From: Eubacteriales bacterium | GTDB lineage: Bacteria; Bacillota; Clostridia; Oscillospirales; CAG-272 | Reading direction: 5' to 3' | NCBI GenBank assembly: GCA_045587385.1 | Contig: JAZNCE010000003.1 | Span: 23,754-87,753, forward strand | Length of the DNA stretch: 64,000 bases | Shown here: in pieces, positions 1 to 64,000 of the stretch | Layout: the number at the start of each line of letters is the position of its first letter | How positions within the stretch are numbered: the stretch's first letter is position 1 | Notes under the pieces: model-generated | Database searches by the model: none | Told to the model about the DNA's origin: nothing | Seen by the model: only the letters and a program-made list of their open reading frames with translations | Made by a program: the position numbers and the translations under genes

Positions 1-1398
1 GCCATCGCTAACGGCTTTTGCATAGCCTCCTTGGTGCTGCTTTTGAAGGCACCCGCCGAGGGCTTTTGGGGGACTGCTATGCTGACCGCCCTGTTCGTGC
101 TTGCCATCGTGCTTGCATCCGTCCTTTTGCGCCTTGCTTTGACGCGCGACCCGAAAGGCTCGGTCAAGCAATGGTTTATCCCGTGCGGTGCAAGTGCCGT
201 CGGCTTGGTGATGGCTATCCTGCTTGGTACGGGCTGGTTCGGCTACGCGACCTATCTGCCCGATCCCATGGACGTGCAATCGGTGACCGTTACCTATAAC
301 CAAAACGTCACGCTGCTCTCCCACTTGGGGCAAAGTGGCTTTTCCATGGCACATGCCCCGGGTTACAAGGGCATTCCCATGTCCGGTACGAACGCAGGGA
401 CCGATACCTATTATCATTTCCTGTATACCCACGGATTTGAAATTAACGAGGATGTTCTTCCCGTCATGACGCATTCCGAGGATATTGCGACTGTGCTTGC
501 CATTCACGAGGCAGTAATCACCGACGGCAGGCAGACCTTTACGGGACAGCCTGCGGATGCGCACGCGCAAACGGTGGTCCCCGTGCTGTTCAGGGTGACC
601 TATACTCTGAAAAACGGAAAAACGGTGGAGCGTTATTATGAATATCTGACGCTTGAAACGCTTGAACAGACGGTGCAGGCAGAGAATACGCACGCAATAC
701 GCGAGGAGATCGCAAATTCCCATGCGGAAAGAGGCTTTGCGGATATAGATACCATTGAGCTCGGAGATCCCTTGTTTGCAAGCTTTACTGCCGTTGATCT
801 TTCGGATCGTGACCGCCAAGCGTTGATCATCGCGCTGGATACGGATAAGGCTGCGCAGATCTCGGATGCTCGCTACTTCTCGGACGAGCCAAACGACGAG
901 GTCATCGGTATCGTCCGTATGTGCAGATCCACGTATGCGTCTGCTATGATGGATAGCAAGCACCCATCGGACAAGGGATACGAGACCTACTACGTGACGG
1001 CTTCGTGGGAAAACACTATGTCGTTTTTGCGCGAAAGGGAATTGGACGCTTGCTTTGAAAGCGAATATACCGTGACCGACGTGCGCTATCAGCGTTATAC
1101 CCCACGTTGCTTTTTGTTGGACAACTACGGTCGGGCGGTGTCCTTCGTATTTTTCTCTTGCGAAAATACCGTGCAGATCAGGCTTTTGGACAGCTTTGAC
1201 GGAATGGATATCAAGGGCAGTGTTGTCAGTGCCACCGATCCCGTACCTGCCGATATGTGGGATGCCTATCTGGATGCCTCCCGCCCCGTGGCACTCATGA
1301 CCCGCCCCGGTGTACTGGTGCAGATCATTCTCACCAATCAAAAGGGAGAGGAAAAGCTGGTGACAAGATACCTCTACGACCAAGACTTGCCCGAGTAA
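1..1398 (+). CDS. membrane protein, C-terminal part (5' end lies outside the window)
   Basis: Frame 1 is open from base 1, with no stop before the ORF-track Met at 31. Two hydrophobic helices (LTALFVLAIVLASVLL, AVGLVMAILLGTGWF) precede a ~380 aa soluble domain. A hairpin terminator follows. No family recognised. Confidence 0.6.
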   Translation, partial: AIANGFCIASLVLLLKAPAEGFWGTAMLTALFVLAIVLASVLLRLALTRDPKGSVKQWFIPCGASAVGLVMAILLGTGWFGYATYLPDPMDVQSVTVTYNQNVTLLSHLGQSGFSMAHAPGYKGIPMSGTNAGTDTYYHFLYTHGFEINEDVLPVMTHSEDIATVLAIHEAVITDGRQTFTGQPADAHAQTVVPVLFRVTYTLKNGKTVERYYEYLTLETLEQTVQAENTHAIREEIANSHAERGFADIDTIELGDPLFASFTAVDLSDRDRQALIIALDTDKAAQISDARYFSDEPNDEVIGIVRMCRSTYASAMMDSKHPSDKGYETYYVTASWENTMSFLRERELDACFESEYTVTDVRYQRYTPRCFLLDNYGRAVSFVFFSCENTVQIRLLDSFDGMDIKGSVVSATDPVPADMWDAYLDASRPVALMTRPGVLVQIILTNQKGEEKLVTRYLYDQDLPE

Positions 1399-1418
1399 AT
1401 GCTTGGCTATAATCAAAA

Positions 1419-1448
1419 AGCCCCCGAATGCCCGAATTCGGGGGCTTT
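1419..1448 (+). terminator. hairpin terminator after the partial membrane-protein gene
   Basis: AGCCCCCGAAT / ATTCGGGGGCT forms an 11-bp stem with loop GCCCGA, followed by only a short T run (TTTAAAATT). Confidence 0.55.
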
Positions 1449-1476
1449 AAAATTGTGAAAAATTTGCCGAAAAGTA

Positions 1477-1505
1477 TTGACAACTGATTTTTATGGTGTT
1501 ATAAT
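1477..1505 (+). promoter_or_regulatory. sigma-A type promoter for T-box leader 1
   Basis: TTGACA (1477-1482), 17-nt spacer, TATAAT (1500-1505) with an upstream TG (TGT-TATAAT). Confidence 0.6.
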
Positions 1506-1536
1506 AGGTTCAAATTTGAATATCACAAATAACGAC

Positions 1537-1806
1537 TGTGATGAAGAGGGTCGGGAAGAGCGTTTACAGAGAGTTGTCGGGCGGTGCGAGACAATGGCGG
1601 GGCTTTCCGTATGACCTATCGCTTCTGAGTCGGAGGACCGAAAGGCTTGCGCCGTGTGCGTTTGCCCGGTAGACTCCTTCCGTATTTGCTGCGTAAAGGC
1701 AAAGGGCTTGACAGAGTCCGGTAAGTGACGGCTATGCCGTAATTTGAGTGGTACCGCGGGTAATGAACTCGTCTCAAAGGGTTTCTTTTGAGGCGGTTTT
1801 TTGTTT
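1537..1806 (+). promoter_or_regulatory. T-box leader (tRNA-sensing riboswitch), specifier most likely AUC (Ile)
   Basis: K-turn/GA motif: GAC-UGU-GA-U-GAAG paired with CUUC-U-GA-GUC. AGAGAG bulge plus distal loop GGGCGGUGCGAG. T-box sequence AATTTGAGTGGTACCGCGGG at 1741-1760. Terminator hairpin CGTCTCAAAGG/TTTTGAGGCG followed by TTTTTTG (1769-1803). The triplet directly 5' of the CUUC helix is AUC followed by G (1618-1621). Confidence 0.85.
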
Positions 1807-1849
1807 TATTCGGATTTGTAATCATTTCGGAGCAAAAGGAGACAAGAGA

Positions 1850-4150
1850 ATGGATTACAGCTTAAAAGAGGTTGCAGGGAGAATCAAGGACCTGCGAGAG
1901 GCGAAAGGGTACAGTCCTGCAGAGCTTGCAAAGCTGACGGGCGTATCGGTCGAGGACTATCTGCTGCTTGAGCAGGGCGAGACCGATTTCAGCTTTACGT
2001 TTATTTATAAGTGCGCCAAGGCGTGCGACGTCGAAGTGGTTGACCTTTTGGAGGGTCGCAGCACCACGCTGACCTCTTTTGCCATTACCAGAAGGGGAGA
2101 GGGACTTAAAATCCTCAAGCAGCACGGCGTAGAATACAACAACCTTGCCCCCAAGTTCAAGGATAAGCTCGCAGAGCCGTTCTTGGTCAAATTCCCGTAC
2201 ATCCCCGAGGAACAGAACGCGCCCATGAAGCTCAACTCGCACAACGGTCAGGAATTTGACGTCATCGTCAAGGGTTCCTTAAAGGTGCAGGTTGGCAATC
2301 ACGTGGATATTCTGCATGAGGGCGATTCCATTTTCTATAACAGCTTGATCCCCCACGGCATGATTGCCGTCAGCGAGGGCGGCTGTGAGTTCCACGCTGT
2401 CGTACTCAATCCGCAGGACGGACTTGTCAGCGAGGAATACCCCGAGGTGCCCTTCACGGCACCCAAGGCGGTGGAGGTCGAAAGCACAGCTGCCACCGTT
2501 GCGGACAACTTCATTGAGTCCTATTACGATGAGAACGGCGTGTTCAACGGCATCAAGTTCAAGAATGAGGACAAATTCAACTTTGCATTTGACTGCGTGG
2601 ACGCGATTGCCAAGAATACCCCCGATAAGCTGGCTATGATGTGGGTGGCAAACGATAAGACCGACCGCAGATTTACGTTTGCCGATATGAAGAAGTATTC
2701 GGCAAAGACCGCCAACTATTTTGAATCTTTGGGCATCAAGAAGGGCGACACCGTCATGCTGGTGCTCAAGCGTCATTATCAGTTCTGGTTCTGCATGCTG
2801 GCATTGCACAAGATCGGTGCAATCGCCATCCCCGCGACCAATCAGCTTGTCGAGCACGATTTTTCCTACAGATATAAGGCTGCAGGCGTCAAAGCAATCG
2901 TGTGCACTGCAGACGGTGAGGTTGCAAACGAGGCAGAGAAGGCAGCGGCACAATTCCCCGGCATGCGCAAGATCCTTGTCGGCGGCAAAAAGGAAGGCTG
3001 GCACGATTATAACGTAGAAATGGAGCGTTTCAGCACGCACTATTTCCGCACCGAAAATACCCCCTGCGGCAACGATCCCATGCTTATGCTGTTCACCTCG
3101 GGCACAACGGGCTATCCCCGTATTGCAACCCACTCGTATAAGTACGCGCTGGGACATTATCCCACCGCAAAGCATTGGCATAACGTCAAGCCCGGCGGCT
3201 TGCACTTCACCATTTCCGATACCGGTTGGGGTAAGGCTCTCTGGGGCAAGCTGTACGGTCAGTGGCTGTGCGAGGCGGCAACCTTTACCTACGACTTTGA
3301 CAGATTCCACTCCGAGGATATTCTGCCCATGTTCGCAAAGTACGGCATCACCACCTTCTGCGCACCTCCTACCATGTACAGATTCTTTATCAAGGAAGAC
3401 CTTTCCAAATACGACCTTTCCTCCATTCAGTATGCCACTACGGCAGGTGAAGCACTCAATCCCGAGGTCTTTAACCGCTTTAAGGAGGCAACGGGACTGA
3501 CCATCATGGAAGGCTTTGGTCAGACCGAAACCACGCTGTCCATTGCCAACTTCGTAGGCTCTACGCCCAAGATCGGTTCTATGGGCAGACCCAGCCCGCT
3601 TTACGACGTGGCGATCTTAGATCCCGACGGCAATCCCTGCCCGATGGGTGACACGGGTGAGATCTGCATCCGCGTGAAGGATGACGCCCCCTGCGGTCTG
3701 TTTATCGGCTACTATCTGGACGAGGAAAAGACGCACGAGGTCTGGCACGACGGCTATTATCACACAGGCGACCAGGCAAGCATGGACGAGGACGGCTACC
3801 TTTGGTACGTTGGCCGTATCGACGACGTTATCAAGTCCTCGGGCTACCGCATCGGCCCGTTCGAGATCGAGAGCGTGATCATGGAGCTGCCCTACGTACT
3901 GGAATGTGCCGTGACGCCCGTACCCGACGAGGTGCGCGGACAGATCGTCAAGGCGACTATCGTGCTTGTCACGGGCACGGACAAGACCGACGCGCTCAAA
4001 AAGGAGATTCAGGAATACGTCAAGACGCACACTGCGCCTTATAAGTACCCCAGAATCGTGGAGTTCGTGGACGAGCTGCCCAAAACCATCAGCGGCAAGG
4101 TCAGACGCGTGGAAATCCGCAAAAACGACCTGCAGAAGCTGCAGAAATGA
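1850..4150 (+). CDS. XRE-HTH / cupin / AMP-forming medium-chain acyl-CoA synthetase fusion protein
   Basis: Start chosen at MDYSLKE, preceded by AAAGGAGA 8 nt upstream. The ORF-track start at 1748 lies inside the T-box terminator region. N-terminus is an XRE-type HTH (GYSPAELAKLTGVSVEDYLLLEQGE). A cupin follows (GQEFDVIVKGSLKVQVG...HEGDSIFYNSLIPHG). The C-terminal ~530 aa is an adenylate-forming enzyme (FTSGTTGYPR, YYHTGD, SSGYRIGPFEIES, GKVRR), resembling the ACSM/MACS class. Confidence 0.85.
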   Translation: MDYSLKEVAGRIKDLREAKGYSPAELAKLTGVSVEDYLLLEQGETDFSFTFIYKCAKACDVEVVDLLEGRSTTLTSFAITRRGEGLKILKQHGVEYNNLAPKFKDKLAEPFLVKFPYIPEEQNAPMKLNSHNGQEFDVIVKGSLKVQVGNHVDILHEGDSIFYNSLIPHGMIAVSEGGCEFHAVVLNPQDGLVSEEYPEVPFTAPKAVEVESTAATVADNFIESYYDENGVFNGIKFKNEDKFNFAFDCVDAIAKNTPDKLAMMWVANDKTDRRFTFADMKKYSAKTANYFESLGIKKGDTVMLVLKRHYQFWFCMLALHKIGAIAIPATNQLVEHDFSYRYKAAGVKAIVCTADGEVANEAEKAAAQFPGMRKILVGGKKEGWHDYNVEMERFSTHYFRTENTPCGNDPMLMLFTSGTTGYPRIATHSYKYALGHYPTAKHWHNVKPGGLHFTISDTGWGKALWGKLYGQWLCEAATFTYDFDRFHSEDILPMFAKYGITTFCAPPTMYRFFIKEDLSKYDLSSIQYATTAGEALNPEVFNRFKEATGLTIMEGFGQTETTLSIANFVGSTPKIGSMGRPSPLYDVAILDPDGNPCPMGDTGEICIRVKDDAPCGLFIGYYLDEEKTHEVWHDGYYHTGDQASMDEDGYLWYVGRIDDVIKSSGYRIGPFEIESVIMELPYVLECAVTPVPDEVRGQIVKATIVLVTGTDKTDALKKEIQEYVKTHTAPYKYPRIVEFVDELPKTISGKVRRVEIRKNDLQKLQK

Positions 4151-4156
4151 GAATTA

Positions 4157-4186
4157 AGAGGCTAAGCCAAATGGCTTAGCCTCTTT
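4157..4186 (+). terminator. rho-independent terminator
   Basis: AGAGGCTAAGCC-AAAT-GGCTTAGCCTCT is a perfect 12-bp stem, followed by TTTG. Confidence 0.7.
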
Positions 4187-4218
4187 GCAATTGTGAAGAT
4201 GTGAAAGAGCGTCCGCGT

Positions 4219-4246
4219 GATGAACCTCATCCACCGCAACCGCGTC
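4219..4246. repeat. outer inverted repeat, left copy (28 bp, perfect partner at 4473-4500)
   Basis: GATGAACCTCATCCACCGCAACCGCGTC is the exact reverse complement of 4473-4500. A further 14-bp arm (4201-4214 vs 4505-4518) matches with 1 mismatch. Confidence 0.9.
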
Positions 4247-4277
4247 GATGATTCTCAGCTCAACGCCTCGAATCCTC

Positions 4278-4314
4278 TCCGCTGCGGTCCCCCTTCCCCA
4301 GCGGGGCAAGGCTT
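4278..4314. repeat. inner inverted repeat, left copy (37 bp, perfect partner at 4408-4444)
   Basis: TCCGCTGCGGTCCCCCTTCCCCAGCGGGGCAAGGCTT is the exact reverse complement of 4408-4444. The ~30-bp segments between outer and inner repeats (4247-4277 vs 4445-4472) are not complementary. Confidence 0.9.
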
Positions 4315-4407
4315 TCTTCGCGCATCCTCGTCGTTTGCTTATCCGTTTGGGGGAAGTGAATTTTCAAATCCGTCTTGTTATTACTTATCGGCAAGGGTAA
4401 CCGCAAC

Positions 4408-4444
4408 AAGCCTTGCCCCGCTGGGGAAGGGGGACCGCAGCGGA
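4408..4444. repeat. inner inverted repeat, right copy
   Basis: Exact reverse complement of 4278-4314. Confidence 0.9.
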
Positions 4445-4472
4445 AGCAGAAACGAGCAGCGCGAGTTTCAAT

Positions 4473-4500
4473 GACGCGGTTGCGGTGGATGAGGTTCATC
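4473..4500. repeat. outer inverted repeat, right copy
   Basis: Exact reverse complement of 4219-4246. Confidence 0.9.
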
Positions 4501-4665
4501 GTAGGGACGCTCCTTCACCAAAAACGGACATTCCCTTGCAAAACTACTAAAATACATAGACCAAATAGTACAAAAAGGGCTATAGTCAACTATAGAGTCA
4601 AGAGTTTTTTCCAAAGTTTGTTATGATTTTTGTTTTTATATTCCACGCATTTTCTTAAAACTGCA

Positions 4666-4694
4666 TAGACAATTCTCGCAAAACATGCTATAAT
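4666..4694 (+). promoter_or_regulatory. sigma-A type promoter for the GH63-like gene
   Basis: TAGACA, 17-nt spacer, TATAAT, with the -10 preceded by TGC. Confidence 0.5.
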
Positions 4695-4722
4695 GAAGTA
4701 TCAAAACAAACGGAGGGATCCT

Positions 4723-6228
4723 ATGGGAAAGCATTATCTTGTCAACGATTCGCTGTTTTACGCGGGCAACGAGTACGTCGCCAAAAATCCGTATCTGCAA
4801 ATGGAGGCGGAGGACGCGCCGCTGCCCACTTATGCCGAGGCGAAGGACAAATTGCCGCGCCCCGTATGGCAAGGGCATGACGCAGCACTTGCGTGCTACG
4901 ACAAGGTGTGGGAAATCGCCTTCCGCAATCTGCGCAAGCCCAACGCTGCGGCGGGCTTTGTGTCCAATTTTATCGATACGGCGTTTAACGGATACCTGTT
5001 TATGTGGGATTCTTCGTTTATTGTAATGTTTGGCAGATACGGCTCGCAGGTATTTAACTTTCAAAAGACCTTGGACAATATGTATTCGCACCAGCACAAG
5101 GACGGCTTTATTTGCCGCGAGATCTGTGAGAGCGAGCCCGGGGAGCAATTCCAGCGCGACGATCCCGCATCCACGGGCCCCAACATTATGCCTTGGTGCG
5201 AGTGGGAGTATTTCCAGCTGACAGGGGACAGGGAGCGTCTTTCCCGCGTGTTCTATCCGCTGCTGGCGTATCATAAGTGGCTGCAGCTCAACCGCACCTG
5301 GCGCGACGGCAGCTATTGGTCCTGCGGTTTGGCGTGCGGCATGGATAACCAGCCACGCGTGGAAAAGCAGTACAGTGATCATTGCTCGCACGGTCACGGC
5401 ATCTGGATCGATGCCTGCATTCAAATGGTCATCAGCGGCAAGGTGCTGATCGAGATGGGCAAGATCCTCGGTCACGAGCAGGATACCGCATGGCTGGTGC
5501 GTGAGGTAGAAATGCTGACCGCGCTGATCAATGATAAGCTTTGGAGCGAGGAGGATGCATTTTACTATGACATGTGGCGTTCGGGTCTTTCGGGCGTCAA
5601 GAGCATCGGTGCATACTGGTCGCTGCTTGCGGATATCGTGCCCGCAGAAAGATTGCCGCGCCTGATCGCGCACCTGGAAAATCCCGCGGAGTTCAAGCGT
5701 CCCCACCGCGTGCCCACGCTGTCTGCCGACCACCCCGAGTACAATGAGAACGGTGCTTATTGGAAGGGCTCTGTATGGGCACCCACCAATTATATGGTGC
5801 TCAAAGGGCTTGAAAGGGTAGGGTATCACGATCTCGCGCACGAGATCGGCTGCAATACCTTGGAAAACGTGGTCAAGGTGTATCTTGAGACCGGCACGGT
5901 TTGGGAGAATTATTCACCCGAGCATGCGCGCCCGGGGCAGCCCGCAAAGTCGGATTTCGTGGGCTGGACGGGTCTTATCCCGATCGCGGTGCTGATCGAG
6001 TACGTGTTCGGCATCAAGGCGGACGCTAAAAATGACGAGATCGTTTGGCGCGTGAACCTGACCGAACAGCACGGCATTGAGCGCTATCCGTTTGGCGGCA
6101 GATCGGTCACGCTGCTGTGCGACGCACGCGAAAGTGTTGACGCAGAGCCGCACATCACACTCACGTGCGACACCCCCGTCAAGGTGCGCGTCATCTGGAA
6201 CGGCGGCGAAAAGGTGATCCAAGCATAA
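4723..6228 (+). CDS. six-hairpin (alpha/alpha)6 glycoside hydrolase, GH63/GH37-like (MGH1-like), cytoplasmic
   Basis: Start at MGKHYL behind GGAGGG. Motifs FMWDSSF, CGMDNQPR and YWKGSVWAPTNYM are typical of GH63/trehalase-like enzymes. No signal peptide. Confidence 0.75.
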   Translation: MGKHYLVNDSLFYAGNEYVAKNPYLQMEAEDAPLPTYAEAKDKLPRPVWQGHDAALACYDKVWEIAFRNLRKPNAAAGFVSNFIDTAFNGYLFMWDSSFIVMFGRYGSQVFNFQKTLDNMYSHQHKDGFICREICESEPGEQFQRDDPASTGPNIMPWCEWEYFQLTGDRERLSRVFYPLLAYHKWLQLNRTWRDGSYWSCGLACGMDNQPRVEKQYSDHCSHGHGIWIDACIQMVISGKVLIEMGKILGHEQDTAWLVREVEMLTALINDKLWSEEDAFYYDMWRSGLSGVKSIGAYWSLLADIVPAERLPRLIAHLENPAEFKRPHRVPTLSADHPEYNENGAYWKGSVWAPTNYMVLKGLERVGYHDLAHEIGCNTLENVVKVYLETGTVWENYSPEHARPGQPAKSDFVGWTGLIPIAVLIEYVFGIKADAKNDEIVWRVNLTEQHGIERYPFGGRSVTLLCDARESVDAEPHITLTCDTPVKVRVIWNGGEKVIQA

Positions 6229-6241
6229 AAACAAAACTACT

Positions 6242-6270
6242 GCGGGAGGGCGTCAGCCCTCCCGCTATTC
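6242..6270 (+). terminator. hairpin after the GH63-like gene
   Basis: GCGGGAGGGC-GTCA-GCCCTCCCGC forms a 10-bp GC-rich stem. The T tract is weak (TATTCATTT). Confidence 0.45.
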
Positions 6271-6302
6271 ATTTACTCCTTATGCAACACCTGCCGCGTC
6301 CA

Positions 6303-6369
6303 CCGTAGGGCGGGGGCTTGCTCCGTAGGGCGGGGGCTTGCTCCGTAGGGCGGGGGCTTGCTCCCGCAG
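6303..6369. repeat. 3 x 20-bp perfect tandem repeat (CCGTAGGGCGGGGGCTTGCT) ending in CCCGCAG
   Basis: Units at 6303-6322, 6323-6342 and 6343-6362 are identical. Single-copy versions CGTAGGGCGGGGGCTTGCTCCCGCAG recur at 45273-45298 and 55577-55602. Confidence 0.95.
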
Positions 6370-6404
6370 CTACCCTACCGATACGCCGAGTTCCTTTGCA
6401 GCCC

Positions 6405-6433
6405 TTGACACCTTTTTTGCAAAATGCTATAAT
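6405..6433 (+). promoter_or_regulatory. sigma-A type promoter for the GH51-like gene
   Basis: TTGACA (6405-6410), 17-nt spacer, TATAAT (6428-6433) preceded by TGC. Confidence 0.6.
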
Positions 6434-6475
6434 AAGGTATCAACTCCCACAGCGCGCATGAAAGGAAGTACCGAT

Positions 6476-8554
6476 ATGAAATTAAAAGCAACGACAAAGT
6501 ATCACTCCACGCCCATCAGCCGCAAGCTTGCCTCCAACTTTATCGAGCTTGGCTACGGGCTTCAGGTGGAGGGTATGGCTGCCGAAATGTTTTTCAACCG
6601 CAGCTTTGAGCCGTTTTATCCGTATCGCACCATCAATAAGATCTGGTTTGACCTTTTGGAGGACGAGCGCGACCCTTCCTCGCGCTGTGAGACCGACTGG
6701 CGTGTGTTTGACTGGTATCACTCGGGCTACGAGCACAACGCATGGTTTGCGTTTCCAGGCACGGCAGGGCACCAGCTTATCGAGGATGACTCCACCTTTG
6801 TCATAGAAAGCTCCCCCACCGCCGACGTGCGCATTTGCATTGCTCCGGGTGGCTGCCACGGCGAGCACGCCATGCAGGTGGTCAATAACTCGGACGCAGA
6901 GGGCGGGCTTGCGCAGGAAGGCAAATATTGCTTCTGTGGCGTGACGTACAGCTTTAAGGGTAAGATCCGACGCACATCGGGCGCGGGCGAGGTATGTGTG
7001 GCGATATACAAGGAGGGAACCGTGACCGACCCGGTTGTGACGGTTGCGCTCCCCGAGATCGGCGAGGACTGGACTACCGTTTTTGCAAGCTTCTGTGTCC
7101 CCACCGAAGGGCGCTACACCTTTGCTTTGCTGACAGCCCCCCACACCGGTCTGCTTTGCGACGATTTCACCTTGACCCCCTCGGACGCGATCCGCGGCAT
7201 TAAGAAAAACGCGGTCGAGGCAGGCGCGTACGTGTCTCCCGCCGTGGTGCGCTGGCCGGGTGGCTGCTTTGCGTCGTTTTATAACTGGCGTGACGGCGTT
7301 GGCGCGTATCGCCCGCCCATGAAGTCTTATTTCTGGGGCGGCTATCAGTACAACGACATCGGCACCGACGAGCTTGCCTCGTATGCTGAGGCGGTGGGAG
7401 GCGAGTCCATGATCTGCGTCAATATGTACCATCCATTCAAGCGTTTCTTTGATTACGTACCGCCCGAGAGCCTTGACAAGGACCCATGCGACCCCACCAT
7501 CCACGCTGCCCGCCACGGCAGGGATCTGCCCGGCTTTGCAAGCCTTGAGCAGGGCGCACGCGATGCCGCCGCATGGGTGGAATACTGCAATGGCGACGAG
7601 AATACCGAGGGCGGACGTGCACGTATTGCAAACGGACGCGTCAAGCCGTATGGTGTCAAATACTGGGAAATGGACAACGAGGTGCACCGCTGGTTTACCC
7701 CCGAGGAGTACGCGCGCGCTTGCATCGTGTATGCCCGCGCCATGAAGGCAGTCGATCCCACCGTCAAGATAGGCATTGATACCTACAGCTATCCCGTAGA
7801 AGAACTTGCGGGCATGATCGAGATTGCGGGTAAGGACATCGATTTCATTGCTGACCGCGGTTATGACGAGGGGGCATTGCAGAAAAAGCTTGCCGTACTG
7901 CACGCCTATAACCAAAAGCACGGCACGCATCTGCGCTACTGCAATACAGAGTGGCTGCCGCTGAACGGTGCGGACCGCTACAATTTCGCAGCCAGAAGTG
8001 ACACCAACCTGACCAAGTGCTACCTGTTCAGCAAATGGGCGTACGCGCTGGATGCTGCGTCTATGCTCATGATGTGGCAGAGATACGGACAGAATATCGA
8101 TTTTATCAACTTCAACAACCTTGCCAACACGCATGCGCAGTCCGCGATCGAAACGCCCAAGGAGGGCGCGTACGTCACGGCAGCGGGCATGATGCTGCAC
8201 CGCTTTGCAAACACCAAGGCGTACAGAACGATAGAAATTGAGGACTATCACCCCCACCGCAACGATCTGCTGCAAATTCAGCTTTCGATGGACGAGCAGG
8301 GAAAAGCCCTTGTGCTGGGCGTGCTCAACAGGGGTGAAAATGACGGCGAAGTCACGCTGGATCTCGGTGTATTCACCCCCGCGGACGGCATCCACGAGGG
8401 CGTGCTGCTGTGCGCGGACAGCCTTGTTTCCATGAACACGTTGGGCGACCGACAAATTACCGAGCAGCAGATCACGCTGCGTGTGCAGGGCAGCATTGCC
8501 AATGCGTCCGCCCCCGCAAGATCGTTTGCGGAGTACCTCATTCCGATTGCTTGA
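6476..8554 (+). CDS. clan GH-A TIM-barrel glycosidase, GH51 (alpha-L-arabinofuranosidase)-like
   Basis: Start at MKLKATTKY. The longer ORF-track N-terminus would run through the tandem repeat and the promoter. Opening NFIELGYG...EMFFNRSFE, an N-terminal beta-sandwich, and the YWEMDNEV (acid/base NE) motif. No signal peptide. Confidence 0.65.
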   Translation: MKLKATTKYHSTPISRKLASNFIELGYGLQVEGMAAEMFFNRSFEPFYPYRTINKIWFDLLEDERDPSSRCETDWRVFDWYHSGYEHNAWFAFPGTAGHQLIEDDSTFVIESSPTADVRICIAPGGCHGEHAMQVVNNSDAEGGLAQEGKYCFCGVTYSFKGKIRRTSGAGEVCVAIYKEGTVTDPVVTVALPEIGEDWTTVFASFCVPTEGRYTFALLTAPHTGLLCDDFTLTPSDAIRGIKKNAVEAGAYVSPAVVRWPGGCFASFYNWRDGVGAYRPPMKSYFWGGYQYNDIGTDELASYAEAVGGESMICVNMYHPFKRFFDYVPPESLDKDPCDPTIHAARHGRDLPGFASLEQGARDAAAWVEYCNGDENTEGGRARIANGRVKPYGVKYWEMDNEVHRWFTPEEYARACIVYARAMKAVDPTVKIGIDTYSYPVEELAGMIEIAGKDIDFIADRGYDEGALQKKLAVLHAYNQKHGTHLRYCNTEWLPLNGADRYNFAARSDTNLTKCYLFSKWAYALDAASMLMMWQRYGQNIDFINFNNLANTHAQSAIETPKEGAYVTAAGMMLHRFANTKAYRTIEIEDYHPHRNDLLQIQLSMDEQGKALVLGVLNRGENDGEVTLDLGVFTPADGIHEGVLLCADSLVSMNTLGDRQITEQQITLRVQGSIANASAPARSFAEYLIPIA

Positions 8555-8563
8555 TACAGAAAA

Positions 8564-8599
8564 AACGGCATCTTACTTGCTTGAAGATGCCCGTTTTTC
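8564..8599 (+). terminator. rho-independent terminator
   Basis: CGGCATCTT / AAGATGCCCG stem followed by TTTTT. Confidence 0.7.
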
Positions 8600-8818
8600 T
8601 TGCATAATTTGTTAACTAATTTTGAAAAAACTCTTTACAAATGTGTGAATTTGTGATACAATTATTAACGCCAAGAAAAAAACAGCGATTTTGCATAAAT
8701 TTCCGACAAAATTCATTCAAAAATCACACAATGATGAAAAAAGTGTGATATAATGATACTGTAAAACCAAAACGCTGCAAAAATCAATGGAGAAAAGAGA
8801 TAAAGGAGGGTCCAAATT

Positions 8819-9511
8819 ATGATGGATACCAAAATTCTTGTTGTAGACGACGACAGCAACATCAGCGAATTACTTAAGGTGTATTTTACCAACGAGGGCT
8901 ACGAAGTCAAGACCGCATCCGACGGCGTTGAGGGCATCAGCTTTTTCAAGATGTACGAGCCCGACATTGTGCTGCTTGACATTATGCTGCCCAAAAAGGA
9001 CGGCTGGCAGGTTTGCCGCGAGATCCGCGAAATGTCCTCCAAGCCCATTATCATGATCACCGCAAAGGGTGAGGTGTTTGATAAGGTGCTGGGTCTGGAG
9101 CTGGGCGCGGATGATTTCCTGGTCAAGCCCTTTGACATGAAGGAGCTTTCCGCACGCGTCAAGGCTGTGCTGCGCCGCTACCAGGCACACAACAACCAGG
9201 ATGACGACGAGGTGGTCAAGTTCGAGAACATCGAGATCAGCCGTCAGAAGTACGAGCTCAAGCTCAAGGGCAAGAGCGTGGACATTCCCCCCAAGGAGCT
9301 GGAGCTGCTTTACTTCCTTGCTTCCAACTACAACCGCGTATTCACCCGCGATCAGCTGCTTGACAAGGTTTGGGGCTTTGACTACCTTGGCGACTCCCGC
9401 ACGGTTGACGTGCACGTCAAGAGACTGCGCGAAAAGCTGGAGGGGGCATCCGACAAGTGGATCCTCAAGACGGTTTGGGGCGTTGGCTACAAGTTTGAGC
9501 TGTTAGGCTGA
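8819..9511 (+). CDS. OmpR/PhoB-family response regulator
   Basis: Receiver domain (ILVVDDD...DIVLLDIMLPKKDG...KPF) plus a winged-helix output domain (TVDVHVKRLREKL...VWGVGYKF). GGAGGG lies upstream. Confidence 0.92.
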   Translation: MMDTKILVVDDDSNISELLKVYFTNEGYEVKTASDGVEGISFFKMYEPDIVLLDIMLPKKDGWQVCREIREMSSKPIIMITAKGEVFDKVLGLELGADDFLVKPFDMKELSARVKAVLRRYQAHNNQDDDEVVKFENIEISRQKYELKLKGKSVDIPPKELELLYFLASNYNRVFTRDQLLDKVWGFDYLGDSRTVDVHVKRLREKLEGASDKWILKTVWGVGYKFELLG

Positions 9512-9521
9512 GGCACGTTTC

Positions 9522-10985
9522 GTGTTTAAGAGTCTGTTTTTTAAGTATATCACGGCGTTTATGCTGATCATTGTGATCAGCTTTATGCTGCTGATCGTGA
9601 TCATCGGTAATATTATCAACGGATATTCCGAGCAGGTCAAGACCGAGCTGATCACCAATTCAGCCGCCGCTGCATATGCTTACGTGGACGGAAACTATCA
9701 AAAAGATATGCCGTTTTCGCAATACATTGCCGAGAACGAGCATACCACTGCGGAAATTTTGCAGGCGATGACCGTCAATGCGGACGGCATCACCATCATG
9801 ATCGCAGATGCGGACGGCACGCTGCTTATGGGACGCGGTGTGGAACAGCAGCTTTTTGAGGTAGGGAAGGCGTTACCGCTTACGGGAATGGAAGAGGTGC
9901 TGGCAGGGCAGTCCGTGATTGGCACGGATACCTTTGCGGGCATGCTTTCGCAACCGCACGTGGTGCATGCATATCCCTTATTGGACGGCAGCGACGTGTA
10001 CGGCGTGCTGCTTGTCTGTGCGGATTCCTCGGATTGGATGGATCTGCGCGATTCCACCGTACAGGTCATCATGGCAGCAAGCCTTTGGGTCATGCTGGCA
10101 GCCTTGATTGCGTTCTATTTTATCACCGAGCGCATTATCACGCCGCTCAAAGAGATGAGCCATGCGGCAAAAAGCTTTGCGGCAGGTAAATTTGACGTGC
10201 GCGTACCGGTGCACGGCAACGACGAGGTGGCAGAGCTTGCAACCGCGATGAACAATATGGCGCAATCCTTGGAAGCCCTTGACAAGATGCGTACCTCGTT
10301 TATGGCAAACGTATCGCACGACCTGCGCACACCCATGACCACCATATCCGGCTTTATCGACAGTATCTTAGAGGGCGCGATCCCCGCAGAGCAGCAGAGC
10401 TATTACCTTGGGATTGTGTCCGAGGAGGTCAAAAGACTTTCGCGTCTGGTCACGCAGCTGCTGGATCTGTCGCGTATCCAGGCAGGCGACCGTAAATTTG
10501 TGTCCGCTCCCTTTGACGTTTGTGAGGTTTCGCGCTTGATTCTGATCTCTTTTGAGCAGAAGATCGACGCCAAACGCTTGGAAGTGGAATTTGAATGCGA
10601 TGACGAGCATATGTACGTGCTGGCTGACCGCGATGCGATGTATCAGATCGTGTATAATCTGGTGGACAATGCGGTAAAATTCTCAAGAGAGGGCGGTGCG
10701 TTGCGCATTCGTCTTGACCGCATCAAAAAGGGTCAGAAGATCCGCGTGCGCATCTATAACGAGGGGCAGGGAATTGCCGGGGAGGATCTGCCGTACGTAT
10801 TTGAACGCTTTTATAAGAGTGACAAGAGCCGCGGACTTGACAAAAAGGGCGTTGGCTTGGGGCTGTATATTGCAAAGACCATTATAGAAGCCCATCATGA
10901 GAGTATTTCGGTTGACAGTGTAGCAGGCGAGTGGTGTGAATTCACCTTTACGCTGCCCGAGGTAAGTGCTCCCGAAAAGGAATGA
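9522..10985 (+). CDS. sensor histidine kinase (2 TM helices, HAMP, HisKA, HATPase_c)
   Basis: GTG start 10 nt after the regulator gene's stop codon. H-box SHDLRTPMT, N-box DNAVKF, G-boxes GLGLYIAK, and a HAMP linker. Confidence 0.9.
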   Translation: MFKSLFFKYITAFMLIIVISFMLLIVIIGNIINGYSEQVKTELITNSAAAAYAYVDGNYQKDMPFSQYIAENEHTTAEILQAMTVNADGITIMIADADGTLLMGRGVEQQLFEVGKALPLTGMEEVLAGQSVIGTDTFAGMLSQPHVVHAYPLLDGSDVYGVLLVCADSSDWMDLRDSTVQVIMAASLWVMLAALIAFYFITERIITPLKEMSHAAKSFAAGKFDVRVPVHGNDEVAELATAMNNMAQSLEALDKMRTSFMANVSHDLRTPMTTISGFIDSILEGAIPAEQQSYYLGIVSEEVKRLSRLVTQLLDLSRIQAGDRKFVSAPFDVCEVSRLILISFEQKIDAKRLEVEFECDDEHMYVLADRDAMYQIVYNLVDNAVKFSREGGALRIRLDRIKKGQKIRVRIYNEGQGIAGEDLPYVFERFYKSDKSRGLDKKGVGLGLYIAKTIIEAHHESISVDSVAGEWCEFTFTLPEVSAPEKE

Positions 10986-11000
10986 GAGGGGGAGAAGACA

Positions 11001-12488
11001 TTGGAAGAAAAACGTGAACGGACTCCGGATCAAGAGCCGGAGCAACCAATAGAGCAAGAACAAATGACAAGCGAGACACAAGAGCAGCCTGCCCAAACGC
11101 CTTTGGATGATTCTGCAAAGGAAACTGCGCAGGAGTACCAAGACGATTTGGACAAACAGCCCGACATGGAGCATGTGCCTCAAGAGGCAAAGCAGATTTT
11201 TGAAGCCGATCGGGCACAAAAGGGGGCAGCCGCGCAAAAGCAGGATGGGCAGTATACCTATAAATGGAGCTATGAAGAGCAGCGCGCGGCGGATATGAAA
11301 ACAAAATTTGCCAAGCGTGCGCACGTGCGCGGTGTATGGATCTACGCACTGACCATGACGGTGGTGTTCGCTTTGTGCTTTACCCTTTTGCTGGGGGTAT
11401 TGCTGGTGGACATTTTCCTGCCGGATAAGCAGGATCAGACCATGCAGGGCGGCTTGGCAGGAGACGTCACCGTTGTTGGCGGTGGCGACGAGCAGACGAT
11501 TGAGCTCAGCGCATTGGAATCGGTACGTAACTATACCGTAGTGATCGCTGCCAGAGGCGCCGAAGGATCCAGTACGGGTACCGGCTTTGTGCTGACGCAG
11601 GATGGCTATATTGCCACCAATTATCACGTGATTGAGAATATGCAGACCATCACGGTCAAGTTTTACAACGGTCAGGCAGCGGTTGCCGAGGTGATCGGAT
11701 ATTCCGCGATCGATGATATTGCCGTGATCAAGATCAATGCCGGCGGTCTTTACACCGCAAGGCTTGGCAGCTCTGCCGACGTCAAGGACGCGCAGAACGT
11801 ATATGCCGTGGGTACGCCCGCGGGCGAGGAATACGCCTGGAGCGTGACAAAGGGCATTGTGTCCTTTGCGCAAAGAGAGGTCAAGATCTACGACGATGAA
11901 GGCATTCTGGAAAAGAAAATGAAGCTGATCCAGACCGATACCCCCGTCAACCCCGGTAACTCGGGCGGACCCTTGGTCAACGCAAACGGTGAGGTGCTTG
12001 GTATCATCACGCTCAAGCTTGCAGGGCAATATGAAAATATGGGCTTTGCCATTCCGATCGACGGTGCGATGGTGCTGATCAACAACATCATCGAGACGGG
12101 TGAGCCCGGAGATTCTCCCATCACCTCCAAGCGTCCTTTGATCGGTATCGTGGGCGTTGGCGTTGAAGCAGGAAAGTATTATATCAGCATTCCCGGTGAG
12201 AACAGAATTCAGGAGATCACTCCGGAGGATGCTGCTGCAAACCCCCACGTTGCTTTCCATGCTTCCCATACCGGTATTTGGGTACAGAGCACCACGCCCG
12301 GGCTGGATGCGGCAAATAAGCTGCAGCCCGACGATATCATCGTCATGGCGGATGGGCGCGAGCTTGCCACCATTTACGATCTTATGGACGTCATCAACAG
12401 CCACAACGGTGGCGAAACAGTACAGCTGACCTACTATCGCAACGGTGTCGCCAACATCGTGGATGTGGAGCTTGGCTACGCAGAATAA
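11001..12488 (+). CDS. membrane-anchored S1C (HtrA/DegP-like) serine protease with PDZ domain
   Basis: TTG start behind GGGGGAG. Acidic, Q-rich N-terminus, one TM helix, trypsin-like triad context (ATNYHV, DIAVIK, GNSGGPL) and a C-terminal PDZ. Confidence 0.88.
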   Translation: MEEKRERTPDQEPEQPIEQEQMTSETQEQPAQTPLDDSAKETAQEYQDDLDKQPDMEHVPQEAKQIFEADRAQKGAAAQKQDGQYTYKWSYEEQRAADMKTKFAKRAHVRGVWIYALTMTVVFALCFTLLLGVLLVDIFLPDKQDQTMQGGLAGDVTVVGGGDEQTIELSALESVRNYTVVIAARGAEGSSTGTGFVLTQDGYIATNYHVIENMQTITVKFYNGQAAVAEVIGYSAIDDIAVIKINAGGLYTARLGSSADVKDAQNVYAVGTPAGEEYAWSVTKGIVSFAQREVKIYDDEGILEKKMKLIQTDTPVNPGNSGGPLVNANGEVLGIITLKLAGQYENMGFAIPIDGAMVLINNIIETGEPGDSPITSKRPLIGIVGVGVEAGKYYISIPGENRIQEITPEDAAANPHVAFHASHTGIWVQSTTPGLDAANKLQPDDIIVMADGRELATIYDLMDVINSHNGGETVQLTYYRNGVANIVDVELGYAE

Positions 12489-12512
12489 TGTAATTTATCA
12501 AAGGAGACAGAT

Positions 12513-13187
12513 ATGGCTTGGGACTTATGGCTTTTTGAGCATATCGGCGCATGGGATTATCTGATACGCGTTGTTGTAGCGTGCCTGTGCGGCGGTTTGA
12601 TCGGTCTTGAGCGAACCAAACGCCTCAAGGAGGCGGGTATACGCACCCATATCATCGTGGCACTCGGTGCGACCTTGATCATGGTAGTCTCCAAATACGG
12701 CTTTTCCGACGTTATGGAGGCAGATGCTTCGCGCATTGCATCCAACGTCATCACCGGCGTCAGCTTTTTGGGCGCGGGCGTCATCTTCGTGCGCGGCGGC
12801 TCGGTCAAGGGCTTGACCACCGCAGCGGGCATCTGGGCAACTGCCGCTATCGGACTTGCGCTGGGCGCGGGTATGTATACCGTCGGTGTTCTTGTGACGG
12901 TGCTGATGATCCTTTTGCAGATCTCTTTGCACAAGTTTTTGCCGGCGGATATGCAATCCTCCAAGGAGCTTTTGCTGGTGATATCCAGGGATTATCATAC
13001 CGTGATGCCCAAGATCCGCGAAAGATTGACCGAGATGAAAATTCTGATCAGCGGCGTGGAGATGGAAAAGCTGGAAAACGGTGACGTGCGTGTGACCATG
13101 GACATTCGCTTACACAAAGACAATTTCAGCGAAGAGCTGCTTGACCTCGCGGACGAATTCCCCGAGATCAAGTCGATCGTGCTGTAA
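12513..13187 (+). CDS. MgtC/SapB family membrane protein
   Basis: GGLIGLERTKRLKEAGIRTHIIVALGA... is the typical MgtC N-terminal domain, followed by a soluble ACT-like C-terminus. Confidence 0.85.
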   Translation: MAWDLWLFEHIGAWDYLIRVVVACLCGGLIGLERTKRLKEAGIRTHIIVALGATLIMVVSKYGFSDVMEADASRIASNVITGVSFLGAGVIFVRGGSVKGLTTAAGIWATAAIGLALGAGMYTVGVLVTVLMILLQISLHKFLPADMQSSKELLLVISRDYHTVMPKIRERLTEMKILISGVEMEKLENGDVRVTMDIRLHKDNFSEELLDLADEFPEIKSIVL

Positions 13188-13194
13188 ATAAACG

Positions 13195-13241
13195 AAAAAA
13201 GCAGAGCCAAACGCAATTTTCATGCGTTTGGCTCTGTTTTG
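13195..13241. terminator. bidirectional terminator between convergent genes
   Basis: CAGAGCCAAACGCA / TGCGTTTGGCTCTG forms a 14-bp stem flanked by an A run and a T run. Confidence 0.75.
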
Positions 13242-14300
13242 TTATTTAGCCCATTTTTGAAGCATTTCCATGTACTTGGGATTTTCTCTGAGTTCTGCAA
13301 GCTGCGGATGCGGAGAATGTAAAAGCTTATTCAACTCCCATGCAACCACATCGTCCGTCTTATAGGTGGTCTTGAACAGCTCTTTGACCACGGGATCCTT
13401 TTGGGCAAGCGTCATGACCTTCTGCAAGGATGCAAGATGCTTATCTCTGATACGGATGATTTCTTCCATGGGCGCGTTATCAACTCTGAGCATACCTGCT
13501 AATATTGCATAAATGGATTGCTCTCCGATACAGAAAAACGCGAGGTCGTGTGTGTTGCTGATTTGCGCAAATGCTTGTGCCATCGGCTCTATACGTTCGA
13601 TCTTTTGTGCTACCGAGAGTGTAGGATCAAAACGAATGATACGCGCAAGCTTGAGCGACATAACATCCATTAACCCATAACAATTTCGCTTATTCCAGTA
13701 CCGAAACTCTGCTGTATCTGTGGAGAAAAGCCGCTCTTTTGAAACCGGTGCTTGCCAAGGGGACAGACACGAGAGCAGCTCTAACGCTGCCTCAGTGTCA
13801 CCGCTTGCGTGCAGGAGCTTGGCTTTCATCTCAATTGCCTCGGCGCGGAGACCGTCTTGCGTGCATCCCTCCAAAATACAGTTGCAAATTTGCGTCAGCT
13901 CATCCTTATTTTTCAGCAAGGCGTCGGCATTCAGTCCGCGCGCTCCATCCTGCATATATGCATTCATAATGCGGTAATCGTGGGGATATTTCTTGCGTGC
14001 GTCTGAAATCATTTTTTTGCCATCGTCAAATCTTCCTTGGGCGTATAGTTGCAGATGCTGTTCCAGTATCTGATCCACGTCCGCTTTTGCTTTTGCTTCA
14101 TCATATCCCAAAAGCTCGTCAACCGTCACGCCGAAAATTTCCGCAAGCGGAAACAACATAGTAATATCGGGGTAGGTATTTCTGGCTTCCCATTTACTGA
14201 CAGCCGCTGTTGAAATCGTCAAAAGCTCTGCAAGCTGCTCCTGTGTCAAGCCCTTAGCAAGACGCAAACGTTTAATGTTGTTACCTATATTCAGTTCCAT
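13242..14300 (-). CDS. XRE-family HTH regulator with helical-repeat (TPR-like) C-terminal domain
   Basis: N-terminus IKRLRLAKGLTQEQLAELLTISTAAVSKWEARNTYPDITMLFPLAEIFGVTVDELLG. The C-terminal ~280 aa is helical with no TM segment. GC content is lower than the flanks. Confidence 0.8.
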   Translation of the reverse strand: MELNIGNNIKRLRLAKGLTQEQLAELLTISTAAVSKWEARNTYPDITMLFPLAEIFGVTVDELLGYDEAKAKADVDQILEQHLQLYAQGRFDDGKKMISDARKKYPHDYRIMNAYMQDGARGLNADALLKNKDELTQICNCILEGCTQDGLRAEAIEMKAKLLHASGDTEAALELLSCLSPWQAPVSKERLFSTDTAEFRYWNKRNCYGLMDVMSLKLARIIRFDPTLSVAQKIERIEPMAQAFAQISNTHDLAFFCIGEQSIYAILAGMLRVDNAPMEEIIRIRDKHLASLQKVMTLAQKDPVVKELFKTTYKTDDVVAWELNKLLHSPHPQLAELRENPKYMEMLQKWAK

Positions 14301-14446
14301 AATTAGAGTTCCTTTCAGTATAGTAAACAGGCCTGTTTTCGATTATATTATAACATAGATCCAAGATAATACAAGCGAAGCGTAGGTAACAAGCATTTAA
14401 CTTGCGGTTAAATAATTATAGTGGGGAAACGCAGTCAGTAAACAAG

Positions 14447-14645
14447 CCCCCCTCCGGGAGGGGGGAAGGATGGAGCAGGCTTGTGCCAAGCGCAGGGGGG
14501 AGAGTGCGAATCAGATAAATTTCTGCACGTTTTCCATCTTTGCATTTCTGCGTTTGAATATTCCGCGCAAAAACCGATTTACCTCGCTTTCTCCCCCCTC
14601 AAGTCGTATTATCATAGACTTTCAATCCCCCCTCCCGGAGGGGGG
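14447..14645. repeat. intergenic palindromic element bounded by two near-identical C6/G6 hairpins
   Basis: CCCCCCTCCGGGAGGGGGG (14447-14465) and CCCCCCTCCCGGAGGGGGG (14627-14645) flank an imperfect inverted repeat (AGGGGGGAGAGTGCGA... vs ...TCGCTTTCTCCCCCCT). Confidence 0.8.
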
Positions 14646-14704
14646 CACGATTACTTATCAATCTTCTTTTTGGTGTTATTATGTGGTATTGGGATAAATA
14701 AATC

Positions 14705-14740
14705 AGAGGCTTTCTCGAAAGAAATGAGAAAGCCTCTTTT
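14705..14740. terminator. hairpin terminator downstream of rpe
   Basis: AGAGGCTTTCTC / GAGAAAGCCTCT forms a 12-bp stem, with TTTT on the plus side. Confidence 0.65.
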
Positions 14741-14757
14741 GATATTTATGTACTATA

Positions 14758-15429
14758 TTACCCCACAAACGGATTGAGCTTTGCAGCGTCCTTCATGCCG
14801 AAGATGACCGATCTCGGCTTTTTGGACTTGAAAATAGCCGAGCCTGCGACAATGACGTTTGCGCCTGCACCGGTGCAGTAGCCCACGTTATCGGGATTGA
14901 TGCCGCCGTCCACCTCAATGTCCAGCTTCAAGTTGTTGTCAGCCGCGTATCTGCGCAGCACGCGTACCTTATCCAGCATGGGCATCATCAGAGATTGTCC
15001 GCTGAAGCCGGGCTCGACCGTCATAATGGTGACCTGCGAGAGCTGGGGGAGATAGGGAAATACGGATTCCACGGGCGTTTTGGGAGAGACGGCAATGCCC
15101 ACGCGCATTTCGTGCGATGCAATCGCGCGAATGACAGCCTCGGGATCGTCTGTGCTCTCAATATGGAAGGTGATCATGTCCGCGCCCGCCTTGACGAATC
15201 TGTCTACGTAGCGGATGGGATCGTTGATCATGAGATGCACGTCAAAGATCAGCTTGGTGTGCTTGCGGATGGACGCGATCAGCTCGGGACCAAAGCTGAT
15301 GTTGGGAACAAACGCACCGTCCATGATATCCAGGTGCAGATAGTTTGCGCCCGCATCCTCAACCTTTTTGATCTCGTCGGCAAGGTGCGCGTAATCAGCA
15401 GCCAGCAGGGAAGGAGAAATATAAGTCAT
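14758..15429 (-). CDS. rpe: ribulose-phosphate 3-epimerase
   Basis: Start at MTYISPSLLAAD, the canonical Rpe N-terminus. Also HLDIMDG, DVHLM, MTVEPGFSGQ and VDGGI. Confidence 0.93.
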   Translation of the reverse strand: MTYISPSLLAADYAHLADEIKKVEDAGANYLHLDIMDGAFVPNISFGPELIASIRKHTKLIFDVHLMINDPIRYVDRFVKAGADMITFHIESTDDPEAVIRAIASHEMRVGIAVSPKTPVESVFPYLPQLSQVTIMTVEPGFSGQSLMMPMLDKVRVLRRYAADNNLKLDIEVDGGINPDNVGYCTGAGANVIVAGSAIFKSKKPRSVIFGMKDAAKLNPFVG

Positions 15430-15559
15430 AATATGCGTTCCTTTCTGTTGCAAAGTGTAGATTTGTGTCATACTATGTAATATAAAATTCGTATGACAGA
15501 GGCGGCTGGGACCTGTAAAGCACGGGAAGTCGGAGTGAGCATGCCGCCAAAGTGATACT

Positions 15560-16033
15560 TTATATACGTTCTATCAAGCAGACCGCGTGTGCGGCAATGC
15601 CAAGCCCCTCTCCCGTAAAGCCAAGGTGCTCCTCGGTGGTTGCCTTGACGTTGATCTGATCTGCGTCACAACCCAGCGCACGGGCAAGATTTTGCTTCAT
15701 GAACGGGATATGGGGTGCGAGCTTGGGGGCTTGCGCGATGACGGTGGCGTCTACGTTGCCGATGCGGTAGCCTTGGTTTGCCAGCAAAGCAGCCACGTGC
15801 TGTGCCAGCTTTAAGCTGTCGGCACCCTTGTACGCGGGATCGGTATCGGGAAAATGCTTGCCGATGTCACCGAGCGCGGCTGCGCCCAGCAGCGCGTCCA
15901 TGACCGCGTGGGTCAGTACGTCGGCATCCGAGTGCCCGAGCAGCCCTTTTTCGTAAGGAATATTCACGCCGCCTATGATCAGATCGCGCCCTTCGACCAA
16001 GCGGTGTACGTCGTATCCGTGTCCGATCCTCAT
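15560..16033 (-). CDS. ispF: 2-C-methyl-D-erythritol 2,4-cyclodiphosphate synthase
   Basis: [12 protein letters not shown]...[11 protein letters not shown]...GDIGKHFPD is a hallmark IspF sequence. Confidence 0.95.
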
Positions 16034-16815
16034 GCCTGCGCCTCGCTTTCTTTTTGGCGCATGTCCAAAATCAGCTGCGCGTAGGGCAGATCACAAGGCT
16101 CGGTGATCTTGATATTCTGCTTGGAGCACTTGACCATCTTGACGGGATGCTTGACAAACTCGATCAAGGAATTATCGTCTGTTGCGGTAAACTTATGCTC
16201 GATTGCAGCATAGCTTGCCGCGAGATACAGCGCATGGCGGAAGACTTGCGGCGTCTGCGCCTGCCAGCACAGCGCACGCTCGGGAGTACTTGCGATATAG
16301 CCCGATTTTTCGACGATTTTGACCGTGTCGGTAGCGGGAATGCCCGCAGATGCTGCATCGGTCTTATACGCCACGCGGCAGACCTCGCTGATCTCCTCGG
16401 GGGTGGTCAGACAGCGTGCCGCGTCGGCAATCGCTACGTAGCGCACCTTGTCGCTGACCGCCTCCACGCCCGCAAGGGCGGAAGCCTGGCGGGTCACGCC
16501 ACCTGCAACTACGGCTGTCAGCTTGGTAATGCCGTATTTATCTTTGAACTCCCAATACAGATCCATTTCGTCCTGCTTGGCGGCTACCACGATCTCACCG
16601 ATGCAGGGCGTATTTTGGTATGCCAGCAGCGTGTGCACCACCAGGGGCTTGCCGCAAAGTTCCAGCATCTGCTTGGTCGTTTCCGTGCCCATGCGCGTGC
16701 CGTTGCCGCCCGCTACGATGATCGCGGCGGTGTAGTCGCGTTTGCCTGCATGCTTACTTGCCGCGCGCAGAACTTCAGCTGCGTCCTTGGCGGCATCTTT
16801 TGCGGTGTAACTCAT
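16030..16815 (-). CDS. ispD: 2-C-methyl-D-erythritol 4-phosphate cytidylyltransferase
   Basis: [13 protein letters not shown]...[10 protein letters not shown] and DAARC are IspD motifs. A 4-nt overlap links it to ispF. Confidence 0.9.
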
Positions 16816-17270
16816 TGCTTCTCGCTGTCGTCAAGCGCGTTGATGGCAGCCACGCGGGGGATATGACGCTCACCCTCAAATTCTTGGTTCAAAAATGCAT
16901 CTACCATCGTGCATGCAACGCCATAGCCTACGACGCGTGCGCCAAAGCACAGCACGTTTGCATCGTTGTGCATGCGGGTTGCACGGGCGGAGAAGGCCTC
17001 GGAGCAGCAAGCGGCACGAATGCCTCTATGCTTGTTTGCACACATGGACATGCCAATGCCCGTGCCGCAGATCAGAATGCCGACGGGAAATTCACCGCTT
17101 TGGATTTTGGTGCAAAGCGCGTGCGCGATATCGGGATAGCTGCATGCATCGGTGCTGTAGCAGCCAACGTCAAGCAGTTCTGCGCCTTGATTTGCCAAAT
17201 ACTGCTTGATCTGCTCCTTGAGCGCAAATCCTGCGTGATCACATCCGATTACGATTTTGTTGTACAGCAT
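16812..17270 (-). CDS. rpiB: ribose-5-phosphate isomerase B
   Basis: Start at MLYNKIVIGCDHAGFALK behind AAAGGAGA. ILICGTGIGMSMCANK is the RpiB/LacAB signature. Confidence 0.92.
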   Translation of the reverse strand: MLYNKIVIGCDHAGFALKEQIKQYLANQGAELLDVGCYSTDACSYPDIAHALCTKIQSGEFPVGILICGTGIGMSMCANKHRGIRAACCSEAFSARATRMHNDANVLCFGARVVGYGVACTMVDAFLNQEFEGERHIPRVAAINALDDSEKQ

Positions 17271-17283
17271 AGTTGTTTCTCCT

Positions 17284-17988
17284 TTATACGTTCTCTTTGG
17301 AAAGTCGTTCGTTTCGTTCGCGTTCAGCCTGCGAGGGGCGCAGGTAAACGGGTGCCAAAGTAGCATCGTCCACGGCTTCGCCGCGCTCATATGCTGCAAG
17401 TCCGCAAAGGGCTACGCTGTAGCCGCTCTGATAGCGCAGCTCGTCGGGCACGGGGCGGACGGTTGCTTTTTCAAGTCCTTCAAGTGTGATGTCGCAGCCG
17501 TCACCCACCAAGTAAATGGGCTGATCCATAGAGCAAAGCGCTTCGTCCAGCTCGGCAATCGAGATGGCGCGGTCAGGGCAAAGGCGGTTCAGTACGCCGT
17601 TCTCGCAAGAAAACAGCGCGTTATATACCTGCGCGCGGCGCGCATTCATAACGGGGCAAATAATGCCGTTAAAATATCTTAAATTATACGCAAGGGCCTC
17701 CAAGGTGGAAACGCCCGCGCAGGGAATGTTTTTGCCAAATGCAAGTCCCTTGACTGTGGCAACGCCGATGCGCACGCCCGTAAACGAGCCGGGACCGTTG
17801 CTGACGGCGAACAGGTCAAGATCGTCGATCTCCCATTCCGCACTTTTCAAAACGGACTCGATCATGGGAAGCAGGGTCTGACTGTGCGTGTTGCCCGTGT
17901 TGAGCGTATAGTGTGCGACCATGCGGGAGTCCTCGCAAAGTGCCACAGAGCCAACCACGGCAGAGGAATCAAGTGCCAAAATCTTCAT
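17284..17988 (-). CDS. tsaB: tRNA t6A37 biosynthesis protein TsaB
   Basis: MKILALDSS...SNGPGSFTGVRIGVATVKGL is a typical TsaB (YeaZ) sequence. Confidence 0.9.
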   Translation of the reverse strand: MKILALDSSAVVGSVALCEDSRMVAHYTLNTGNTHSQTLLPMIESVLKSAEWEIDDLDLFAVSNGPGSFTGVRIGVATVKGLAFGKNIPCAGVSTLEALAYNLRYFNGIICPVMNARRAQVYNALFSCENGVLNRLCPDRAISIAELDEALCSMDQPIYLVGDGCDITLEGLEKATVRPVPDELRYQSGYSVALCGLAAYERGEAVDDATLAPVYLRPSQAERERNERLSKENV

Positions 17989-17991
17989 CTG

Positions 17992-18465
17992 TCAGATCCT
18001 TTCTATGCGTATCTCGCGGCTGTCGGGAGCATCCGCATTATTTTTGGTAATGGTGACGCGCAGATAGTGAAGAGGGAGCGCGTAGGGGATCTTCTCGCAC
18101 CATTCCGCAATGCAAATGCCGCGGTCGGGGTAATCGTCAAAGCCCATGGAGTACAGGTCGTCCTCCGAGTCAATGCGGTACATGTCAAAGTGGAACAGCG
18201 AGGTCTTGGTCTGCTTGTTTCTGTATTCGTTGACCAAGGTAAAGGTAGGGGAGCGCACAAGGCTCTCGGGAGAGAGCACCGACGCAAAGCCGCGCGTAAA
18301 GGCGGTCTTACCCACGCCAAGGTCGCCGTAAAGGGCAACGAAACGGGGCAGGGTTTTATCTGCTGTCATGGCGTTAGCAAGAGCTGCACCCACCTCTTCG
18401 GTTTCGGTCGGTGAGAGCGTCTGCACGCAAAGCGGGAAAGAAATATCTATATTCATACCTGTCAT
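17992..18465 (-). CDS. tsaE: tRNA t6A37 biosynthesis ATPase TsaE
   Basis: P-loop LYGDLGVGKTAFTRG, then SPTFTL and HFDMYR. The start is taken at MTGMNID; 18456 is an alternative. Confidence 0.88.
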   Translation of the reverse strand: MTGMNIDISFPLCVQTLSPTETEEVGAALANAMTADKTLPRFVALYGDLGVGKTAFTRGFASVLSPESLVRSPTFTLVNEYRNKQTKTSLFHFDMYRIDSEDDLYSMGFDDYPDRGICIAEWCEKIPYALPLHYLRVTITKNNADAPDSREIRIERI

Positions 18466-18547
18466 CCTGTCAAAACACTTATTCAAAATAATTATAACAC
18501 AAAAAGCCCTTATTGTAAAGGGCTTTTTGGTATTGAATATGAGTTTT

Positions 18548-18775
18548 TTATTTTTTGTCCGCATCGGACTTGGGGCGATCTGCGACCTGCTCGCGCGTGC
18601 CGTCGGGGCGCACGATGACCGTGTTATCCAGAATACCTGTCATAGATGCGCGGAACTCGCGAATATATTCGGTGCGAAGAGCCGCTCTTTCTTCAAGCTC
18701 CGCTTCGGTCAACTGTTCGCCTCTCTTGACCTTTGCCGCAAGCTCGTTGATGCGGTTAAGCTTTTCTTTTTCCAT
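18548..18775 (-). CDS. DUF896 (YnzC-like) small protein
   Basis: MEKEKLNRINELAAK.K.G.LTEAELEERAALR.EYI..FR is the DUF896 pattern. Confidence 0.8.
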   Translation of the reverse strand: MEKEKLNRINELAAKVKRGEQLTEAELEERAALRTEYIREFRASMTGILDNTVIVRPDGTREQVADRPKSDADKK

Positions 18776-18789
18776 AGTGAATTCCTTTC

Positions 18790-20562
18790 TCAGTCAGCGG
18801 TATAAAGCTTGTAGAGATCCGCGTACATGCCGCCCTTTTCGGTCAGCTCCTTGTGCGTACCCTCCTCGACAATACCGTCTGCCGTCAGCACCACAATGCG
18901 GTCTGCGTTCTTAATGGTGGTCAGACGGTGGGCAATGGTAATGGTGGTTCTGCCCACGGTCAGCTTTTCAATGGATTTCTGCACCAGTCGCTCGCTTTCG
19001 TTGTCAAGCGCGCTGGTTGCCTCGTCCAAGATCAGCACGGGCGGGTTCTTAAGGAACACGCGCGCAATGGATACGCGCTGACGCTGACCGCCCGAAAGCT
19101 TAAGTCCGCGCTCACCCACGTAGGTGTTGTAACGGTCGGGCAGCTGATCGATAAATTCGTCAGCCCCTGCCAGCTTTGCTGCCGCCTCGATCTCCTCGTC
19201 GGTGGCGTCGGGCTTGCCGTATGCAATGTTATCGCGGATGGTGCCCGAGAACAGGTATACGTTTTGCTGCACGATACCGATATTTTGGCGCAGCGAACGC
19301 ATGGTGACGTCCTGAATATTTTGCCCGTCAATTAAAATCTGACCGCCCTGCAGCTCGTAGAAGCGGGGAATGAGTGAGCAAAGCGTGGTCTTGCCGCAGC
19401 CGGAAGGACCAACCAGCGCCACGTTTTCACCTGCACGCACGTGCAAGGAAAGCTCGCTGAGCACGTTTTGCACCTTGTCCTCCTCGTAGCGGAAGGTGAC
19501 CTTGTCCAGCACAATGTCACCACGGACGTTTTCCAAAATCTTGGCACCGGGCTTGTCCTGAATGTCGGGGACAACGTCCAGAATCTCGGAGAAACGCTCA
19601 ATACCTGTCATACCGCGCTGGAACTGCTCGGTAAACTCCACGATGCGGCGCACCGAGGTAAACAGGGTAGAAACGTACATCAAAAACGCAATATAGTCGG
19701 CAGCGTCGAGCTGGATCACGGGATTTTCCGCAATCAGCAACAGCGCACCCACGACCACGACAACGATATAGAGAAGACCTTCGAAAAAGCGCGTGGACGC
19801 CTGGAACATGCCCATATATTTGTACATGGTGCCCTTGATGCCGAGGAACTTGTGATTGCCCTCGTGGAATTTTCTGATTTCCGTGCCCTCGTTGGCAAAC
19901 GCCTTGACCTCGTGAATGCCCAATAGGCTATCCTCGACCTGCGAGTTGAGCTCACCCACCTGCACGCGCGATTGGCGGAAGGCTTCCTTCATCTTGCCGT
20001 TGAAGGAGATCAGCACCAAAATCATGACGGGAATCATGGCAAAGGTGACCAGTGCCAATATGGGATTGATGATCAGCAGAATGACGAAAGAGCCCAAGAT
20101 CTTGACGCCCGCAATGAAAAATTCCTCGGGGCAATGGTGTGCAAATTCGGTAATGTCGAACAAGTCGCTGGTAATACGCGACATCAGCGTACCCACCTTG
20201 GTGTTATCAAAGTAGGAAAAGCTGAGCTTTTGCAAATGTCCGAACAGATCGCGGCGCATGTCGGTCTCCATTTTCGCACCGATGATGTGCCCGCGGTTTG
20301 CCATGTAGTAATACGCAATAGTATCGATCAGACGCATGGCAAGATACACGCCGCCAAAGGTCAGGATCATGGTGACCGTCAGCGAAATGGGTTCCTCTTG
20401 CGCAGCGCCCGTGATTTTTCTTACGATCAGCGGCAACGCCAGCTCGCACATGGTGGTCAGAGCCGCGCAGCAAAGATCAAAGATGATGTCCTTGGTATAG
20501 GGCTTATAGTAGGGAAGAAACCGCTTGATCGGATGTGTCTTTTTGGTTTTGTTTTTCGCCAT
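18790..20562 (-). CDS. ABC exporter, fused permease/ATPase (MsbA/MdlB type)
   Basis: Six-helix TMD followed by an NBD with Walker A GPSGCGKTT, signature LSGGQRQR and Walker B LILDEATSALD. Confidence 0.92.
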   Translation of the reverse strand: MAKNKTKKTHPIKRFLPYYKPYTKDIIFDLCCAALTTMCELALPLIVRKITGAAQEEPISLTVTMILTFGGVYLAMRLIDTIAYYYMANRGHIIGAKMETDMRRDLFGHLQKLSFSYFDNTKVGTLMSRITSDLFDITEFAHHCPEEFFIAGVKILGSFVILLIINPILALVTFAMIPVMILVLISFNGKMKEAFRQSRVQVGELNSQVEDSLLGIHEVKAFANEGTEIRKFHEGNHKFLGIKGTMYKYMGMFQASTRFFEGLLYIVVVVVGALLLIAENPVIQLDAADYIAFLMYVSTLFTSVRRIVEFTEQFQRGMTGIERFSEILDVVPDIQDKPGAKILENVRGDIVLDKVTFRYEEDKVQNVLSELSLHVRAGENVALVGPSGCGKTTLCSLIPRFYELQGGQILIDGQNIQDVTMRSLRQNIGIVQQNVYLFSGTIRDNIAYGKPDATDEEIEAAAKLAGADEFIDQLPDRYNTYVGERGLKLSGGQRQRVSIARVFLKNPPVLILDEATSALDNESERLVQKSIEKLTVGRTTITIAHRLTTIKNADRIVVLTADGIVEEGTHKELTEKGGMYADLYKLYTAD

Positions 20563-20625
20563 GACACAAGCTCCTTTCTGTGTGTTGGGGGGTGCTGCGT
20601 ATGCAGCAGCCCCTCGGATATGACT

Positions 20626-23028
20626 TTAAGCGCGAAGCGCAATACCCAGCTTGAATTTGAGGTCGTTGATGATTTTTTTGGAGATCTTGTCAGCTTCCTC
20701 AACGGTCAGGGTACGGTCAGTTGCACGCAGCGTGACGCGGAATGCAACGCTCTTGTTGCCCACACCCAGCTTTTCGCCGCGGAAGATGTCGAACAGCTCG
20801 ACCTTTTCTACCAGAGCACCGCCTGCCTTGGCGATCACGTTCATGATCTTGCCAACCTCCAGCTCCTCAGCGCAAACGAATGCGTAGTCGCGGGTTGCAG
20901 CGGGGAACTTGGGCAGGGGCTTGTAGTCGGGCTCGGTATTGGAAACCTCGAACAGCGCGTCAAAGTCGATCTCGGCGCAAAGAACGGGAATGTTCATGCC
21001 GTAATTGTCAGCCACAACGGGGTGAATCTGACCGAATACGCCCAGATACTTGCCGTCTGCAGTGGTCACAACAGCACATCTGCCGGGATGGTAAGAGGGA
21101 TTTTCGGAGCAAGCGGTATACTGTGCACCCTTGACGCCTGCCATCTTGAGCAGATTTTCTACAGCACCCTTCATGTCGTAGAAATCAGCGTCGCCGTACA
21201 TGCCCACGGTCACAACCGTCTTTTCCTCGGGCAGGTTCGCGGGATCTGCGTCGGGCAGATAAATGGTAGCCATTTCAAACAGACGCACGTTCTGATTGGA
21301 GAAGTTGTTGTTTCTCTGCAGAACCTCCATCAAAGAGGGCAGCGCGGTGGTACGCATGACGCTGGTGTCCTCGCCAAGCGGGTTGGAAATGACAACAGAG
21401 GTGCGCAGAGAGCTGTCAGCAGGCAGCGCGATTGCGTCGTAGTACTTGGGGCTGATGAAGGAGAAGGTCTGAATCTGCGAGATGCCCATGCCGTACATCA
21501 GCTGCTCGGTTGCCACAAACAGCTTCTGCTTGGGGGTACGCATGCCCTGCGTGGTCTCTGCCTTGATGCAGGAGGAGGGAATCTTGTCATAACCCCAGAT
21601 ACGCACGATCTCTTCTGCAATATCCTGCATGCAGTTAAGGTCGGAGCGGAAGGAAGGCACGTAAATGTTGCCGTTCTCTACGCGGCACTCCAAGGTGGCG
21701 AGAATGTCGATCATGGTCTGCTCGTCGATCTCGGTGCCAAGGAACTTGTTATACTTTTCGGGCGTGAAGGGCAGCACGACCTGCTCCTTCTTGCCGGGGT
21801 AAACGTCGATCAAGCCGTCCACCACGTCACCTGCGCCCAGCATTTCAACCAGCTGGCATGCGCGCATCAAGCCGGGCAGGCAGTTTTCGGGGTCAAGACC
21901 CTTTTCAAAGCGTGCGGAGGATTCGGTTCTCATGCCGTTCTTCTTTGCGGTCACGCGCGTGTCGGGACCGGAGAAGCAAGCGGACTCAAATACTACAGTC
22001 ACGGTGTCGTTCTCGATTTCGCTGTTCAGTCCACCCATAACGCCTGCGAGTGCGCAAGCCTTATTGCCGTCTGCAATGACCAGCATGGAGGAATCCAGGG
22101 TGTGGCTGACGTTGTCAAGAGATACGAATACCTCACCGTCGCCGGCGCGGCGTACGTTGATCTCCTTGCCCTCGATCTGCTTGTAATCGAACGCGTGCAT
22201 GGGCTGACCGTACTCCAGCATGACGTAGTTGGTAATGTCAACGATATTGTTGATGGGGCGCACACCTGCAGCACGCAGACGTCTGCGCATCCATACGGGA
22301 GAGGGAGCGATCTTGACGTTCTTGACTACCTTTGCAGCGTAGCGATAGCAAAGATCGGGCGCGCTGATGCCTACGGAGAGATAGTTATCAATGCTGTCAC
22401 CGTCCTGCGTACCGTTGACGTATACGGGGGGAATGTGCCACTCAAGATCCATGGAAGCTGCCGTCTCGCGTGCAAGACCGATGACGGACAGACAGTCGGG
22501 GCGGTTGGAGGTGATCTCAAACTCGACTACCGTGTCGCGGATCATTTCACAGTCGCAAATATCCTGTCCGAGATATGCTTCGTAGCTCTCGGGCAGAATC
22601 CAGATGCCGTTTTCCTCAACACCGGGGCAGTCGTTGGCGGTCAAGCCCAGCTCTGCAAACGAGCACATCATACCGTTGGAGTCAATGCCGCGCAGCTTAC
22701 CTGCCTTGATCTGCTTGCCCTCAGCCACGGTTGCGGGAGCGACTGCAGCGGGAACGATCGCGCCAACGAATACGTTCTGCGCGCCGGTAACGATCTGAAT
22801 GGGAGCTTCTGCACCCACGTCGATCTGACAGATCCAAAGGTGATCGGAGTCGGGGTGGTGCTCCATAGCAACTACCTTACCAATGCGAACGTTAGAAATA
22901 TCCTCTGCGAGTACCTCGAAGCCCTCTACCTTGGAGCCGGTATCGGTCATGCGGTCGCAGTACTTCTTAACGTCTGCAATCTTGTCTGTATCAATATAAT
23001 CGTGAAGCCAATTAAAAGAAAGATTCAT
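20626..23028 (-). CDS. pheT: phenylalanine--tRNA ligase beta subunit
   Basis: 800 aa. N-terminus MNLSFNWLHDYID, then tRNA-binding, B3/4, B5 and FDX-ACB domains. Confidence 0.96.
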   Translation of the reverse strand: MNLSFNWLHDYIDTDKIADVKKYCDRMTDTGSKVEGFEVLAEDISNVRIGKVVAMEHHPDSDHLWICQIDVGAEAPIQIVTGAQNVFVGAIVPAAVAPATVAEGKQIKAGKLRGIDSNGMMCSFAELGLTANDCPGVEENGIWILPESYEAYLGQDICDCEMIRDTVVEFEITSNRPDCLSVIGLARETAASMDLEWHIPPVYVNGTQDGDSIDNYLSVGISAPDLCYRYAAKVVKNVKIAPSPVWMRRRLRAAGVRPINNIVDITNYVMLEYGQPMHAFDYKQIEGKEINVRRAGDGEVFVSLDNVSHTLDSSMLVIADGNKACALAGVMGGLNSEIENDTVTVVFESACFSGPDTRVTAKKNGMRTESSARFEKGLDPENCLPGLMRACQLVEMLGAGDVVDGLIDVYPGKKEQVVLPFTPEKYNKFLGTEIDEQTMIDILATLECRVENGNIYVPSFRSDLNCMQDIAEEIVRIWGYDKIPSSCIKAETTQGMRTPKQKLFVATEQLMYGMGISQIQTFSFISPKYYDAIALPADSSLRTSVVISNPLGEDTSVMRTTALPSLMEVLQRNNNFSNQNVRLFEMATIYLPDADPANLPEEKTVVTVGMYGDADFYDMKGAVENLLKMAGVKGAQYTACSENPSYHPGRCAVVTTADGKYLGVFGQIHPVVADNYGMNIPVLCAEIDFDALFEVSNTEPDYKPLPKFPAATRDYAFVCAEELEVGKIMNVIAKAGGALVEKVELFDIFRGEKLGVGNKSVAFRVTLRATDRTLTVEEADKISKKIINDLKFKLGIALRA

Positions 23029-23045
23029 ATCTTTGCTCTCCTTTC

Positions 23046-24056
23046 TCAGAACTGCTCAAGGAAACGTACGTCGTTCTCATAGAACAGACGAATGTCGTCT
23101 ACGTGATACTTGAGCATGGCGATACGCTCGATACCCATACCGAACGCAAAGCCGCTGTATTCCTCGGGGTCAATGCCGCACATGGTCAGCACGTTGGGGT
23201 GCACCATGCCCGCGCCCAGAATTTCGATCCAGCCCTCGCCCTTGCAAAGTCTGCAGCCCTTACCGCCGCAAGCAAAGCAGGAAACGTCCACCTCTGCGCT
23301 GGGCTCGGTGAAGGGGAAGTGGTGGGGACGGAAACGGCAACGGGTGTCCTCGCCGAACTGTGCCTTTGCAAAGGTCTCCAGCATGCCCTTGAGGTCGCCC
23401 ATGGTAATGCCTTTGTCAACGACAAGACCTTCCATCTGATGGAACAGAGGGGAGTGGGTTGCGTCCATCGCGTCGGAACGGTAAACGCGGCCGGGGGAGA
23501 TGATGCGGATCGGAGGCTTCTGTACCTCCATGGTTCTCGCCTGTACGGGAGAGGTCTGCGAGCGCAAGAGGATATTCTCGGTGATGTAGAAGGTGTCCTG
23601 CGTATCGCGCGCGGGGTGATTTTCCGGAATGTTGAGCTTCTGGAAGTTGTAGAGGTCGTACTCTACCTCGGGACCTTCTGCAATAGAGAAGCCCATACCG
23701 ATAAAGATCTCTTCCATATCTCTCTGTACGCGGGTCAGGGGGTGTACGTGACCGACGCGGGTGGTCTTGCCGGGCATGGTAACGTCCAAGCGCTCAGCCT
23801 TGAGCTGCTCTTGGAGCGCGGCTGCCTTCTGTGCTTCTGCCTTTTGGGCAACGGCTGCCTCGATCTCCTCGCGCACCTGGTTTGCCAGCTGACCGATTAC
23901 GGGTCTTTCCTCGGCAGTCAGCTTGCCCATACCGCGCAATACGGCGGTCAGCTCACCCTTTTTGCCAAGGTATTGAATTCTGATCTGCTCAAGATCTTCG
24001 CCTGCAGCAATCTTTTCAAGTGCTGTCTGACGAATTTGATTCAGCATTTCTTTCAT
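23046..24056 (-). CDS. pheS: phenylalanine--tRNA ligase alpha subunit
   Basis: Class II motifs [22 protein letters not shown] and [12 protein letters not shown]. Confidence 0.96.
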
Positions 24057-24074
24057 GTTGATTCCTTCCTTTTA

Positions 24075-24350
24075 TTTAGAAATTGTTTTTTATAAATATA
24101 AAAAGCCGCCCCATACAAACATGGGACGGCATAAAAACCGCGGTACCACCCAATTAAAGGCGTGTGGCGCATAAGCGCACAAAGCCAACACTCTGCTGAC
24201 AAATAACGGTGTCTGCCGTGCCTCGCTACCCCGAAATGGCTCACAAGACCTGCTCCGAAGGGAAATGCAACCCACGCCCCGCAAGACCGCTCTCAGCCGT
24301 GTCGGTCCTCTCTGTGTGCTTTTGCCGTGTGCGCTGACTTCATCATCGCA
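24075..24350 (-). promoter_or_regulatory. T-box leader, specifier UUC (Phe), controlling pheST
   Basis: All on the minus strand. UGC-GAU-GA-U-GAAG paired with CUUC-G-GA-GCA. AGAGAG plus distal loop. UUC lies directly 5' of the CUUC helix (complement of 24262-24264). T-box sequence AATTGGGTGGTACCGCGG (complement of 24138-24155). Terminator GCCGTCCCAT/ATGGGGCGGC plus a T run (24101-24130). Confidence 0.9.
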
Positions 24351-24361
24351 TTTACCGCTAT

Positions 24362-24390
24362 ATTATATCATATATCTTTCCCGTTTGCAA
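24362..24390 (-). promoter_or_regulatory. sigma-A type promoter for the pheST leader
   Basis: Minus strand: TTGCAA, 17-nt spacer, TATAAT, ending ~12 nt before the leader's UGCGAUGA. Confidence 0.6.
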
Positions 24391-24537
24391 GGGGTTTTGA
24401 GAATATTTTTGCGAAATTCGCGGTGAAATGCAATGCACAACACCCGGAGAAACTGTATTTCGTCCTATTTTCTTTTCTTGACTTTCCCCATACGCCATGG
24501 TACAATGAAAACAACGATACGGGAAAGGGGATAGCAT

Positions 24538-25131
24538 ATGAGTAAAAAGCAGATCATTGTCTTGCTCTCCTTTTGCGTACTGTTCGCTCTTTTGTTCATG
24601 AGCGCGCTTGTCGGTACGGCTGCGTTGTTTTTGCTGGGCAATACGCAAGGGCTGGTTGGAGAGTTGCTGTCCAATGCAGAGCTTCCGCCGCTGTTTGAAA
24701 AGCTCGATCCGTCAAAGCAAACAGAGCACGTACCCGAGACAGACGGTATGCCTTCCGAAAGTACGGGCGACTTGATTGAGATCGAACCTTTGCCACTCGA
24801 AACTTTGCCGCCCGATGTAAATATCGAGATCGGCACGGACGAGGAAAAGCCGCTGCCGGATGAAATGTACGACTATTTCGATTTTGATATGGTGCAAATA
24901 CCGAGCAATGCGGGATTTTCCAGAGTGCGCAAGGGTATGCGTTTGGAACTTGTGATCAATATGATGGGAAAGCCGCACCGCTATATTCACCTGACCGACG
25001 AGAGCGTGATGCTGTTATGGAACACGGATACCGAGGAATCCGTTATGGTCAAGGCTACGTTTGGGCAGGGAGAATACCCAACCGAAGAGGACAGATGGAA
25101 CGACGCCCGAGTGACCGACGTGTTCAGATAA
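24538..25131 (+). CDS. hypothetical membrane-anchored protein
   Basis: RBS GGGGA. One N-terminal TM helix, an acidic/Pro-rich linker and a ~90 aa C-terminal domain. No family recognised. Confidence 0.6.
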   Translation: MSKKQIIVLLSFCVLFALLFMSALVGTAALFLLGNTQGLVGELLSNAELPPLFEKLDPSKQTEHVPETDGMPSESTGDLIEIEPLPLETLPPDVNIEIGTDEEKPLPDEMYDYFDFDMVQIPSNAGFSRVRKGMRLELVINMMGKPHRYIHLTDESVMLLWNTDTEESVMVKATFGQGEYPTEEDRWNDARVTDVFR

Positions 25132-25135
25132 AAAC

Positions 25136-25164
25136 AAGGCAGAGCTGCGGCTCTGCCTTATTTC
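25136..25164. terminator. bidirectional hairpin terminator
   Basis: AAGGCAGAGC-TGCG-GCTCTGCCTT sits between convergent genes. Confidence 0.65.
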
Positions 25165-25167
25165 GTA

Positions 25168-25503
25168 TCAAATTACGCCCAACGCAATCACCGCTGTCAC
25201 GCCGACGACCGCTGCCAATTGCAGCACGGCAATGCCAAAGGTCAGCCATCTCTGCCAATGCTGCGTCTTGTGACGGATGAGCGTCATGGTCGCAAACATG
25301 GCAAGAGAGCCGCCAAGCAAGGGAAGGATATAGAACAGCGTCTTTTCGGGAACGCGCAGCTGCACCTTGCCTTTTTTGGAAATGCCCTTGTCGTAGATGC
25401 AGACGATCATGGAGATCAGCGAAATGATCACCAGATATCCGCCTAAGATTGCATAGGGAATTGCCCAAGGCGTCAGATTTTCAAGCATTTGTGCAAAATC
25501 CAT
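25168..25503 (-). CDS. DUF1294 membrane protein
   Basis: YDKGISKKGK.RVPEKTLF....GGSLAMF..M.LIRHKT is the DUF1294 pattern. It lies directly downstream of glnS. Confidence 0.8.
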   Translation of the reverse strand: MDFAQMLENLTPWAIPYAILGGYLVIISLISMIVCIYDKGISKKGKVQLRVPEKTLFYILPLLGGSLAMFATMTLIRHKTQHWQRWLTFGIAVLQLAAVVGVTAVIALGVI

Positions 25504-25512
25504 AGTTGCCTC

Positions 25513-27165
25513 TTATGCCTTGAAGCCGTCACGCAGACCCACGACGCGGTTGAAGGTGTCAGCGTTCTTGGAGTCCTTGCAGAAATAACCTACGCGAACA
25601 AACTGGAACTTTTCACCGGGAGCAGCATCGGCAAGGCAGGGCTCAACCATTGCGCCCTCGATCTTGGAGAGGGACTCGGGGTTGAGGAAGTCCAGGTAGG
25701 TCTTGCCTTCGGGTACGTCAGCGGTGTTTTCAATGTTGAACAGACGGTCGTAGAGCATCACGGTAGCAGGCTTTGCATACTTTGCGGACAGCCAATGAAT
25801 CGTGCCCTTGATCTTTCTGCCGTCAGCAGGCATACCGTTGCCGGTTTCCAGATCAGCGGTTGCGTGGATTTCCTTGATCGAGCCGTCTTCGTTCTTGATA
25901 ATCTCGCCGCAGCGGATGATATAGCCGCCCATCAGGCGCACCTCGCTGTCGGGCTTGAGACGGAAGAACTTGGGAGGCGGAACCTCTGCAAAGTCGTCTG
26001 CATCGATATAGATCTCGCGGGTCATGGGAACCTCGCGCTTGCCCAGCTCCTCCTTCTGGGGATGGTTGGGCAGGCTGATCATCTCTTCCTTATCCTCGGG
26101 ATAGTTATCAATGATGACCTTGATGGGGTTGACGATGGCAACGCGGCGCAGCGCGTTTTCATTCAGGTCGTCGCGCACGCAAGCTTCCAGCTGGCGCACG
26201 TCAACGGTGTGGTCGGTGTTGGTCACGCCTGCTTCTCTGACAAAGGTGAAGAGTGCACTCGGGGTATAACCGCGGCGGCGCAGACCGCAAAGGGTAGGCA
26301 GACGGGGGTCATCCCAACCGTCTACGTGGCCCTCTTCGACCAGCTGACGCAGATAACGCTTGGACATAACGGTATAGGTGATGTTCATGCGACCGAACTC
26401 CCACTGATGAGGGGGCTGCTCAAAGCCGATCTTTTCAATCACCCAGTCGTAAAGCGGACGGTGGTTTCTGAACTCGCTGGAGCACAGAGAATAGGTGATA
26501 CCCTCCAGAGCATCCTGAATGGGATGCGCGAAGTCGTACATGGGATATACGCACCACTCATCGCCTTGGCGGTGATGGTGGATGTGCTTGATTCTGTAAA
26601 TAACGGGGTCACGCAGGTAAGGGTTGTCACTGGAAGGGTCGATCTTTGCGCGCAGCGTGCGAGCACCGTCGGGGAACTCACCGTTCTTCATGCGCTCAAA
26701 CAGCTCAAGATTCTCCTCTACGGAGCGGTTGCGGTAGGGGGATTCCTTGGATGCGACAGAACGGTCGGTGCCCTTGTAATCTGCAAGGTCATCCTTGGAA
26801 AGGTCGCAAACGTACGCGTCGCCCTGCTTGATCAGCTGTACAGCGAACTCATAGCACTTGCCAAAGTAGTCCGAGCCGTAGAAAACGCCGCCCGTGGGGG
26901 TAGCACCCAGCCACTCGAGGTCCTCGCGAATGGAGCGCACGAACTCATCGGACTCCTTTGCGGGGTTGGTGTCGTCGTAGCGAAGGTTGAACAGACCGTT
27001 ATACTTATTTGCAACGTCGGTGTTGATGCAGATCGCCTTGACCGAGCCGATGTGCAAGTAACCGTTGGGCTCGGGCGGGAAGCGGGTGTGGATCTTCTTA
27101 TCGGGCTGTACGCCGAGATCCTCGTTAATGATCTCAAAAATAAAATTGTTGTTGGTTTCTGCCAT
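25513..27165 (-). CDS. glnS: glutamine--tRNA ligase
   Basis: TRFPPEPNGYLHIGS (HIGH), VMSKR (KMSKS) and a GlnRS-type C-terminal beta-barrel region. Confidence 0.93.
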   Translation of the reverse strand: MAETNNNFIFEIINEDLGVQPDKKIHTRFPPEPNGYLHIGSVKAICINTDVANKYNGLFNLRYDDTNPAKESDEFVRSIREDLEWLGATPTGGVFYGSDYFGKCYEFAVQLIKQGDAYVCDLSKDDLADYKGTDRSVASKESPYRNRSVEENLELFERMKNGEFPDGARTLRAKIDPSSDNPYLRDPVIYRIKHIHHHRQGDEWCVYPMYDFAHPIQDALEGITYSLCSSEFRNHRPLYDWVIEKIGFEQPPHQWEFGRMNITYTVMSKRYLRQLVEEGHVDGWDDPRLPTLCGLRRRGYTPSALFTFVREAGVTNTDHTVDVRQLEACVRDDLNENALRRVAIVNPIKVIIDNYPEDKEEMISLPNHPQKEELGKREVPMTREIYIDADDFAEVPPPKFFRLKPDSEVRLMGGYIIRCGEIIKNEDGSIKEIHATADLETGNGMPADGRKIKGTIHWLSAKYAKPATVMLYDRLFNIENTADVPEGKTYLDFLNPESLSKIEGAMVEPCLADAAPGEKFQFVRVGYFCKDSKNADTFNRVVGLRDGFKA

Positions 27166-27187
27166 GATTTTATCCTCTTATTATAAA

Positions 27188-28873
27188 TTAAAGGGTTTCG
27201 AGTATTGCGTTCAGGCGTGCTACGGTGCGATCGTAGCCCAGGATCTGCATGACTGTCCACAGATCGGGCGCGTTGGTCTTACCGGTTACGGCAAGGCGCA
27301 GGAACATGGAAACGTCAGCTACGCTGCCCTTGAATGCGGTGGGATCAGCCTTGTACGCCTTCATATCTGCGGTGTAGCCCAGCGCAGCGCCGATCTCCTT
27401 GATCTTTTCAAACCAAGTATTCATATCGTCGGAAATGTCAAAGGTCTTGATAAAGCCTTCAAGCACAGCCTTGATGTCGGCTCTGTCAAACTGCTCGGGG
27501 TACTGTTCGGTAAGCTCGAACAGCTCGTCGTAGAAGAATCCCATGTAGGGGCGTGCGTCCTTCCAGACGGCGAGGTCCTTACGGGGCTTCTTGCCGCCGC
27601 GACCGATTGCGAAAATATTGACCGCATAAGCGGGATCGCTTGCCAGCAGCGTACCGAACTCGGGATCGTAGGTCTTTGCCCACTCAGTAACAGCCAGCGT
27701 GACCTTCTGTGCGCTCATGCGCGAGATAACGTTCTTGGAAACGTCATTGAGCTTGTTGAAATCGAACAGACAACCCGAAGCACTCATCTTCTTGATGTTA
27801 AAGGGGAACTCGGTGTAGGGCTTTTCGGGGTTCTGCGCGTGCCACTCTTCGTAGTTGGAGTTGAGCAGCGTCATGACGTACTCGCAAACGCACTCGGGCG
27901 CGTAGCCCATAGCAGCGTAGTCGTCCATATTTGCCCCCATATCACGCTTGGAAAGCTTTTTCTTGTTGCCGTTTTCATCCAGGCGCATGATCTGCGAGAT
28001 GTGCATATACTTGGGCAGCTTGAAGCCAAGGTAACGGAACAGCTGAATGTGCTTTGCAAGGCTGGGCAGCCATTCCTCACCGCGAATGACGTGCGTTGTG
28101 CCCATCAGATGGTCATCCACAGCGTGTGCAAAGTGATAGGTGGGAATACCGTCGGACTTGAGCAGCACGAAATCCTCGTCGTTTTCGGGAATGTCAAGTT
28201 TGCCTCTGACAAGGTCGGTGAAGGGCGTTTTCTTTGCGGGATCACCGTCTGCAAGAATACGCAGCACGAAGGGGTTGCCCGCGTCAAGGTTTGCCTTGAC
28301 CTCGTCCATGGTAATAGCGCGTGCCTTGAGCATTTCTGCACGGCGCTCTTCTGCCTGCGCCTGCCAGTCGGTGTTCTTGATCTCTTCCTTTTTATTGATC
28401 GCCTGCAGAGCTTCCAGCTCCGCTTCGGTAGTAAAGCAGGGGTACGCAAGTCCCTTGCTTACCAGATCCTTTGCGTAGGTCTGGTAGATCTCTGCACGTG
28501 CGCTCTGCTTGTAAGGACCGTATGCGCCTTGGTCGCTGACCTTGCCGGTCTCGTCTAAGATCGCGCCCTCGTCAAAGTGAATGCCGTAGTGTGCCAGCGT
28601 CTTGATCAGACCCTCTGCAGCACCGGGCACCTCGCGCTTTGCGTCGGTATCCTCAATACGCAGGAAGAATACGCCGCCGCTCTGGTGCGCCAGACGCTCA
28701 CCGACGGTGGTGGGGAACAAGCCGCCAAAATGCACAAAGCCTGTGGGGCTGGGCGCAAAACGGGTGACCTTTGCACCCTCGGGCAGCTGTCTTGCAGGGT
28801 ATGCCGCCTCAATGTCGGCGGGCGTTTTGGTGATCTGCGGGAAGAGCAGATCTGCTAAAAGCTGATGATCCAT
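27188..28873 (-). CDS. gltX: glutamate--tRNA ligase (long form)
   Basis: TRFAPSPTGFVHFGG, RIEDTD and KLSKRD. Confidence 0.9.
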   Translation of the reverse strand: MDHQLLADLLFPQITKTPADIEAAYPARQLPEGAKVTRFAPSPTGFVHFGGLFPTTVGERLAHQSGGVFFLRIEDTDAKREVPGAAEGLIKTLAHYGIHFDEGAILDETGKVSDQGAYGPYKQSARAEIYQTYAKDLVSKGLAYPCFTTEAELEALQAINKKEEIKNTDWQAQAEERRAEMLKARAITMDEVKANLDAGNPFVLRILADGDPAKKTPFTDLVRGKLDIPENDEDFVLLKSDGIPTYHFAHAVDDHLMGTTHVIRGEEWLPSLAKHIQLFRYLGFKLPKYMHISQIMRLDENGNKKKLSKRDMGANMDDYAAMGYAPECVCEYVMTLLNSNYEEWHAQNPEKPYTEFPFNIKKMSASGCLFDFNKLNDVSKNVISRMSAQKVTLAVTEWAKTYDPEFGTLLASDPAYAVNIFAIGRGGKKPRKDLAVWKDARPYMGFFYDELFELTEQYPEQFDRADIKAVLEGFIKTFDISDDMNTWFEKIKEIGAALGYTADMKAYKADPTAFKGSVADVSMFLRLAVTGKTNAPDLWTVMQILGYDRTVARLNAILETL

Positions 28874-28904
28874 GTTAGTTTCCTCAATATATTATAAATA
28901 GATT

Positions 28905-29522
28905 TTACAAATAAAATGCAACGTCCAGCGCGTTACGCAGCAGGCTTGCTTCGCCGTGACCGGGGTAAATGGTGATATTGCCGGGGTACTGTCGCAAAGC
29001 ACACAGCGAGGTGCGCAGCGTAAAGGCGTTACCGCCGTGCAGATCGGCTCTGCCGTAGCCTTGGGCAAAGAGCAAATCTCCCGTGAACATGGTGCGCTCA
29101 CCGGGAATGTAGTAGCAGACCGAGCCCTTGGAGTGACCGGGCAGGTGCACTACCTCAATATCCATGCCGCCAAGCTCTATCTTGTCGCCGTTCTCCAAAA
29201 GACGTTCTGCGGGCTTATAGGAAATATCCTGTCCAAAGAACAGGGAAAAGGCGTTTTTGACGCCGTCCTCCAGCATTTCCGCATCCTCCTTATGGATCAT
29301 GAGCGGAACTTGGCAGGCACGTCGCAGGGTGTCTATAGAAACGATGTGGTCGAAATGCCCGTGCGTCAGTAAGATGCCCTTCAAGGCAGCACCCTCTTGC
29401 TCCACGCGCGAAAGGATGCTCTTGGCGGAGGCACTGGGGTCAATGACCAAGGCTTCGCCATCGTGCACCAAAATATAGCAATTGGAGTTATAGGAGCCGG
29501 GGAAGAGATTGATGATTTTCAT
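28905..29522 (-). CDS. MBL-fold metallo-hydrolase (glyoxalase II-like)
   Basis: LTHGHFDH, plus HLPGHSKGS and PGHG. Confidence 0.85.
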   Translation of the reverse strand: MKIINLFPGSYNSNCYILVHDGEALVIDPSASAKSILSRVEQEGAALKGILLTHGHFDHIVSIDTLRRACQVPLMIHKEDAEMLEDGVKNAFSLFFGQDISYKPAERLLENGDKIELGGMDIEVVHLPGHSKGSVCYYIPGERTMFTGDLLFAQGYGRADLHGGNAFTLRTSLCALRQYPGNITIYPGHGEASLLRNALDVAFYL

Positions 29523-29584
29523 AATTTCTCCGCTTTACATAAATATTCATATTATTATATCACATTCATTTCGCTTTGTCTATA

Positions 29585-29625
29585 CTTTCCGCGCAAAAAA
29601 AGTGCCGCGATTTGCATCACGGCAC
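29585..29625. terminator. bidirectional terminator after the SBP gene
   Basis: AGTGCCG / CGGCACT stem flanked by A6 and T6 runs. Confidence 0.6.
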
Positions 29626-29640
29626 TATATTTTTTAATGA

Positions 29641-31890
29641 TTACTTGTCATCCTCGAACAGGAAGCTGTAGTGAGAGGACTCACCCTTGAAGCCTTCGTA
29701 AGAGAACTCACCGTCAATCCAAACCTTATCGTTGGACTTGAACTTGTTGTAAATGTAGGACTGTCTGTCTTCGCAGTAAGCCTGGAAGTTTGCCTCGAGG
29801 AAATCCTCAACCTTTTCAAGGTAAGACTTGTAACCGGAAGCGGTCGTCTTGGTCAGCACCAGCGTGTTGGTGTAGGTGTCCTTGATCTTGTTGATGTTGC
29901 CGGAGGTCAGGGAAACGTACTGGTTTGCAACGATGGGAGTTACGGGAACTTCATCCATCAGAATGTCCTCTGCTGCGTGCAAGAGAGTTGCGCGGTCAGC
30001 AAGGTAGGTCTTGGTGTTGGGGGTGATACCGTACTTTTCGTAAACTGCGGTGATTGCTGCGTAGGTAGCGTCGGCATCTGCCTTTGCTGCCGTAGCGTCA
30101 CCATCGTGTCTTGCAATAAAGTAGTCGTTACCGTACGCGGTGTTCAGGAAGTATTTGTAGAAGTCGTTGTAGTACTGCAGGAAGTAAACTGCTTCCATCA
30201 GAGTGTTGTATTCCTCGTTGTCAAAGCCGGTAACGTGGGGGGTGAGCAGGTAGTTCTCGGTGTCGGACATATCCATTGCCTGACCGGAAAATGCCTTTGC
30301 GAAGGGAGCAAGGATAGTGTAAGCATCCATGGTTACAGCACCCATATCCATTGCCATAACCTCGTACTTACCTGCTACGAGATCTTCCATATAAAGGTCG
30401 TCACAGATATCTTCGGGAACGGAGTCGGTCCACTTGTAGTAGTCGTTGTTGAGAATGGTGCCTCTCTTATTGACCTTTACGTCAAAGCCGAGAGCTTCCC
30501 ACTGATCTGCAACCATCTCAGCGATTGCAACGTGCATTTCGTCGTAAGCAGCAACCGTGATAGAGAAGGAGTAATCCTTTGCGTTGATGCCTGCGCTCTT
30601 GAGCTCAGCCTTGAGCGTATCAACGTCAACGGTAGTCAGGGTCTCGTAAGTGGAGGCAGCAGCCTCGCGGAAGGTTTCCTTGTGGGAGTTGGTGTTGAAG
30701 ATACCGTTGGGAACGATACCGGTAGCAACCTCTGCATACCAGATCGCATCTACGATAGCTTGGCGGTCGATTGCCTTGGAAAGTACCTGACGAACGGTCT
30801 TGTTCGCGAAGAGGTATTCACCCTCACCACCGTTGTCAATCAGCGCGTTCTGATTGAAGAAGTAGGTGTGGTTGGACATTGCATCGGTGGTCTTAACGTC
30901 CTTGAGCAGATCGGTGTATGCTTCGTCGCCGATCCAGGAGAAGGGAATGTTGTCAATGTACAGGATCGCGCCGGACTCGTAAGCGGCTGCAACCTGTTCA
31001 TCGGTCATGGAGAAATCTACAACAATCTTATAAGGGGTAACGTACTTGTCGAGCTTTTCTTCCTTATCAACGTCACGGTAATAGTAGGAGTTGCGCTCCA
31101 GAACCAGGAACTTGATCTGGGCTTCCTTAAAGTCCTTACCAACGATCAGATTGCCGCTGACATCCTCGTACTCGTAGCTTGCGTCGTGGTACTTGGTGTT
31201 GTTTTCAACGAACTCAACTCTGCCGAGCTTGAAAGGGCCGCTGCATACGATGGTAGCAGGCTTCTTTGCCCAGTCGGGCTTTGCAGTAATGTCCTCACGC
31301 AGGGGAGCGAGCGCGATGCTGGACAGATTGAGAATGAACTGGTCGTAGTTAATGGGACCCTCAAACTCAACGGAGATCATACGTTCACCCTCTGCATAGA
31401 TGCAAAGGTCGTCGATGGACATATCGCCTTCCTTAACGGAACGAGCGTTCTTGATATCGTACAGCAGAGCTGCTGCATCATAAGAGCTCTCTACGTCCAG
31501 AACGCGCTTCCACGCATAAACGACGTCGTTTGCGGAAACATAAGTACCGTCGGACCAGCAGGTGTCGTTGAGGTAGATATCCATTTTATACTCGTTGCCT
31601 GCAGCGTCTTCTTTGATGACGTACTTTTCTACCAGGGACTTCTTGACCTTTCCGTTTTCGTTCACCTTGAACAGGGTCTCGAACAGCAGGTTCGCAATAG
31701 TGGTAGTACCGTCGTTATAGAATGCGGTAGCAGGGTCAAGATCGTATACCTGGTCAGAGAGATACATAGTCAGGTATTGACCCTTGTCTTCTGTCTTTTT
31801 CTTGTTCTTGTCGCCACATGCGCTCAGGCAAACAAGAGAGCCTGCCAGCAGGCAAAGGCAGAGAACGGATGCAAGGATGCGCTTTGTCAT
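29641..31890 (-). CDS. ABC-transporter substrate-binding lipoprotein, family 5 (peptide/oligosaccharide), no cognate permease genes nearby
   Basis: Start at MTKRILASVLCLCLLAGSLVCLSAC, a signal peptide with lipobox LSAC, behind GAGGAGGA. The ORF-track 892-aa start has no RBS and no signal peptide. The body has the SBP_bac_5 pattern but is long, at 749 aa. Confidence 0.8.
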   Translation of the reverse strand: MTKRILASVLCLCLLAGSLVCLSACGDKNKKKTEDKGQYLTMYLSDQVYDLDPATAFYNDGTTTIANLLFETLFKVNENGKVKKSLVEKYVIKEDAAGNEYKMDIYLNDTCWSDGTYVSANDVVYAWKRVLDVESSYDAAALLYDIKNARSVKEGDMSIDDLCIYAEGERMISVEFEGPINYDQFILNLSSIALAPLREDITAKPDWAKKPATIVCSGPFKLGRVEFVENNTKYHDASYEYEDVSGNLIVGKDFKEAQIKFLVLERNSYYYRDVDKEEKLDKYVTPYKIVVDFSMTDEQVAAAYESGAILYIDNIPFSWIGDEAYTDLLKDVKTTDAMSNHTYFFNQNALIDNGGEGEYLFANKTVRQVLSKAIDRQAIVDAIWYAEVATGIVPNGIFNTNSHKETFREAAASTYETLTTVDVDTLKAELKSAGINAKDYSFSITVAAYDEMHVAIAEMVADQWEALGFDVKVNKRGTILNNDYYKWTDSVPEDICDDLYMEDLVAGKYEVMAMDMGAVTMDAYTILAPFAKAFSGQAMDMSDTENYLLTPHVTGFDNEEYNTLMEAVYFLQYYNDFYKYFLNTAYGNDYFIARHDGDATAAKADADATYAAITAVYEKYGITPNTKTYLADRATLLHAAEDILMDEVPVTPIVANQYVSLTSGNINKIKDTYTNTLVLTKTTASGYKSYLEKVEDFLEANFQAYCEDRQSYIYNKFKSNDKVWIDGEFSYEGFKGESSHYSFLFEDDK

Positions 31891-32098
31891 GGTTGAGTTT
31901 TCCTCCTCGTGCATTTGTAGATCACGGCAACCGTTGGTAGCCGTCGGTGCAAATTGAGAGCCTGAAATTCGGCGCGCAGATCGGTTTTGTGTACATGCAC
32001 AAAACCAAGCGGACAATCCTGTGCATGTTGCACATGAACTTTCCGCGTCCACCGAGAAGCAAGCTCTTATACTCGCATATTTACATATAGTATAACTG

Positions 32099-32112
32099 AT
32101 TTTTCGAAAAAT
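32099..32112. promoter_or_regulatory. AT-rich perfect palindrome ATTTTTCGAAAAAT (CodY-box-like)
   Basis: Lies in the divergent SBP/gpr promoter region. It resembles AATTTTCWGAAAATT but lacks the central base. Confidence 0.25.
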
Positions 32113-32170
32113 TGCAAGAGAAAAATCAAAATTTAATATATAATTTATAAATTTATTTTTGGGAGGGGTC

Positions 32171-33010
32171 ATGGAAAGCCGATTTCGAACTGATCTTGCC
32201 TGTGAGCGAAGGGGGAACGCGCACGGCGACGATTCCTTGCTGTACGGCTGTCGCGTCAGCCGTACGGTGGAGCGACACAAGGAAAAAAAGACAGCGTATG
32301 CGACCGTGCGCTTTGACAAGCTTTCTGCCGACGCGGAGAGTATGCATCAAAATCCCGTGCGTGCGGTTGCAGAGCTGCTGGCGCAAAGCGCAACGCGTCT
32401 TGCTCCCGACGCGCGTTGCGTGCTGGTTGCCTGCCTTGGAAATCCGCGCATCACGCCCGATAGTCTCGGCCCTTGTACGGCGCGTGCCCTGGAGGTCACG
32501 CGCCACGTGCAGCTGTTGGATCCCGCTGTCTTTTCGCGTTTTGGCAAGGGGGCTTTGTGCGCAGTTGTGCCCGGGGTGCTTGGGGATACGGGAATGGAGG
32601 CGTCCGAGCTTGTGCGGGGCGCAGCGCGCGAGGTAGGGGCGGAGCTGGTCGTGGCGGTGGACGCCTTGGCGGCATGCAATCCCGCGCATCTTGGCACTAC
32701 CGTGCAGATCTGTGATCGCGGGCTTCGCCCCGGGTCGGGTGTGGGCAACCGCCGCGTGCCCGTTGATGCCGGGAACGTGGGCTGTCCCGTGATCTCGCTC
32801 GGTATGCCCACTGTGATAGACGGCGGCACGCTGCTTTGCGACGCGCTCTCGCGTGCGGGGATCTGCGGTGTGGGAGAGGAGCTGGAAAAGTATCTTGCCT
32901 CGGTGGGACACTATCTGGTCGCGCCTGCGGATATTGACGCGATCGTCCTGCACGGTGGTGCGCTGCTGGCGCGCGCCATCGGCGCTTGCTTCGGACTTGG
33001 GGATGTGTGA
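32171..33010 (+). CDS. gpr: germination protease (GPR endopeptidase)
   Basis: Start at MESRFRTDLACE behind GGGAGGGG. CLGNPRITPDSLGP, VPGVLGDTGMEA and GMPTVID are GPR signatures. Confidence 0.9.
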   Translation: MESRFRTDLACERRGNAHGDDSLLYGCRVSRTVERHKEKKTAYATVRFDKLSADAESMHQNPVRAVAELLAQSATRLAPDARCVLVACLGNPRITPDSLGPCTARALEVTRHVQLLDPAVFSRFGKGALCAVVPGVLGDTGMEASELVRGAAREVGAELVVAVDALAACNPAHLGTTVQICDRGLRPGSGVGNRRVPVDAGNVGCPVISLGMPTVIDGGTLLCDALSRAGICGVGEELEKYLASVGHYLVAPADIDAIVLHGGALLARAIGACFGLGDV

Positions 33011-33011
33011 G

Positions 33012-33040
33012 GTATAATTTTTCTTATGCTCGCATACCGT
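33012..33040 (+). promoter_or_regulatory. possible sigma-E-type sporulation promoter for spoIIP
   Basis: GTATAAT, 14-nt spacer, CATACCGT. This approximates the -35 kmATAtt / -10 CATACA-T consensus. Confidence 0.3.
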
Positions 33041-33071
33041 GTAGCATCACCTACGAAAAGGAGCATGGAAA

Positions 33072-34190
33072 ATGGACGAGCATAAAACAAACGGTATGAC
33101 GGAATTTTTAAGGCGCGAGATCCGCGCGTGGGAGGATGCGGGGGCGATCGGACACTTGGGCACGCGCGCACACAGATTCCCCAAATGGCTGCCCGTGGCG
33201 GCGGCAGCTGTCGGCGCTGCGGTACTGATCACACTTGCCGTGTTTTTGGTGCCGTGGAGCAGCATGAAGCCGCCCGCCCCCGACAGCGGACAAGAGGGCG
33301 GGGAGCTTGACGGTGCCGTTCCGCCCTTGACGCAGGATAGTGAAGCGCAACAGCCCGAGCAAAGCACGGAGCAGGGCAGCGCGCAAGAGCCTGTGCCGCT
33401 TGACCCGTACGCTTACGATTATGCGGTCGTGCCTGCGGGCGCTGTGCCCATCGTACCCATGGATATCGGTGCAAAACAAAACCCCGTCGATCAGACCGAC
33501 GGAGGAATCGATATGGAAGGCGTGATGGAGTCGGCTTGTCTGATCCCCGCGCCGCGCGGCAGCATCAGCGTGCTGATCATACATACCCATACGGGTGAGG
33601 GCTACAATCGCGAGGGCGCGTTGTGGCTGGACGCCGATGACGAGGAGTTTGCGCGCAGCGCGGACGGCTCTGACGGTGTGGTAGCAGTAGGGGCACGGCT
33701 TGCGCAGAAACTGAACGAGGCGGGCATCGGCACCATCCATTGTAAGACCGTGTTTGACGGAGAGTCCAACCGTGAGTCCTACGCGCGTGCAGCGGAGGCG
33801 ATCAAAGCCTTCCGTCTGGCGTACCCCGGATTGGTCTGCGTCATTGACGTGCACCGTGCCGCAAGCATCAACGAGCAGGGGCATTACGTGCGCTCGCTTG
33901 CCGTCAAGGACGGGCAGGGGATTGCGCAAACGCAGGTCATCTGCGGCATGAACGCAGGCGAGCAGAGCAAGACAAATCTTGCACTTGCAATGCTGCTGCA
34001 CGAGCGCATGAACGCAGCCTTTTCGGGCAGCTGCGCGGGCGTGATCTGCAAATCGCAAACGCTCAATCAAGACCTTTCCCCCTTTGCGCTGACGCTGGAG
34101 ATCGGCAGCTGCGGCAATACGCCCGCGGAAGCAGAGGCGGCAGCCGACGTGACGGCTGCCGCACTATGTACGCTGTTCCAAACCAATTAA
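33072..34190 (+). CDS. spoIIP: stage II sporulation protein P
   Basis: RBS AAAGGAG. One TM helix. LIIHTHTGEGY, VIDVHR and FALTLEIG are SpoIIP amidase-like motifs. gpr-spoIIP synteny matches Bacillus. Confidence 0.88.
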   Translation: MDEHKTNGMTEFLRREIRAWEDAGAIGHLGTRAHRFPKWLPVAAAAVGAAVLITLAVFLVPWSSMKPPAPDSGQEGGELDGAVPPLTQDSEAQQPEQSTEQGSAQEPVPLDPYAYDYAVVPAGAVPIVPMDIGAKQNPVDQTDGGIDMEGVMESACLIPAPRGSISVLIIHTHTGEGYNREGALWLDADDEEFARSADGSDGVVAVGARLAQKLNEAGIGTIHCKTVFDGESNRESYARAAEAIKAFRLAYPGLVCVIDVHRAASINEQGHYVRSLAVKDGQGIAQTQVICGMNAGEQSKTNLALAMLLHERMNAAFSGSCAGVICKSQTLNQDLSPFALTLEIGSCGNTPAEAEAAADVTAAALCTLFQTN

Positions 34191-34477
34191 GTCTTTTGCT
34201 TCAGACAAAGGATCTCGATGCAGGCGATGAGTGCCACCAGCACGATGCCAAGACCAAAGCTGATCACGCCGGCTTCAATACCGCCGACGATGCCGAAGAA
34301 CACGAAAATGCAAGCGGTCAGGGAAACGCCCTTGACAACCTTGCCAAGACCCAGCGCGCAGACAAACTGCCAGAGTGCTGCGGGCAGGGAAAGCAGAACG
34401 GAAATAAGCGACTCGTTCTCGGCGGTGCGAGAGCCTACGTTTGTATTGGTAGTTGCGATTCTGTTATAGTTCGTCAT
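34187..34477 (-). CDS. small hypothetical membrane protein (2-3 TM helices)
   Basis: AAGGAG lies 8 nt upstream. The hydrophobic segments are clear. Its stop codon overlaps the spoIIP stop on the opposite strand. Confidence 0.65.
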   Translation of the reverse strand: MTNYNRIATTNTNVGSRTAENESLISVLLSLPAALWQFVCALGLGKVVKGVSLTACIFVFFGIVGGIEAGVISFGLGIVLVALIACIEILCLKQKT

Positions 34478-34489
34478 GATGAATCTCCT

Positions 34490-34740
34490 TTTCTCTGTGC
34501 GCCGAATTTTCCGAGCTTGGAAAAACGGCTGCGAAATGTGGAACGGAACTGTCGGAAAATGTTCGGAAAGTTCCGAAATTGGAATATCATGGCTGTATTA
34601 TAACACCCAAAATCGGATTTGTCAACCCCTATTTTTCAAAAATCGGAAAAATTTTTCAAAAACCTCTTTACAAAACGGAAAAACCGTGCTATAATAAGAC
34701 CGTAAGAGAAAAAGCACGGGAAAAATCCCGGAAACGGAGG
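34490..34740. repeat. array of CGGAAA(A)-type short repeats in the promoter region of the S24-HTH repressor
   Basis: GTCGGAAAATG, TTCGGAAAG, TTCCGAAATT (inverted), AATCGGATTT, AATCGGAAAAAT, AACGGAAAAACC, CCGGAAACGG. Also CGGAAC...GTTCCG at 34543-34575. Confidence 0.6.
34667..34695 (+). promoter_or_regulatory. sigma-A type promoter for the S24-HTH repressor
   Basis: TTTACA, 17-nt spacer, TATAAT preceded by TGC. Confidence 0.6.
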
Positions 34741-34745
34741 GTTTC

Positions 34746-35552
34746 ATGTCCGAACTTACTTATATTGACAGAATCAAGAAGATCAAAAGCGAGCGCCGCA
34801 TCACCAACGACAAGCTGTCCGAGATGACCGGCATCCCGCTCGGTACGCTTTCTAAAATTTTGGCAGGCATCAGCGATTCGCCCAAGCTTTCCAACATGCT
34901 GGCGATCTGCCGCGCCCTGGATTGCTCTTTGGATTATATCGTCAGCGGCACGCCCGAAAATCATCATAATTATACTCTGACGGACGGTGAGATCGCACTG
35001 GTCGAGCACTACCGCCGCCTTGACAGCCACGGCAGCGAGCTGGTCGCGCTGGTGCTGGATAAGGAATACGAGCGCGTGACCGCGCAGTCCTACGCAGCTG
35101 CACCCGCACCTGTAACCCCTGCGCGTCAACCCGAAATCAAGCCCTCCAAATCGAGCTTTACCCGCGTGTCGGGCGGACTTGGCAAGCGCACCATCAGCCT
35201 GTACGACCTGCCCGTTTCCGCTGGTACGGGTGTGTATCTGTTTGACAGCGTTGCGACGGATATTGCTATCCCTGACAACGGAAAAACTGCCGATGCGGAC
35301 TACGCGCTGCGCATTTCGGGTGACAGTATGGAGCCCAAATATCACGACCGTGACGTGCTGCTGATCCAGGAATGCGATCAGATCGAGCCCGGCGAGCTCG
35401 GCATTTTCGTGCTGGACGGCGAGGGCTATTTCAAGAAGTTCGGCGGCGATTGCCTGATCTCGCTTAACCCCTTCTACGCGCCCATCATGCTGCGCGATTT
35501 CGAGGACATCCGCTGCTGCGGCAGAGTCATCGGTAAGCTGCATAAAAAGTAA
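34746..35552 (+). CDS. XRE-HTH / S24 peptidase (LexA- or phage-repressor-like) self-cleaving regulator
   Basis: N-terminal HTH (NDKLSEMTGIPLGTLSKILAG). C-terminal S24 domain (RISGDSMEPKYHDRDVLLIQ...YFKKFG) carrying the Ser/Lys dyad. Confidence 0.85.
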   Translation: MSELTYIDRIKKIKSERRITNDKLSEMTGIPLGTLSKILAGISDSPKLSNMLAICRALDCSLDYIVSGTPENHHNYTLTDGEIALVEHYRRLDSHGSELVALVLDKEYERVTAQSYAAAPAPVTPARQPEIKPSKSSFTRVSGGLGKRTISLYDLPVSAGTGVYLFDSVATDIAIPDNGKTADADYALRISGDSMEPKYHDRDVLLIQECDQIEPGELGIFVLDGEGYFKKFGGDCLISLNPFYAPIMLRDFEDIRCCGRVIGKLHKK

Positions 35553-35567
35553 TACGAACAAAAAATC

Positions 35568-35597
35568 AAGGCTCTGCCGCATGGCTGAGCCTTTTCT
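35568..35597 (+). terminator. hairpin terminator
   Basis: AAGGCTCTGCC-GCAT-GGCTGAGCCTT followed by TTCTCTT. Confidence 0.55.
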
Positions 35598-35673
35598 CTT
35601 ATATTAGATAGGGGGGGTGAGATTGCCCAATATCATTGAGTTGAAAAACTCTTTACCGGACAAGCGAACGGAA

Positions 35674-35858
35674 CGGATGCGCTCTATAAAGGCGTACCCC
35701 GGGGGGAAGCTGTCGCGCAGCGACTGAAGGGGAATTCGAAAGTTTGGTTTTGAATTGTTTTATCCGAACGGGAAGCCGCGCCGTTTTGTCCGCAACTCCC
35801 CTTCAGTCGCCTGCGGCGTCAGCTTCCCCTCGGGGGACGCCTATGCAACGCGCGTCCG
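35674..35858. repeat. ~185-bp imperfect palindromic element
   Basis: Arms GGCGTACCCCGGGGGGAAGCTGTCGCGCAGCGACTGAAGGGGA (35691-35733) and TCCCCTTCAGTCGCCTGCGGCGTCAGCTTCCCCTCGGGGGACGCC (35797-35841). Pairing extends outward to 35674/35858. It shares the words GGGGAAG and CGCAGCG with the 4408-4444 repeat. Confidence 0.85.
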
Positions 35859-35869
35859 CATTGTTTGGT

Positions 35870-36149
35870 TAGCCGTACGGGAGTCGAACTAAGTTGGTTT
35901 TGACGGGCAGATTTTCCCCATCCCTGCAGCGTTTCCCTTGGACATACTGCCTGTATGCCCTGCGGGAAAAGCTTTTGGGCTCAAAAAAATCTGCTGCGAC
36001 AAAACTGCTCGCACCCGAGGGCGAATGCATTTTTGATAGATTTTGGTGGGATTTTGCGAAGCAAGATACCAATCTTGCGAGTAAAAGCACGCCGAAAGAT
36101 GCGAAAATCCCTCGCTCCCGGGCAATTCGGTTCGATTCCCGTACGGCTA
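35870..36149 (+). ncRNA. candidate structured RNA or MITE: ~280-nt rod-like element with 20-nt terminal inverted repeats that look like tRNA T-arm/acceptor 3' halves
   Basis: TAGCCGTACGGGAGTCGAAC (35870-35889) pairs with GTTCGATTCCCGTACGGCTA (36130-36149). Pairing continues inward with G-U pairs (AGTTG/CAATT, GATTTTC/GAAAATC, CATC/GATG). Internal hairpins at 35938-35960 and 36060-36077. An alternative pairing is GGGATTTT (36048) with AAAATCCC (36103). A terminator follows at 36174-36199. Strand and RNA status are unproven. Confidence 0.35.
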
Positions 36150-36173
36150 TGCATTCGCGCCTAAACCACACCT

Positions 36174-36199
36174 GAAAATGGGTCCCAACCCATTTTTGG
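36174..36199 (+). terminator. hairpin terminator between the rod-like element and bcp
   Basis: AAAATGGGT-CCCA-ACCCATTTT followed by TGG. Symmetric A/T runs mean it could act in either direction. Confidence 0.6.
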
Positions 36200-36241
36200 A
36201 GCAGAGCTCCACGGTGAGGTTTCAAAAGTTAGGAGGATATT

Positions 36242-36694
36242 ATGTTAACAGTAGGACAAAAAGCACCCGATTTTACCTTAAACGATCAGAACGGCAATCC
36301 CGTATCTCTTTCCGACTTCCTTGGAAAAAAGGTAGTCGTGTATTTCTATCCCAAGGATAATACCCCCGGCTGCACCCGTCAGGCTTGCGCATTTGCGGGC
36401 GCATACGAGGCATTCAAGCAAAAGGATATCGTGGTCATCGGCATCAGCCGCGACAGCACGGCGTCGCACGTCAGATTCGCCGAGAAGTATAATCTGCCCT
36501 TTATTCTTTTGTCCGACCCCGACCGTATTGCCATTGAGCCCTTTGGTGCATGGCAGGAGAAAAAGCTGTACGGCAAGCTGGGGCTCGGCATTGTGCGCTG
36601 CACCTTTATCATTGATGAGCAGGGAATCGTGTCCCACGTCATGCCCAAGGTCAAGCCCGACACCAATGCAGCAGAGATATTGGCACTTCTTTAA
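36242..36694 (+). CDS. bcp: thioredoxin-dependent peroxiredoxin Bcp
   Basis: RBS AGGAGG. FYPKDNTPGCTRQAC peroxidatic-Cys motif. 150 aa. Confidence 0.92.
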   Translation: MLTVGQKAPDFTLNDQNGNPVSLSDFLGKKVVVYFYPKDNTPGCTRQACAFAGAYEAFKQKDIVVIGISRDSTASHVRFAEKYNLPFILLSDPDRIAIEPFGAWQEKKLYGKLGLGIVRCTFIIDEQGIVSHVMPKVKPDTNAAEILALL

Positions 36695-36706
36695 TTTCAT
36701 GCAAAC

Positions 36707-36745
36707 AAAAACGCGCCTGCGGAAAATCCGCAGGCGCAATTTTTA
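36707..36745. terminator. bidirectional terminator
   Basis: GCGCCTGCGG-AAAAT-CCGCAGGCGC flanked by A and T runs. Confidence 0.75.
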
Positions 36746-36749
36746 TGTT

Positions 36750-39437
36750 TCAGTGCTTTTTCTTTTTGGAGCAAACTGCAAAGGGAAGAGCTGCCAAGCT
36801 GATCAGAACGATCACGCCGCCCATAGAGGACTTGCATCCGCCGGGTTTGACCTCGTCGGTGATCTCACCGGTGACCTCGTCGGTACTCTGCTCGGTCGTT
36901 TCGGTGCTCGGCACGTATTGCTCTGCAGTCTTGGGATCGATGCAGTTCTGATAAGTGTAGTTGAGTCTGCCCAAAGGAGCTGCATCACCGTCGGTGTAGA
37001 ACTGCTCCATAGTTTCAATCTTGCTGTCGCTGTCTGCCCACTTGAACTGCAGCTTAATGCCGTTCGGGTTGGTAATGCCCAGCATTTCCATGGGGACTGC
37101 GATCATCATCTTGTTTTCCTTTGCGCGGTAGTTAACCTCGCCCACAACCTCAAAGGAGTAAGCACCGTCCGTGCCGTTGTAGCGCGCTACGGTGGTGGTG
37201 AATTCGTCCTTTGCGCCGTAGTTGACAATGTAATCATAGCCGTACCAGCCGGTATTGGCATCACAATCCACGTCCACGAACAGCTGCATCCAGGTGGAGT
37301 TGTTGTCAAACATGGTGATATACTCGCGGGTTTCTGCGTAGAAGTAAACGTTCTTGGTGTCGGCTGTAACCTTGGAAGAAAGAATATCGTTTCTGCCCGT
37401 GGTGTTGGTGTATTTGACTCTGCCAAAGCCGTAAGCGTTACGGTCCAGCATATCGTTTGCGGGGTCGGTGTAGGTCACAAGCACCTTTTCCCAAATGTCA
37501 AACGAGCCTGTGACGTTGACTGCGTTGCGTGCGTCCTGCACGATCACGGGAGCAGCCCCCTTGAGTCTTTGGATATTATAGGCGATCTGCATGTAGTAGT
37601 TGTCAAAGTAGCCGCCCTTCATCATTTCGGCATCACGCGAGAATTCGGAGGAAGCGCAGTCCACAAAGCCGATCTCACCGGGATAATCCTGTCTTTGCGC
37701 GATCCACTCGTTCCAGCCCGTAACCAGTACGTAAGGAACGTCAGCTTCAATGGCTCTGTCCCACTGGGACTGGAAGTTTGAACCCTGCACGAATGCGTTG
37801 GGATTCTTGTCAAGCAGCTTGAAGTAGTCGGTACGCGATTTTGCGTTATTGACCTTTCCTGCAAAGGATCTGCCAAGGTTGGATTTATCACCGTAAAGTG
37901 CGGAATCGGAGAAGCATGCCGTGCCAAGATGTTGCGCAATGGACACATTGATCGCACTGGGCTTGCCGTTTGCGTCGTTATAGACGTTCTGCGGCCACTC
38001 AAAATCCATCCAGGGCCAGCCGTTTTCCTTCATGTCCTCGGTGGGCCATTGATTGAGCTTAATGGTAAAGAAATCGTTGACGTTTGCCTCGTAGGGAGCA
38101 ACGATAGCGGGCTTGCCGTCGATCATGTACCAGGTATCGGGGTAATGACCGGGGGCGTAGATCTCGTCGTAGATCTGCTTGACGCGGATCACGGCATCGG
38201 TATTGGTATAGAACATGACCTCGGGAGCGTCGTAGCCCTGCTCGTTGAATTCGTGCAGAATTGCCATGAGCTTGAGTGCAATGCTCGAGTAGGTGGAGTT
38301 GTTGGTGGTGTCAAAATAGAGGAAGTCAACGCCTGCGTTCATAAGCAGCTCAACGTGCTTGCGCATAACGTATTCGTCGTCAATGTAGTAGTAGCCGTAA
38401 AGAGGCTCGCCCCACCAGTGCCAGGTGTGAACGGGACCCCACAGGGGATTGTTCACGTCGCCTGCCTTATCTCCCGATTGGTCAATGATCTCTTGCATAT
38501 TCTTCACGCCGGGGTCGCCGTGCTGACCGTGCCAGAGGAAGTAGAAGATACCCACGTCGTGATCCTCTGTCACAACGCCTACCTGCGTGGAGTCAAACAG
38601 GGAACGGTCCAGATCGTCCGTGCCTGCGTAGCCGCCGAACAGATTGACCTCGTTGTTGGGAACGGTGTAGGAAACGGCATTCTCACCCGAACCGTAGGAA
38701 ATGGTGGCGTATTTGCCGTCATCGGAGTAAGTGATCTTGAGCGTGCCTTCGTAATTGTCGTCTGCACCCGGTGCTGTTTCCTTGAATGCGGGATCGGGCC
38801 ACTCGGTTTTGGGCAGCGTTGCAGCCTCCTGCTCGCTCTGCTGCTCCTGCTTTGCATATTCCTTGTATGCAGCAAAATCAAATGCCTGCGCCTTTTCCTC
38901 GCTGTCAAAGAATGCAAAATAACGAAGCTCGATCGCGTCACCGGCCTTGATGCCCTGGTGCATGTGCAAAGGGTCAAGACGCAGTTGGGTAAATACGGCG
39001 TCCTGCACGTCTGCCCAGCCTTCGCAGTGGACGATCAGCTTGTGCCATTCACCATCGGGAGTCCAATTCCATTCCAAATGGGAAGCAGCGTCCTGCGAGA
39101 AGGAAACACCGTCATTTCTTGCAATGTATATCTCGCCCATTACCTTAGCGGTGGTGCGGTATTCGATTACAAGATAAGCCGCGTCTGCCACCTTGATGTC
39201 GGGCGTGGGAAGCTCCATGGCAGGGTCGTTTTCGGTCGCGGTAAAGGTGGTGTATTCACCCTCCTTGACCTCGTAGGTCATTTTTGCCACACCCTTTAAT
39301 TGCTTGCTGACCTCTTTGTCGCCAAAGTCAAGGATGTAAGTGGGCTTTGCCTCGTATTCCTGCGCCGCTGCGCTCAGGTAGACAAGCGTGCTAAGCAATA
39401 TGCAGACGCATAATGCAAATAGAGTGATGCGTTTCAT
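36750..39437 (-). CDS. secreted multi-domain GH-like protein (beta-sandwich, GH99-like TIM barrel, beta-sandwich domains) with C-terminal GGCKS/TM/KKKK anchor; paralog A
   Basis: Signal peptide MKRITLFALCVCILLSTLVYLSAAAQ. N-terminal module ends in LRLDP...IELRYFAFF. Core has FYFLWHG, WWGEPLYGYYY, AGVDFLYFDTTN and TGWNEWIAQ, which is GH99/WbsX-like grammar with low family certainty. The C-terminus is KPGGCKSSMGGVIVLISLAALPFAVCSKKKKH. Confidence 0.8.
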   Translation of the reverse strand: MKRITLFALCVCILLSTLVYLSAAAQEYEAKPTYILDFGDKEVSKQLKGVAKMTYEVKEGEYTTFTATENDPAMELPTPDIKVADAAYLVIEYRTTAKVMGEIYIARNDGVSFSQDAASHLEWNWTPDGEWHKLIVHCEGWADVQDAVFTQLRLDPLHMHQGIKAGDAIELRYFAFFDSEEKAQAFDFAAYKEYAKQEQQSEQEAATLPKTEWPDPAFKETAPGADDNYEGTLKITYSDDGKYATISYGSGENAVSYTVPNNEVNLFGGYAGTDDLDRSLFDSTQVGVVTEDHDVGIFYFLWHGQHGDPGVKNMQEIIDQSGDKAGDVNNPLWGPVHTWHWWGEPLYGYYYIDDEYVMRKHVELLMNAGVDFLYFDTTNNSTYSSIALKLMAILHEFNEQGYDAPEVMFYTNTDAVIRVKQIYDEIYAPGHYPDTWYMIDGKPAIVAPYEANVNDFFTIKLNQWPTEDMKENGWPWMDFEWPQNVYNDANGKPSAINVSIAQHLGTACFSDSALYGDKSNLGRSFAGKVNNAKSRTDYFKLLDKNPNAFVQGSNFQSQWDRAIEADVPYVLVTGWNEWIAQRQDYPGEIGFVDCASSEFSRDAEMMKGGYFDNYYMQIAYNIQRLKGAAPVIVQDARNAVNVTGSFDIWEKVLVTYTDPANDMLDRNAYGFGRVKYTNTTGRNDILSSKVTADTKNVYFYAETREYITMFDNNSTWMQLFVDVDCDANTGWYGYDYIVNYGAKDEFTTTVARYNGTDGAYSFEVVGEVNYRAKENKMMIAVPMEMLGITNPNGIKLQFKWADSDSKIETMEQFYTDGDAAPLGRLNYTYQNCIDPKTAEQYVPSTETTEQSTDEVTGEITDEVKPGGCKSSMGGVIVLISLAALPFAVCSKKKKH

Positions 39438-39470
39438 AAAAGAAACCTCCGTATAAAATGTACTTTAATC

Positions 39471-39499
39471 ATTATAGCATGCAATGCGGTGTTTGTCAA
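39471..39499 (-). promoter_or_regulatory. sigma-A type promoter for paralog A
   Basis: Minus strand: TTGACA, 17-nt spacer, TATAAT preceded by TGC. Confidence 0.6.
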
Positions 39500-39585
39500 T
39501 TGAATAGGAATTGAGGCGAACAACTTTGGCTATCTTGCGAAAAAGATTTGCAACAAGTATATGCAAATTGACATACTCTAAGCGC

Positions 39586-39615
39586 AAAAAAACGGCTGCC
39601 CGCAAAGGGCAGCCG
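39586..39615 (-). terminator. rho-independent terminator after paralog B
   Basis: Minus strand: CGGCTGCCC-TTTGC-GGGCAGCCG followed by TTTTTTT. Confidence 0.75.
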
Positions 39616-39621
39616 AAGCGA

Positions 39622-42273
39622 TTATTGTTTTTTCTTTTTGGCGTAAGCCGCAAAGGAAAGTGCTGCAATGCCGATCAGGGCGACTGTGCTGCTTGCAATG
39701 GATTTGCATCCGCCGCTCTTGCCCTCATCCTCGGGGGCATCCGTGCTTGGCACGTACTGCTCGGCGGTTTCGGGGTCAATGCAGTTTTGATAAACGTAGT
39801 TCAGTCTGCCCAAGGGAGCTGCGTCACCGTCGGTATAGAATTGCTCCATGGTGGTAATCAAGGAGCGGCTGTCCGCCCACTTGAACTCAAACTTAATGCC
39901 GTTCGGGTTGGTGATGCCCAGCATTTCCATAGGCACCGCCAGCATCATTTGATTGCCCTCTACGCGGTACTCAATCTCACCGATCACTTCAAACGCGTAA
40001 GCACCGTCCGTGCCGCAATAGCGTGCAACCGTTGTGGTATCAAGGTCTTTGGCTTGATAGTTGATAATGTAATCGTATCCGTACCAGCCGTCACCTCCCG
40101 TGGAGAGAAACAGCTGCATCCAGGATCTGTCATCCTTGGGTAAGCAGATATTCTCTCTGGTCTCTACGTAGAAATATACGTTTTTGGTGTCTGCGGTGAC
40201 CTTTGCGGCAACGATATCGTTTTTGCCGGTATCGTTGACGTAATGAATGTTTCCAAATCCGTACGAATCGCGATCCAGCATGTCCTTGATGGGGTCGGTG
40301 TAGGTGACTTGTACCTTGTCCCATACGTCAAAGCTGCCCGTGAGGTTGACCGCGTTGCGCGCGTCCTGCACGATCACGGGTGCCGCGCCCTTGAGTCTTT
40401 GAATGTTATAGGCAAGCTGCATGTAGTAGTTATCAAAGTAGCCGCCCTTCATCATTTCGGTATCGCGTGAAAATTCGTAGGAAGCGCAATCCATGAATCC
40501 TACCTTGTCGGGGTCATTCATTCTTTGCGCGATCCATTCGTTCCAGCCAGTCACAAGCACGAAGGGAACGTCTGCTTCAATGGCTCTGTCCCATTGCGCC
40601 TGGAAGTTGATGCCTTGTACGAACAGATCGGGGTTTTTCTCAAGCCTTTGGTAGTAATCGGTGCGGGTCTTTGCGCTGTTGATCGCGTCTGCAAAGGATC
40701 TGCCGAGATTGCTCTTGTTTCCGTACAGTGCAGAATCGGAAAAGCAGATCGAGCCGCTGTGCTGTGCGGCAGATACGTTGATTGCGCTGGGATTGCCGTT
40801 CGCATCGTTGTAGATGCGCTGCGGCCACTCAAAATCCATCCAGGGCCAGCCGTTTTCCTTGGGAGCTTCCGTGGGCCATTGGTTGAGCTTTACCGTAAAG
40901 AAGTCGTCAATATTTGCTTCGTAAGGGGCAACGATCAAGGGCTTGCCGTCCAGCATGTACCATGTGTCCTTGTAGAAGCCCGGGGCGTAGATCCTCTCAT
41001 AGATCTCGCGCACGCAGGACTCTGCTTGGGTATTGGTGTAAAACACGACCTTAGGAGCATCATAGCCCATTTTGTTGAAGTCGTGCAGGATCGCCATCAG
41101 CTTAAGCGCGTTATCCGCATAAGCAAAGCCGTTGGTGGTATCAAAGTATAAAAAGTCAATGCCTGCACCTATTAAAAGCTCGATGTGCTTGCGCGCCACC
41201 CAGTTATCGTCTGCATAATAGTAGCCGTAAAGCGGCTCACCCCACCAATGCCATTCGTAAGGCTTGCCCCACAGCTCGCAATTGGGATCGCCTGCTGCCC
41301 CGATGCCCACTTGATCAATGATTTGCTGCATGTTGTAAACGCCCGTGTCACCGTGTTCACCATGCCAAAGGAAATAGAAGATGCCAACATCGTGTTCCTC
41401 GGTCACCACGCCCACTTGGGTAGAGTCGAAAAGTGACCTGCCAAGATCGTCCGTGCCCGCATACCCACCAAATAGGTTGATTTCGTTGTTGGGGACGGTA
41501 TAGGAAACAGCATTTTCACCTTCTCCGTAGGATATCGTGGCGTATTCGCCGTCTTCGGAGTACATGATTTTGAGCGTACCCTCATAGTTATCATCGGGGT
41601 GTACCTCTTGCTCCTTGTATACGGGAGTGGGCCAGGGCGAATGGGGAATCACTCCCTCGGGCAAGATAGGTCCGTTTTGGGAAACGTATTGTTGATATGC
41701 CGCCAGATCAAAATTCACGGCATCCTGCTCGTCCCGGAAAAAGGCAAGGAAACGGATATCAATCGTCTCGCCGCCAGCTGCTTCAAGACCCAAGCGCACC
41801 GGATCAAAACGCAACGCGGTCATTACAGCGTCTTCCGCGTCAGCCCAGCCCTCGCAATGTACGATCAGTCTGTGCCATGAACCGTCGGGAATCCAATCCC
41901 ATTTCAGCGTTGAGTCGGGGGTTTCACCCATGGAAACGCCATCATCGCGCGAAATAAAGATCTCGCCCTGCTCACAGCTTTCGGTTCTGTATTCAATGCA
42001 GAGATATTTTGCACTGTTAACGTAAATATTGGGCGAGATCAGCAATAATTGCGGGTCGCCGCCAAGTGCGGTGAGAGTGGTGTGCGAGCCATCGTTGACC
42101 ATGTAGTTGAGATTATAGATGCCTCCGCCGATATTTGCCGTAATGCCTGAATTGGTAAAGTCATAGATCCAAGAGGGGAGGATGGCAGCATCCTCGGCAA
42201 ATGCAGTAAACGCTGCAGGCACGCCCAAAAGCAAGATCAGGGCGAGCAGCAGTACAACGATTCTGTATTTCAT
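39622..42273 (-). CDS. secreted multi-domain GH-like protein, paralog B, with the same C-terminal GGCKS/TM/KKKK anchor
   Basis: Start at MKYRIVVLLLALILLLGVPAAFTAFA (signal peptide) behind GAGGAG. Collinear with paralog A over its whole length, with long identical peptide blocks such as NAVSYTVPNNE.NLFGGYAGTDDL.RSLFDSTQVGVVTE.HDVGIFYFLWHG. The C-terminus is KSGGCKSIASSTVALIGIAALSFAAYAKKKKQ. Confidence 0.8.
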   Translation of the reverse strand: MKYRIVVLLLALILLLGVPAAFTAFAEDAAILPSWIYDFTNSGITANIGGGIYNLNYMVNDGSHTTLTALGGDPQLLLISPNIYVNSAKYLCIEYRTESCEQGEIFISRDDGVSMGETPDSTLKWDWIPDGSWHRLIVHCEGWADAEDAVMTALRFDPVRLGLEAAGGETIDIRFLAFFRDEQDAVNFDLAAYQQYVSQNGPILPEGVIPHSPWPTPVYKEQEVHPDDNYEGTLKIMYSEDGEYATISYGEGENAVSYTVPNNEINLFGGYAGTDDLGRSLFDSTQVGVVTEEHDVGIFYFLWHGEHGDTGVYNMQQIIDQVGIGAAGDPNCELWGKPYEWHWWGEPLYGYYYADDNWVARKHIELLIGAGIDFLYFDTTNGFAYADNALKLMAILHDFNKMGYDAPKVVFYTNTQAESCVREIYERIYAPGFYKDTWYMLDGKPLIVAPYEANIDDFFTVKLNQWPTEAPKENGWPWMDFEWPQRIYNDANGNPSAINVSAAQHSGSICFSDSALYGNKSNLGRSFADAINSAKTRTDYYQRLEKNPDLFVQGINFQAQWDRAIEADVPFVLVTGWNEWIAQRMNDPDKVGFMDCASYEFSRDTEMMKGGYFDNYYMQLAYNIQRLKGAAPVIVQDARNAVNLTGSFDVWDKVQVTYTDPIKDMLDRDSYGFGNIHYVNDTGKNDIVAAKVTADTKNVYFYVETRENICLPKDDRSWMQLFLSTGGDGWYGYDYIINYQAKDLDTTTVARYCGTDGAYAFEVIGEIEYRVEGNQMMLAVPMEMLGITNPNGIKFEFKWADSRSLITTMEQFYTDGDAAPLGRLNYVYQNCIDPETAEQYVPSTDAPEDEGKSGGCKSIASSTVALIGIAALSFAAYAKKKKQ

Positions 42274-42301
42274 ATATAACTCCTCAAACAATATTACGTT
42301 T

Positions 42302-42330
42302 ATTATACCACGGTACGTGCGGGCTGTCAA
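42302..42330 (-). promoter_or_regulatory. sigma-A type promoter for paralog B
   Basis: Minus strand: TTGACA, 17-nt spacer, TATAAT preceded by TGG. Confidence 0.6.
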
Positions 42331-42436
42331 TGCGACATATTTAAGGTATTAAATTTTGGTGAATTTGCGAAAAACACTTGCGCGCGCAGTGTGCAATCTG
42401 CTATAATAGAGAGGTATAAAATACGGAGGTGTCAAT

Positions 42437-43291
42437 ATGAGTCAGTATTTGGATATGCTGTGCGCCGAGGCAAAGCGCGTCGGCGGCACGTTTTATAAGA
42501 TCACCGAAATTCACAAGGGCAGGATCGAAACCGTCACCATAAATCAAGGCAACGCCTGCCAGAACAGCTATTCGGTTGCAAAATCCTTTGTTGTGACCGC
42601 AATCGGTATGCTGTACGATCAGGGGCTGATCGACCTTGACGAGCGCATCGTGGACATCTTTGCGGACGAGCTGCCTGCAGATATGGATGAAAGATGGCAG
42701 CACATGACCGTACATCACGCCATGGTGCACGGCTGCGGCTTTTCCGAGGGATATCTCGACATTGATGCCATTGACGCAAGCACGTTGGGCACGGACGATT
42801 ATCTGACGTATTTGTTCAAGACCAAGCTCAACTTTGTCCCGGGCACCAAGGGCGCGTACAGCGACGCGGCGTTTTATCTGCTCTCGCGCGTGGTCAGCAA
42901 AAAGAGCGGGGAAAAGCTGGACGATTTTCTTTGGAAGAGGTTATTCTATCCGCTGGGCTATCGCGAAATGGCGTGGAGCAAGTGCCCCTACGGCTATCCC
43001 ATGGGCGCAACCGGACTTTATATCTACACCGAGGATATGGCAAAGCTGGGTGAGCTGTATTTGCGCGGCGGCGTGTGGAACGGTGTGCGCATCCTCTCCG
43101 AGGAATGGTGTGAGATCACGCGCAGACGCGGCTACGAGTTCCATAATATCTGCTCCGGCAAAGCATACGGCAAGGGCGGCGCGTTCGGACAGTTTTTGCT
43201 GTATATCCCCGAGCAGGAGCGCGTCGTCGCATGGCATTCTTTCGGCGGTGGGGATCTGCTGCCTGCCATTACGCTGTGGAAAGACGAATGA
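42437..43291 (+). CDS. beta-lactamase-fold serine hydrolase
   Basis: SxxK motif in NSYSVAKSFV. YSDAAFYLL (Y-x-N/S-like) region. 284 aa with no signal peptide. Confidence 0.75.
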   Translation: MSQYLDMLCAEAKRVGGTFYKITEIHKGRIETVTINQGNACQNSYSVAKSFVVTAIGMLYDQGLIDLDERIVDIFADELPADMDERWQHMTVHHAMVHGCGFSEGYLDIDAIDASTLGTDDYLTYLFKTKLNFVPGTKGAYSDAAFYLLSRVVSKKSGEKLDDFLWKRLFYPLGYREMAWSKCPYGYPMGATGLYIYTEDMAKLGELYLRGGVWNGVRILSEEWCEITRRRGYEFHNICSGKAYGKGGAFGQFLLYIPEQERVVAWHSFGGGDLLPAITLWKDE

Positions 43292-44175
43292 TCTACGAGA
43301 GTATTGTACAAATAACGCTTATTGAAAAGGGCTGGTCGGGTGACAAAAAATACTGTGCCCTCACGGCAGACGGCACAAAATATCTGCTGCGCATCTCACC
43401 CGTTGAGCGCGCAGAGCGCAAAAAGCGCGAGTTTGCGCAAATGCAAAGAGTGGCAGAGCTGGGCATTCCCATGTGCCTGCCCATTGCATGCGGAATTTGC
43501 GAGCAGGGCTTTTATTCCTTGCAATCCTTTGTGGAGGGCGAGGATGCCGAGCCGTATATCGAGCGGCTGACGCCTGCAGAGCAGTATGCTTACGGACTTG
43601 ATGCAGGCAAAATTCTTGCGCGCATTCATACCATTCCCGCGCCCGAGGGCGTCATTGCGTGGAGTGAGCGTTTTAACGCCAAGATAGACCGTAAAATCAA
43701 AATGTATGCGGAATGCCCACTTAAATACGAGCACGGGGACGCAGAAATGTTGGACTATATCGCAGGACACCGCCATTTGCTTGACACCCGCCCCCAGACC
43801 TATCAGCACGGCGACTATCACATCGGCAACATGATGATAGACGCGCAGGGGACGCTGACCATCATTGATTTTGACCGCGATGATTACGGGGACCCGTGGG
43901 AGGAATTCAACCGCATTGTCTGGTGCGCGCAGGCAGCCCCATACTTTGCATCCGGTATGGTGGACGGATATTTTGCAGGGCAGGTGCCAGCAAAATTCTG
44001 GCAGCTGCTTGCCTTGTATATCTGCTCCAATACGCTGGGCTCCTTGCCGTGGGCAATCCCGTTTGGCGAAAAGGAGATCAGCGTGATGAGAAACCAGCAA
44101 GCCGAGGTGCTTGCGTGGTACGACAATATGAAAAGAGAGGTACCTTCTTGGTACGTGACGGAGGAAAACACATGA
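43288..44175 (+). CDS. aminoglycoside/small-molecule phosphotransferase (APH) family kinase
   Basis: Start at MIYESIV, with ATGA overlapping the upstream stop. GWSGDKKY...LLRISP, HGDYHIGNMMID (Brenner motif) and IIDFDR. Confidence 0.8.
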   Translation: MIYESIVQITLIEKGWSGDKKYCALTADGTKYLLRISPVERAERKKREFAQMQRVAELGIPMCLPIACGICEQGFYSLQSFVEGEDAEPYIERLTPAEQYAYGLDAGKILARIHTIPAPEGVIAWSERFNAKIDRKIKMYAECPLKYEHGDAEMLDYIAGHRHLLDTRPQTYQHGDYHIGNMMIDAQGTLTIIDFDRDDYGDPWEEFNRIVWCAQAAPYFASGMVDGYFAGQVPAKFWQLLALYICSNTLGSLPWAIPFGEKEISVMRNQQAEVLAWYDNMKREVPSWYVTEENT

Positions 44176-45206
44176 AAAACAAAAAACCATTGATGATTAT
44201 ATTGATCGCACTTGGCAGCCTGGTTGCGCTGCTTGCGTTGGTGCTTGTCGGTGCGATCGGGTATTTTAAGCTGCCCGTGGCAATCTATTACGGCGCATCG
44301 GATAAAGCGTTCGTGATTCCCGATATTATGGAAGGCTACGTGCCGCAGGGCATGCATTACTGTGAGCAAGAGGAGGTCTTGTTGCTCAGCGGTTACCGCT
44401 CGGACGGTGCTGCTTCGCCCATCTACGTGGTGGAGGCAGGCGAGCAGGATCACGGTAAGCTGCTGCAAAAGGTTACGCTCAAAAACGAGGACGGCACCGA
44501 TTTCGTCGGACACGGCGGCGGTATTGCCAGATACGGTGATTTTGTGTACGTAGCGGGTGACGAGGCGATCTTGTACGTTTATTCCTTTGCCGATATCATG
44601 GCGGCAGAGCAGGGCGGCAGCGTGACCTGCAAGGGCAGTATCAGCCTGAAAGTGACGGAAGAGGATTATCTCATTCCCGCATTTGTAACCGTATATCAGG
44701 ATACGCTGGTGCTGGGTGAATTTTACCGCGAGGAGGTATATCCCACGCCCGAATCTCACCATATGACCACCAAGGCAGGTGACGAGCATTACGCGCTTGC
44801 GGTCAGATTTAAGCTTTCCGCGGATGCAGAATTTGGCATCGTGACCGAGCCTACCGTGGCGTTCAGCCTGCCCGCTCAAGTACAGGGCTTGACCTTTACC
44901 GAGGACGGTCAGCGCGTGTATCTCTCTACCTCCTGGGGATTGTCATTCTCGCATATTATGGAATATGACATGACAAAGCTGCAAAGAGAGGGTGACATCA
45001 CGGTGCTTGGCAAGCAAGTGCCGCTGTACTCTATGGACAGCGCCTCGCTGATCATGAATCATAAGATCGCGCCCATGTCCGAGGAAATGGCAATTGTGGA
45101 CGGCAAGCTGTACGTGCTTTCCGAGTCTGCCAGCAGCAAGTACATCTTCGGTCGCTTGACAGGCGGTAAGTGGTGCTACGCAACCGACATGGAGAAAATG
45201 AAATAA
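44172..45206 (+). CDS. hypothetical membrane-anchored protein, probably an extracytoplasmic beta-rich domain
   Basis: Start at MKNKKPLMIILIALGSLVALLALVLVGAIGYF, with ATGA overlapping the APH stop. No family recognised. Confidence 0.65.
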   Translation: MKNKKPLMIILIALGSLVALLALVLVGAIGYFKLPVAIYYGASDKAFVIPDIMEGYVPQGMHYCEQEEVLLLSGYRSDGAASPIYVVEAGEQDHGKLLQKVTLKNEDGTDFVGHGGGIARYGDFVYVAGDEAILYVYSFADIMAAEQGGSVTCKGSISLKVTEEDYLIPAFVTVYQDTLVLGEFYREEVYPTPESHHMTTKAGDEHYALAVRFKLSADAEFGIVTEPTVAFSLPAQVQGLTFTEDGQRVYLSTSWGLSFSHIMEYDMTKLQREGDITVLGKQVPLYSMDSASLIMNHKIAPMSEEMAIVDGKLYVLSESASSKYIFGRLTGGKWCYATDMEKMK

Positions 45207-45217
45207 GACACAGAAAA

Positions 45218-45246
45218 ACGGCGGTGATCGGATCACCGCCGTTTTC
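45218..45246. terminator. rho-independent terminator
   Basis: ACGGCGGTGA / TCACCGCCGT stem followed by TTTT, with an A run upstream. Confidence 0.75.
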
Positions 45247-45272
45247 ATATGCCCGCTTTACGGGAGTTTTCA

Positions 45273-45298
45273 CGTAGGGCGGGGGCTTGCTCCCGCAG
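45273..45298. repeat. REP-like repeat, family 1 (CGTAGGGCGGGGGCTTGCTCCCGCAG)
   Basis: Identical to 55577-55602 and to the unit plus tail of the 6303-6369 tandem array. Contains a GCGGG...CCCGC hairpin. Confidence 0.9.
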
Positions 45299-45334
45299 AA
45301 AAATCAAAACATTACACGTGAGCACAAACTGATT

Positions 45335-46831
45335 TCATTCCCCGTTTTCCAATTCTTCGAGCCGACCCTCCAACGCCTCCACGCGGCTGCCAAGCTCGTC
45401 GCACATGTCCTCGCAATCGTCGCGCACGCAGGAAATATCGTCCACCTCGCTGCGCAGATCGTCCATATCCTGCTCAAGCTTTCTGATCTTTTCTTCAAGG
45501 CTGCTCATGAATCCGCTCATTTTGATCTTGGGCGTACCCTGGAGCAGCTCGATCTGCTCCAGCTCAAACGACGCTCCTTGGTTTTCAATCGGGTCAAGGC
45601 GCAAGCCCGTCAGAGTGCCGTGCCAGAAGCCGTTGTTCGAGGTGTCCACATAAATATCCTGCATCTGACCGGTTGCCAGATAATGCACACTGAAGTGGCG
45701 TTGCTCGGTGTAATCCTCGCAACCGGGTGTTTTGAAATACAGCTTCATTTCCGCATTGCAAAGAGCGTTGTTGTGATGATACGTCCAATTGCCCTCGTCA
45801 AACAACGTGGCTTTGATGCGCAGATGTACGTATCTTGCGCGGTCTATATTCAGATTCAACGTATCGTTGGAAAGAATGGGATCCCAAGCCTCGCACATGA
45901 TCTTAAAAGGATCGGATAAAAAGGTAATGCCGGGCAGCTCGGGACACAGCTTTGCGTTTTTCAGAATCGGACCCGGGCAGACAAGATCGTCAATCTCATC
46001 GTCATTTCCCAAGTGTAAGACGTGTTGCTTACAAAGCTCCGCATCCATTTCAAAAGCCACCTCTCCCTGCGGTGTCAGCAGCATGACCGACTCGATCTCT
46101 GTTCTGCCGTCTCCATCGTCGAAGGGGTCAATGCGCAGTCCGATCAGCTCCCCACAGAAAAAGGGATTGTTGACGGCAAGATCCAGCGTTAGCTTATTTC
46201 CGTTTGGATATCCTGTGCGAATACATTTCTGCTCGTCCCATTTGGGATTATCACTCGTGATAAAATAGACCTGCAGGGTGTGGTGATGGCGGTTGCCCAT
46301 CGTTGCCAGCTTGATGAGAATGCGGGAGATGCCTGAAAGCGGAATCGAAAGCCCCGCAATGATAAACTGGGGATCTACCAAGACTTCTGCGGCACGTTCG
46401 GCAGGCACTGCTTTCATGCAAAGCGTACCGCTATCATCCATGATATGCAAGCCGTCAGGCTCCCATTTCTTTTTATCGTCAGTGGACATTTTGGAAAAAT
46501 CAAAGCTTGCAACGCGCGGTGTCTCGCGCAGCATGATCTCCTTAGACGCGCCATCGTCCTTGGCAGTCAGCATTTCCAGCAGTCGCTCCAAGGAGGCAAC
46601 GCGCCGCTCCAGCTCGCTCTCACTTGCTTTGGGCGCGGAGAGCCCCAATAATTCATCGGTAGAGATATTGAACAGCTTTGCAATGCGGGGAATCATCTCA
46701 ATGTCGGGATTGGCAATGCCTCTCTCCCATTTGGATATTGCTTGCGCCGAAATTACCAACTGTTCTGCAAGCATTTCCTGCGTCATGCCGCGATCCTTAC
46801 GCAGCGAACAGATCTTTTCGCCAATATTCAT
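45335..46831 (-). CDS. XRE-HTH regulator with two beta-sandwich-like modules and an acidic C-terminal coiled coil
   Basis: N-terminus ICSLRKDRGMTQEMLAEQLVISAQAISKWERGIANPDIEMIPRIAKLFNISTDELLG. Two ~130-aa modules end in GLRIDPFDDGDGRTEIESVMLL and GLRLDPIENQGASFELEQIELL. The tail is LEEKIRKLEQDMDDLRSEVDD...LEGRLEELENGE. Confidence 0.8.
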   Translation of the reverse strand: MNIGEKICSLRKDRGMTQEMLAEQLVISAQAISKWERGIANPDIEMIPRIAKLFNISTDELLGLSAPKASESELERRVASLERLLEMLTAKDDGASKEIMLRETPRVASFDFSKMSTDDKKKWEPDGLHIMDDSGTLCMKAVPAERAAEVLVDPQFIIAGLSIPLSGISRILIKLATMGNRHHHTLQVYFITSDNPKWDEQKCIRTGYPNGNKLTLDLAVNNPFFCGELIGLRIDPFDDGDGRTEIESVMLLTPQGEVAFEMDAELCKQHVLHLGNDDEIDDLVCPGPILKNAKLCPELPGITFLSDPFKIMCEAWDPILSNDTLNLNIDRARYVHLRIKATLFDEGNWTYHHNNALCNAEMKLYFKTPGCEDYTEQRHFSVHYLATGQMQDIYVDTSNNGFWHGTLTGLRLDPIENQGASFELEQIELLQGTPKIKMSGFMSSLEEKIRKLEQDMDDLRSEVDDISCVRDDCEDMCDELGSRVEALEGRLEELENGE

Positions 46832-46939
46832 GTTCCGTGCCCCTCTCGTTTGTGTTGTGCTTTCATTGTACCATAAGTGCCAAAATTCGTCAATGACTTG
46901 TTTTTCCAGTCGCTAAACCATAGGTTTAGTGTTAAAAAA

Positions 46940-46969
46940 CGTAGGGGCGATTCAAGAATCGCCCCTACG
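46940..46969. repeat. REP-like hairpin, family 2 (GTAGGGGCGA...TCGCCCCTAC)
   Basis: CGTAGGGGCGATTC-AA-GAATCGCCCCTACG is a perfect 14-bp palindrome. Confidence 0.9.
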
Positions 46970-46994
46970 ATACGTTGCGTATAATTTGTGTAAT

Positions 46995-47822
46995 TTATTC
47001 CGCTGCCAGATCAATGACCTGCGTGCCCTCGGTCATGCGGTAATGCTTTTTGACACAGCGCAAAGAAGAAATCCAGCCGCGCACGATCACGGTGCGAAAA
47101 GCTCCCGTGTCATAGCCGCCGGGGCCCATGTTGTCCCACAGCCACGAGGGAGTGGGCCACAGGCAATAGGTGGGTTTTACGACCTCGTAAACCTCTTTTT
47201 CCACGCCGCCCTGGCCGTGATGCGCCATCTGCACGTAATCCGCCTTCAAGAGCGCGTGATCCACGGTTTCAATCAGCTCGTGGCCGCCGTCGGGCTCAAG
47301 GTCGCCCAGGAACAGAATGCTCTTGCCATCGACCTCAACGCGGAATACGGTCGAGGAATTGTTGATGTAATTGAATGCGGTATTGTAGGTGCGCAGCACG
47401 CGCACGGTCACGTTGCCCCCGTCAAACGCGTACACGTCTCCAACCGTTGCGGTCACGGTAGGGATCTTGCGCACAGCAATCGCCTCGCGGAACAGCGAGA
47501 GCCATACCTCGGTGGGATTGTGGCTTTGCTTGGGCTCCCAGCGGATGAGAAATTCATCGGGCGGGAAGTTGTAGCAAACCTCGTCCACGGTAATATCGGG
47601 GTGCTTTTGCAGCATGGTCAGAAAGCAACCGAAATGGTCGTCGTGAAAGTGGGTTAAGAACCAAGCCTTGACGTGCCCGCCCAAGCCTTTGAGATATTCG
47701 TACAGATAGGGTTCCTCGCTCTCAAAGCCGCCGTCAAAGACGATCAGCGTGCCGTTCGACTCAATGATAAACGAGGTGTTGATGGTATCGGTGACCGATT
47801 TCAGAAAATGCAGCTTTGCCAT
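46995..47822 (-). CDS. MBL-fold metallo-hydrolase
   Basis: Start at MAKLHFLK behind AAGGAG. LTHFHDDHFG, and the later HHGQGG. Confidence 0.82.
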   Translation of the reverse strand: MAKLHFLKSVTDTINTSFIIESNGTLIVFDGGFESEEPYLYEYLKGLGGHVKAWFLTHFHDDHFGCFLTMLQKHPDITVDEVCYNFPPDEFLIRWEPKQSHNPTEVWLSLFREAIAVRKIPTVTATVGDVYAFDGGNVTVRVLRTYNTAFNYINNSSTVFRVEVDGKSILFLGDLEPDGGHELIETVDHALLKADYVQMAHHGQGGVEKEVYEVVKPTYCLWPTPSWLWDNMGPGGYDTGAFRTVIVRGWISSLRCVKKHYRMTEGTQVIDLAAE

Positions 47823-47841
47823 AAGTAGCTCCTTGTATGGA

Positions 47842-48690
47842 TTAGTCCGTGCCGCCAAGCGTGATGATGACCAGCTCGGGGCGGTTGTTGAATCGCAGCG
47901 GGAAAGAGCTTTGCCCGATGCCGCGGCTGACTACCATGTTGGTGTTCTGATAGGTGTAAACGCCGCTGTCGTATGCGGGGAAGGCACCCTGACCGGGGGC
48001 GTAAAGTCCGCCGATCAAGGGCAGACGGAATTGACCGCCATGTGCGTGTCCCGAAAGAGTGAGATCAATCCCCGATTCGGCATAACGCCAAAAGTATTCG
48101 GGGCGGTGCGAGAGCAGGATGGTAAATCCGTCCGTGCCCGCAAGCTCACGTAACTGCTCGGGGGAGTGCAGAACACCTTCGTAGTTTTCGTCATCCACGC
48201 CCACAAGTGTAATGCTTGCATCCCCGCGCGTCAAAGTGACCTTTTCGTCATGCATCACGTCCACACCTATCTCGCGTATCTGCGCTTCCAGCGCAAAGTA
48301 GCTCTGTCGGTTCATGGCGCATTCGTGATTACCCGTGACCATATAGCAGGGTGCAATCTCCATGCACGCGCGCAAAAATGCCAGCGTGGGGGCTTTATCG
48401 GGATGCCGCTCGTCAAAGGTGTCACCCGTAAAAACAATGATGTCGGGCTGCGCCTCTTTTAGCATCGACAGCAGCTTTTGGTTGCCCTCGTCGTATTCCG
48501 CGCAGTGCAGGTCGGCGATCTGGGCGATACGAAAACCCTCAAATTCGGCAGGCAACCGTGCGCTTGCGATGGTATAGTCCGTGCGCTCAAGCGCCGTGTT
48601 TGCCCAAATCACCCAGCCGCCAAAGGCAATGCAGAGCGCAACCAAGGCGCCGAGCACACAAAACAGTATCTTTTTCTTGTTCGTCATCAC
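47842..48690 (-). CDS. membrane-anchored metallophosphoesterase (YkuE/calcineurin-like)
   Basis: N-terminal TM helix. DLH, TGDTFD, GNHE and SGHAHGGQ. Confidence 0.85.
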   Translation of the reverse strand: MMTNKKKILFCVLGALVALCIAFGGWVIWANTALERTDYTIASARLPAEFEGFRIAQIADLHCAEYDEGNQKLLSMLKEAQPDIIVFTGDTFDERHPDKAPTLAFLRACMEIAPCYMVTGNHECAMNRQSYFALEAQIREIGVDVMHDEKVTLTRGDASITLVGVDDENYEGVLHSPEQLRELAGTDGFTILLSHRPEYFWRYAESGIDLTLSGHAHGGQFRLPLIGGLYAPGQGAFPAYDSGVYTYQNTNMVVSRGIGQSSFPLRFNNRPELVIITLGGTD

Positions 48691-50111
48691 AGATTATAGT
48701 ACTTTTCAAACTCAGCGGGGTGGGGAATTGCTGCCATGGCTCTGCATTCCTCACGCTTGGTCTTGATGAAGTTGTTGATCAGCTCAATCGGGAACACGCC
48801 GCCTGCTGTCAGGTAGTCGTGATCAGCCTCCAGCGCGTCAAGGGCATCGGGCAGGGAAGTAGGAAGCTGCTGCAGCTTTGCCTTTTCCTCGTCGGAGAGA
48901 TGATAGAGGTTGAAGTCGTAGGGACCCCAGCCGTTTGCATGCGGGTCGATCTTGTTCTTGATACCGTCCAAGCCAGCCATCAGAATTGCAGCGTAGCAGA
49001 AATAGGGGTTGCAGGTCGCATCGGGATTGCGCAGCTCAAAGCGACGCTTGTCGGGCGATTTTGCATATGCGGGAATACGAATGACCGCACTTCTGTTGGA
49101 GGTTGCATAGCCTACGGTAACGGGGGCTTCAAAGCCGGGCACCAGACGCTTGAAGGAATTGGTGCTGGGGTTGGTCAGCGCGCAAAGCGACGCGATGTGT
49201 TTCAGCAAGCCGCCCATAAAGTAATGTGCGGTTTCGCTCAAGTGTGCGTAACCGTCGTCATCCGAGAAGACCGGCACGCCGTCCTTGAACAGCAGCATAT
49301 GCACGTGCATACCGCTGCCTGCCTCACCTGCGATGGGCTTGGGCATAAAGGTAGCGGACTTGCCGTACTTGAGCGCGGTGTTGTGAATGATATACTTGAT
49401 CATCATGGTGGCGTCAGCCATGTGCACGACCTCGCCAAGCTGCGGCTCGATCTCAAACTGACCGGATGCTGCAACCTCGGGGTGATGATAGTTGATCTCA
49501 ATGCCCGCGTCCAGCATGTGCATGCACATCTCACTTCTTGCTTCGTAAGCGCGGTCAAAGGGCTTGGCAATATGGTAAGCCTTTTGCTTGGGGACGATGA
49601 CGCCGTGTCCCTGACTGTCGCTGTTCCAGTAGGACTGCTCGGCATCCACGTGCGCACCGATATAGTTGGGGGAGACCTCCCAGCCTACGTTGTCAAACAG
49701 ATAGAATTCAAATTCCGGCAAAATCTTCATGGTGTCGGCAATGCCGCATTCGCGCATATGCGCCACGGCTGCCTTGATAATGTTTCTGGGGTACTGGGCA
49801 AGAGGCTTGTTTTCGGGAGAGGCAATGATCATGGCGTCACCCGTCATGCTCAGCGTGGGAATGTCACAGAAGGGATCGATCTGTGCGGTGTCGGGATCGG
49901 GAATAAATACCATATCGCTCTTTTCCACCACGGCATAGCCGTAGTTGGAGGCATCAAAGCCGATGCCGCTTTTCATGGTATCCTCGGTAAAATTCTGTGC
50001 GGGAATGGTGACGTGACGGTACTGACCGCTGATGTCCACCATCTTGAAATCCACCATCTTGATGCCGTTTTCACGGATCATGCTCATAATATCCTGTACA
50101 CTTTTTGCCAT
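48687..50111 (-). CDS. glnA: glutamine synthetase, type I
   Basis: 474 aa. Contains FDASN, GSGMHVHMLLF and NPSTNSFKRLVPGFEAP. A 4-nt overlap links it to the downstream phosphoesterase gene. Confidence 0.92.
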   Translation of the reverse strand: MAKSVQDIMSMIRENGIKMVDFKMVDISGQYRHVTIPAQNFTEDTMKSGIGFDASNYGYAVVEKSDMVFIPDPDTAQIDPFCDIPTLSMTGDAMIIASPENKPLAQYPRNIIKAAVAHMRECGIADTMKILPEFEFYLFDNVGWEVSPNYIGAHVDAEQSYWNSDSQGHGVIVPKQKAYHIAKPFDRAYEARSEMCMHMLDAGIEINYHHPEVAASGQFEIEPQLGEVVHMADATMMIKYIIHNTALKYGKSATFMPKPIAGEAGSGMHVHMLLFKDGVPVFSDDDGYAHLSETAHYFMGGLLKHIASLCALTNPSTNSFKRLVPGFEAPVTVGYATSNRSAVIRIPAYAKSPDKRRFELRNPDATCNPYFCYAAILMAGLDGIKNKIDPHANGWGPYDFNLYHLSDEEKAKLQQLPTSLPDALDALEADHDYLTAGGVFPIELINNFIKTKREECRAMAAIPHPAEFEKYYNL

Positions 50112-50154
50112 TTCTCATGCTCCTTTGCTTTGGTATATTAAAGTATATATGTCT

Positions 50155-50182
50155 ATTATACCATATTTTCTTCAGCCGTCAA
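50155..50182 (-). promoter_or_regulatory. sigma-A type promoter for glnA
   Basis: Minus strand: TTGACG, 16-nt spacer, TATAAT with extended TGG. Confidence 0.55.
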
Positions 50183-50211
50183 TAAAAACCGCGAAATTTT
50201 TAACGCTTTCT

Positions 50212-50240
50212 ATTGACAAAAATACATAATTCGACTATAA
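50212..50240 (+). promoter_or_regulatory. consensus sigma-A promoter for the TetR-fakA-plsX cluster
   Basis: TTGACA (50212-50217), 17-nt spacer, TATAAT (50235-50240). Confidence 0.65.
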
Positions 50241-50269
50241 TTGGATAAGCAACTAAAGTTGATTATTTT

Positions 50270-50288
50270 TGCATACATTGGTATTGCA
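50270..50288. promoter_or_regulatory. imperfect palindrome, candidate TetR operator
   Basis: TGCATACATTGGTATTGCA lies between the -10 element and the RBS of the TetR gene. Confidence 0.3.
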
Positions 50289-50310
50289 GGAATGAGGGAA
50301 AGGAGTCAGT

Positions 50311-50844
50311 ATGGATCTGCGCATCGTAAAAACCAAAAATCAGATCAAGCGGGCGTTTTTGTCGCTGCGTAATAAGTATTCGCTGGAAAAGATCAAGGTC
50401 AAGGATATTTGTGAGCTTGCCATGATCAATAAGACCACGTTTTACAAGCACTACGTGGATTCGTTCGCGCTTGCCAACGAATTGGAAGAGGGCTGTATGG
50501 AAAAGCTGATGAATGCTTTTTCCGAAAAAAAGAGTTTGTTTGACTCGCCCAAGGCGTACGTGCAGGGGCTTTTGAGTGCAACCGAGAAATACGCAGAGGA
50601 GCTGCGCGAGGTCTATCGCGGCAGAACGGAAGCATTTGTCTCCAAGCTGGAGCAAAGGCTGATGCAGGCATGCGAGAGCGGTGAGAATACCGAACGCCGT
50701 ATGGCAGCCACGTTTATGATCAGCGGCACCTCTCAGGTGCTTGCACAATGGCTGTTCGGTGAGGAGGGCAAACGCCCCGACCTTAGTGCTATTGCGGCAT
50801 ACATAGAGCGTATGTCAAAAAATCTGCTTCCCGCAGCTCAGTAA
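50311..50844 (+). CDS. TetR/AcrR family transcriptional regulator
   Basis: RIVKTKNQIKRAFLSLRNKYSLEKIKVKDICELAMINKTTFYKHY is a TetR N-terminal HTH. Confidence 0.88.
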   Translation: MDLRIVKTKNQIKRAFLSLRNKYSLEKIKVKDICELAMINKTTFYKHYVDSFALANELEEGCMEKLMNAFSEKKSLFDSPKAYVQGLLSATEKYAEELREVYRGRTEAFVSKLEQRLMQACESGENTERRMAATFMISGTSQVLAQWLFGEEGKRPDLSAIAAYIERMSKNLLPAAQ

Positions 50845-50854
50845 AGGAATAGGA

Positions 50855-52507
50855 ATGATGGAAACGATAAGAATTGATGGCAGCGTTATTCGCACGCTGC
50901 TTACAGGAAGTGTGTGCGGTATCCGCGCACGTATAGAGGAGATCAATGATCTCAACGTTTTTCCCGTACCGGACGGCGATACCGGTACGAATATGACCAA
51001 AACGCTGGAGGGCGGTCTTGCAAGGCTTTGCGAGCAGGGCACGCTGGGCGATCAGATGGGCGCGTTTGCCAAGGGCTGCGTGCTGGGTGCGCGCGGCAAT
51101 TCGGGCGTTATCCTTTCGCAGTATATGGCGGGTGTGGCATCTGCCGTTGCCAATAAGGAGAGCGTTTGTGCAGGGGAGCTTGCGCAGGCGTTGACCGCAG
51201 GCGTTGAGCGCGCGTATGCGGCTGTGGCAACTCCTGTGGAGGGCACTATTCTGACCGTGTTCCGCGAAAGCTCGGAATACGCTGCACAGCATGCCGATGA
51301 GAATACCGGTGCAGAGCAGCTTTTGGAAATTTTGATCGAGAGCGCAAAGATCGCGCTTGCCAAGACCAAGGAAATGCTGCCGGTGCTGGCGCAGGCAGAC
51401 GTGGTGGACAGCGGCGGAGCCGGATACCTTGCCATGCTTGTCGGTATGTACGATGCGCTGACCGGAAAGGTCATGGAGCTTGGCAGCTACGAGAGCGTAC
51501 AGCGTGCAAAGCCCGCGGTCAATTACGATCTCTTTACGGCGGACAGCGTACTGGAATGGGGATATTGCACCGAGGCTTTAGTCAGATTGCAGACAGCCAA
51601 GGGAGATCCCGAAGACTTTGACGTGAACGCCTTCAAGGCGTCCTTGGAAGCAAAGGCTTGCAATTCCATTGTCGCTTTGCGTGACGGTGACGTGCTCAAG
51701 GTGCACGCACATACCATGACTCCTGCCGACGTGCTGACGCTTTGTCAGCAGTTCGGTGAGTTCCTCGAGGTCAAGATCGAGAATATGAGCCTGCAGCACT
51801 CCGAAAAGACTGTTGCACAAGAGCAAAAGAAAAAGGTGCACAAGCTCTACGGCGTGATCGCTGTGGCGAGCGGCGAGGGCATGCATACGCTGTTCTCGGA
51901 GCTTGGCGCGGATATCATTATCGACGGCGGACAGACCGCCAACCCCAGTGCCGAGGATTTTGTGGACGCGATCGGACAGCTTGATTGCGACCACGTGCTG
52001 CTTCTGCCCAATAACGGCAACATCCTTTTGACCGCACAGCAGGCGGCAACGCTTTGCGAAGGGATTGACGTGCGCGTTGTGCCCACCAAGTCCTTCCCGC
52101 AGGGATACAGCGCGCTTGCCGTGTTCAATTCCGAGCTGGATGACGCTGACGAGCAGGTGGAGTACATGACCGAGGCAAAAAATGCCGTGGTATCGGGTGA
52201 GATCACCTATGCCATCCGCGACACCGTGATCGGTGACGTCGCGGTCAAGAAGGGCGAGGTGATCGGCATTCTGGACGGTAAGCTGGTGTGCTCCTTGGCG
52301 GACGAGCAGGATGCTATGTGCGCAATGCTTGCAAAGATCGAGGATATTGAGGATAGAGAGATCCTCTCTCTGTTCGTCGGTGCGGACGTTACCGAGGACG
52401 AAAGAGCGGCAATGACCGAGGCGATCGAGCAGGCATATGAGGATTTGACCGTGGAGGTATTTGTGGGCGGTCAGCAGGTATACAGATATCTCGTAGCAGT
52501 AGAATGA
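50855..52507 (+). CDS. fakA: DAK2-domain protein of the YloV/FakA family (fatty acid kinase catalytic subunit)
   Basis: Dak2 motif FPVPDGDTGTNM. ~550 aa with a DegV-like middle/C-terminal region. A DegV (FakB-type) gene lies in the same cluster. Confidence 0.75.
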   Translation: MMETIRIDGSVIRTLLTGSVCGIRARIEEINDLNVFPVPDGDTGTNMTKTLEGGLARLCEQGTLGDQMGAFAKGCVLGARGNSGVILSQYMAGVASAVANKESVCAGELAQALTAGVERAYAAVATPVEGTILTVFRESSEYAAQHADENTGAEQLLEILIESAKIALAKTKEMLPVLAQADVVDSGGAGYLAMLVGMYDALTGKVMELGSYESVQRAKPAVNYDLFTADSVLEWGYCTEALVRLQTAKGDPEDFDVNAFKASLEAKACNSIVALRDGDVLKVHAHTMTPADVLTLCQQFGEFLEVKIENMSLQHSEKTVAQEQKKKVHKLYGVIAVASGEGMHTLFSELGADIIIDGGQTANPSAEDFVDAIGQLDCDHVLLLPNNGNILLTAQQAATLCEGIDVRVVPTKSFPQGYSALAVFNSELDDADEQVEYMTEAKNAVVSGEITYAIRDTVIGDVAVKKGEVIGILDGKLVCSLADEQDAMCAMLAKIEDIEDREILSLFVGADVTEDERAAMTEAIEQAYEDLTVEVFVGGQQVYRYLVAVE

Positions 52508-52520
52508 TCAGGAGGAAAAT

Positions 52521-53504
52521 ATGGCAACTTATAAAATCGCAATAGATACGTTGGGCAGTGATAAGGGCCCCGAAACCATTGTACAGGGTGCTTTGATGGC
52601 ACTTGCCGAGAACCCCGAGCTGTCGGTCGCGCTGTTTGGTGACGAGCAGGTCATCCGCGCGTATCTTTCTACCGTGGAGCACGATGCAGATCGCATTGAG
52701 ATCGTGCACGCGCCCGACGCCATTACCAATTACGATAACCCCATGGAGGCTATTTTCAAAAAGCCCGAGTCCTCGCTGGTCAAGGCGCTGCAGGCTCTTG
52801 CCGCACGCGATGATCTGCTTGGTCTGATCAACGCAGGCAGCACGGGCGCGCTGATTGCGGGCGCTTTGCGTTACGTTCCCGCCAAGCCCTTGCGCAGACC
52901 TGCTCTTGCAGCCATTCTGCCCGCAGCAAAGGGCGGCTTTACCTGCCTTGTGGACACCGGTGCCAATATAGACTGCACAGCTCCCATGCTGGTAGACTTT
53001 GCGCACATGGGCTCGGATCTGATGCAGCAGTGCTACGGTATTGAAAATCCCCGTATCGGTCTGCTCTCCAACGGTGCAGAGGAGACCAAGGGCAACAAGC
53101 TTGTCAAGGAAACGCACGCGCTGCTCAAGGCTGACGAAAAGCTCAATTTCGTAGGCAACATTGAGGGCACCAACGCGCTCTCCGGCGACTGTGACGTGCT
53201 GGTAGCGGACGGCTTTGCAGGCAACCAGGTGCTCAAGAACTCCGAGGGAATTGCCAAGCGCATCATCACCGATATCGTGGTGTACGCCAAGAAGACGCAG
53301 AACCAGGAGATCATGAAGCTGGTCGGATATCTGATGGGCATTTACGATTTCAATTCGCTGGGCGGCGCGCAGCTGCTGGGCGTCGGTAAGCCCATTATCA
53401 AGGCGCACGGCGCAGCAAATGCAGATTCTATCAAAAACACCTCTGCCATCATGCTCAACGTAGCAAGAAACAAGGCTATGTTTGACGGCAAGGATGTCAG
53501 ATAA
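52521..53504 (+). CDS. plsX: phosphate acyltransferase PlsX
   Basis: IAIDTLGSDKGP, NAGSTGAL and the LLG...PIIKAHG pattern. Confidence 0.93.
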   Translation: MATYKIAIDTLGSDKGPETIVQGALMALAENPELSVALFGDEQVIRAYLSTVEHDADRIEIVHAPDAITNYDNPMEAIFKKPESSLVKALQALAARDDLLGLINAGSTGALIAGALRYVPAKPLRRPALAAILPAAKGGFTCLVDTGANIDCTAPMLVDFAHMGSDLMQQCYGIENPRIGLLSNGAEETKGNKLVKETHALLKADEKLNFVGNIEGTNALSGDCDVLVADGFAGNQVLKNSEGIAKRIITDIVVYAKKTQNQEIMKLVGYLMGIYDFNSLGGAQLLGVGKPIIKAHGAANADSIKNTSAIMLNVARNKAMFDGKDVR

Positions 53505-53530
53505 AAAGACATCAGAAAAGGAGATCAACT

Positions 53531-54433
53531 ATGGAAATCAAGAGAAAAGTCGTATGTACCTCTACGGGCTGTATCGAATACGCTCCCGAACGCTACCGTC
53601 AGCTCGGCATTGACATTATTCGTATCCACGTGCTCTTTAAGGGCAAGGAATACTTAGAGGGACTTGACCTCGATCCCGATGCATTCTACAAGGAGCTGGA
53701 AACACTTGAAGATCCCAAGAACAATCTGCCCAAAACCGCTATGCCCACCGAGAACGAGATCAAGGCTTGCTTTGATAAGGCTTACGAGGAGGGCTGCAAG
53801 GAAGTCATCGTCATTGCGCTGAGCGCATACCTTGGCGGTACTTGGAATCTCATCCGTCTTGTCAGCGAACAGTATAAGGACAAGATGACCATTCACGTCA
53901 TCGACTCCAAGATCGCTTGCTTTGGCGAGGGCATGCTGGCAATCAAGGCTGCCGAAATGGTGCAGCAGGGCGTACCCACCGAGACCATTCTCAAGGAAAT
54001 TGCCTGGATGATGAATCACCAGGAATTCGTGGGCGTTGACGCGCGTCTGGACTACCTGATCTATAACGGCAGACTCAAGGGCGGTAAGGCGTTCATGGGT
54101 AAGATGCTCAATATCTGCCCCGTGGTGCACTTTACGCACGAGGGTGAGATCGTGGCGCTGCAGAGCGTGCGTACTCCCAAGAAGGCACTGGCAAGATCCT
54201 GCGAGGTCGTCAAGGAAATGATCGGCGACCGCGACCCCAAGGATTATCTCTTGTGGCATACCTACACGGGTACTTCGCTTTTGGAGGATCTTTTGGAGAT
54301 CGAAAAGAAGTATGATATCAAGACCAATCACGAAAAGGTGATCACCTCTCCCGTCAGCGGCTGCCATAACGGCCCTTGGCTGGCAGGCTACGGCTTACTC
54401 TTCCTGCGTCGCGAGGATGAGCCTTTAGAATAA
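53531..54433 (+). CDS. DegV family fatty-acid-binding protein (FakB-type)
   Basis: 300 aa. CTSTGCIEY...PKTAMPT..E, with DegV fold grammar throughout. Confidence 0.82.
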   Translation: MEIKRKVVCTSTGCIEYAPERYRQLGIDIIRIHVLFKGKEYLEGLDLDPDAFYKELETLEDPKNNLPKTAMPTENEIKACFDKAYEEGCKEVIVIALSAYLGGTWNLIRLVSEQYKDKMTIHVIDSKIACFGEGMLAIKAAEMVQQGVPTETILKEIAWMMNHQEFVGVDARLDYLIYNGRLKGGKAFMGKMLNICPVVHFTHEGEIVALQSVRTPKKALARSCEVVKEMIGDRDPKDYLLWHTYTGTSLLEDLLEIEKKYDIKTNHEKVITSPVSGCHNGPWLAGYGLLFLRREDEPLE

Positions 54434-54445
54434 AGCTTTGTCGTT

Positions 54446-55576
54446 ATGAAGGACGTTCAAATCGTACGGGTAAACACGTACGCACAAAGAAAGGCGTTCG
54501 TCAATTTCCCGTTAAGACTTTATAAGAATAACCCGTATTTCGTGCCGCCGCTTTACGCGGACGAAATGGCACAGTTCAAGAAAAAGCACGCCTACAGCGA
54601 CACCTGCGACACCGTGTTTTATCTTGCCATGCAAGGAAAAAAGGTTGTGGGACGCATACAGGGTATCCTGCAGCGACAGTCCAACGAGCTGCGCGGTGAA
54701 AAACGCGTGCGCTTTACCCGCTTTGATGCCATAGACGACGTCGCGGTTGCCAAAGCATTGTTTGGCGCCGTGGAAAACTGGGCGAGGGAGCAGGGAATGG
54801 ACAGCGTCTGCGGTCCGCTTGGATACAGCGATCTGGAGCGCGAAGGGCTTTTGATCGAAGGCTTTGATCAGCTCTCCACGTTTGAGGAGCAGTACAATTA
54901 CGAGTATTACCCCAAGCTGCTCGAGGCTTGCGGCTATGGTAAGGAGATCGACTGGCTGGAATTTTGTCTGCGTGCCCCCAAGGAGCCAAATCCCATGCTT
55001 GGCAGAGTTGCCGAGCGCGCGCTGGAGCTTGCAAAGCTGCACGTGGTGGACACTTCCAAAATGTCCAAGCGCAAGTACATTGACACCTATAAGGACGGCT
55101 TTTTCGATTGCCTGGACGAGTGCTATCGCCATCTGTTCGGCACAGTACCCTTTACCGAAAATATGAAAAAGCAGATGATCGACCAGTTTATGCTTATCCT
55201 CAATAAGGAATATCTTGTGATTCTTTGTGACGAGCACGAGCGCGTGGTCGCGTTTGCCTTGTGCATTCCCGGTATCGGGCAGGCACTGCAAAAGAGCGGG
55301 GGAAGATTGACCCCCGGAGCGCTGATCCGCGTGCTGCGCAGTGCCCGTAAGCCTAAGGTCATTGATCTGGGCTTGATCGCCGTGCTGCCCGCATATCAGA
55401 ATGCAGGCGTCAATGCCGTCATGCTTTGGGAAATGATCAAGTATTTGCAAAGCGGCAAGGTCGATTATGCCGAAACCAATCTCAATCTCGAAACCAATAC
55501 ACAGGTCATGGCGCAATGGAAGTATTTTGATGCTACCCAACATAAGCGCCGCCGCTGCTATATCAAGAAAATATAA
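54446..55576 (+). CDS. GNAT-like (tandem acyl-CoA N-acyltransferase fold) protein of unknown specificity
   Basis: 376 aa. N-terminal half has VGRIQGI...RFTRFDAIDD...ENWAREQGMD. C-terminal half has VVAFALCIPGIG...IAVLPAYQNAGVNAVM, a GNAT motif-A-like Q/R-x-x-G-x-G/A. Confidence 0.6.
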   Translation: MKDVQIVRVNTYAQRKAFVNFPLRLYKNNPYFVPPLYADEMAQFKKKHAYSDTCDTVFYLAMQGKKVVGRIQGILQRQSNELRGEKRVRFTRFDAIDDVAVAKALFGAVENWAREQGMDSVCGPLGYSDLEREGLLIEGFDQLSTFEEQYNYEYYPKLLEACGYGKEIDWLEFCLRAPKEPNPMLGRVAERALELAKLHVVDTSKMSKRKYIDTYKDGFFDCLDECYRHLFGTVPFTENMKKQMIDQFMLILNKEYLVILCDEHERVVAFALCIPGIGQALQKSGGRLTPGALIRVLRSARKPKVIDLGLIAVLPAYQNAGVNAVMLWEMIKYLQSGKVDYAETNLNLETNTQVMAQWKYFDATQHKRRRCYIKKI

Positions 55577-55602
55577 CGTAGGGCGGGGGCTTGCTCCCGC
55601 AG
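55577..55602. repeat. REP-like repeat, family 1
   Basis: CGTAGGGCGGGGGCTTGCTCCCGCAG, identical to 45273-45298. It sits in the 45-nt gap between the GNAT-like gene and the ACP gene. Confidence 0.9.
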
Positions 55603-55621
55603 CAAGAAAGGATACAATATC

Positions 55622-55843
55622 ATGCTTGAAAAACTCAAAGAAATCATCGAAAGAGTGACTCCCGGAATTGACGTTTCCACCGTCACCCCCGAGACCAAGC
55701 TCATGGAAGACCTCAAGCTGGACTCTCTGTCCATCATGCTGCTGGCAATGGAAGTTGAGGCAGCGTTTGGCTTCCAGTTCACCGAGCCCGTACAATTCGT
55801 CACCGTACAGGACGTGTGTGATTATCTTGCCACCAAGGCGTAA
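55622..55843 (+). CDS. acyl carrier protein (non-canonical)
   Basis: 73 aa. Phosphopantetheine site LKLDSLSIMLLAMEVE. It diverges from the housekeeping AcpP motif DLGADSLDTVELV. Confidence 0.8.
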   Translation: MLEKLKEIIERVTPGIDVSTVTPETKLMEDLKLDSLSIMLLAMEVEAAFGFQFTEPVQFVTVQDVCDYLATKA

Positions 55844-55869
55844 TTTGCAAAAAACTGCATAAAAAGAAA

Positions 55870-55897
55870 GGTCTGCGTCGTGCAGACCGTTCTTTTT
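55870..55897 (+). terminator. rho-independent terminator after the ACP gene
   Basis: GGTCTGC-GTCGT-GCAGACC followed by GTTCTTTTT. Confidence 0.65.
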
Positions 55898-55945
55898 GGT
55901 GTCAAAAAACATTCACCTTTTTATGCAAGGAATATCGTTAAAACC

Positions 55946-55970
55946 TGTAGGGGCGACCATTGGTCGTCTC
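55946..55970. repeat. REP-like hairpin, family 2
   Basis: TGTAGGGGCGACCATTGGTCGTCTC. An inverted, diverged partner lies at 56021-56045. Confidence 0.8.
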
Positions 55971-56020
55971 TGTCTGATCCCTTGGGATTGCCGCTCGGGG
56001 GAAACACTCAATATCTGATT

Positions 56021-56045
56021 TGTGGGACGACCACCGGTCGCCCGT
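56021..56045. repeat. REP-like hairpin, family 2, inverted orientation
   Basis: TGTGGGACGACCACCGGTCGCCCGT. Its reverse complement reads ACGGGCGACCGGTGGTCGTCCCACA. Confidence 0.75.
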
Positions 56046-56054
56046 GTTTTTATT

Positions 56055-56672
56055 TTATCTGACAAAATTCGTAAAAACGCTCTTTTCCTTCTCGGGCAAG
56101 CCGTATTTTTCCTTGCCAAGGTCAATGCTCTTGATCAAAAAAGACATGTTGTTTGCAAGGGTGCGCATGCTCTGTAAGCCCTCGGCATCCTCTGCCGCCT
56201 GACCGGGCTTTGCACCGTGAATGCTGTTCCAATACTGACCGGACGCCACGGGCATACCCGAAATGGTGAAATACTTGTTGAGCTGGTCAAAGGTCGAGGA
56301 AAGACCGCCGCGTCTTGCCGCAACCACCGCAGCGCCAACCTTCATGCGTTTATCAAAGCGCGTGCTGTAGAAAAGGCGATCGAGAAACGCGGTCAGCGTG
56401 CCGTTTGCGCCCGCGTAATACACAGGGCTGCCCACCACCATGCCGTCGCATGCTTCAAATTTCTTTGCCACCTCGTTGACAACGTCGTCAATGGCGCACT
56501 GGGCGTTTTTGTAGCAGGTCTGGCAGGCAAGACAGCCGCGAATTGCCATGTTGCCCACGTGAATCCACTCGGTCTCGATCCCTTGCTCGGCAAACACCGC
56601 TTCCATCTCGCGCAAAGCCATCGCCGTGTTGCCGTTTGCATTCGGACTTCCGTTGATCAATAATACTTTCAT
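56055..56672 (-). CDS. flavodoxin-fold FMN reductase / iron-sulfur flavoprotein
   Basis: MKVLLINGSPNANGNT and the Cys cluster CLACQTC....C. Confidence 0.85.
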   Translation of the reverse strand: MKVLLINGSPNANGNTAMALREMEAVFAEQGIETEWIHVGNMAIRGCLACQTCYKNAQCAIDDVVNEVAKKFEACDGMVVGSPVYYAGANGTLTAFLDRLFYSTRFDKRMKVGAAVVAARRGGLSSTFDQLNKYFTISGMPVASGQYWNSIHGAKPGQAAEDAEGLQSMRTLANNMSFLIKSIDLGKEKYGLPEKEKSVFTNFVR

Positions 56673-56780
56673 ATCTGCTCCTGTTCGGTTTGTTTTTCAG
56701 TTATGATTATAGCGCGAAACAGGGAAATTGTCAAGCGGAAGTGTTGCTTTTCATTCACTCGCCGCCCTGCAGATGGTGTC

Positions 56781-57137
56781 CTAAAAATTCATTCGTAAAT
56801 AATCAAACACGATCTCCCAAATTTTGATCATGGGAAGGGAAAGTGTGATCGTACAAACTGCTTCTATGATCCATGTGATTTTGGTGTTTTTCAACTTTTT
56901 TGCAACAAATACGTTCAAAGATACCAGCACAAGAATGGCGATCAATGCGAAAAGCCCTGCAAGCACGCAAAAGGGAACCAATCTCGGATATTCTTCAATC
57001 ATAGGCTTGCCGCCAAAGGCAGCATTTGCTAAAAGTATTCCAAAGATAATCCATGAGCATTCAAGCCCCAAGCTCAAAAATGTTGCATACGACACAGTAA
57101 AACCGGACGCAAGAACAATATTGATCGCTTTTTTCAT
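56781..57137 (-). CDS. hypothetical small membrane protein (4 TM helices)
   Basis: Hydrophobic throughout. Last gene of the island operon. Confidence 0.6.
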   Translation of the reverse strand: MKKAINIVLASGFTVSYATFLSLGLECSWIIFGILLANAAFGGKPMIEEYPRLVPFCVLAGLFALIAILVLVSLNVFVAKKLKNTKITWIIEAVCTITLSLPMIKIWEIVFDYLRMNF

Positions 57138-57165
57138 TTATACTTCAACCTTTCTATGTAATTGA

Positions 57166-57939
57166 TTAACGTAAATACTCCAAAAATGATATGTCATACG
57201 TGGAATTTTCAAAAGCCTCATAAATGGAAAAATCCTCGTCCAAGAAATGCAGATCCGACGGCGTTACCGTGTAAGAGGAATGCTCCTCGATATACTCCAG
57301 CTCGCTCATTGTATAAACAAAGATTGCGGTACGTTCTTGCTCGTCAAGCATAATGTATTCCAGTACCTCCCATTTTTCCCCGACATGATTCCATTGCAAA
57401 ATATATGCGGGGTAATTAAAATGCTCGGTATCATACAACGGTTTTACTGTGCCTGTTTGGTTGGTTATATCAAAATCTGCAAGTCCCTGTGCAAAGGATG
57501 CATACGCATCCTCGGAAAGCGTGCAGGTGAAATAGATCGCATATCCGTCAACGTCTATACCTTGTGTCCAATGAAAATAAAAGTCGGTTAAGGTTGACGG
57601 GGTTTCGCGAGGGAACAATATCAGCTCCGAGTTGTACAGGTATTCGCCAAACCCAAGCAGGGAATCTCTTTTTGCATCATGAGTAGCCGCTCGGTTCCAA
57701 TCCTCTACCGCACCGTTATAAATGTGTTGATAATCAGTAATGTTGGTCTTCTCCACGGTGAAGTTTGTAAACAGAAGAATTGTGCAAAGAATCAACGCAA
57801 CCAAGGCAATGACTCTTGCCATTTGAATGAAACCGCAAATTTTAGAAAAAGCCGTTGCAATACAATACACACCGATACCACCCATTAACAATCCGGAATA
57901 TTTACGAGCTTTTGGCTTCATCGTATTTGCTTGGCTCAT
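57166..57939 (-). CDS. hypothetical membrane-anchored protein, paralogous in architecture to 57936-58736
   Basis: Two N-terminal TM helices and a ~170-aa soluble domain (GYAIYFTCTLSEDAYASFAQGLAD ... ERTAIFVYTMSE). Confidence 0.6.
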   Translation of the reverse strand: MSQANTMKPKARKYSGLLMGGIGVYCIATAFSKICGFIQMARVIALVALILCTILLFTNFTVEKTNITDYQHIYNGAVEDWNRAATHDAKRDSLLGFGEYLYNSELILFPRETPSTLTDFYFHWTQGIDVDGYAIYFTCTLSEDAYASFAQGLADFDITNQTGTVKPLYDTEHFNYPAYILQWNHVGEKWEVLEYIMLDEQERTAIFVYTMSELEYIEEHSSYTVTPSDLHFLDEDFSIYEAFENSTYDISFLEYLR

Positions 57940-58736
57940 TTGTCACCTATCCTTTTGTTGATATACTTCCACCCACACGTGCTTTTGATATGCTTATCCA
58001 AGGGTTTGCCAATGTAATCTATATCGGGGTCTTCATAAAACATATAAACGATTTGCTTGGCATCATCATTGGTTGCTATGAAAACCATATACTTGGGAAA
58101 ATCTAAGTATTTGTAAATATAGTCCACCGATAATGTCCTGAATTCATACCCGCCTATTTCTGCATACGGTGTGCAGGCGTAGTCAAATGCAACCATATCT
58201 TCGGTTTGGAAAACGTATGTTTGATCCAGCATAGCCTTTTGCTGCTCGTATTCGGATGAATCGTAGGTGCACACAAGCGTATAGGTGTGCCAACCAAATA
58301 TGTATTCTTCACGCTGGAATACAAAGTAATCCATTTTTTGGGGTGTTCCGATCTCATCGAGTTTCGGCATTGCGTCAACTTTGTCGTGCACCTCTGTATA
58401 TTGTGCAGCAACCTCGTTTTGTTCATAATGATCCAAAGAGACAATAGGACCTATCAAGAAACAAAACAAAACCAAAAACACCAAAGCGGCTAATACGACA
58501 ATGTCAGCAATGACGCGCCAAACAGTCTGTAATGAATTAAAATTGAACGCAGATAGCAGTGCCATAGCACCCAACGGCAGAATGAAAACGGCGAGTATCA
58601 TGCAAGGGGTCAATATTGCGTGATTGTATAGCTTCATAAATCCTTTTACGATAACAAACAAAGGAATGATGCAGCTGATTGCAAACAGTATGATCCGCGA
58701 TGTCGAAAACCACTTTTTGTTGCTGCTTTGATCCAT
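57936..58736 (-). CDS. hypothetical membrane protein (3-4 TM helices plus soluble domain)
   Basis: WHTYTLVCTYDSSEYEQQKAMLDQ ... KQIVYMFYE parallels the downstream gene. A 4-nt overlap links the two. Confidence 0.6.
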   Translation of the reverse strand: MDQSSNKKWFSTSRIILFAISCIIPLFVIVKGFMKLYNHAILTPCMILAVFILPLGAMALLSAFNFNSLQTVWRVIADIVVLAALVFLVLFCFLIGPIVSLDHYEQNEVAAQYTEVHDKVDAMPKLDEIGTPQKMDYFVFQREEYIFGWHTYTLVCTYDSSEYEQQKAMLDQTYVFQTEDMVAFDYACTPYAEIGGYEFRTLSVDYIYKYLDFPKYMVFIATNDDAKQIVYMFYEDPDIDYIGKPLDKHIKSTCGWKYINKRIGDK

Positions 58737-59015
58737 TCATATCCCTCCTTGGACGGTTGATGGCTGCACCTGCAGCTCCTCGTCCTTTTCCTGTACGCTC
58801 ACGTCTGCACACGCCTTTGGCACGTACTCCAAAATATCAGCAGGCTGGCAATCAAGAGCGCGGCACAGCGCGTCCAGCGTGCTCAGTCGTACCGCCTTGG
58901 CGTGGTTATTTTTGAGAATTGACAGGTTGGCAAGGGTAATGCCCACCTTGTCCGAAAGCTCGTTCAGCGACATTTTGCGCTTTGCCATCATTACGTCTAA
59001 ATTGATTATAATCAT
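58737..59015 (-). CDS. YozG-type XRE-family HTH regulator
   Basis: INLDVMMAKRKMSLNELSDKVGITLANLSILKNNHAKAVRLSTLDALCRALDCQPADILEY. Confidence 0.85.
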   Translation of the reverse strand: MIIINLDVMMAKRKMSLNELSDKVGITLANLSILKNNHAKAVRLSTLDALCRALDCQPADILEYVPKACADVSVQEKDEELQVQPSTVQGGI

Positions 59016-59024
59016 TTTACCACC

Positions 59025-59498
59025 TCATACAGTAAGTTCGTTTTCTTCTTTTATGTCGGCTGCCTGTGCGAGCAAGTGCCGCACGATCAGCATGCAAAGC
59101 CCGAGGGCAAATGCAATGCATACCACAAACAGTGCCATTTGAAAATGTAAAACCAGCAAAAGAGAGAGCAATCCCTCACCAAAGCAGCACAGCGCAATGG
59201 CAAAGATCAAGTAGCCAAAGCCCTTGGTGTGCTCACGCTTGCGGATCACGCCCACCAGCAGCCAAGCCACCAAAGCGTCGCAAACCATGGCAAGGATCAG
59301 CATAGCGTAGGAGTCAAGCAATATCATGTGCCTGCCGTCAGCCTCCAGTTGGTTGCGGTCACCAATCTGATCGGGAATATCGATTAGGGCAGAGACCAAG
59401 GGCGGCAGATACAAAAGGATCAGTATCATTGCCGCAAGCATACCGATGCACGCCACAATGCCCGCGATGGCAAACGCGTTTTTGATGTCCAATTTCAT
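59025..59498 (-). CDS. DUF2975 membrane protein
   Basis: Four TM helices and the typical C-terminal AADIKEENELTV. The pairing with a YozG-type HTH is classic. Confidence 0.8.
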   Translation of the reverse strand: MKLDIKNAFAIAGIVACIGMLAAMILILLYLPPLVSALIDIPDQIGDRNQLEADGRHMILLDSYAMLILAMVCDALVAWLLVGVIRKREHTKGFGYLIFAIALCCFGEGLLSLLLVLHFQMALFVVCIAFALGLCMLIVRHLLAQAADIKEENELTV

Positions 59499-59531
59499 TC
59501 CATTGCCCCCTCGACGTTAGTTCATACTTTT

Positions 59532-59560
59532 ATTTTAGCACGCAAAATACCGATTGTCAA
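59532..59560 (-). promoter_or_regulatory. sigma-A type promoter for the DUF2975 island operon
   Basis: Minus strand: TTGACA, 17-nt spacer, TAAAAT. Confidence 0.55.
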
Positions 59561-59716
59561 TATGAATTTATTGAAAATCAATAAATTATTATGATGTTCT
59601 CAAAAGGTGCGCCAAAGATACAAAAGCCCCTTGACGGAAGATTGAACAAGACGGATACTCTTTCAGTCAAACGGTTGTTCAAAAAATCACGTTTCCCTAA
59701 AAATTCCCCCTCGCTC

Positions 59717-59745
59717 TTGATTTTGGCGGAAATTTTTGATATAAT
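59717..59745 (+). promoter_or_regulatory. sigma-A type promoter for the cyclase-family gene
   Basis: TTGATT, 17-nt spacer, TATAAT with extended TGA. Confidence 0.55.
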
Positions 59746-59774
59746 GATATAAAACGACAAAAAAGGGGATTGGT

Positions 59775-60359
59775 ATGCATATTTACGACATTTCCCAAGA
59801 GGTATTTACCTGCGCGGTCTATCCGGGCGACCCTGCGCCTGCGCGCGAGGTGCTTGCGTCCTTGGATGCGGGCGACGTGATCAATCTGACCGCCTTTTCC
59901 ATGTGCGCCCATAACGGCACGCACGTGGACGCGCCTGCGCATTTTATAGCGGGTGGTAAAACCGTGGACGAGCTGCCGCTTGACGCTACGGTTGGCATGG
60001 CGTGCGTGATCTCTCACGAGGGCGATATCTCGGCAGAGCATGCAAAAGAAATGCTTTCCGTGGCAGGGAACTGCAAAAAGCTGCTGATCAAGGGCAACGC
60101 AACGCTGACGTTGGAAGCTGCACACGTGCTTGCAGATGCGGGCATTGACCTCTTTGGCAACGAATCGCAGACCGTAGGCCCCGAATCTGCGCCCATGGCG
60201 GTGCATCTTTGCCTGCTTGGCGCGGGTGTGGTGCTCTTGGAGGGCATCCGACTTGCAAGCGTGCCCGACGGCAGGTATCTGCTTTGCGCAGCACCTATCA
60301 ACCTCGGCGGTGCGGAGGGCGCACCTTGCCGTGCCGTTTTGATTGATTTATCTAACTAA
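59775..60359 (+). CDS. cyclase family protein (kynurenine formamidase-like)
   Basis: HNGTHVDAPAHF matches the HxGTHxDxPxH motif. Confidence 0.82.
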   Translation: MHIYDISQEVFTCAVYPGDPAPAREVLASLDAGDVINLTAFSMCAHNGTHVDAPAHFIAGGKTVDELPLDATVGMACVISHEGDISAEHAKEMLSVAGNCKKLLIKGNATLTLEAAHVLADAGIDLFGNESQTVGPESAPMAVHLCLLGAGVVLLEGIRLASVPDGRYLLCAAPINLGGAEGAPCRAVLIDLSN

Positions 60360-60373
60360 AGGAGATAGAAAAT

Positions 60374-60925
60374 ATGTCCGAATTTCTTGCAATGCTTGAA
60401 TCCGTTTCACCGATCCTGGTCTGCTTTTTGATCTGCGCGGCAAAAATTTTGGAAATTACCATTCAATCGCTCAAAACCTGCATGATGGTCAAGGGGCAAC
60501 GCCTCAAAGCCGCGGGTCTTGGTTTTGTTGAGTGCATCATTTGGGGTCTTGTGGTGTCGGGCGTCATCGGCACGCTTGGCGATAACCCGCTGCGTCTTTT
60601 GTTTTACTGCGCAGGATATGCGACAGGTCTTTTCCTTGGCTCTACCATTGAGGGCAAGATCGCGCTGGGCACTTCCAATCTTGAGCTGATCGCGAACGAC
60701 GACAGCACCGAAAAGATCACCGCTTACTTAAAGGAAAATGATCTCGGATACACCGTGCTGCCCGGCCATGGCGCGAATGAGAAAATGAACATGATATTTA
60801 TCGTGCTGCCCAGAAAACGTACCAAGCGCGTGCTTGCCGATATCCGCAAGTGCTGCGACAATAAGGTCTTCGTGGTTGCCAGCGAGGTAAGCAAATTCGC
60901 CGGCGGCTATGGATTGGTGAAATAA
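60374..60925 (+). CDS. UPF0316 family membrane protein (DUF2179 C-terminal domain)
   Basis: KILEITIQSLKTCMMVKGQR.., GFVECIIW, and a C-terminal DUF2179-like GYTVLPGHG. Confidence 0.78.
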   Translation: MSEFLAMLESVSPILVCFLICAAKILEITIQSLKTCMMVKGQRLKAAGLGFVECIIWGLVVSGVIGTLGDNPLRLLFYCAGYATGLFLGSTIEGKIALGTSNLELIANDDSTEKITAYLKENDLGYTVLPGHGANEKMNMIFIVLPRKRTKRVLADIRKCCDNKVFVVASEVSKFAGGYGLVK

Positions 60926-60946
60926 TAAGCCAACCATTTTTATCAT

Positions 60947-60972
60947 CGTAGGGGCGATTCATGAATCGCCCG
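60947..60972. repeat. REP-like hairpin, family 2
   Basis: CGTAGGGGCGATTCATGAATCGCCCG. Confidence 0.88.
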
Positions 60973-60982
60973 CCAATTCTAT

Positions 60983-61010
60983 CCGTAGGGGCGACCGGAC
61001 GAATCGCCCG
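60983..61010. repeat. REP-like hairpin, family 2
   Basis: CCGTAGGGGCGACCGGACGAATCGCCCG. A half copy in inverted orientation, CACCGCCCTACGG, lies at 61032-61044. Confidence 0.85.
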
Positions 61011-61076
61011 ACAATCTTAGCGGCAGCAAGTCACCGCCCTACGGAATTACAAGTATTCACAGAAAGGAGAACCACC

Positions 61077-61910
61077 ATGGCAATCAAAACCAAAGCAAAA
61101 AGACCGCCCTTGTCCGCGCTGGATAAGACGCTTTACGCGATCTTCGGTTTGTCGGGGCTTGTGCTTCCTTTTGTGATGATTCGTGTATTTGGCATTTGGT
61201 TACCGAGCCTGATCGCTTTTGCATATCCGGACGTCATTGCAAGCAGTTCAACCGCCGCGTTTGCTTTTTCGAGCGTGTTGATATTTGCTCCTGGGCTGCT
61301 GTTTTTTCTCGCTATCATATTCTGGGAGAAAAGATTGCCGCTGTTAGGGAACAAAAAATACAAGCCCAAATGGTCGGAGAAAATTCTTCATACGCCACCG
61401 CTGTTTTCAAAGCAATTCTTTGTGCAGATGAGTGATAAGCGCAAAAAGTGGCTCAAAATCGGGCTGATTATCGTGGCTGCCTTATTGCTGGTGCACGCTA
61501 TCGTCCTGCCGTTTGCTTTTCTCAAAAGAACCACCGTTGACGTTCACGGCAACATCCGCCAATACGATATGCTGGGCAGAACCACCAATGAATTGCATAT
61601 CGAGGATGCGGATCTGATTGTTGTGATCATCGATCAAGAACGTATCAGGGCAAGACACGCGAGTAGGATTGAGTACCAATTGCGCGTGGATTATTATTTC
61701 GGTGATGAACAATACCGATTTGACGACGAAGACTTTTCGCATATGAATGCCGAAGAGTTGTTTACCTATTTGTCAGGACTCAAAGCCACCTATGGCGATA
61801 CGTTTACGACCAAGAACGCACAGTATGTCGATGACCTGATAAGCTATAAAAAGTTCTATAATCAAAGAGCAAAGCAGCTGCTTTATCAGATTTTTGATTT
61901 ACCCCGGTGA
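61077..61910 (+). CDS. hypothetical membrane protein (3-4 TM helices plus soluble C-terminal domain)
   Basis: RBS AAAGGAGA. No family recognised. GC content is lower than the flanks. Confidence 0.6.
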   Translation: MAIKTKAKRPPLSALDKTLYAIFGLSGLVLPFVMIRVFGIWLPSLIAFAYPDVIASSSTAAFAFSSVLIFAPGLLFFLAIIFWEKRLPLLGNKKYKPKWSEKILHTPPLFSKQFFVQMSDKRKKWLKIGLIIVAALLLVHAIVLPFAFLKRTTVDVHGNIRQYDMLGRTTNELHIEDADLIVVIIDQERIRARHASRIEYQLRVDYYFGDEQYRFDDEDFSHMNAEELFTYLSGLKATYGDTFTTKNAQYVDDLISYKKFYNQRAKQLLYQIFDLPR

Positions 61911-61942
61911 GGTCTGCATATGGAGCAGCTCCGCAATATCCA

Positions 61943-61988
61943 TGTAGGGGCGAGAATTTCGGCATAGCCGAAATCTGTGATCGCCCGC
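61943..61988. repeat. REP-like hairpin, family 2, with an inserted inner hairpin
   Basis: TGTAGGGGCGA-GAATTTCGGCATAGCCGAAATC-TGTGATCGCCCGC. Confidence 0.85.
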
Positions 61989-62028
61989 GCCTGTCATAAG
62001 AGCTATTTATCAATAAAAGGAGAACGCT

Positions 62029-62535
62029 ATGACCAATACCACTGCACACACGCATAATCTTTTGCTGAAATTGAATCGGCACGTCACGGCACCTACCCGC
62101 AAATTGATTTTGTGCTTGTTTACGATCTGCACCACGCTGAGTGTCGTATTGATATTCGGGCATTTCTTCATTGACAACTGGTACACGTTGCACGGCGGAT
62201 TTTTCTTTCTGCCGCTCGCACTCATCAGCGGCTTTCTGCTGCCTCAATTCGGCAAAGAACAGCTTTCCGCGAAAATTCAAAAGCAGCTGTCGGCTGATCC
62301 CAACACTGTGACGACTTACGTTTTTTTTGACGATCATTTTACCTTTGAGTCAACGAGCACGTATCGCCACAGCAGCGAGCGCTTCGAATACGTCTTGATC
62401 GATAAGGTGGTCAAGATCGACGATACGACCATGTATATCCAAAGCAAAACCGGCACCTACTATCTGATCCATGAGCCTGATGGCGTCAGCGAAATACTCC
62501 GGTTTCTGTATATGAAAGCAAAAGCAACGTTGTAA
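62029..62535 (+). CDS. hypothetical membrane protein with YcxB-like C-terminal domain
   Basis: RBS AAAGGAGA. Two TM helices, then FTFESTS...YVLIDKVVKIDDTTMYIQ. Confidence 0.6.
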   Translation: MTNTTAHTHNLLLKLNRHVTAPTRKLILCLFTICTTLSVVLIFGHFFIDNWYTLHGGFFFLPLALISGFLLPQFGKEQLSAKIQKQLSADPNTVTTYVFFDDHFTFESTSTYRHSSERFEYVLIDKVVKIDDTTMYIQSKTGTYYLIHEPDGVSEILRFLYMKAKATL

Positions 62536-62571
62536 TACACAAGCAAGAAATATCCCAAAAAGGAGAACATT

Positions 62572-63468
62572 ATGATTCGTTTCGGAATATCCATCTACGG
62601 TGTGTCCCGTAAGATTTGTTCGGGGGAGATGACCCCCATTCGCGCCTTTGAGCGTATTTGTGAAATGGGTGCCGAGGTCGTGGAGCTGGTGCCGTTCGGC
62701 TTTAACTTGGTTGAGCAGCCCGCGCTGCGCCCCGAATTCAAGGCAGCAAGCAAAAGCCTTGGCGTGCCGATCGGTAACTATTCGCTCAACGCCAACTTCT
62801 TAATGCTCACGCCCGAGCAATACGATGCCGAGATGGCGCGCGTCAAACAGCATATCGACATGGTGTCGGATATGGAGATCCCCACCATTCGCGTGGATTC
62901 TGCTGCATTCCGCCGCCCCATGTGCGAAAATACCATGGAAAAGTTTCAAGAGGAAATGCCGCTGATCGTGGCAACCTACGAGCAGCTCTGCGACTACGCA
63001 AAGCCCTTGGGCATTACCGTATTGCTTGAAAACCACGGCTTCCACGCCAACGGCTCGGAGCGCGTGCGTCAGATCATGACGAGCGTAAAACGTGATAATT
63101 TCGGGCATCAGCTGGACGTAGGTAATTACACCTGCGTGGACGATATTCCCGAGATTGCCGTCAAAAAGATGATCCCGTTTGCCAAGACCATTCACATGAA
63201 GGATTTTTACGTGCGACCTTCGCACAGAGATCCCGGCGGTGCTGCGGAATTTAACTGTGAGAATTCGTGGTTCCGTTCGGTCAACGGTACGTTTTTGCGC
63301 GGCTCTATTCTCGCACAGGGCGATATTGACATCTGGGACGTCATGCGCACCATCAAGTCGTCGTCCTTCGACGGTGATATCTACCTTGAATACGAGGGCA
63401 TGGAGGAGTGCGAATACGGCACGCACGTGTCCTTTGCCAATATGAAGCGTATTTACAATGAAGTGTAA
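62572..63468 (+). CDS. sugar phosphate isomerase/epimerase (xylose isomerase-like TIM barrel)
   Basis: RBS AAAGGAGA. ITVLLENHG, then HMKD and YLEYEG. Confidence 0.82.
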   Translation: MIRFGISIYGVSRKICSGEMTPIRAFERICEMGAEVVELVPFGFNLVEQPALRPEFKAASKSLGVPIGNYSLNANFLMLTPEQYDAEMARVKQHIDMVSDMEIPTIRVDSAAFRRPMCENTMEKFQEEMPLIVATYEQLCDYAKPLGITVLLENHGFHANGSERVRQIMTSVKRDNFGHQLDVGNYTCVDDIPEIAVKKMIPFAKTIHMKDFYVRPSHRDPGGAAEFNCENSWFRSVNGTFLRGSILAQGDIDIWDVMRTIKSSSFDGDIYLEYEGMEECEYGTHVSFANMKRIYNEV

Positions 63469-63481
63469 TATGGAGAATAAG

Positions 63482-63511
63482 CGTCCCGCACGGCAGTGCG
63501 GGGCGTTTTTT
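63482..63511 (+). terminator. rho-independent terminator
   Basis: CGTCCCGCAC-GGCA-GTGCGGGGCG followed by TTTTTT. Confidence 0.8.
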
Positions 63512-63723
63512 GTCGTGCGTGCAAATCCGTATCCTTGCGCATATTTGTCCCCATATTTTGCATACTAACCAAAGAATGTCCACATGGCAGAGCAGGGTGT
63601 TGCAAATCGACGAAAAATTAGCACTCTTGACACGAAATTAGCAGAGTTCATAAAATATTAACAAACAAAACTGCCAAAGGGACTTGACAAAACGCTTGAA
63701 AAGTGCTAAATTTATGTCAGCGG

Positions 63724-63750
63724 TTAGCACTTGAACAAAAAGAGTGCTAA
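63724..63750. promoter_or_regulatory. CIRCE operator (HrcA binding site)
   Basis: TTAGCACTT-GAACAAAAA-GAGTGCTAA matches TTAGCACTC-N9-GAGTGCTAA at 17 of 18 positions. It lies 39 nt upstream of hrcA. Confidence 0.9.
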
Positions 63751-63788
63751 AAATCGTCAAAAAAGCACCCAGAGAGAGGAGAGGAGCC

Positions 63789-64000
63789 ATGGCAAGCAAG
63801 CATGAAGGACTGAGCGAACGCAAAAAGTTAATATTGAAGGCGATCGTCGAGGCACACATTGCCGAGGGTGAACCGGTCGGTTCCAAGTCGCTCATGGCAA
63901 ATCAGCAGATCGTCTGCTCGTCTGCTACCATTCGTAACGAAATGGCAGAGCTTGAGGAGATGGGTTACCTGGTACAGCCTCACACCTCGGCGGGCAGAGT
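63789..64000 (+). CDS. hrcA: heat-inducible transcription repressor HrcA, N-terminal part (3' end outside the window)
   Basis: My own translation reads MASKHEGLSERKKLILKAIVEAHIAEGEPVGSKSLMANQQIVCSSATIRNEMAELEEMGYLVQPHTSAGR, the canonical HrcA N-terminus. RBS GAGGAG. It is missing from the ORF track because no stop falls within the window. Confidence 0.92.
   Translation, partial: MASKHEGLSERKKLILKAIVEAHIAEGEPVGSKSLMANQQIVCSSATIRNEMAELEEMGYLVQPHTSAGR

What the first reader, a model, noticed from the sequence alone, without database searches (positions are those of the whole stretch)
1477..1850. An isoleucine-type T-box leader controls an acyl-CoA synthetase rather than ileS or ilv genes
**Seen in the sequence.** The leader has every T-box hallmark.
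- K-turn, AGAGAG bulge and GGUGCGAG distal loop.
- The T-box sequence UGGUACCGCG at 1741-1760.
- A terminator hairpin plus U run.

**How I read the specifier.** Stem I can be registered against two references.
- The well-studied glyQS Stem I reads ...GAA-GGC-A|CUUC-GA....
- The pheST leader in this same window reads UUC-C|CUUC-G-GA-GCA.
- In that register the triplet just before the CUUC helix here is AUC followed by G (1618-1621), the usual Ile specifier.

**Why this is unusual.** The only gene downstream before a strong terminator is an adenylate-forming enzyme of the medium-chain acyl-CoA synthetase (ACSM/MACS) class.
- Established knowledge: T-boxes normally gate aaRS, amino-acid biosynthesis or transport genes.
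- Established knowledge: strict anaerobes can make Ile by reductive carboxylation of 2-methylbutyryl-CoA.
- Established knowledge: an archaeal MACS enzyme prefers 2-methylbutyrate.

**Inference.** This could be an Ile-starvation-induced branched-chain acid activation (salvage) route.
Basis: partly seen in the sequence, partly recalled or inferred. Interest (0 to 1): 0.8.

Follow-up and report, generated by a model that had tools for sequence, protein, structure and literature searches.

The report
Isoleucine T-box gating a branched-acid CoA ligase
A standard tRNA-sensing RNA switch that reads isoleucine controls an enzyme that probably activates 2-methylbutyrate, which points to the genes by which gut and rumen Clostridia make isoleucine and valine from branched short-chain acids.

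Summary
Window 1529-1779 is a complete transcriptional T-box leader (Rfam RF00230, 70.1 bits, E 3e-15). It has a 12/12 promoter, a terminator and an overlapping antiterminator.

The specifier is AUC (1618-1620, Ile). The Rfam model, family-wide conservation and compensatory base changes in both flanking helices all fix this reading frame.

It is a 766-aa fusion of an XRE-type HTH, a cupin domain and a MACS-type acyl-CoA synthetase. The synthetase part matches the 2-methylbutyrate-preferring Methanosarcina enzyme 3ETC at E 2e-202.

- In 80 related genomes almost every copy of this gene has its own T-box.
- Of 90 leaders that could be read, 72 carry AUC.
- The other 18 belong to a paralog, usually in tandem, and carry GUA or GUC (Val).
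- In 18 loci the genes are followed directly by VOR-type 2-oxoacid:ferredoxin oxidoreductase subunits. Where the locus extends far enough, the branched-chain aminotransferase IlvE follows too.

This strongly supports a salvage route gated by amino-acid starvation: branched acid, then acyl-CoA, then 2-oxoacid, then Ile or Val. Enzyme specificity, tRNA dependence and the role of the HTH-cupin domain remain untested. I found no prior description in the searchable literature.

The parts
1477..1505 (+). Sigma-70-type promoter: -35 TTGACA at 1477-1482, 17-nt spacer with TG, -10 TATAAT at 1500-1505
   Evidence: 12 of 12 consensus matches. The same layout precedes the orthologous leaders.
1512..1526 (+). 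AAATTTGAATATCAC, a motif conserved in the window's own clade, lying between the -10 box and Stem I. Function unknown.
   Evidence: identical, or differing by a base or two (for example L012, L008), in almost all leaders of the window's clade, while the promoter spacer varies. It is absent in distant orthologues.
1534..1631 (+). T-box Stem I. Base helix 1534-1536 with 1629-1631. K-turn 1537-1542 and 1626-1628. Helix GAAG 1543-1546 with CUUC 1622-1625. Helix GGUC 1549-1552 with GACC 1613-1616. AG bulge 1568-1573. Distal loop 1583-1590.
   Evidence: 94.4% of cells paired, 18 of 20 pairs show double-sided changes, and 0 of 500 shuffles reach the observed values.
1618..1620 (+). Specifier triplet AUC (Ile). 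U1617 precedes it. G1621 and the CUUC helix follow it.
1632..1744 (+). Stem II, Stem IIA/B region and Stem III (1727-1740) of the leader
   Evidence: aligned to Rfam model positions 104-186, with two insertions.
1745..1776 (+). Antiterminator. Pairs 1745-1748 with 1773-1776, and 1756-1760 with 1768-1772. The bulge 1749-1755 (UGGUACC) carries the UGGU that pairs with the tRNA 3' end ACCA.
   Evidence: model positions 187-216. TGGTACCGCG is present upstream of nearly all orthologues.
1769..1806 (+). Intrinsic terminator: 12-bp stem at 1769-1796 plus a U-run. Its 5' arm overlaps the 3' arm of the antiterminator.
   Evidence: z = -2.73.
1836..1841 (+). Ribosome-binding site AAGGAG, 8 nt before the ATG
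   Evidence: Read directly from the sequence.
1850..4150 (+). Coding sequence of 766 aa: an HTH-cupin-acyl-CoA synthetase fusion
1883..2044 (+). XRE-type HTH_3 domain (residues 12-65). It is strongly acidic.
   Evidence: E 4e-8; residues 1-70 carry a mean net charge of -5.7 across 79 homologues.
2231..2401 (+). Cupin_2 domain (residues 128-184) with invariant H131, E135, D137, D159 and H169
   Evidence: Residues 6-188 match the HTH-cupin regulator 1Y9Q.
2603..4099 (+). AMP-binding (residues 252-622) and AMP-binding_C (672-750) domains of a MACS-type acyl-CoA synthetase. The segment SDTGWGKALW (456-465) contains G461 and W465.
4156..4185 (.). Perfect hairpin with 14-bp arms just after the stop codon. 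Probably the end of the transcription unit. There is no clear U-run on the + strand.

Best explanation
The leader at 1512-1806 is a canonical transcription-attenuating T-box riboswitch specific for tRNA-Ile (anticodon GAU).

**How the switch works.** When isoleucyl-tRNA charging falls, uncharged tRNA-Ile pairs with AUC in Stem I. Its free ACCA end pairs with UGGU in the antiterminator bulge. The terminator at 1769-1796 then cannot form, and RNA polymerase reads into the single gene 1850-4150.

**What the gene product does.** The product is a MACS-type acyl-CoA synthetase fused to an HTH-cupin module. It most likely converts 2-methylbutyrate to 2-methylbutyryl-CoA. A VOR-type 2-oxoacid:ferredoxin oxidoreductase, encoded elsewhere in this genome, would reductively carboxylate that to 2-oxo-3-methylvalerate. 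IlvE would then transaminate it to isoleucine. A sister paralog under a Val T-box does the same for isobutyrate and valine in many relatives.

**Shown here.**
- The RNA anatomy, the reading frame of the specifier and its conservation.
- The domain architecture of the protein.
- The pairing of Ile and Val specifiers with the two paralogs.
- The gene clustering with VOR and IlvE in relatives.

**Inferred.**
- tRNA dependence of read-through.
- The acid substrate.
- The direction of carbon flow.
- Any role of the HTH-cupin module. My guess is ligand sensing or allosteric control rather than DNA binding.
For: **The RNA.**
- The T-box model matches full length at E 3e-15. The promoter and terminator are present.
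- AUC falls in the specifier columns. UUC falls there in the pheST leader of this window, which serves as an internal control.
- The Ile-type leader in L062 scores 106.5 bits, above the gathering score, with AUC. The Val-type leader there shows GUA.
- 72 of the 76 loci with enough upstream sequence carry TGGTACCGCG 82-225 nt before the start codon.
- Of 90 leaders preceding fusion genes, 72 read AUC (70 scored by the script, plus the window and L023 read by eye). The other 18 read GUA (17) or GUC (1).
- The helix right after the codon covaries: GAAG/CUUC, GAGG/CCUC, GAAA/UUUC, GGAG/CUCC and AGGG/CCCU.
- On the 88-sequence alignment, 94.4% of cells are paired against 27-47% when the partners are slid. 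18 of 20 pairs show double-sided changes, and 0 of 500 shuffles reach this.
- The neighbouring frames fail. The frame starting one base earlier (N-A-U) varies among His, Tyr and Asn codons. The frame starting one base later gives UAG in the Val class.

**The protein and its neighbourhood.**
- 3ETC (MacsMa) matches at E 2e-202 over residues 222-760. MacsMa prefers 2-methylbutyrate (PMC10455477).
- The best NCBIfam model is MbcS, a 2-methylbutyrate/isobutyrate CoA synthetase (PMC10026030).
- 18 loci carry ParA-like and VOR genes (VOR alpha only, cut by the locus end, in three of them) directly after the synthetase gene or genes. IlvE follows wherever the locus extends far enough.
- The VOR alpha subunit passes the VorB subfamily cutoff (556.6 against 399). 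IlvE passes its equivalog cutoff (499 against 307).
- In the synthetase domain, the only position that separates the Ile and Val classes without exception is G461A. It lies four residues before W465, which aligns with the pocket residue Trp259 of MacsMa. MacsMa has Gly at the position of 461.
- The pattern recurs outside Oscillospirales: a Solobacterium copy has a GUC T-box.
- An orthologue exists in Ruminococcus flavefaciens (L078). From my own knowledge, this species needs branched-chain volatile fatty acids for growth.
Against: - No VOR or ilvE gene lies in the 64-kb window. In the window's own clade the gene stands alone.
- The window leader scores below Rfam's gathering score (70.1 against 93).
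- The protein scores far below the MbcS equivalog cutoff (452 against 850), so its substrate cannot be transferred by annotation.
- MacsMa adenylates many C3-C8 acids (PMC10455477), so family similarity does not pin down the acid.
- The G461A difference could be lineage history alone, since the Val class is monophyletic on full-length trees.
- Three orthologues (L033, L061, L063) and a Lachnospiraceae pair (L082) lack a T-box.
- Nothing here measures RNA, tRNA or enzyme activity.
Confidence: 0.72

Rival explanations
1. The T-box control by Ile is the same, but the enzyme activates propionate. Propionyl-CoA is reductively carboxylated to 2-oxobutyrate, which enters the ordinary ilv pathway to isoleucine.
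For: MacsMa-type enzymes adenylate C3-C8 acids (PMC10455477). From my own knowledge, 2-oxobutyrate synthesis from propionate is a known anaerobic route. An Ile specifier and a neighbouring 2-oxoacid oxidoreductase fit this route equally well.
Against: - The clusters hold only VOR and IlvE, with no ilvBN, ilvC or ilvD.
- The Val-class paralog has Ala where the Ile class and MacsMa have Gly. That suggests the Val enzyme takes the smaller acid, which fits C5 against C4 but not C3 against C4.
- The oxidoreductase alpha subunit matches the VorB (3-methyl-2-oxobutanoate) subfamily.
Confidence: 0.12
2. The enzyme supplies branched acyl-CoA primers for branched-chain membrane fatty acids, as MbcS does in Staphylococcus aureus, rather than for amino-acid synthesis.
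For: The best-scoring NCBIfam model is MbcS. MbcS activates 2-methylbutyrate and isobutyrate for FabH priming (PMC10026030).
Against: - A T-box reports tRNA charging, not membrane state.
- The two paralogs have separate Ile and Val specifiers.
- The genes cluster with VOR and IlvE, not with fab genes.
- The score is far below the MbcS cutoff (452 against 850).
Confidence: 0.07
3. The protein is mainly a regulator. In this reading the synthetase or cupin part senses a ligand and the HTH controls other genes, so the T-box gates a transcription factor.
For: A complete HTH_3 + Cupin_2 module is present. Some paralogs (P0127) have lost the P-loop and the A10 lysine yet persist next to an active copy.
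Against: - The window protein keeps the catalytic motifs TSGTTGYPR and PKTISGK. It matches MacsMa at E 2e-202.
- The HTH region is acidic in all 79 homologues, with a mean charge of -5.7. That argues against DNA binding.
Confidence: 0.05
4. The specifier is misread and the leader responds to another tRNA, for example Tyr (UAU), Ser (UCG) or Asp (GAC).
For: The 3' side of the loop region, UAUGACCUAUCG, contains several triplets. The Rfam alignment has only moderate posterior probability there.
Against: - GACC at 1613-1616 is paired with GGUC at 1549-1552, and that helix covaries.
- Only AUC is invariant across the 72 Ile-class leaders, while the flanking bases vary.
- The Val-class paralog would read UAG in the frame starting one base later.
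- The position matches the TBDB rule: codon, then one base, then the helix (PMC7778990).
Confidence: 0.02

Closest known systems
T-box leaders (Rfam RF00230) of ileS and ilv-leu operons, with AUC specifier
   Same: Same architecture: K-turn, specifier loop, AG bulge with distal loop, Stem II, IIA/B and III, UGGN bulge, and competing terminator and antiterminator. Same AUC specifier. Same presumed ligand, uncharged tRNA-Ile.
   Different: - The controlled gene is an acyl-CoA synthetase fusion, not a tRNA synthetase, canonical biosynthetic gene or transporter.
- The specifier loop is compact (2 nt on the 5' side, 5 nt on the 3' side) because an extra covarying helix (1549-1552 with 1613-1616) sits directly above the codon.
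- The window copy scores below Rfam's gathering score.
Methanosarcina acetivorans medium-chain acyl-CoA synthetase MacsMa (PDB 3ETC)
   Same: E 2e-202 over residues 222-760. The Trp that aligns with pocket residue Trp259 is conserved as window W465. Gly is present at the position of window residue 461.
   Different: MacsMa is an archaeal, stand-alone enzyme with no HTH-cupin domain and no T-box. Its physiological role was not tied to isoleucine synthesis in the paper I read (PMC10455477).
Staphylococcus aureus MbcS (methylbutyryl-CoA synthetase)
   Same: It is the best-scoring NCBIfam model. It activates 2-methylbutyrate and isobutyrate (PMC10026030), the same two acids implied by the Ile and Val specifiers.
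   Different: - MbcS feeds fatty-acid priming.
- The window protein scores 452 against a cutoff of 850, so it is not an equivalog.
- MbcS has no N-terminal fusion.
Reductive carboxylation of branched-chain volatile fatty acids to branched-chain amino acids in rumen bacteria (classical labelling work; 2-methylbutyrate to Ile and isobutyrate to Val, as summarised in PMC7356843)
   Same: The predicted pathway steps and the taxa match. An orthologue is present in Ruminococcus flavefaciens (L078).
   Different: In what I could read, the classical work did not name the genes or their regulation. Here a specific synthetase, VOR and IlvE gene set and a tRNA-sensing control are proposed.
HTH_3-cupin transcriptional regulators (for example PDB 1Y9Q)
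   Same: Residues 6-188 align end to end with 1Y9Q. Pfam HTH_3 and Cupin_2 both hit.
   Different: Here the module is fused to an enzyme, and its HTH is strongly acidic. DNA binding is doubtful.

Membership tests
T-box leader (RF00230) | Stem I with a K-turn at the base and a specifier triplet followed by one base and a helix | tested here: met
   The K-turn is UGUGAU / UGA. AUC is at 1618-1620, then G1621, then CUUC. All four pairs of the helix below the codon show compensatory changes.
T-box leader (RF00230) | Stem I distal platform: AG bulge (AGAGA) and distal loop (GGUGNRA) | tested here: met
   AGAGAG is at 1568-1573 and GGUGCGAG at 1583-1590. In the 88-sequence alignment AGAGA is invariant and the G, U and G of the distal-loop GGUG are nearly invariant.
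T-box leader (RF00230) | Conserved T-box sequence with UGGN in the antiterminator bulge, N matching the tRNA discriminator base | tested here: met
   UGGUACCGCG is at 1749-1758. U would pair with discriminator base A73. A tRNA-Val(GAC) in related locus L040 has A before its CCA end. No tRNA-Ile gene was available to check.
T-box leader (RF00230) | Mutually exclusive antiterminator and intrinsic terminator | tested here: met
   The antiterminator 3' arm (1768-1776) overlaps the terminator 5' arm (1769-1781).
T-box leader (RF00230) | Score at or above Rfam's gathering threshold (93 bits) | tested here: inconclusive
   The window copy scores 70.1 bits with E 3e-15, below the threshold. The pheST leader of the same window is also below it at 85.6. 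The orthologous Ile-type leader in L062 scores 106.5.
T-box leader (RF00230) | Read-through that depends on uncharged cognate tRNA | not testable with these tools
   This needs in vitro transcription or in vivo reporter assays.
MACS/ACSM-type acyl-CoA synthetase (ANL superfamily) | AMP-binding and AMP-binding_C domains with an intact P-loop and A10 lysine | tested here: met
   (E 1e-59 and 2e-22). TSGTTGYPR and PKTISGKVRR are present in the translation.
MACS/ACSM-type acyl-CoA synthetase (ANL superfamily) | Alternate pocket Trp (MacsMa Trp259) conserved | tested here: met
   Window W465 aligns with 3ETC chain residue 282, which is native Trp259. I checked the offset of 23 on Gly459-Lys461, Arg490, Lys519, Tyr525 and Tyr527 (PMC10455477). 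W465 is invariant in 79 homologues.
MACS/ACSM-type acyl-CoA synthetase (ANL superfamily) | Preference for 2-methylbutyrate | not testable with these tools
   This needs enzyme kinetics.
MbcS equivalog (NF047394) | Score at or above the curated cutoff (850 bits) | tested here: not met
   452.5 bits. It is the best-scoring model but the protein is not an equivalog, so I do not file it as MbcS.
HTH_3-cupin transcription regulators | HTH_3 and Cupin_2 domains in that order | tested here: met
   and the end-to-end match to 1Y9Q.
HTH_3-cupin transcription regulators | Sequence-specific DNA binding | tested here: inconclusive
   Residues 1-70 carry a net charge of -1 to -11 (mean -5.7) in 79 homologues, and the recognition-helix region has a mean of -3.7. 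That is unusual for a DNA-binding HTH. No operator was identified.
Branched-acid to branched-chain amino-acid salvage module (acyl-CoA synthetase + VOR + IlvE) | Synthetase, VOR subunits and IlvE encoded together | tested here: not met
   They are absent from this 64-kb window (tblastn). VOR genes are present directly downstream in 18 related loci, and IlvE follows wherever the locus extends far enough. For this genome the partner genes are therefore assumed to lie elsewhere.

The most novel reading that the evidence does not exclude
The T-box, synthetase, VOR and IlvE genes form a dedicated, widespread salvage system in gut and rumen Clostridia. In this reading each branched-chain acid has its own synthetase paralog and its own matching tRNA-sensing riboswitch (Ile for 2-methylbutyrate, Val for isobutyrate).

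The fused HTH-cupin module would add a second, protein-level layer of control that has not been described. The cupin would bind the end-product amino acid or the acid substrate and switch the enzyme, or a DNA or RNA contact, on or off. The protein would then be both enzyme and sensor, loosely as BirA is for biotin.
Probability: 0.25. Interest if true: 0.85.

Novelty: new variant of a known kind. Interest (0 to 1): 0.7.

Why it matters
Cellulolytic ruminococci and many gut Clostridia have been known for decades to need or use branched-chain volatile fatty acids, and to turn them into Ile, Val and Leu. In the literature I could search, no gene set or regulation was assigned to this.

This locus and its relatives provide several things.
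- **A candidate gene set:** synthetase paralogs, a ParA-like protein, VOR and IlvE.
- **A built-in functional label:** the riboswitch specifier says which amino acid each paralog serves.
- **A culturable test organism:** R. flavefaciens.
- **A candidate specificity switch:** G461A.

It also widens the range of gene classes that T-boxes control. It shows that default Rfam thresholds miss these leaders. The practical links are to isoacid feed supplements in ruminants and to cross-feeding of protein-fermentation products in the gut.

Tried and rejected
- **Rfam at gathering threshold.** It found nothing in the window. E-value mode was needed.
- **Single-sequence folding of Stem I.** It was uninformative (z = +0.63). 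It did, however, hint at the GGUC/GACC helix that covariation later confirmed.
- **My first specifier-finding scripts.** They failed or chose the wrong K-turn, for example TGAA-TATC in the 5' motif. Even the anchored version mis-assigned the window and missed L023, so I read both by eye.
- **VOR and IlvE in the window.** tblastn was negative. Pfam scans of 24 other window ORFs found no branched-chain amino-acid genes.
- **tRNA-Ile genes.** I looked for one to check the discriminator base. There are none in the window or in 60 loci. Only a tRNA-Val(GAC) with A73 turned up.
- **Literature.** Five full-text searches combined T-box, acyl-CoA synthetase, 2-methylbutyrate, reductive carboxylation, VOR and Ruminococcus terms. 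A sixth added branched-chain volatile fatty acids and Ruminococcus flavefaciens. None described this association. Wels 2008 and the RegPrecise paper do not mention CoA ligases. Two T-box papers I looked up by PMC id were not held, so I could not check them.
- **A/T-rich palindrome upstream of -35.** I considered it as an operator for the HTH. I rejected this because it fits a generic UP element and also precedes the pheS promoter.
- **AAATTTGAATATCAC motif as operator.** Left unresolved.
- **G461 next to the pocket Trp.** I first placed it adjacent. After checking residue numbering I corrected this: Trp259 aligns with W465, so G461 lies four residues before it.
- **Structure prediction.** Not run, because the tools return no coordinates from which pocket distances could be measured.

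Full report
**1. What is in the sequence**

The region 1477-1850 holds a complete regulatory leader.
- A consensus promoter, TTGACA-17-TATAAT with an extended TG, lies at 1477-1505.
- Rfam's T-box model RF00230 aligns end to end at 1529-1779, with 70.1 bits and E 3e-15 when 501 bases are searched. Over the whole window the E-value is 3.8e-13.
- The curated gathering score in this Rfam release is 93 bits. The default scan therefore reports no RNA family anywhere in the window.
- The second T-box, upstream of pheS and pheT (24119-24355, minus strand, 85.6 bits), is missed in the same way.
- An intrinsic terminator follows at 1769-1796 with a U-run. Its fold has z = -2.7 against shuffles.
- The 5' arm of the terminator overlaps the 3' arm of the antiterminator (1745-1776). 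The antiterminator bulge is UGGUACC at 1749-1755.
- An AAGGAG ribosome-binding site lies 8 nt before the ATG at 1850.

**2. The specifier**

The covariance model places AUC (1618-1620) in the columns that hold the specifier. G1621 and the helix CUUC (1622-1625) follow. Three controls use the same columns.
- The pheST leader of this window gives UUC.
- A leader before a leuA-like gene in L062 gives CUC.
- A Val-type leader in L062 gives GUA.

I then collected 80 loci from one-genome-per-species contigs that encode relatives of the downstream protein at 61-91% identity. Of the 76 loci with enough upstream sequence, 72 have TGGTACCGCG 82-225 nt before the start codon.

An alignment of 88 Stem I sequences was folded by RNAalifold and counted.
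- 94.4% of cells form standard pairs, against 27-47% when the partners are slid by 1-3 columns.
- 18 of 20 pairs show changes on both sides.
- 0 of 500 shuffles reach the observed values.

The helix directly after the codon appears as GAAG/CUUC, GAGG/CCUC, GAAA/UUUC, GGAG/CUCC and AGGG/CCCU.

A further helix directly before the codon also covaries (UA 44, CG 30, AU 3 at one pair). In the window it is GGUC 1549-1552 with GACC 1613-1616. The 3' side of the specifier loop is therefore only five bases: N, the codon, N.

Within that loop, the middle triplet is invariant in each class while both flanking bases vary. The frame starting one base earlier gives a mix of His, Tyr and Asn codons. The frame starting one base later gives UAG in the second class. 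This matches the TBDB rule of codon, one base, then the end of the loop (PMC7778990). The Ile reading is as secure as sequence analysis can make it.

The Rfam model treats the extra helix as unpaired bases plus an insertion. I infer that this contributes to the low score.

**3. The gene**

The ORF 1850-4150 encodes 766 aa. Pfam finds four domains.

| Domain | Residues |
|---|---|
| HTH_3 | 12-65 |
| Cupin_2 | 128-184 |
| AMP-binding | 252-622 |
| AMP-binding_C | 672-750 |

- Residues 222-760 match PDB 3ETC, the Methanosarcina acetivorans medium-chain acyl-CoA synthetase, at E 2e-202. That enzyme prefers 2-methylbutyrate (PMC10455477).
- The best NCBIfam model is MbcS, the S. aureus synthetase for 2-methylbutyrate and isobutyrate (PMC10026030). 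The score, 452 bits, is well under the cutoff of 850, so I do not call the protein MbcS.
- Residues 6-188 align end to end with the HTH-cupin regulator 1Y9Q.
- The fusion is common. Thousands of database proteins share the full architecture, mostly from Clostridia metagenome bins.
- The HTH part is acidic in all 79 full-length homologues I extracted. The net charge of residues 1-70 has a mean of -5.7 and a range of -11 to -1.
- The cupin keeps H131, E135, D137, D159 and H169 invariant.

I read this as a ligand-binding or regulatory module whose DNA binding is doubtful. That is an inference.

**4. Comparative evidence for function**

Of 90 fusion genes preceded by a T-box with enough sequence to read, 72 have AUC. 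The other 18 have GUA (17) or GUC (1) (the window and L023 were read by eye).
- The Val-specifier genes are a distinct paralog. They are monophyletic on N-terminal and full-length trees.
- The paralog usually lies in tandem directly after the Ile-specifier gene, and each copy has its own promoter and T-box.
- In 18 loci the synthetase gene or genes are followed directly by a ParA/CbiA-like P-loop gene and 2-oxoacid:ferredoxin oxidoreductase genes. Alpha, beta and gamma are all seen in 15 loci; only alpha in three that the locus end cuts.
- Where the locus extends far enough, a class IV aminotransferase follows.
- In L062 the alpha subunit passes the NCBIfam VorB subfamily cutoff (3-methyl-2-oxobutanoate dehydrogenase, 556.6 against 399). 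The aminotransferase passes the branched-chain aminotransferase equivalog cutoff (499 against 307).

Three further contexts were fetched through other family members.
- A Solobacterium contig with a GUC T-box before a single fusion gene.
- Two contigs (L081 and L084) with an AUC T-box, a fusion gene and then a degenerate second fusion gene. In L081 an aminotransferase follows; L084 ends before that point.
- A Lachnospiraceae contig without a T-box, where two fusion genes lie divergent from VOR and leuA-like genes.

One orthologue is in Ruminococcus flavefaciens SAb67 (L078). From my own knowledge, this species has a classical growth requirement for branched-chain volatile fatty acids.

Rumen work cited in PMC7356843 states that 2-methylbutyrate is a precursor of Ile and isobutyrate a precursor of Val.

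**5. A possible specificity determinant**

Comparing 64 Ile-class and 15 Val-class proteins, only two positions separate the classes completely: K54R in the HTH and G461A.
- G461 lies in the invariant segment SDTGW-G/A-KA-L/M-WGKLYGQW. It is four residues before W465.
- W465 aligns with MacsMa Trp259, the residue reported as critical for acyl-substrate binding (PMC10455477). I checked the numbering offset of 23 on seven other residues.
- MacsMa has Gly at the position of 461.
- L464M, L584I and I747T are further near-complete differences.

A bulkier residue in the Val class fits a smaller acid, isobutyrate against 2-methylbutyrate. It fits less well with the rival idea that the Ile-class enzyme takes propionate. 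The Val class is a single clade, so this could also be history rather than selection.

**6. Mechanism proposed**

Low charging of tRNA-Ile stabilises the antiterminator and the gene is transcribed. The enzyme then makes 2-methylbutyryl-CoA from external 2-methylbutyrate. VOR carboxylates it reductively and IlvE makes isoleucine.

The RNA anatomy, the specifier, the paralog-specifier pairing and the gene clustering are shown. The substrate, the carbon flow, the tRNA dependence and the role of the HTH-cupin module are inferred.

In this window the gene stands alone. It lies between an unannotated 455-aa ORF and a glycoside hydrolase gene that has its own promoter. No VOR or ilvE lies within the 64 kb. 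The partner enzymes must be encoded elsewhere if the model holds.

**7. Comparison with what is known, and novelty**

As an RNA this is an ordinary class I transcriptional T-box, and I file it in RF00230. The orthologue in L062 passes the curated threshold.

What differs is the cargo and the system around it.
- The cargo is an acid-activating enzyme of a non-canonical amino-acid route.
- The enzyme is fused to a regulator-like module.
- It is duplicated into Ile and Val versions with matching specifiers.

Six full-text searches and two T-box survey papers gave no description of this. Two T-box papers I looked up by PMC id were not available, so prior mention cannot be excluded. Databases such as TBDB probably list these leaders without interpretation.

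I rate it a new variant of a known kind, with interest 0.7. The RNA mechanism is unsurprising. The finding does turn an old physiological observation into a testable gene-level model.

Noticed in passing
window 1512-1526: AAATTTGAATATCAC lies between the -10 box and Stem I. It is identical, or differs by a base or two, in almost all leaders of the window's own clade, while the promoter spacer varies. It is absent in distant orthologues. It could be an operator or a 5' RNA element; its function is unknown.
   Followed up: partly
window 4201-4518: A G+C-rich nested inverted repeat. Two pairs of 56-nt arms are 84% complementary. A 33-nt core is present exactly once on each strand. It lies in the intergenic region after the synthetase gene.
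   Followed up: partly
window 24119-24355 (minus strand): A second T-box with a UUC (Phe) specifier lies upstream of pheS (23046-24056) and pheT (20626-23028). At 85.6 bits it is also below Rfam's gathering score of 93, so default scans miss both T-boxes of this window.
   Followed up: yes
L001 784-5567; also L005, L009, L011, L041, L047, L053, L072: A Leu (CUC) T-box precedes a leuA-like gene (462 aa). In L001 an 819-aa fusion of a xylose-isomerase-like TIM barrel (AP_endonuc_2) with an AMP-binding CoA ligase follows, and then an Amidohydro_2 gene. The other loci carry a weak synthetase-like match in the same place. This may be another T-box-linked CoA-ligase fusion.
   Followed up: partly
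L081 4493-6769 (P0127); L084 6001-8268 (P0273): A second HTH-cupin-synthetase fusion follows an Ile-T-box copy. P0127 has a degenerate P-loop (QSYSYG in place of TSGTTG) and has lost the A10 lysine, so it is probably a pseudo-enzyme. An Aminotran_1_2 gene comes next in L081.
   Followed up: partly
L059 around 8544: A T-box lies directly before the ParA-like + VOR + IlvE genes. Its specifier is ambiguous: the loop reads C-UGC-A, so Leu CUG, Cys UGC or Ala GCA are all possible.
   Followed up: no
L062 8285-8953 and the equivalent gene in 17 other loci: A ParA/CbiA-like P-loop protein (about 220 aa, with weak similarity to NUBPL iron-transfer NTPases) always sits between the synthetase genes and the VOR genes. 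It may help Fe-S cluster maturation of VOR.
   Followed up: no
window 31-1398, 36750-39437, 39622-42330: Three long ORFs (455, 894 and 901 aa) have no Pfam match. The first also has no NCBIfam match.
   Followed up: no
window 25513-27165 and 27188-28873 (minus strand): Two adjacent class I Glu/Gln-type tRNA synthetase genes. No T-box was detected upstream of them.
   Followed up: no

What the first reader, a model, noticed from the sequence alone, without database searches (positions are those of the whole stretch)
1850..4150. A single polypeptide fuses a DNA-binding HTH, a cupin sensor and an adenylate-forming ligase (BirA-like logic)
**Seen.** One uninterrupted 766-aa frame carries three domains.
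- An XRE-type HTH at aa 1-65.
- A cupin at about aa 120-215.
- A complete AMP-binding acyl-CoA synthetase, with all core motifs intact.

**Established knowledge.** HTH-cupin pairs are normally free-standing small-molecule-responsive regulators. Enzyme/repressor fusions are rare; BirA, PutA and NadR are examples. BirA is itself an adenylate-forming enzyme.

**Inference.** The protein may both activate an organic acid and act as a DNA-binding regulator gated by substrate or acyl-adenylate. That would sit on top of the T-box control of its own mRNA.
Basis: partly seen in the sequence, partly recalled or inferred. Interest (0 to 1): 0.65.

Follow-up and report, generated by a model that had tools for sequence, protein, structure and literature searches.

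The report
T-box-gated branched-acid CoA ligase fusion
A gut Clostridia gene joins a regulator-like HTH–cupin module to a 2-methylbutyrate-type CoA ligase and is switched on by an isoleucine-sensing T-box RNA, so it is probably the entry step for making isoleucine from a branched short-chain fatty acid, while the idea that its HTH still binds DNA is doubtful.

Summary
Window 1850-4150 (+) encodes one uninterrupted 766-aa protein with HTH_3, Cupin_2, AMP-binding and AMP-binding_C domains, behind a T-box leader. It is not an assembly join: more than 240 clusters at 90% identity, and all 80 loci inspected from a species-level genome scan (mostly Oscillospirales gut MAGs), carry it.

- **Enzyme.** The ligase half is about 60% identical to Methanosarcina MacsMa (PDB 3ETC), whose preferred substrate is 2-methylbutyrate.
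- **Leader.** All 78 loci with upstream DNA have the T-box. The specifier is AUC (Ile) here and in about 70 loci, and GUA/GUC (Val) in a sister clade.
- **Paralogues.** Ile- and Val-type proteins differ at G461A and L464M beside the acyl-pocket Trp.
- **Context.** In many genomes the two sit in tandem ahead of ferredoxin, VorB-type 2-oxoacid:ferredoxin oxidoreductase and branched-chain aminotransferase genes.

Best reading: an amino-acid-starvation-induced ligase that feeds reductive carboxylation of 2-methylbutyrate to isoleucine.

The BirA-like idea is weakly supported. The would-be recognition helix is conserved but acidic, and no conserved operator exists. The one conserved promoter-proximal element is an RNA helix closing the leader. 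The role of the N-terminal module is unresolved; I favour a sensor or oligomerisation domain. This is a new variant of known kinds and appears uncharacterised.

The parts
1477..1505 (+). Sigma-70-type promoter: TTGACA (1477-1482), 17-nt spacer, TATAAT (1500-1505), preceded by an A-rich tract
   Evidence: Read directly. The same TTGACA-17-TATAAT with an upstream A-tract is present in nearly all homologous loci, and TATTGACAA is the top enriched k-mer.
1512..1530 (+). 5' arm of an RNA helix that closes the whole leader (AAAUUUGAAUAUCACAAAU), starting at about the predicted +1
   Evidence: Conserved in the window clade while the -10 to +1 spacer is not. Complementary to the post-terminator segment in 7-11 of 11 core pairs. 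Compensatory CACAAAUA:UAUUUGUG versus CGCAAAUA:UAUUUGCG in a second clade. Present in the MFE and centroid folds.
1529..1779 (+). T-box leader (Stem I to antiterminator)
   Evidence: Rfam RF00230, 70.1 bits, E=7e-14, full model 1-219. The T-box core TGGTACCGCG lies upstream of the gene in 78/78 homologous loci. Homologous leaders in L081 score 90.7 and 100.2 bits.
1618..1620 (+). Specifier codon AUC (isoleucine), followed by G1621 and the Stem I closing helix CUUC (1622-1625)
   Evidence: The Rfam alignment places AUC at the consensus specifier position. The same position reads ATC in 69 loci and GTA/GTC in 6. The same reading rule gives UUC upstream of pheST in this window.
1749..1752 (+). 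UGGU of the T-box bulge, which pairs with the tRNA 3' end (U opposite discriminator A73)
   Evidence: Invariant TGGTACCGCG in all loci. That A73 is the discriminator of tRNA-Ile and tRNA-Val rests on established knowledge.
1770..1808 (+). Intrinsic terminator of the leader (CGUCUCAAAG...CUUUUGAGGCG plus U-tract)
   Evidence: Sequence. The hairpin is in the fold and is conserved in homologues.
1799..1819 (+). 3' arm of the leader-closing helix (UUUUGUUUUAUUCGGAUUUG)
   Evidence: The A-to-G differences in this arm keep G.U pairs.
1850..4150 (+). CDS, 766 aa: HTH-cupin-acyl-CoA ligase fusion
1862..2053 (+). XRE-type five-helix HTH domain (aa 5-68) with an acidic helix 3 (VSVEDYLLLEQGETD)
   Evidence: Pfam HTH_3. 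AF2 helices at 5-19, 23-30, 34-41, 49-58 and 63-68. Residue frequencies.
2171..2407 (+). Cupin barrel (aa 108-186) with invariant H131, E135, P168-H169-G170
   Evidence: Pfam Cupin_2. Invariant columns. AF2 strands.
2411..2494 (+). Variable, disordered linker (aa 188-215)
   Evidence: 37% mean identity versus 67-80% in the domains. pLDDT below 50.
2495..4147 (+). Macs-type AMP-forming acyl-CoA ligase (aa 216-766)
   Evidence: PDB 3ETC E=1e-202 over 540 residues. Foldseek top hit is 3ETC. Pfam and NCBIfam.
3230..3244 (+). Acyl-pocket segment G461-K-A-L464-W465. W465 corresponds to MacsMa Trp259. G461 and L464 discriminate Ile-type from Val-type paralogues.
   Evidence: Alignment to 3ETC, anchored on Gly459-Tyr460-Lys461 (PMC10455477). 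G461A is 60/60 versus 15/15 and L464M is 56/60 versus 13/15.
4156..4185 (+). Perfect 14-bp hairpin just after the stop codon (terminator-like, weak T tail)

Best explanation
**What it is.** The gene is a monocistronic unit: a strong promoter, an isoleucine-specific T-box leader, then the coding sequence.

**How expression is controlled (inferred).** When tRNA-Ile is uncharged, the leader lets transcription read through. This follows from the anatomy and from established T-box mechanism.

**What the enzyme does (inferred).** The C-terminal 550 residues are a MacsMa-type AMP-forming ligase that converts 2-methylbutyrate to 2-methylbutyryl-CoA. This follows from about 60% identity to the characterised enzyme and a conserved pocket Trp.

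**Where the product goes (inferred).** The thioester is reductively carboxylated by a VorB-type 2-oxoacid:ferredoxin oxidoreductase and transaminated by IlvE to give isoleucine. This is the classical rumen route from branched-chain volatile fatty acids to amino acids. Gene linkage in relatives supports it; those genes are not within this 64-kb window.

**Sister paralogue.** A paralogue with a Val specifier and a tighter pocket (G461A, L464M) most likely does the same for isobutyrate to valine.

**The N-terminal module (lower confidence, about 0.5).** The XRE-cupin module probably descends from a local XRE-cupin repressor that fused to its target enzyme. It is under purifying selection, but its DNA-reading surface is acidic. 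I therefore favour a non-DNA-binding role: a ligand- or metal-sensing or oligomerisation domain that modulates the ligase. Its ligand would be common to the Ile and Val paralogues, because no specificity-determining position lies in the cupin.
For: **Architecture and spread.**

**Ligase identity.**
- 3ETC matches at E=2e-202, about 60% identical over 540 residues.
- MacsMa prefers 2-methylbutyrate, and its Trp259 is critical (PMC10455477).
- The equivalent W465 is invariant.

**T-box.**
- One search detects it in the window, and it is present in 78/78 loci.
- The specifier is AUC in 69 loci and GUA/GUC in 6.
- Fourteen further Val leaders precede second ligase copies.
- The Rfam alignment places the codon at the consensus specifier position.
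- The same rule reads UUC before pheST, an internal control.

**Specifier and enzyme co-diverge.**
- The Val-type proteins form one clade.
- G461A is 60/60 versus 15/15, and L464M is near-perfect, next to W465.

**Pathway context.**
- L081 reads [AUC T-box]-ligase, [GUA T-box]-ligase, P-loop protein, ferredoxin, POR_N, TPP_enzyme_C, POR-gamma, Aminotran_4.
- The alpha subunit passes NCBIfam VorB (535 > 399) and the aminotransferase passes BCAT (482 > 307).
- The same tandem cluster occurs in about 17 further loci.

**Physiology.** Branched-chain volatile fatty acids are used for Ile and Leu synthesis and are growth factors for ruminococci (PMC10658910; PMC7356843 citing Allison 1962).

**N-terminal module.**
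- It is conserved (HTH 67%, cupin 70%, against 37% for the linker).
- Helix 3 is acidic.
- There is no operator.
- No specificity-determining position lies in the cupin.
- The fold has non-DNA-binding precedents in HppE, HEPD and MPnS.
- Sister ligases are fused to other accessory domains, GNAT and VOC.
Against: - No enzyme assay exists for any member. The NCBIfam MbcS and acetate-CoA ligase equivalog cut-offs are not met, so substrate assignment rests on homology, the specifier and context.
- The window itself has no VOR or IlvE within 64 kb, and its neighbours are unrelated.
- The window T-box scores below Rfam's gathering threshold.
- Whole-domain net charge does not discriminate. A control HTH_3 protein in this window is also net -4, so the argument against DNA binding rests on local helix-3 chemistry and the absence of an operator.
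- The HTH differs between paralogues at K54R and T50A, which hints at a paralogue-specific partner that my reading does not explain.
- The AF2 inter-domain geometry is not determined: pTM is 0.63 for the full protein and 0.45 for the N-terminal module.
Confidence: 0.62

Rival explanations
1. This is a BirA-like bifunctional protein. The HTH binds an operator, at its own or another promoter, and the cupin or the acyl-adenylate state of the ligase gates that binding. This would add a substrate-sensing transcriptional layer on top of the T-box.
For: - The HTH_3 and Cupin_2 domains pass Pfam cut-offs, and the module aligns end to end with the XRE-cupin regulator 1Y9Q.
- XRE-cupin transcription factors are local repressors of adjacent metabolic genes and bind palindromes as dimers (PMC7901475).
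- The HTH is under purifying selection and carries paralogue-specific substitutions K54R and T50A.
- The window has a perfect 12-bp palindrome, TTCAAATTTGAA, at 1509-1520 overlapping the transcription start.
- An acyl-CoA ligase acting as a transcription factor has a reported precedent in P. aeruginosa FadD1 (PMC12754631).
Against: - Helix 3 and the following loop carry five acidic and no basic residues, and this is conserved family-wide. DNA-binding relatives are polar or basic at these positions.
- The left half of the window's palindrome is not conserved even among close relatives.
- The conserved part of that element starts at +1 and co-varies with a downstream RNA segment.
- No motif other than the promoter boxes is shared by 41 non-redundant promoters, and the element does not recur in the 64-kb window.
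- BirA is not homologous to ANL ligases (established knowledge).
Confidence: 0.17
2. The ligase mainly supplies branched acyl-CoA primers for branched-chain membrane fatty acids, as S. aureus MbcS does, rather than for amino-acid synthesis.
For: - The best NCBIfam model is MbcS, at 452 bits.
- MbcS activates 2-methylbutyrate and isobutyrate for branched-chain fatty-acid synthesis (PMC10026030 and PMC11167679, abstracts).
- The window gene is not linked to VOR or IlvE.
Against: - The MbcS equivalog cut-off (850 bits) is far from met.
- Control by Ile- and Val-specific T-boxes ties expression to tRNA charging, not to membrane state.
- The Val-type paralogue is followed on the same strand by VorB-type oxidoreductase and BCAT genes.
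- Both uses of the acyl-CoA could coexist.
Confidence: 0.1
3. The N-terminal HTH-cupin is a second catalytic domain. It would be a metal-dependent cupin enzyme like HppE, HEPD or MPnS, acting on the acid or its CoA ester, and the HTH-like part would be structural.
For: - The top Foldseek matches of the N-terminal model are HppE (E about 1e-11), HEPD and MPnS.
- There is a sequence-level hit to Psf4/HppE.
- H131, E135 and H169 are invariant, a pattern like a 2-His-1-carboxylate site.
- A sister ligase is fused to a VOC/glyoxalase domain.
Against: - TM-scores are only about 0.33, and the regulator 1Y9Q matches almost as well.
- 1Y9Q also shows His...Glu and PHG in the alignment, so the H/E/H pattern does not mark an enzyme.
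- No extra chemical step is needed between acid and acyl-CoA in the proposed pathway.
- The achiral isobutyrate paralogue keeps the same cupin.
- The model confidence is low (pTM 0.45).
Confidence: 0.08
4. The unit works catabolically or for ATP conservation: branched-chain amino acid, to 2-oxo acid, to acyl-CoA, to acid.
For: VOR and BCAT are reversible and are used oxidatively in amino-acid fermenters (established knowledge). The gene linkage itself carries no direction.
Against: - T-boxes induce on amino-acid shortage, the opposite of what catabolism needs.
- AMP-forming ligases run towards the thioester (established knowledge).
Confidence: 0.03

Closest known systems
MacsMa, the medium-chain acyl-CoA synthetase of Methanosarcina acetivorans (PDB 3ETC)
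   Same: About 60% identity over 540 residues. All ANL core motifs are shared, as are the pocket Trp (Trp259 = W465) and the Gly-Tyr-Lys CoA-site segment. The characterised preferred substrate is 2-methylbutyrate (PMC10455477).
   Different: MacsMa has no N-terminal HTH-cupin: its chain aligns from residue 38 to query residue 223. It is archaeal and is not known to be T-box controlled.
MbcS, the branched short-chain acyl-CoA synthetase of Staphylococcus aureus
   Same: It is the best NCBIfam model. It activates 2-methylbutyrate and isobutyrate (PMC10026030).
   Different: The score of 452 bits is well below the equivalog cut-off of 850. MbcS feeds membrane fatty-acid synthesis, has no HTH-cupin module, and no T-box is reported for it.
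XRE-cupin transcription factors (PuuR, ErfA, PsdR, PauR; structure 1Y9Q)
   Same: The N-terminal 190 residues have the same HTH_3 plus Cupin_2 order and length, and align end to end with 1Y9Q. Those factors act locally on adjacent metabolic genes (PMC7901475), which fits an origin by fusion with a target gene.
   Different: Here the module is covalently fused to an enzyme. Helix 3 is acidic and no palindromic operator is conserved.
BirA (biotin protein ligase and repressor), with PutA and NadR as other enzyme/repressor fusions
   Same: One polypeptide combines an N-terminal HTH with an adenylate-forming enzyme.
   Different: BirA's catalytic fold (class II aaRS-like) is unrelated to ANL ligases, and its HTH is winged rather than XRE-type (established knowledge). 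BirA has a defined operator and adenylate-driven dimerisation; none of this is shown here, and the operator search was negative.
T-box-controlled branched-chain amino-acid genes (ileS, ilv-leu and others)
   Same: Same riboswitch class, same specifier logic, and a terminator/antiterminator design.
   Different: The controlled gene is an organic-acid CoA ligase (in relatives, plus VOR and IlvE) rather than a synthetase, a de novo pathway gene or a transporter. I found no paper describing this.
HppE, HEPD and MPnS (HTH-like plus cupin Fe(II) enzymes)
   Same: They are the best structural matches of the N-terminal module. They show that this two-domain fold can work without binding DNA.
   Different: Identity is only 14-25% and TM-scores are low. 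Their context is phosphonate metabolism, which is unrelated.
P. aeruginosa FadD1 (acyl-CoA ligase reported to bind promoters)
   Same: An ANL ligase reported to double as a transcription regulator (PMC12754631).
   Different: FadD1 has no HTH-cupin module. Its DNA binding is attributed to a leucine-zipper-like segment inside the ligase, and it is a long-chain enzyme of a different subfamily.

Membership tests
T-box riboswitch (Rfam RF00230) | Match to the covariance model at or above the curated gathering score | tested here: not met
   70.1 bits against a gathering score of 93, although E=7e-14 over the full model. Homologous leaders score 90.7 and 100.2 bits. The pheST leader in this window also falls short at 85.6 bits, so the threshold is strict for this clade.
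T-box riboswitch (Rfam RF00230) | Stem I specifier loop presenting a codon next to the closing helix | tested here: met
   AUC+G at 1618-1621 lies at the consensus specifier position. The position is conserved in 75 loci. The rule is validated on pheST, which reads UUC.
T-box riboswitch (Rfam RF00230) | Conserved T-box sequence with a UGGN bulge, and mutually exclusive antiterminator and terminator | tested here: met
   AAUUUGAGUGGUACCGCG at 1741-1758. The terminator at 1770-1808 overlaps the 3' side of the antiterminator. The core is invariant in 78/78 loci.
T-box riboswitch (Rfam RF00230) | Read-through induced by uncharged cognate tRNA | not testable with these tools
   Requires in vitro transcription with tRNA-Ile.
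ANL superfamily, Macs-type short/medium-chain acyl-CoA synthetase | AMP-binding and AMP-binding_C domains with motifs A3, A5, A7, A8 and the A10 lysine | tested here: met
   Pfam 202.7 and 80 bits. The motif residues are invariant.
ANL superfamily, Macs-type short/medium-chain acyl-CoA synthetase | The alternate pocket Trp (MacsMa Trp259) | tested here: met
   W465 aligns with Trp259 (PMC10455477) and is invariant.
ANL superfamily, Macs-type short/medium-chain acyl-CoA synthetase | Preference for 2-methylbutyrate | not testable with these tools
   Inferred from homology, the Ile specifier and context. No assay exists.
MbcS equivalog (NCBIfam NF047394) | Score at or above the curated equivalog cut-off | tested here: not met
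   452.5 bits against 850. I do not file it as MbcS.
XRE-cupin transcription factors | HTH_3-type domain followed by Cupin_2 | tested here: met
XRE-cupin transcription factors | Polar or basic DNA-reading surface on helix 3 and the following loop | tested here: not met
   The sequence is VSVEDYLLLEQGETD. E35, E/D36 and D46 are conserved, and the local charge is -5 against 0 to +1 in 1Y9Q, SinR and an in-window control.
XRE-cupin transcription factors | Palindromic operator at its own or a neighbouring promoter | tested here: not met
   No shared motif beyond the promoter boxes in 41 non-redundant promoters. The window's palindrome is not conserved.
XRE-cupin transcription factors | Sequence-specific DNA binding and repression | not testable with these tools
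   Needs EMSA, DAP-seq or genetics.
BirA-like enzyme/repressor | Homology to the biotin protein ligase fold | tested here: not met
   All sequence and structure matches of the catalytic part are ANL ligases.
BirA-like enzyme/repressor | Adenylate-dependent operator binding | not testable with these tools
   No operator was found computationally. A biochemical test is needed.
HppE-like HTH-cupin metalloenzymes | 2-His-1-carboxylate metal site in the cupin | tested here: inconclusive
   H131, E135 and H169 are invariant, but the regulator 1Y9Q shows a similar pattern. Metal binding was not tested.

The most novel reading that the evidence does not exclude
The protein really is a bifunctional enzyme and regulator. 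The XRE-cupin module, despite its acidic helix 3, would bind nucleic acid or a transcription component in a ligand- or adenylate-dependent way. Expression of the branched-acid salvage pathway would then need both an uncharged tRNA (sensed by the T-box) and available acid (sensed by the protein). That would be an AND gate built from an RNA sensor and a fused protein sensor.
Probability: 0.15. Interest if true: 0.85.

Novelty: new variant of a known kind. Interest (0 to 1): 0.62.

Why it matters
- **An old physiological question becomes testable.** Rumen and hindgut fibre degraders have been known since the 1960s to need isobutyrate, 2-methylbutyrate and isovalerate, and to carboxylate them into valine, isoleucine and leucine. 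This family, with T-box specifiers matched to ligase paralogues and linked VorB-type oxidoreductase and BCAT genes, provides a concrete gene set for the entry steps in Oscillospirales. These are abundant and mostly uncultured gut bacteria.
- **The T-box repertoire grows.** It now includes organic-acid CoA ligases. A parallel Phe T-box before a PaaK-like ligase, and a Leu T-box before another ligase fusion, suggest a general design.
- **A natural domain-recruitment experiment.** An XRE-cupin module is recruited onto an enzyme, with a conserved but acidic "recognition" helix.
- **Practical points.**
  - Rfam's gathering score misses these leaders.
  - Current annotation ("AMP-binding protein") hides the function.
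  - The G461/A461 pocket switch is a simple marker for predicting which acid a genome can salvage.

Tried and rejected
1. **Operator hypothesis for the conserved TTTGAATATCACAAA element (1515-1529).** Rejected. It occurs once in the window. Conservation starts at +1 and not in the spacer. It is complementary to the post-terminator RNA, with compensatory changes.
2. **Whole-domain net charge of the HTH as a test of DNA binding.** Rejected as a discriminator. A control HTH_3 protein in this window is also -4. Only the local helix-3 and loop chemistry is used.
3. **Thermodynamic folding of Stem I alone.** Uninformative (z=+0.63). Comparative reading and the Rfam alignment were used instead.
4. 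**A third, Leu-specific HTH-cupin paralogue.** I expected one. The Leu T-box instead precedes a LeuA-like gene and a TIM-barrel-ligase fusion.
5. **Foldseek with the full-length model.** It returned only ligases. The separate N-terminal model has low pTM (0.45), and its matches (HppE versus 1Y9Q) do not separate enzyme from regulator.
6. **VOR and IlvE in the window.** None found by tblastn.
7. **Filing the protein under MbcS or acetate-CoA ligase equivalogs.** The cut-offs are not met.
8. **Primary MacsMa papers.** PMC2767475 and PMC2976453 are not held, so pocket residues other than Trp259 could not be mapped from the literature.
9. **Neighbour-joining placement of non-fused ligases inside the fusion tree.** Not interpreted, because the alignment includes N-terminal gaps.


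Full report

Yes. The + strand frame 1748..4150 is open. The functional start is ATG 1850: it follows a GGAG ribosome-binding site, lies downstream of the leader terminator, and homologues begin with the same residues. The 766-aa product passes the Pfam cut-offs for four domains:
- HTH_3, aa 12-65
- Cupin_2, aa 128-184
- AMP-binding, aa 252-622
- AMP-binding_C, aa 672-750

An assembly join or frameshift is excluded:
- 120 clusters at 90% identity are 87-92% identical, have the same length and domains, and come from independent contigs up to 366 kb.
- A second set of 120 clusters forms a sister clade.
- Full-length fusions are found down to 41% identity in an exhaustive search of 1.84 billion representatives.
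All 80 that I inspected align across the HTH-cupin-ligase junction.

The carriers are almost all uncultured Oscillospirales or other Clostridia (Acutalibacteraceae, Oscillospiraceae, Ruminococcus) from ruminant, bird and human guts. The only names given are "AMP-binding protein", "cupin domain-containing protein" or "helix-turn-helix domain-containing protein".

**2. The enzyme half.**

Residues 216-766 match PDB 3ETC, the Methanosarcina acetivorans medium-chain acyl-CoA synthetase MacsMa. The match has E=2e-202 and is about 60% identical over 540 residues. 3ETC is also the top structural match of the AlphaFold model.

MacsMa prefers 2-methylbutyrate, and its Trp259 forms the alternate acyl pocket (PMC10455477). 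I anchored the numbering on Gly459-Tyr460-Lys461. Trp259 then corresponds to W465, which is invariant in the family, as are the adenylation and thioesterification motifs and the A10 lysine K750.

The best NCBIfam model is S. aureus MbcS, a 2-methylbutyrate/isobutyrate ligase. The score (452 bits) is well below its equivalog cut-off of 850, so I do not call the protein MbcS.

**3. The leader.**

Rfam finds a complete T-box at 1529-1779 with E=7e-14. Its 70.1 bits are below the gathering score of 93. The same is true of the undoubted pheST T-box elsewhere in this window, at 85.6 bits.

- **Presence.** The T-box core TGGTACCGCG lies 80-230 nt upstream of the start codon in all 78 homologous loci that include upstream DNA.
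- **Specifier in the window.** The triplet next to the Stem I closing helix is AUC (Ile) at 1618-1620.
- **Specifier in relatives.** The same position reads ATC in 69 loci and GTA or GTC (Val) in 6. Fourteen more Val leaders precede second ligase copies.
- **Checks on the reading.** The Rfam alignments place these triplets at the model's specifier position. The same reading rule gives UUC for pheST.
- **Discriminator.** The bulge is always UGGU, which fits the A73 discriminator of tRNA-Ile and tRNA-Val (established knowledge).

**4. Specifier and enzyme co-diverge.**

The Val-leader proteins form one clade. I compared 60 Ile-labelled with 15 Val-labelled proteins:
- Perfect discriminators are G461A and K54R.
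- Near-perfect discriminators are L464M, T50A and L5I.

Positions 461 and 464 flank the pocket Trp W465. Bulkier residues in the Val-type fit a smaller acid, isobutyrate. That last step is inference. None of the discriminating positions lies in the cupin.

**5. Genomic context gives the pathway.**

On a 377-kb Acutalibacteraceae contig (L081) the gene order, all on one strand, is as follows:
- [AUC T-box]-fusion ligase
- [GUA T-box]-fusion ligase
- a ParA/CbiA-like P-loop protein
- a 4Fe-4S ferredoxin
- POR_N/PFOR_II, TPP_enzyme_C and POR-gamma subunits
- a class-IV aminotransferase

The alpha subunit passes the NCBIfam VorB cut-off (535 > 399) and the aminotransferase passes the branched-chain aminotransferase cut-off (482 > 307). 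The same tandem cluster recurs in about 17 other loci.

This is the enzyme set needed for acid, to acyl-CoA, to 2-oxo acid by reductive carboxylation, to amino acid. It matches the route established physiologically for rumen organisms (PMC10658910; PMC7356843 citing Allison et al. 1962).

In the window the gene is monocistronic. Its neighbours are unrelated (GH63-like, a two-component system, HtrA, MgtC), and there is no VOR or IlvE within 64 kb. For this genome the downstream steps are therefore inferred.

**6. The N-terminal module.**

- **Family resemblance.** It aligns end to end with the free-standing XRE-cupin regulator 1Y9Q.
- **Fold.** It models as a five-helix XRE fold plus a cupin barrel, joined to the ligase by a disordered, poorly conserved linker.
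- **Selection.** It is under purifying selection: HTH 67% and cupin 70% mean identity to the window protein, against 37% for the linker. R11, R16, Y37, E41, D46, H131, E135 and P168-H169-G170 are invariant or nearly so.

XRE-cupin factors are local repressors that bind palindromes as dimers (PMC7901475). A plausible origin is therefore fusion of such a repressor with its target gene.

Present-day DNA binding is doubtful, for three reasons:
- Helix 3 and the following loop read V-E-[E/D]-Y...G-E-T-D, with five acidic and no basic residues. This is conserved in 67 proteins. The equivalent stretches of 1Y9Q, SinR and a control HTH_3 protein of this window have a local charge of 0 to +1.
- Whole-domain charge is not informative, because the control protein is also net -4.
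- Among 41 non-redundant promoters only the -35 box, A-tracts and the start of Stem I are enriched.

Structure comparison does not settle the function. The best matches are the Fe(II) enzymes HppE, HEPD and MPnS, whose HTH-like domain does not bind DNA. The regulator 1Y9Q follows closely, and all TM-scores are low.

No specificity-determining position lies in the cupin, so any ligand is probably common to the Ile and Val paralogues. Sister ligases carry other accessory domains, GNAT and glyoxalase/VOC, which shows that this enzyme family readily acquires add-on modules.

**7. The conserved promoter-proximal element is RNA.**

In the window's clade, AAATTTGAATATCACAAA lies between the -10 box and Stem I.
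- Conservation begins at about +1, and the spacer upstream of it varies.
- The element is complementary to the terminator U-tract and the following bases, UUUUGUUUUAUUC(A/G)(A/G)AUUU. The A-to-G differences keep G.U pairs.
- In a second clade the pairing co-varies: CACAAAUA:UAUUUGUG in L057, L065, L071 and L079, against CGCAAAUA:UAUUUGCG in L055 and L061.
- The helix appears in both the MFE and centroid folds of 1511-1852.

This removes the only operator candidate. It also reveals a leader-closing helix of unknown role.

**8. Verdict.**

The best-supported account is an Ile-starvation-induced 2-methylbutyrate-CoA ligase that feeds reductive carboxylation to isoleucine. It belongs to a paralogue family whose T-box specifiers match the ligase pockets. 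The fused XRE-cupin module is conserved and its function is unresolved; I favour a sensing or oligomerisation role.

I found no paper describing the architecture or T-box control of such ligases. I rate it a new variant of known kinds, of moderate-to-high interest, because it makes the old question of how branched-chain volatile fatty acids are used directly testable.

Noticed in passing
window 1512-1530 and 1799-1819 (+): The 5' end of the leader transcript pairs with the terminator U-tract and the bases after it, enclosing the whole T-box in a long-range helix. A second clade shows compensatory changes. The function (mRNA stability, processing or termination tuning) is unknown.
   Followed up: partly
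window 24119-24355 (-), with genes 23049-24056 and 20629-23028 (-): A second T-box with specifier UUC precedes pheS-pheT. It scores 85.6 bits, below Rfam's gathering score of 93, so a default Rfam scan of the window reports no T-box at all.
   Followed up: yes
window 4201-4518: A nested pair of 56-nt inverted repeats (4201-4256/4463-4518 and 4278-4333/4389-4444, each 84% complementary) lies just downstream of the gene. It produces mirror-image ORFs on both strands. It looks like a MITE or a large hairpin element and is unexplained.
   Followed up: no
L018 1623-5597 (also L003, L031, L035; divergent in L055, L057, L061, L065, L071, L079): A Leu-specifier (CUC) T-box precedes a LeuA-like protein (HMGL-like plus LeuA_dimer, 462 aa). 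After it comes an 831-aa fusion of a xylose-isomerase-like TIM barrel (AP_endonuc_2) with an AMP-binding ligase. This unit sits next to the Ile/Val ligase genes and its function is unknown.
   Followed up: partly
L083 minus strand 8788 to 5766; also L001 near 3508 (-): A T-box reading UUC+A (Phe) precedes a PaaK-like ligase (AMP-binding plus AMP-binding_C_2, 435 aa), an ACT-pair protein and DAHP synthase. This may be the aromatic counterpart, phenylacetate to phenylalanine, of the logic proposed here.
   Followed up: partly
P0124, P0137, P0129, P0123: Close relatives of the ligase carry other fused domains: C-terminal GNAT acetyltransferase (P0124, P0137), C-terminal glyoxalase/VOC (P0129), or an unassigned 143-aa N-terminal extension (P0123).
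   Followed up: no
L081 12292-12954, and equivalents in L052-L077: A 220-aa ParA/CbiA-like P-loop protein with no NCBIfam hit is conserved between the Val-type ligase and the ferredoxin-VOR genes. It may be an Fe-S maturation or assembly factor.
   Followed up: no
window 31-1398 (+): A 455-aa ORF directly upstream has no Pfam match at E<1e-4. It ends in a hairpin terminator just before the ligase promoter.
   Followed up: no
P0158 and P0160: Two database proteins join the HTH-cupin and the ligase N-terminus to KH and R3H domains after about residue 370. These are probably chimeric contigs or gene calls rather than real architectures.
   Followed up: no

Follow-up and report, generated by a model that had tools for sequence, protein, structure and literature searches.

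A 280-nt repeat upstream of bcp in an uncultured clostridial genus of the ruminant gut is probably a TA-targeting bacterial MITE

The window analyzed here is a stretch of 64,000 nt from a Eubacteriales bacterium (GTDB lineage Bacteria; Bacillota; Clostridia; Oscillospirales; CAG-272; GenBank assembly GCA_045587385.1, contig JAZNCE010000003.1, positions 23,754 to 87,753 of the forward strand). The region of interest contains two neighboring palindromic repeats of separate families, followed by a terminator-like hairpin and the peroxiredoxin-like gene bcp (Table 1). Just upstream of the repeats lies a gene for a repressor with XRE-HTH and S24-peptidase (LexA-like) domains (34746-35552), which has diverged paralogues at C130:14789-15534 and on contigs C135, C127, and C124. 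The second repeat, here called family A, had been viewed in a preliminary description of the sequence as a rod-shaped element with three possible identities: a 6S-like or other small RNA, a leader for bcp, or a MITE with inverted repeats resembling a tRNA 3' end.

Table 1. Coordinates of the family A element, its parts, and its neighbors in the window
Feature	Position	Strand	Basis or remark
Complete copy of family A, probable MITE	35870..36149	+	Non-coding, 280 nt, GC 51%
Left TA, target dinucleotide, duplicated or shared	35870..35871	.	First two letters in 39 of 40 copies; sister species have one TA at their empty sites
5' terminal inverted repeat, 5' strand of the closing stem	35870..35896	+	Inverted-repeat search; helix 1
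Left arm, long imperfect hairpin including the 35938-35960 hairpin	35897..36005	+	Alignment A1, helices 2-5; both sides have changed in helices 3, 4, and 5
Small junction hairpin, TGC...GCA	36006..36013	+	Helix 6; predicted in families B and C too
Right arm, long imperfect hairpin including the 36060-36077 hairpin	36014..36122	+	Helices 7-10, with double-sided changes
3' terminal inverted repeat, holding GGTTCGATTCCCGTACGG	36123..36149	+	Inverted-repeat search; identity to the 3' part of tRNA-Glu(UUC)
Right TA	36148..36149	.	36 of 40 copies end with TA; comparison of the empty and filled C66 site
Separate palindromic repeat family, 24 nt upstream of the element and outside it	35690..35845	.	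Fold of -99.9 kcal/mol (z -7.7); about ten copies in the genome
Terminator-like hairpin and T-run, belonging to the flank and not to the element	36174..36199	+	Found at this position before bcp in G001, G004, and G009, where the element is missing
bcp, peroxiredoxin-like, 150 aa, downstream neighbor outside the element	36242..36694	+	ORF list; orthologous loci in relatives

The element is sharply bounded, and the same boundaries recur in the 12 full-length copies of its own genome and in 40 distinct copies across species. A search of the genome assembly (3.3 Mb in 147 contigs) for further copies, as the preliminary description had proposed, recovered these 12 internal copies, which are 89-100% identical and each exactly 280 nt long without indels, together with about 26 partial copies. 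Every partial copy is placed at a contig end and is thus explained by assembly breaks inside the repeat; 140-nt half copies acting as the ends of longer IS were ruled out on the same grounds. The near-identical copies number about 25-30 in all. Copies begin with TAGCCG and finish with CGGCTA, and the flanks of the own-genome copies are unrelated directly outside these ends. Furthermore, no ORF is open across all 40 family A copies. Two forms of only 47 nt, at C63:9834-9880 and C147:29130-29176, consist of the family A inverted repeats alone, flanked by TA; their centers differ, and they look like independent internal deletions. The ~155-nt palindromic repeat family represented at 35690-35845 is often nested with family A, whose copies lie against or inside its AT-rich center at C95:14313 and on C133, C105, and C6.

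The element is present in multiple copies in all 16 genomes (species) of the genus, whereas 25 genomes representing other genera in the family and order lack it. Pattern scans of public genomes returned hosts recorded as uncultured Clostridia, Eubacteriales, or Oscillospiraceae bins, mostly from the hindgut of goat, sheep, yak, cattle, and roe-deer.

Comparisons between species unveiled the insertion events themselves. The joined flanks of 11 copies were used as models of empty sites and searched across the genus, and five own-genome copies were matched to empty sites in sister species. The clearest of these corresponds to the copy on C66, where G009 reads taatccgatgc-TA-acctctttt and the own genome reads taatccgatgc-TAGCC...GGCTA-acctctttt, a net gain of 278 nt. 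Since the site holds a single TA when empty and TA-element-TA when filled, the copies are insertions at TA. No target duplication longer than TA was found among the copies, and a true duplication of TA would look the same as a case in which the second TA is the element's own end and insertion occurred next to an existing TA. Tandem copies in other genomes overlap by exactly one shared TA. Additionally, the flank profile is weakly and roughly palindromic (T-rich, S S T | TA | A S S, A-rich), as would be expected if a dimeric enzyme acted on double-stranded DNA. The copy at C138:6183-6462 has the ends AA...TT in place of TA...TA, a complementary change, at a site that is a normal TA when empty in G009; two chance mutations may account for it.

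The same comparison can be made at the locus itself. Upstream of bcp in G001, G004, and G009, the sequence runs from the stop codon of a gene X through cttgttcag-TA-tgcattcgcgcctaaaccacacct to the hairpin and T-run, the ribosome-binding site (RBS), and bcp, with no element; the empty site reads cttgttcag-TA-tgcattcgcg. The hairpin and T-run at 36174-36199, noticed in the preliminary description, were thus incorrectly assigned to the element, since relatives without the element have the same terminator upstream of bcp. It probably terminated the gene that lay upstream in the ancestral arrangement. The window copy inserted at the TA between the stop codon of that gene and this terminator, ahead of bcp. 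Likewise, the element is not a bcp leader, because sister species keep bcp and the same upstream region without it. The ancestral left flank (cttgttcag) is now found at the 5' end of the copy at C48:28024-28303, and the right flank follows the window copy; this exchange reflects either MITE-mediated recombination between the two copies or an assembler chimera formed through the repeat. In G004 (L106, G004:C43:1600-2400), a ~126-nt segment upstream of bcp, with the TA target and the terminator hairpin, occurs three times in tandem.

With flanking genes called by a codon-usage score, the gene on the 3' side of the element heads towards it in 25 cases vs 5, and of the 16 copies whose neighbors both run in the same direction, 13 have their + strand antisense to those genes. 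The bcp copy belongs to the co-oriented minority. In several copies, the 5' end lies 5-15 nt from the RBS of the next gene. This pattern resembles the outcome of insertion preferences acting locally, or of selection in the vicinity of terminators and RBS regions, and it makes no case for a function of the + strand as RNA.

The termini of the element are inverted repeats, as had been noticed. The ends TAGCCGTACGGGAGTCGAAC (35870-35889) and GTTCGATTCCCGTACGGCTA (36130-36149) can pair at 19 of their 20 positions, with 0.01 such matches expected by chance in the window, and the repeat reaches 27 nt at 85% and is conserved in all copies. The core sequences of the two ends are ACGGGAGYCGAAC and GTTCGRCTCCCGT. 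The T-loop-like motif pointed out in the preliminary description proved to be part of a longer likeness: at the 3' end, the 18 nt of GGTTCGATTCCCGTACGG exactly match a part of the genome's own tRNA-Glu(UUC) gene (C130:10909-10983) that covers T-loop, T-stem, and acceptor sequence, and the complement sits at the 5' end with one mismatch. In the family A consensus, the match is 17 of 18, with C where the window copy has T. As a control, 1,500 random genomic 280-mers gave longest exact tRNA matches of 9-11 nt, and two reached 15-16 nt, a count that sets aside about ten much longer matches that presumably overlap tRNA genes. The tRNA likeness of the ends is therefore real in sequence terms, and a derivation of the inverted repeats from the 3' end of tRNA-Glu is plausible but unproven. 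It does not extend to a tRNA-like fold, because the 5' strand of the T stem in the element is not complementary. ARAGORN reports neither a tRNA nor a tmRNA in the window, in agreement with the preliminary description. A tRNA or tRNA-derived gene was accordingly rejected, the likeness being an 18-nt stretch of sequence with an unpaired T stem.

Family A has two sister families. Family B is 281 nt long (TATAGCCGAAGAGAGCCGAAC...GTTCGGCTCTCTTCGGCTATA), with own copies at C130:6791-7069, C134:4561-4839, and C54:3503-3785 and a further copy (C62:10471-10760) nested within the family A copy at C62:10397-10952; it is 59% identical to family A, and its predicted architecture is the same. Family C, recovered in a metagenome scan with the left-arm motif, is 281-283 nt long (TAAGTTGACGGGAGCCGAAC...TTCGACTCCCGTCAACTTA); it lies on metagenome contigs L215-L249, several of them from the human gut, where its ends are written TAAGTTGACGGGAGCCGAAC...GTCAACTTA. 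The three consensus sequences are 55-59% identical and have in common a length of ~281 nt, TA ends, the inner core ACGGGAGYCGAAC of the inverted repeats, several internal blocks, and a predicted Y fold. Of the tRNA likeness, families B and C retain just an 11-nt T-loop-like core. A strict superfamily motif found no further genome among 400 sampled across the class (401 searched, with the own genome as the sole match), so the distribution is narrow.

The fold of the element is its second conspicuous property. Treated as RNA, 35865-36205 reaches -149.2 kcal/mol on the + strand (z -8.4) and -135.9 kcal/mol on the - strand (z -6.2). The relatives and covariation called for in the preliminary description were provided by alignment A1, which brings together 40 distinct copies and draws on a dozen genomes or more. 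Its consensus fold is not a rod but a Y, formed by a closing stem (columns 1-27/256-282), a left arm (28-137), a 3-bp junction hairpin, and a right arm (147-255). After ~27 closing pairs, the 5' side of the element pairs within itself, and each arm measures ~110 nt. Overall, 98.5% of the cells are paired in this fold. Compensatory double-sided changes occur in 22 of 95 pairs, compared with 11.6±1.7 in shuffled alignments (none of 500 as high) and 2-7 when the registers are slid by 1-3 columns. Both internal hairpins listed in the preliminary description (35938-35960 and 36060-36077) are present and are kept in other copies by such changes (helices 5 and 10). In copy L177, one entire helix of the right arm has been swapped for a different sequence that still pairs.

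It is important to consider which strand this conservation acts on, as the G-U pairs of the stem had been taken to favor RNA over DNA. Folding with single-strand RNAalifold favors the G·U pairs of its own strand, giving 84 G·U vs 28 A·C for the + structure and the mirror image for the - structure. Once pairs are picked without strand bias, the signal is gone: derived mismatches number 13 G·U and 13 A·C among the 57 pairs shared by the predictions for the two strands, and 87 and 97 in the union set. Since the two kinds are equally frequent, the constraint is strand-symmetric and RNA is not favored. The + strand is the more stable in 32 of 40 copies, and the source is the 8 G·U vs 4 A·C positions of the family consensus; because that surplus already exists in the consensus, the 32 copies are not independent evidence. 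Template-switch correction within quasi-palindromes is a known mutational process. A strand-symmetric constraint suits such correction, or a DNA palindrome selected for its hairpin or cruciform, at least as well as it suits RNA. The compensatory changes and the constant ~281-nt Y in three families exceed the needs of a plain cut-and-paste MITE and count against that reading.

Taken together, these observations indicate that the 280-nt element before bcp is very probably a copy of a TA-targeting, non-autonomous mobile element, that is, a bacterial MITE. It is short, has no coding capacity, carries terminal inverted repeats, and exists in many dispersed copies with both empty and filled sites. 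In the literature, four traits define bacterial MITEs: inverted repeats, 5'-TA-3' at the termini, duplication of the target, and a predicted fold of high stability (PMC2229807). Family A shows all four and lacks coding capacity. Many copies with a target duplication had also been named in the preliminary description as the finding that would speak for a MITE and against the RNA readings. Against the assignment, at 280 nt and 51% GC family A exceeds classic bacterial MITEs in length and is less AT-rich. Family A is thus a new family within an already known class of elements.

Such a MITE would be moved in trans. A transposase would bind the conserved inner part of the inverted repeat, ACGGGAGYCGAAC, at both ends, excise the element, and paste it into a weakly palindromic target centered on TA; the TA would be duplicated in the process, and family A would thereby integrate at TA dinucleotides and have a TA on either side of each copy. 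The usual agent of TA duplication is an IS630/Tc1-mariner-like DDE transposase, and an enzyme of this class may be suspected here. The target agrees with an IS630/Tc1-mariner origin, and a matching IS630-family (DDE_3) transposase was not found: neither PF13358 (DDE_3) nor NF033545 above its cut-off had a match in any of the 16 genus genomes. Inward-facing pairs of the inverted repeats 0.5-3 kb apart were absent from the genome and the fetched loci. No partner transposase with the element's inverted repeats was found in the genome, in 97 fetched genome stretches, or in 35 metagenome contigs, and none in the plasmid, phage, and viral collections. Pattern scans over the genome, metagenome, and viral collections, like the BLAST searches of plasmids and phages, returned just further MITE copies, family C, or one chance match. 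Consequently, an autonomous IS sharing the inverted repeats, the remaining hallmark of a MITE, was found neither in these sets nor elsewhere in the genus. The absent mobilizer is the main gap in the MITE account. Because fragmented metagenome bins are prone to losing IS contigs, little weight can be placed on this absence. Many accepted bacterial MITEs, for example Correia, also have no known partner.

Several other candidates for the partner, or for the mode of movement, were set aside. Genes for IS4/IS5-type DDE enzymes are sporadic (5 of 16 genomes), and the genes within large repeats of the genome are those of ABC transporters, regulators, and an integrase, with no transposase among them. 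A guide-RNA idea, in which variable blocks of the element would match its flanks as in the bridge RNAs of IS110, failed because the longest matches between flank and interior stay at the level of permuted flanks. Orientation of the copies is not linked to replication (19 vs 14 by GC skew). Genes for Y1 transposases occur in 14 of the 16 genus genomes; in the own genome, one belongs to an IS200-like multi-copy element (C94:25681-26311 and C62:62530-62960; 138 bits to PF01797) that has end hairpins CCCCGCCATAGTGGCGGGG and CCCCCGTTATACGGGGGG and breaks contigs. Its ends and hairpins are unrelated to those of the MITE, and it was rejected as a partner.

A more structural proposal, which we regard as doubtful, can also be made. 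Families A, B, and C could be one lineage of elements in which the Y itself, a closing stem with a T-arm-like core and two arms, is the substrate of mobilization, be it folded single-stranded DNA or RNA, and is handled by a host enzyme or an unrecognized one rather than by an IS-encoded DDE transposase. A more specific account would have the element move as single-stranded DNA, its hairpins recognized by an HUH/Y1 enzyme (IS200- or RAYT-like) in the manner of REPINs or of palindromic elements derived from IS200/IS605, with insertion 3' of TA. The compensatory retention of the Y hairpins well above the shuffled level, the repetition of the architecture in families B and C, the frequency of Y1 genes in the genus, including that of the genome's own IS200-like element, and the failure to find a DDE partner all agree with this account, and a TA followed by an element ending in TA is equally what insertion 3' of TA would leave. 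On the contrary, long near-perfect inverted repeats and a symmetric target typically go with enzymes that work on double-stranded DNA, the IS200-like element differs in its ends and hairpins, RAYT-like matches are absent from the own genome, the mismatches are strand-symmetric, and copies show no bias with respect to replication direction. We therefore consider movement as single-stranded DNA an unlikely, though still viable, alternative.

The RNA readings fare worse. They hold that the element is a structured non-coding RNA gene, 6S-like or otherwise, or a cis-acting leader of bcp, with its function in a + strand transcript. The very stable fold, the greater stability of the + strand, the significant covariation, and the orientation of the window copy along bcp would all be expected of such an RNA. 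Nevertheless, the sequence exists in some 25-30 copies in both orientations, at filled sites that differ between species, and a consensus scan found no sigma-70-like promoter inside it. Searches of Rfam, also advised in the preliminary description, gave no match at gathering thresholds over the whole window and, at E <= 10 over 35600-36260, a single noise match (MAT2A_A, 14 bits); with no covariance-model match to rely on, what is left is a covariation that is the same on both strands and fits a DNA palindrome equally well. The equal numbers of derived G·U and A·C mismatches and the predominantly antisense position of the + strand also count against an RNA. The mutually exclusive pairing with GAAAATCCC listed in the preliminary description is not conserved, as its CCC is peculiar to the window copy. 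A 6S-like or rod-shaped small RNA is not supported, as the element is mobile and multi-copy, lacks a promoter, and has a supposed terminator that is that of the flank, and the leader reading is contradicted by the sister species, in which bcp has the same upstream region and terminator and no element. Thus, the RNA-gene and leader readings are very improbable and effectively excluded: family A is neither a dedicated regulatory RNA nor a single-copy RNA gene.

The probability is negligible that the element is instead what remains of a tRNA-targeting integrative element, or a pair of tRNA pseudogenes, as the inverted 18-nt identity to tRNA-Glu(UUC) at both ends might suggest, since integration at a tRNA gene yields direct repeats at one locus and not inverted repeats at ~30 loci, the T stem is not kept and ARAGORN finds no tRNA, families B and C have the 11-nt core only, and the copy number and empty sites already contradict it.

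As a MITE, family A can be placed among known bacterial repeats. The Correia or NEMIS elements of Neisseria are likewise non-coding, multi-copy, and intergenic, with inverted repeats starting in TA, a TA target duplication, and a stable predicted hairpin, and their host has no known cognate transposase (PMC2229807). They are the nearest analogue of family A by behavior, given the TA flanks and the lack of a known transposase. In contrast, Correia elements are 100-155 bp long, AT-rich, and proteobacterial, with unrelated inverted repeats and a single hairpin, whereas family A forms a Y with two ~110-nt arms. RUP of Streptococcus pneumoniae is a Firmicute MITE inserted at TA, for which mobilization in trans by an IS630-family enzyme was inferred from the similarity of the inverted repeats (PMC2229807). 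The TA target is common to both, but RUP is 107 bp long and has a candidate partner in IS630-Spn1, whereas no IS630-type gene was found in the 16 genomes with family A. The repeat bcr1 of the Bacillus cereus group is mobile and intergenic, has no known transposase, and forms a cruciform-like structure of two stem-loops kept by compensatory changes (PMC3184786). It is the nearest precedent for a mobile Firmicute repeat with a two-stem-loop fold maintained in this way, although it is ~155 bp long, makes a 5-bp duplication rather than using TA, and is known to be transcribed. REPINs with their RAYT enzymes and the palindromic elements derived from IS200/IS605 are also hairpin-forming mobile repeats in which structure is conserved above sequence. 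However, they lack long terminal inverted repeats, depend on HUH/Y1 enzymes acting on single-stranded DNA, and usually flank a RAYT gene. No linkage of family A to a RAYT/Y1 gene was found; Y1 genes exist in the genus, and the IS ends are unrelated. Family A stands apart from Correia, RUP, and bcr1 by its 280 nt, by a Y common to three diverged families, and by an inverted-repeat core resembling the T arm of a tRNA.

These results have practical consequences for annotation, as a candidate small RNA or bcp leader is replaced by a repeat family, and masking of this family is warranted in bins of gut Clostridia. Family A fragments assemblies, with ~26 contig ends of this genome inside the repeat, and it can mislead analyses of synteny, as the exchanged flanks of two copies illustrate. 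Copies often lie only a few bases from ribosome-binding sites or just past terminators, so the expression of the neighboring genes may be altered. The constant length of ~281 nt and the Y fold in families only 55-59% identical and without a transposase, along with termini resembling tRNA-Glu, would be of specialist interest once established. If the Y is indeed what is mobilized, the three families would represent a class of TA-targeting elements of gut Clostridia that is defined by its structure and whose termini were perhaps recruited from a tRNA. Family A itself is a recently active mobile element of an uncultured genus of the ruminant gut.
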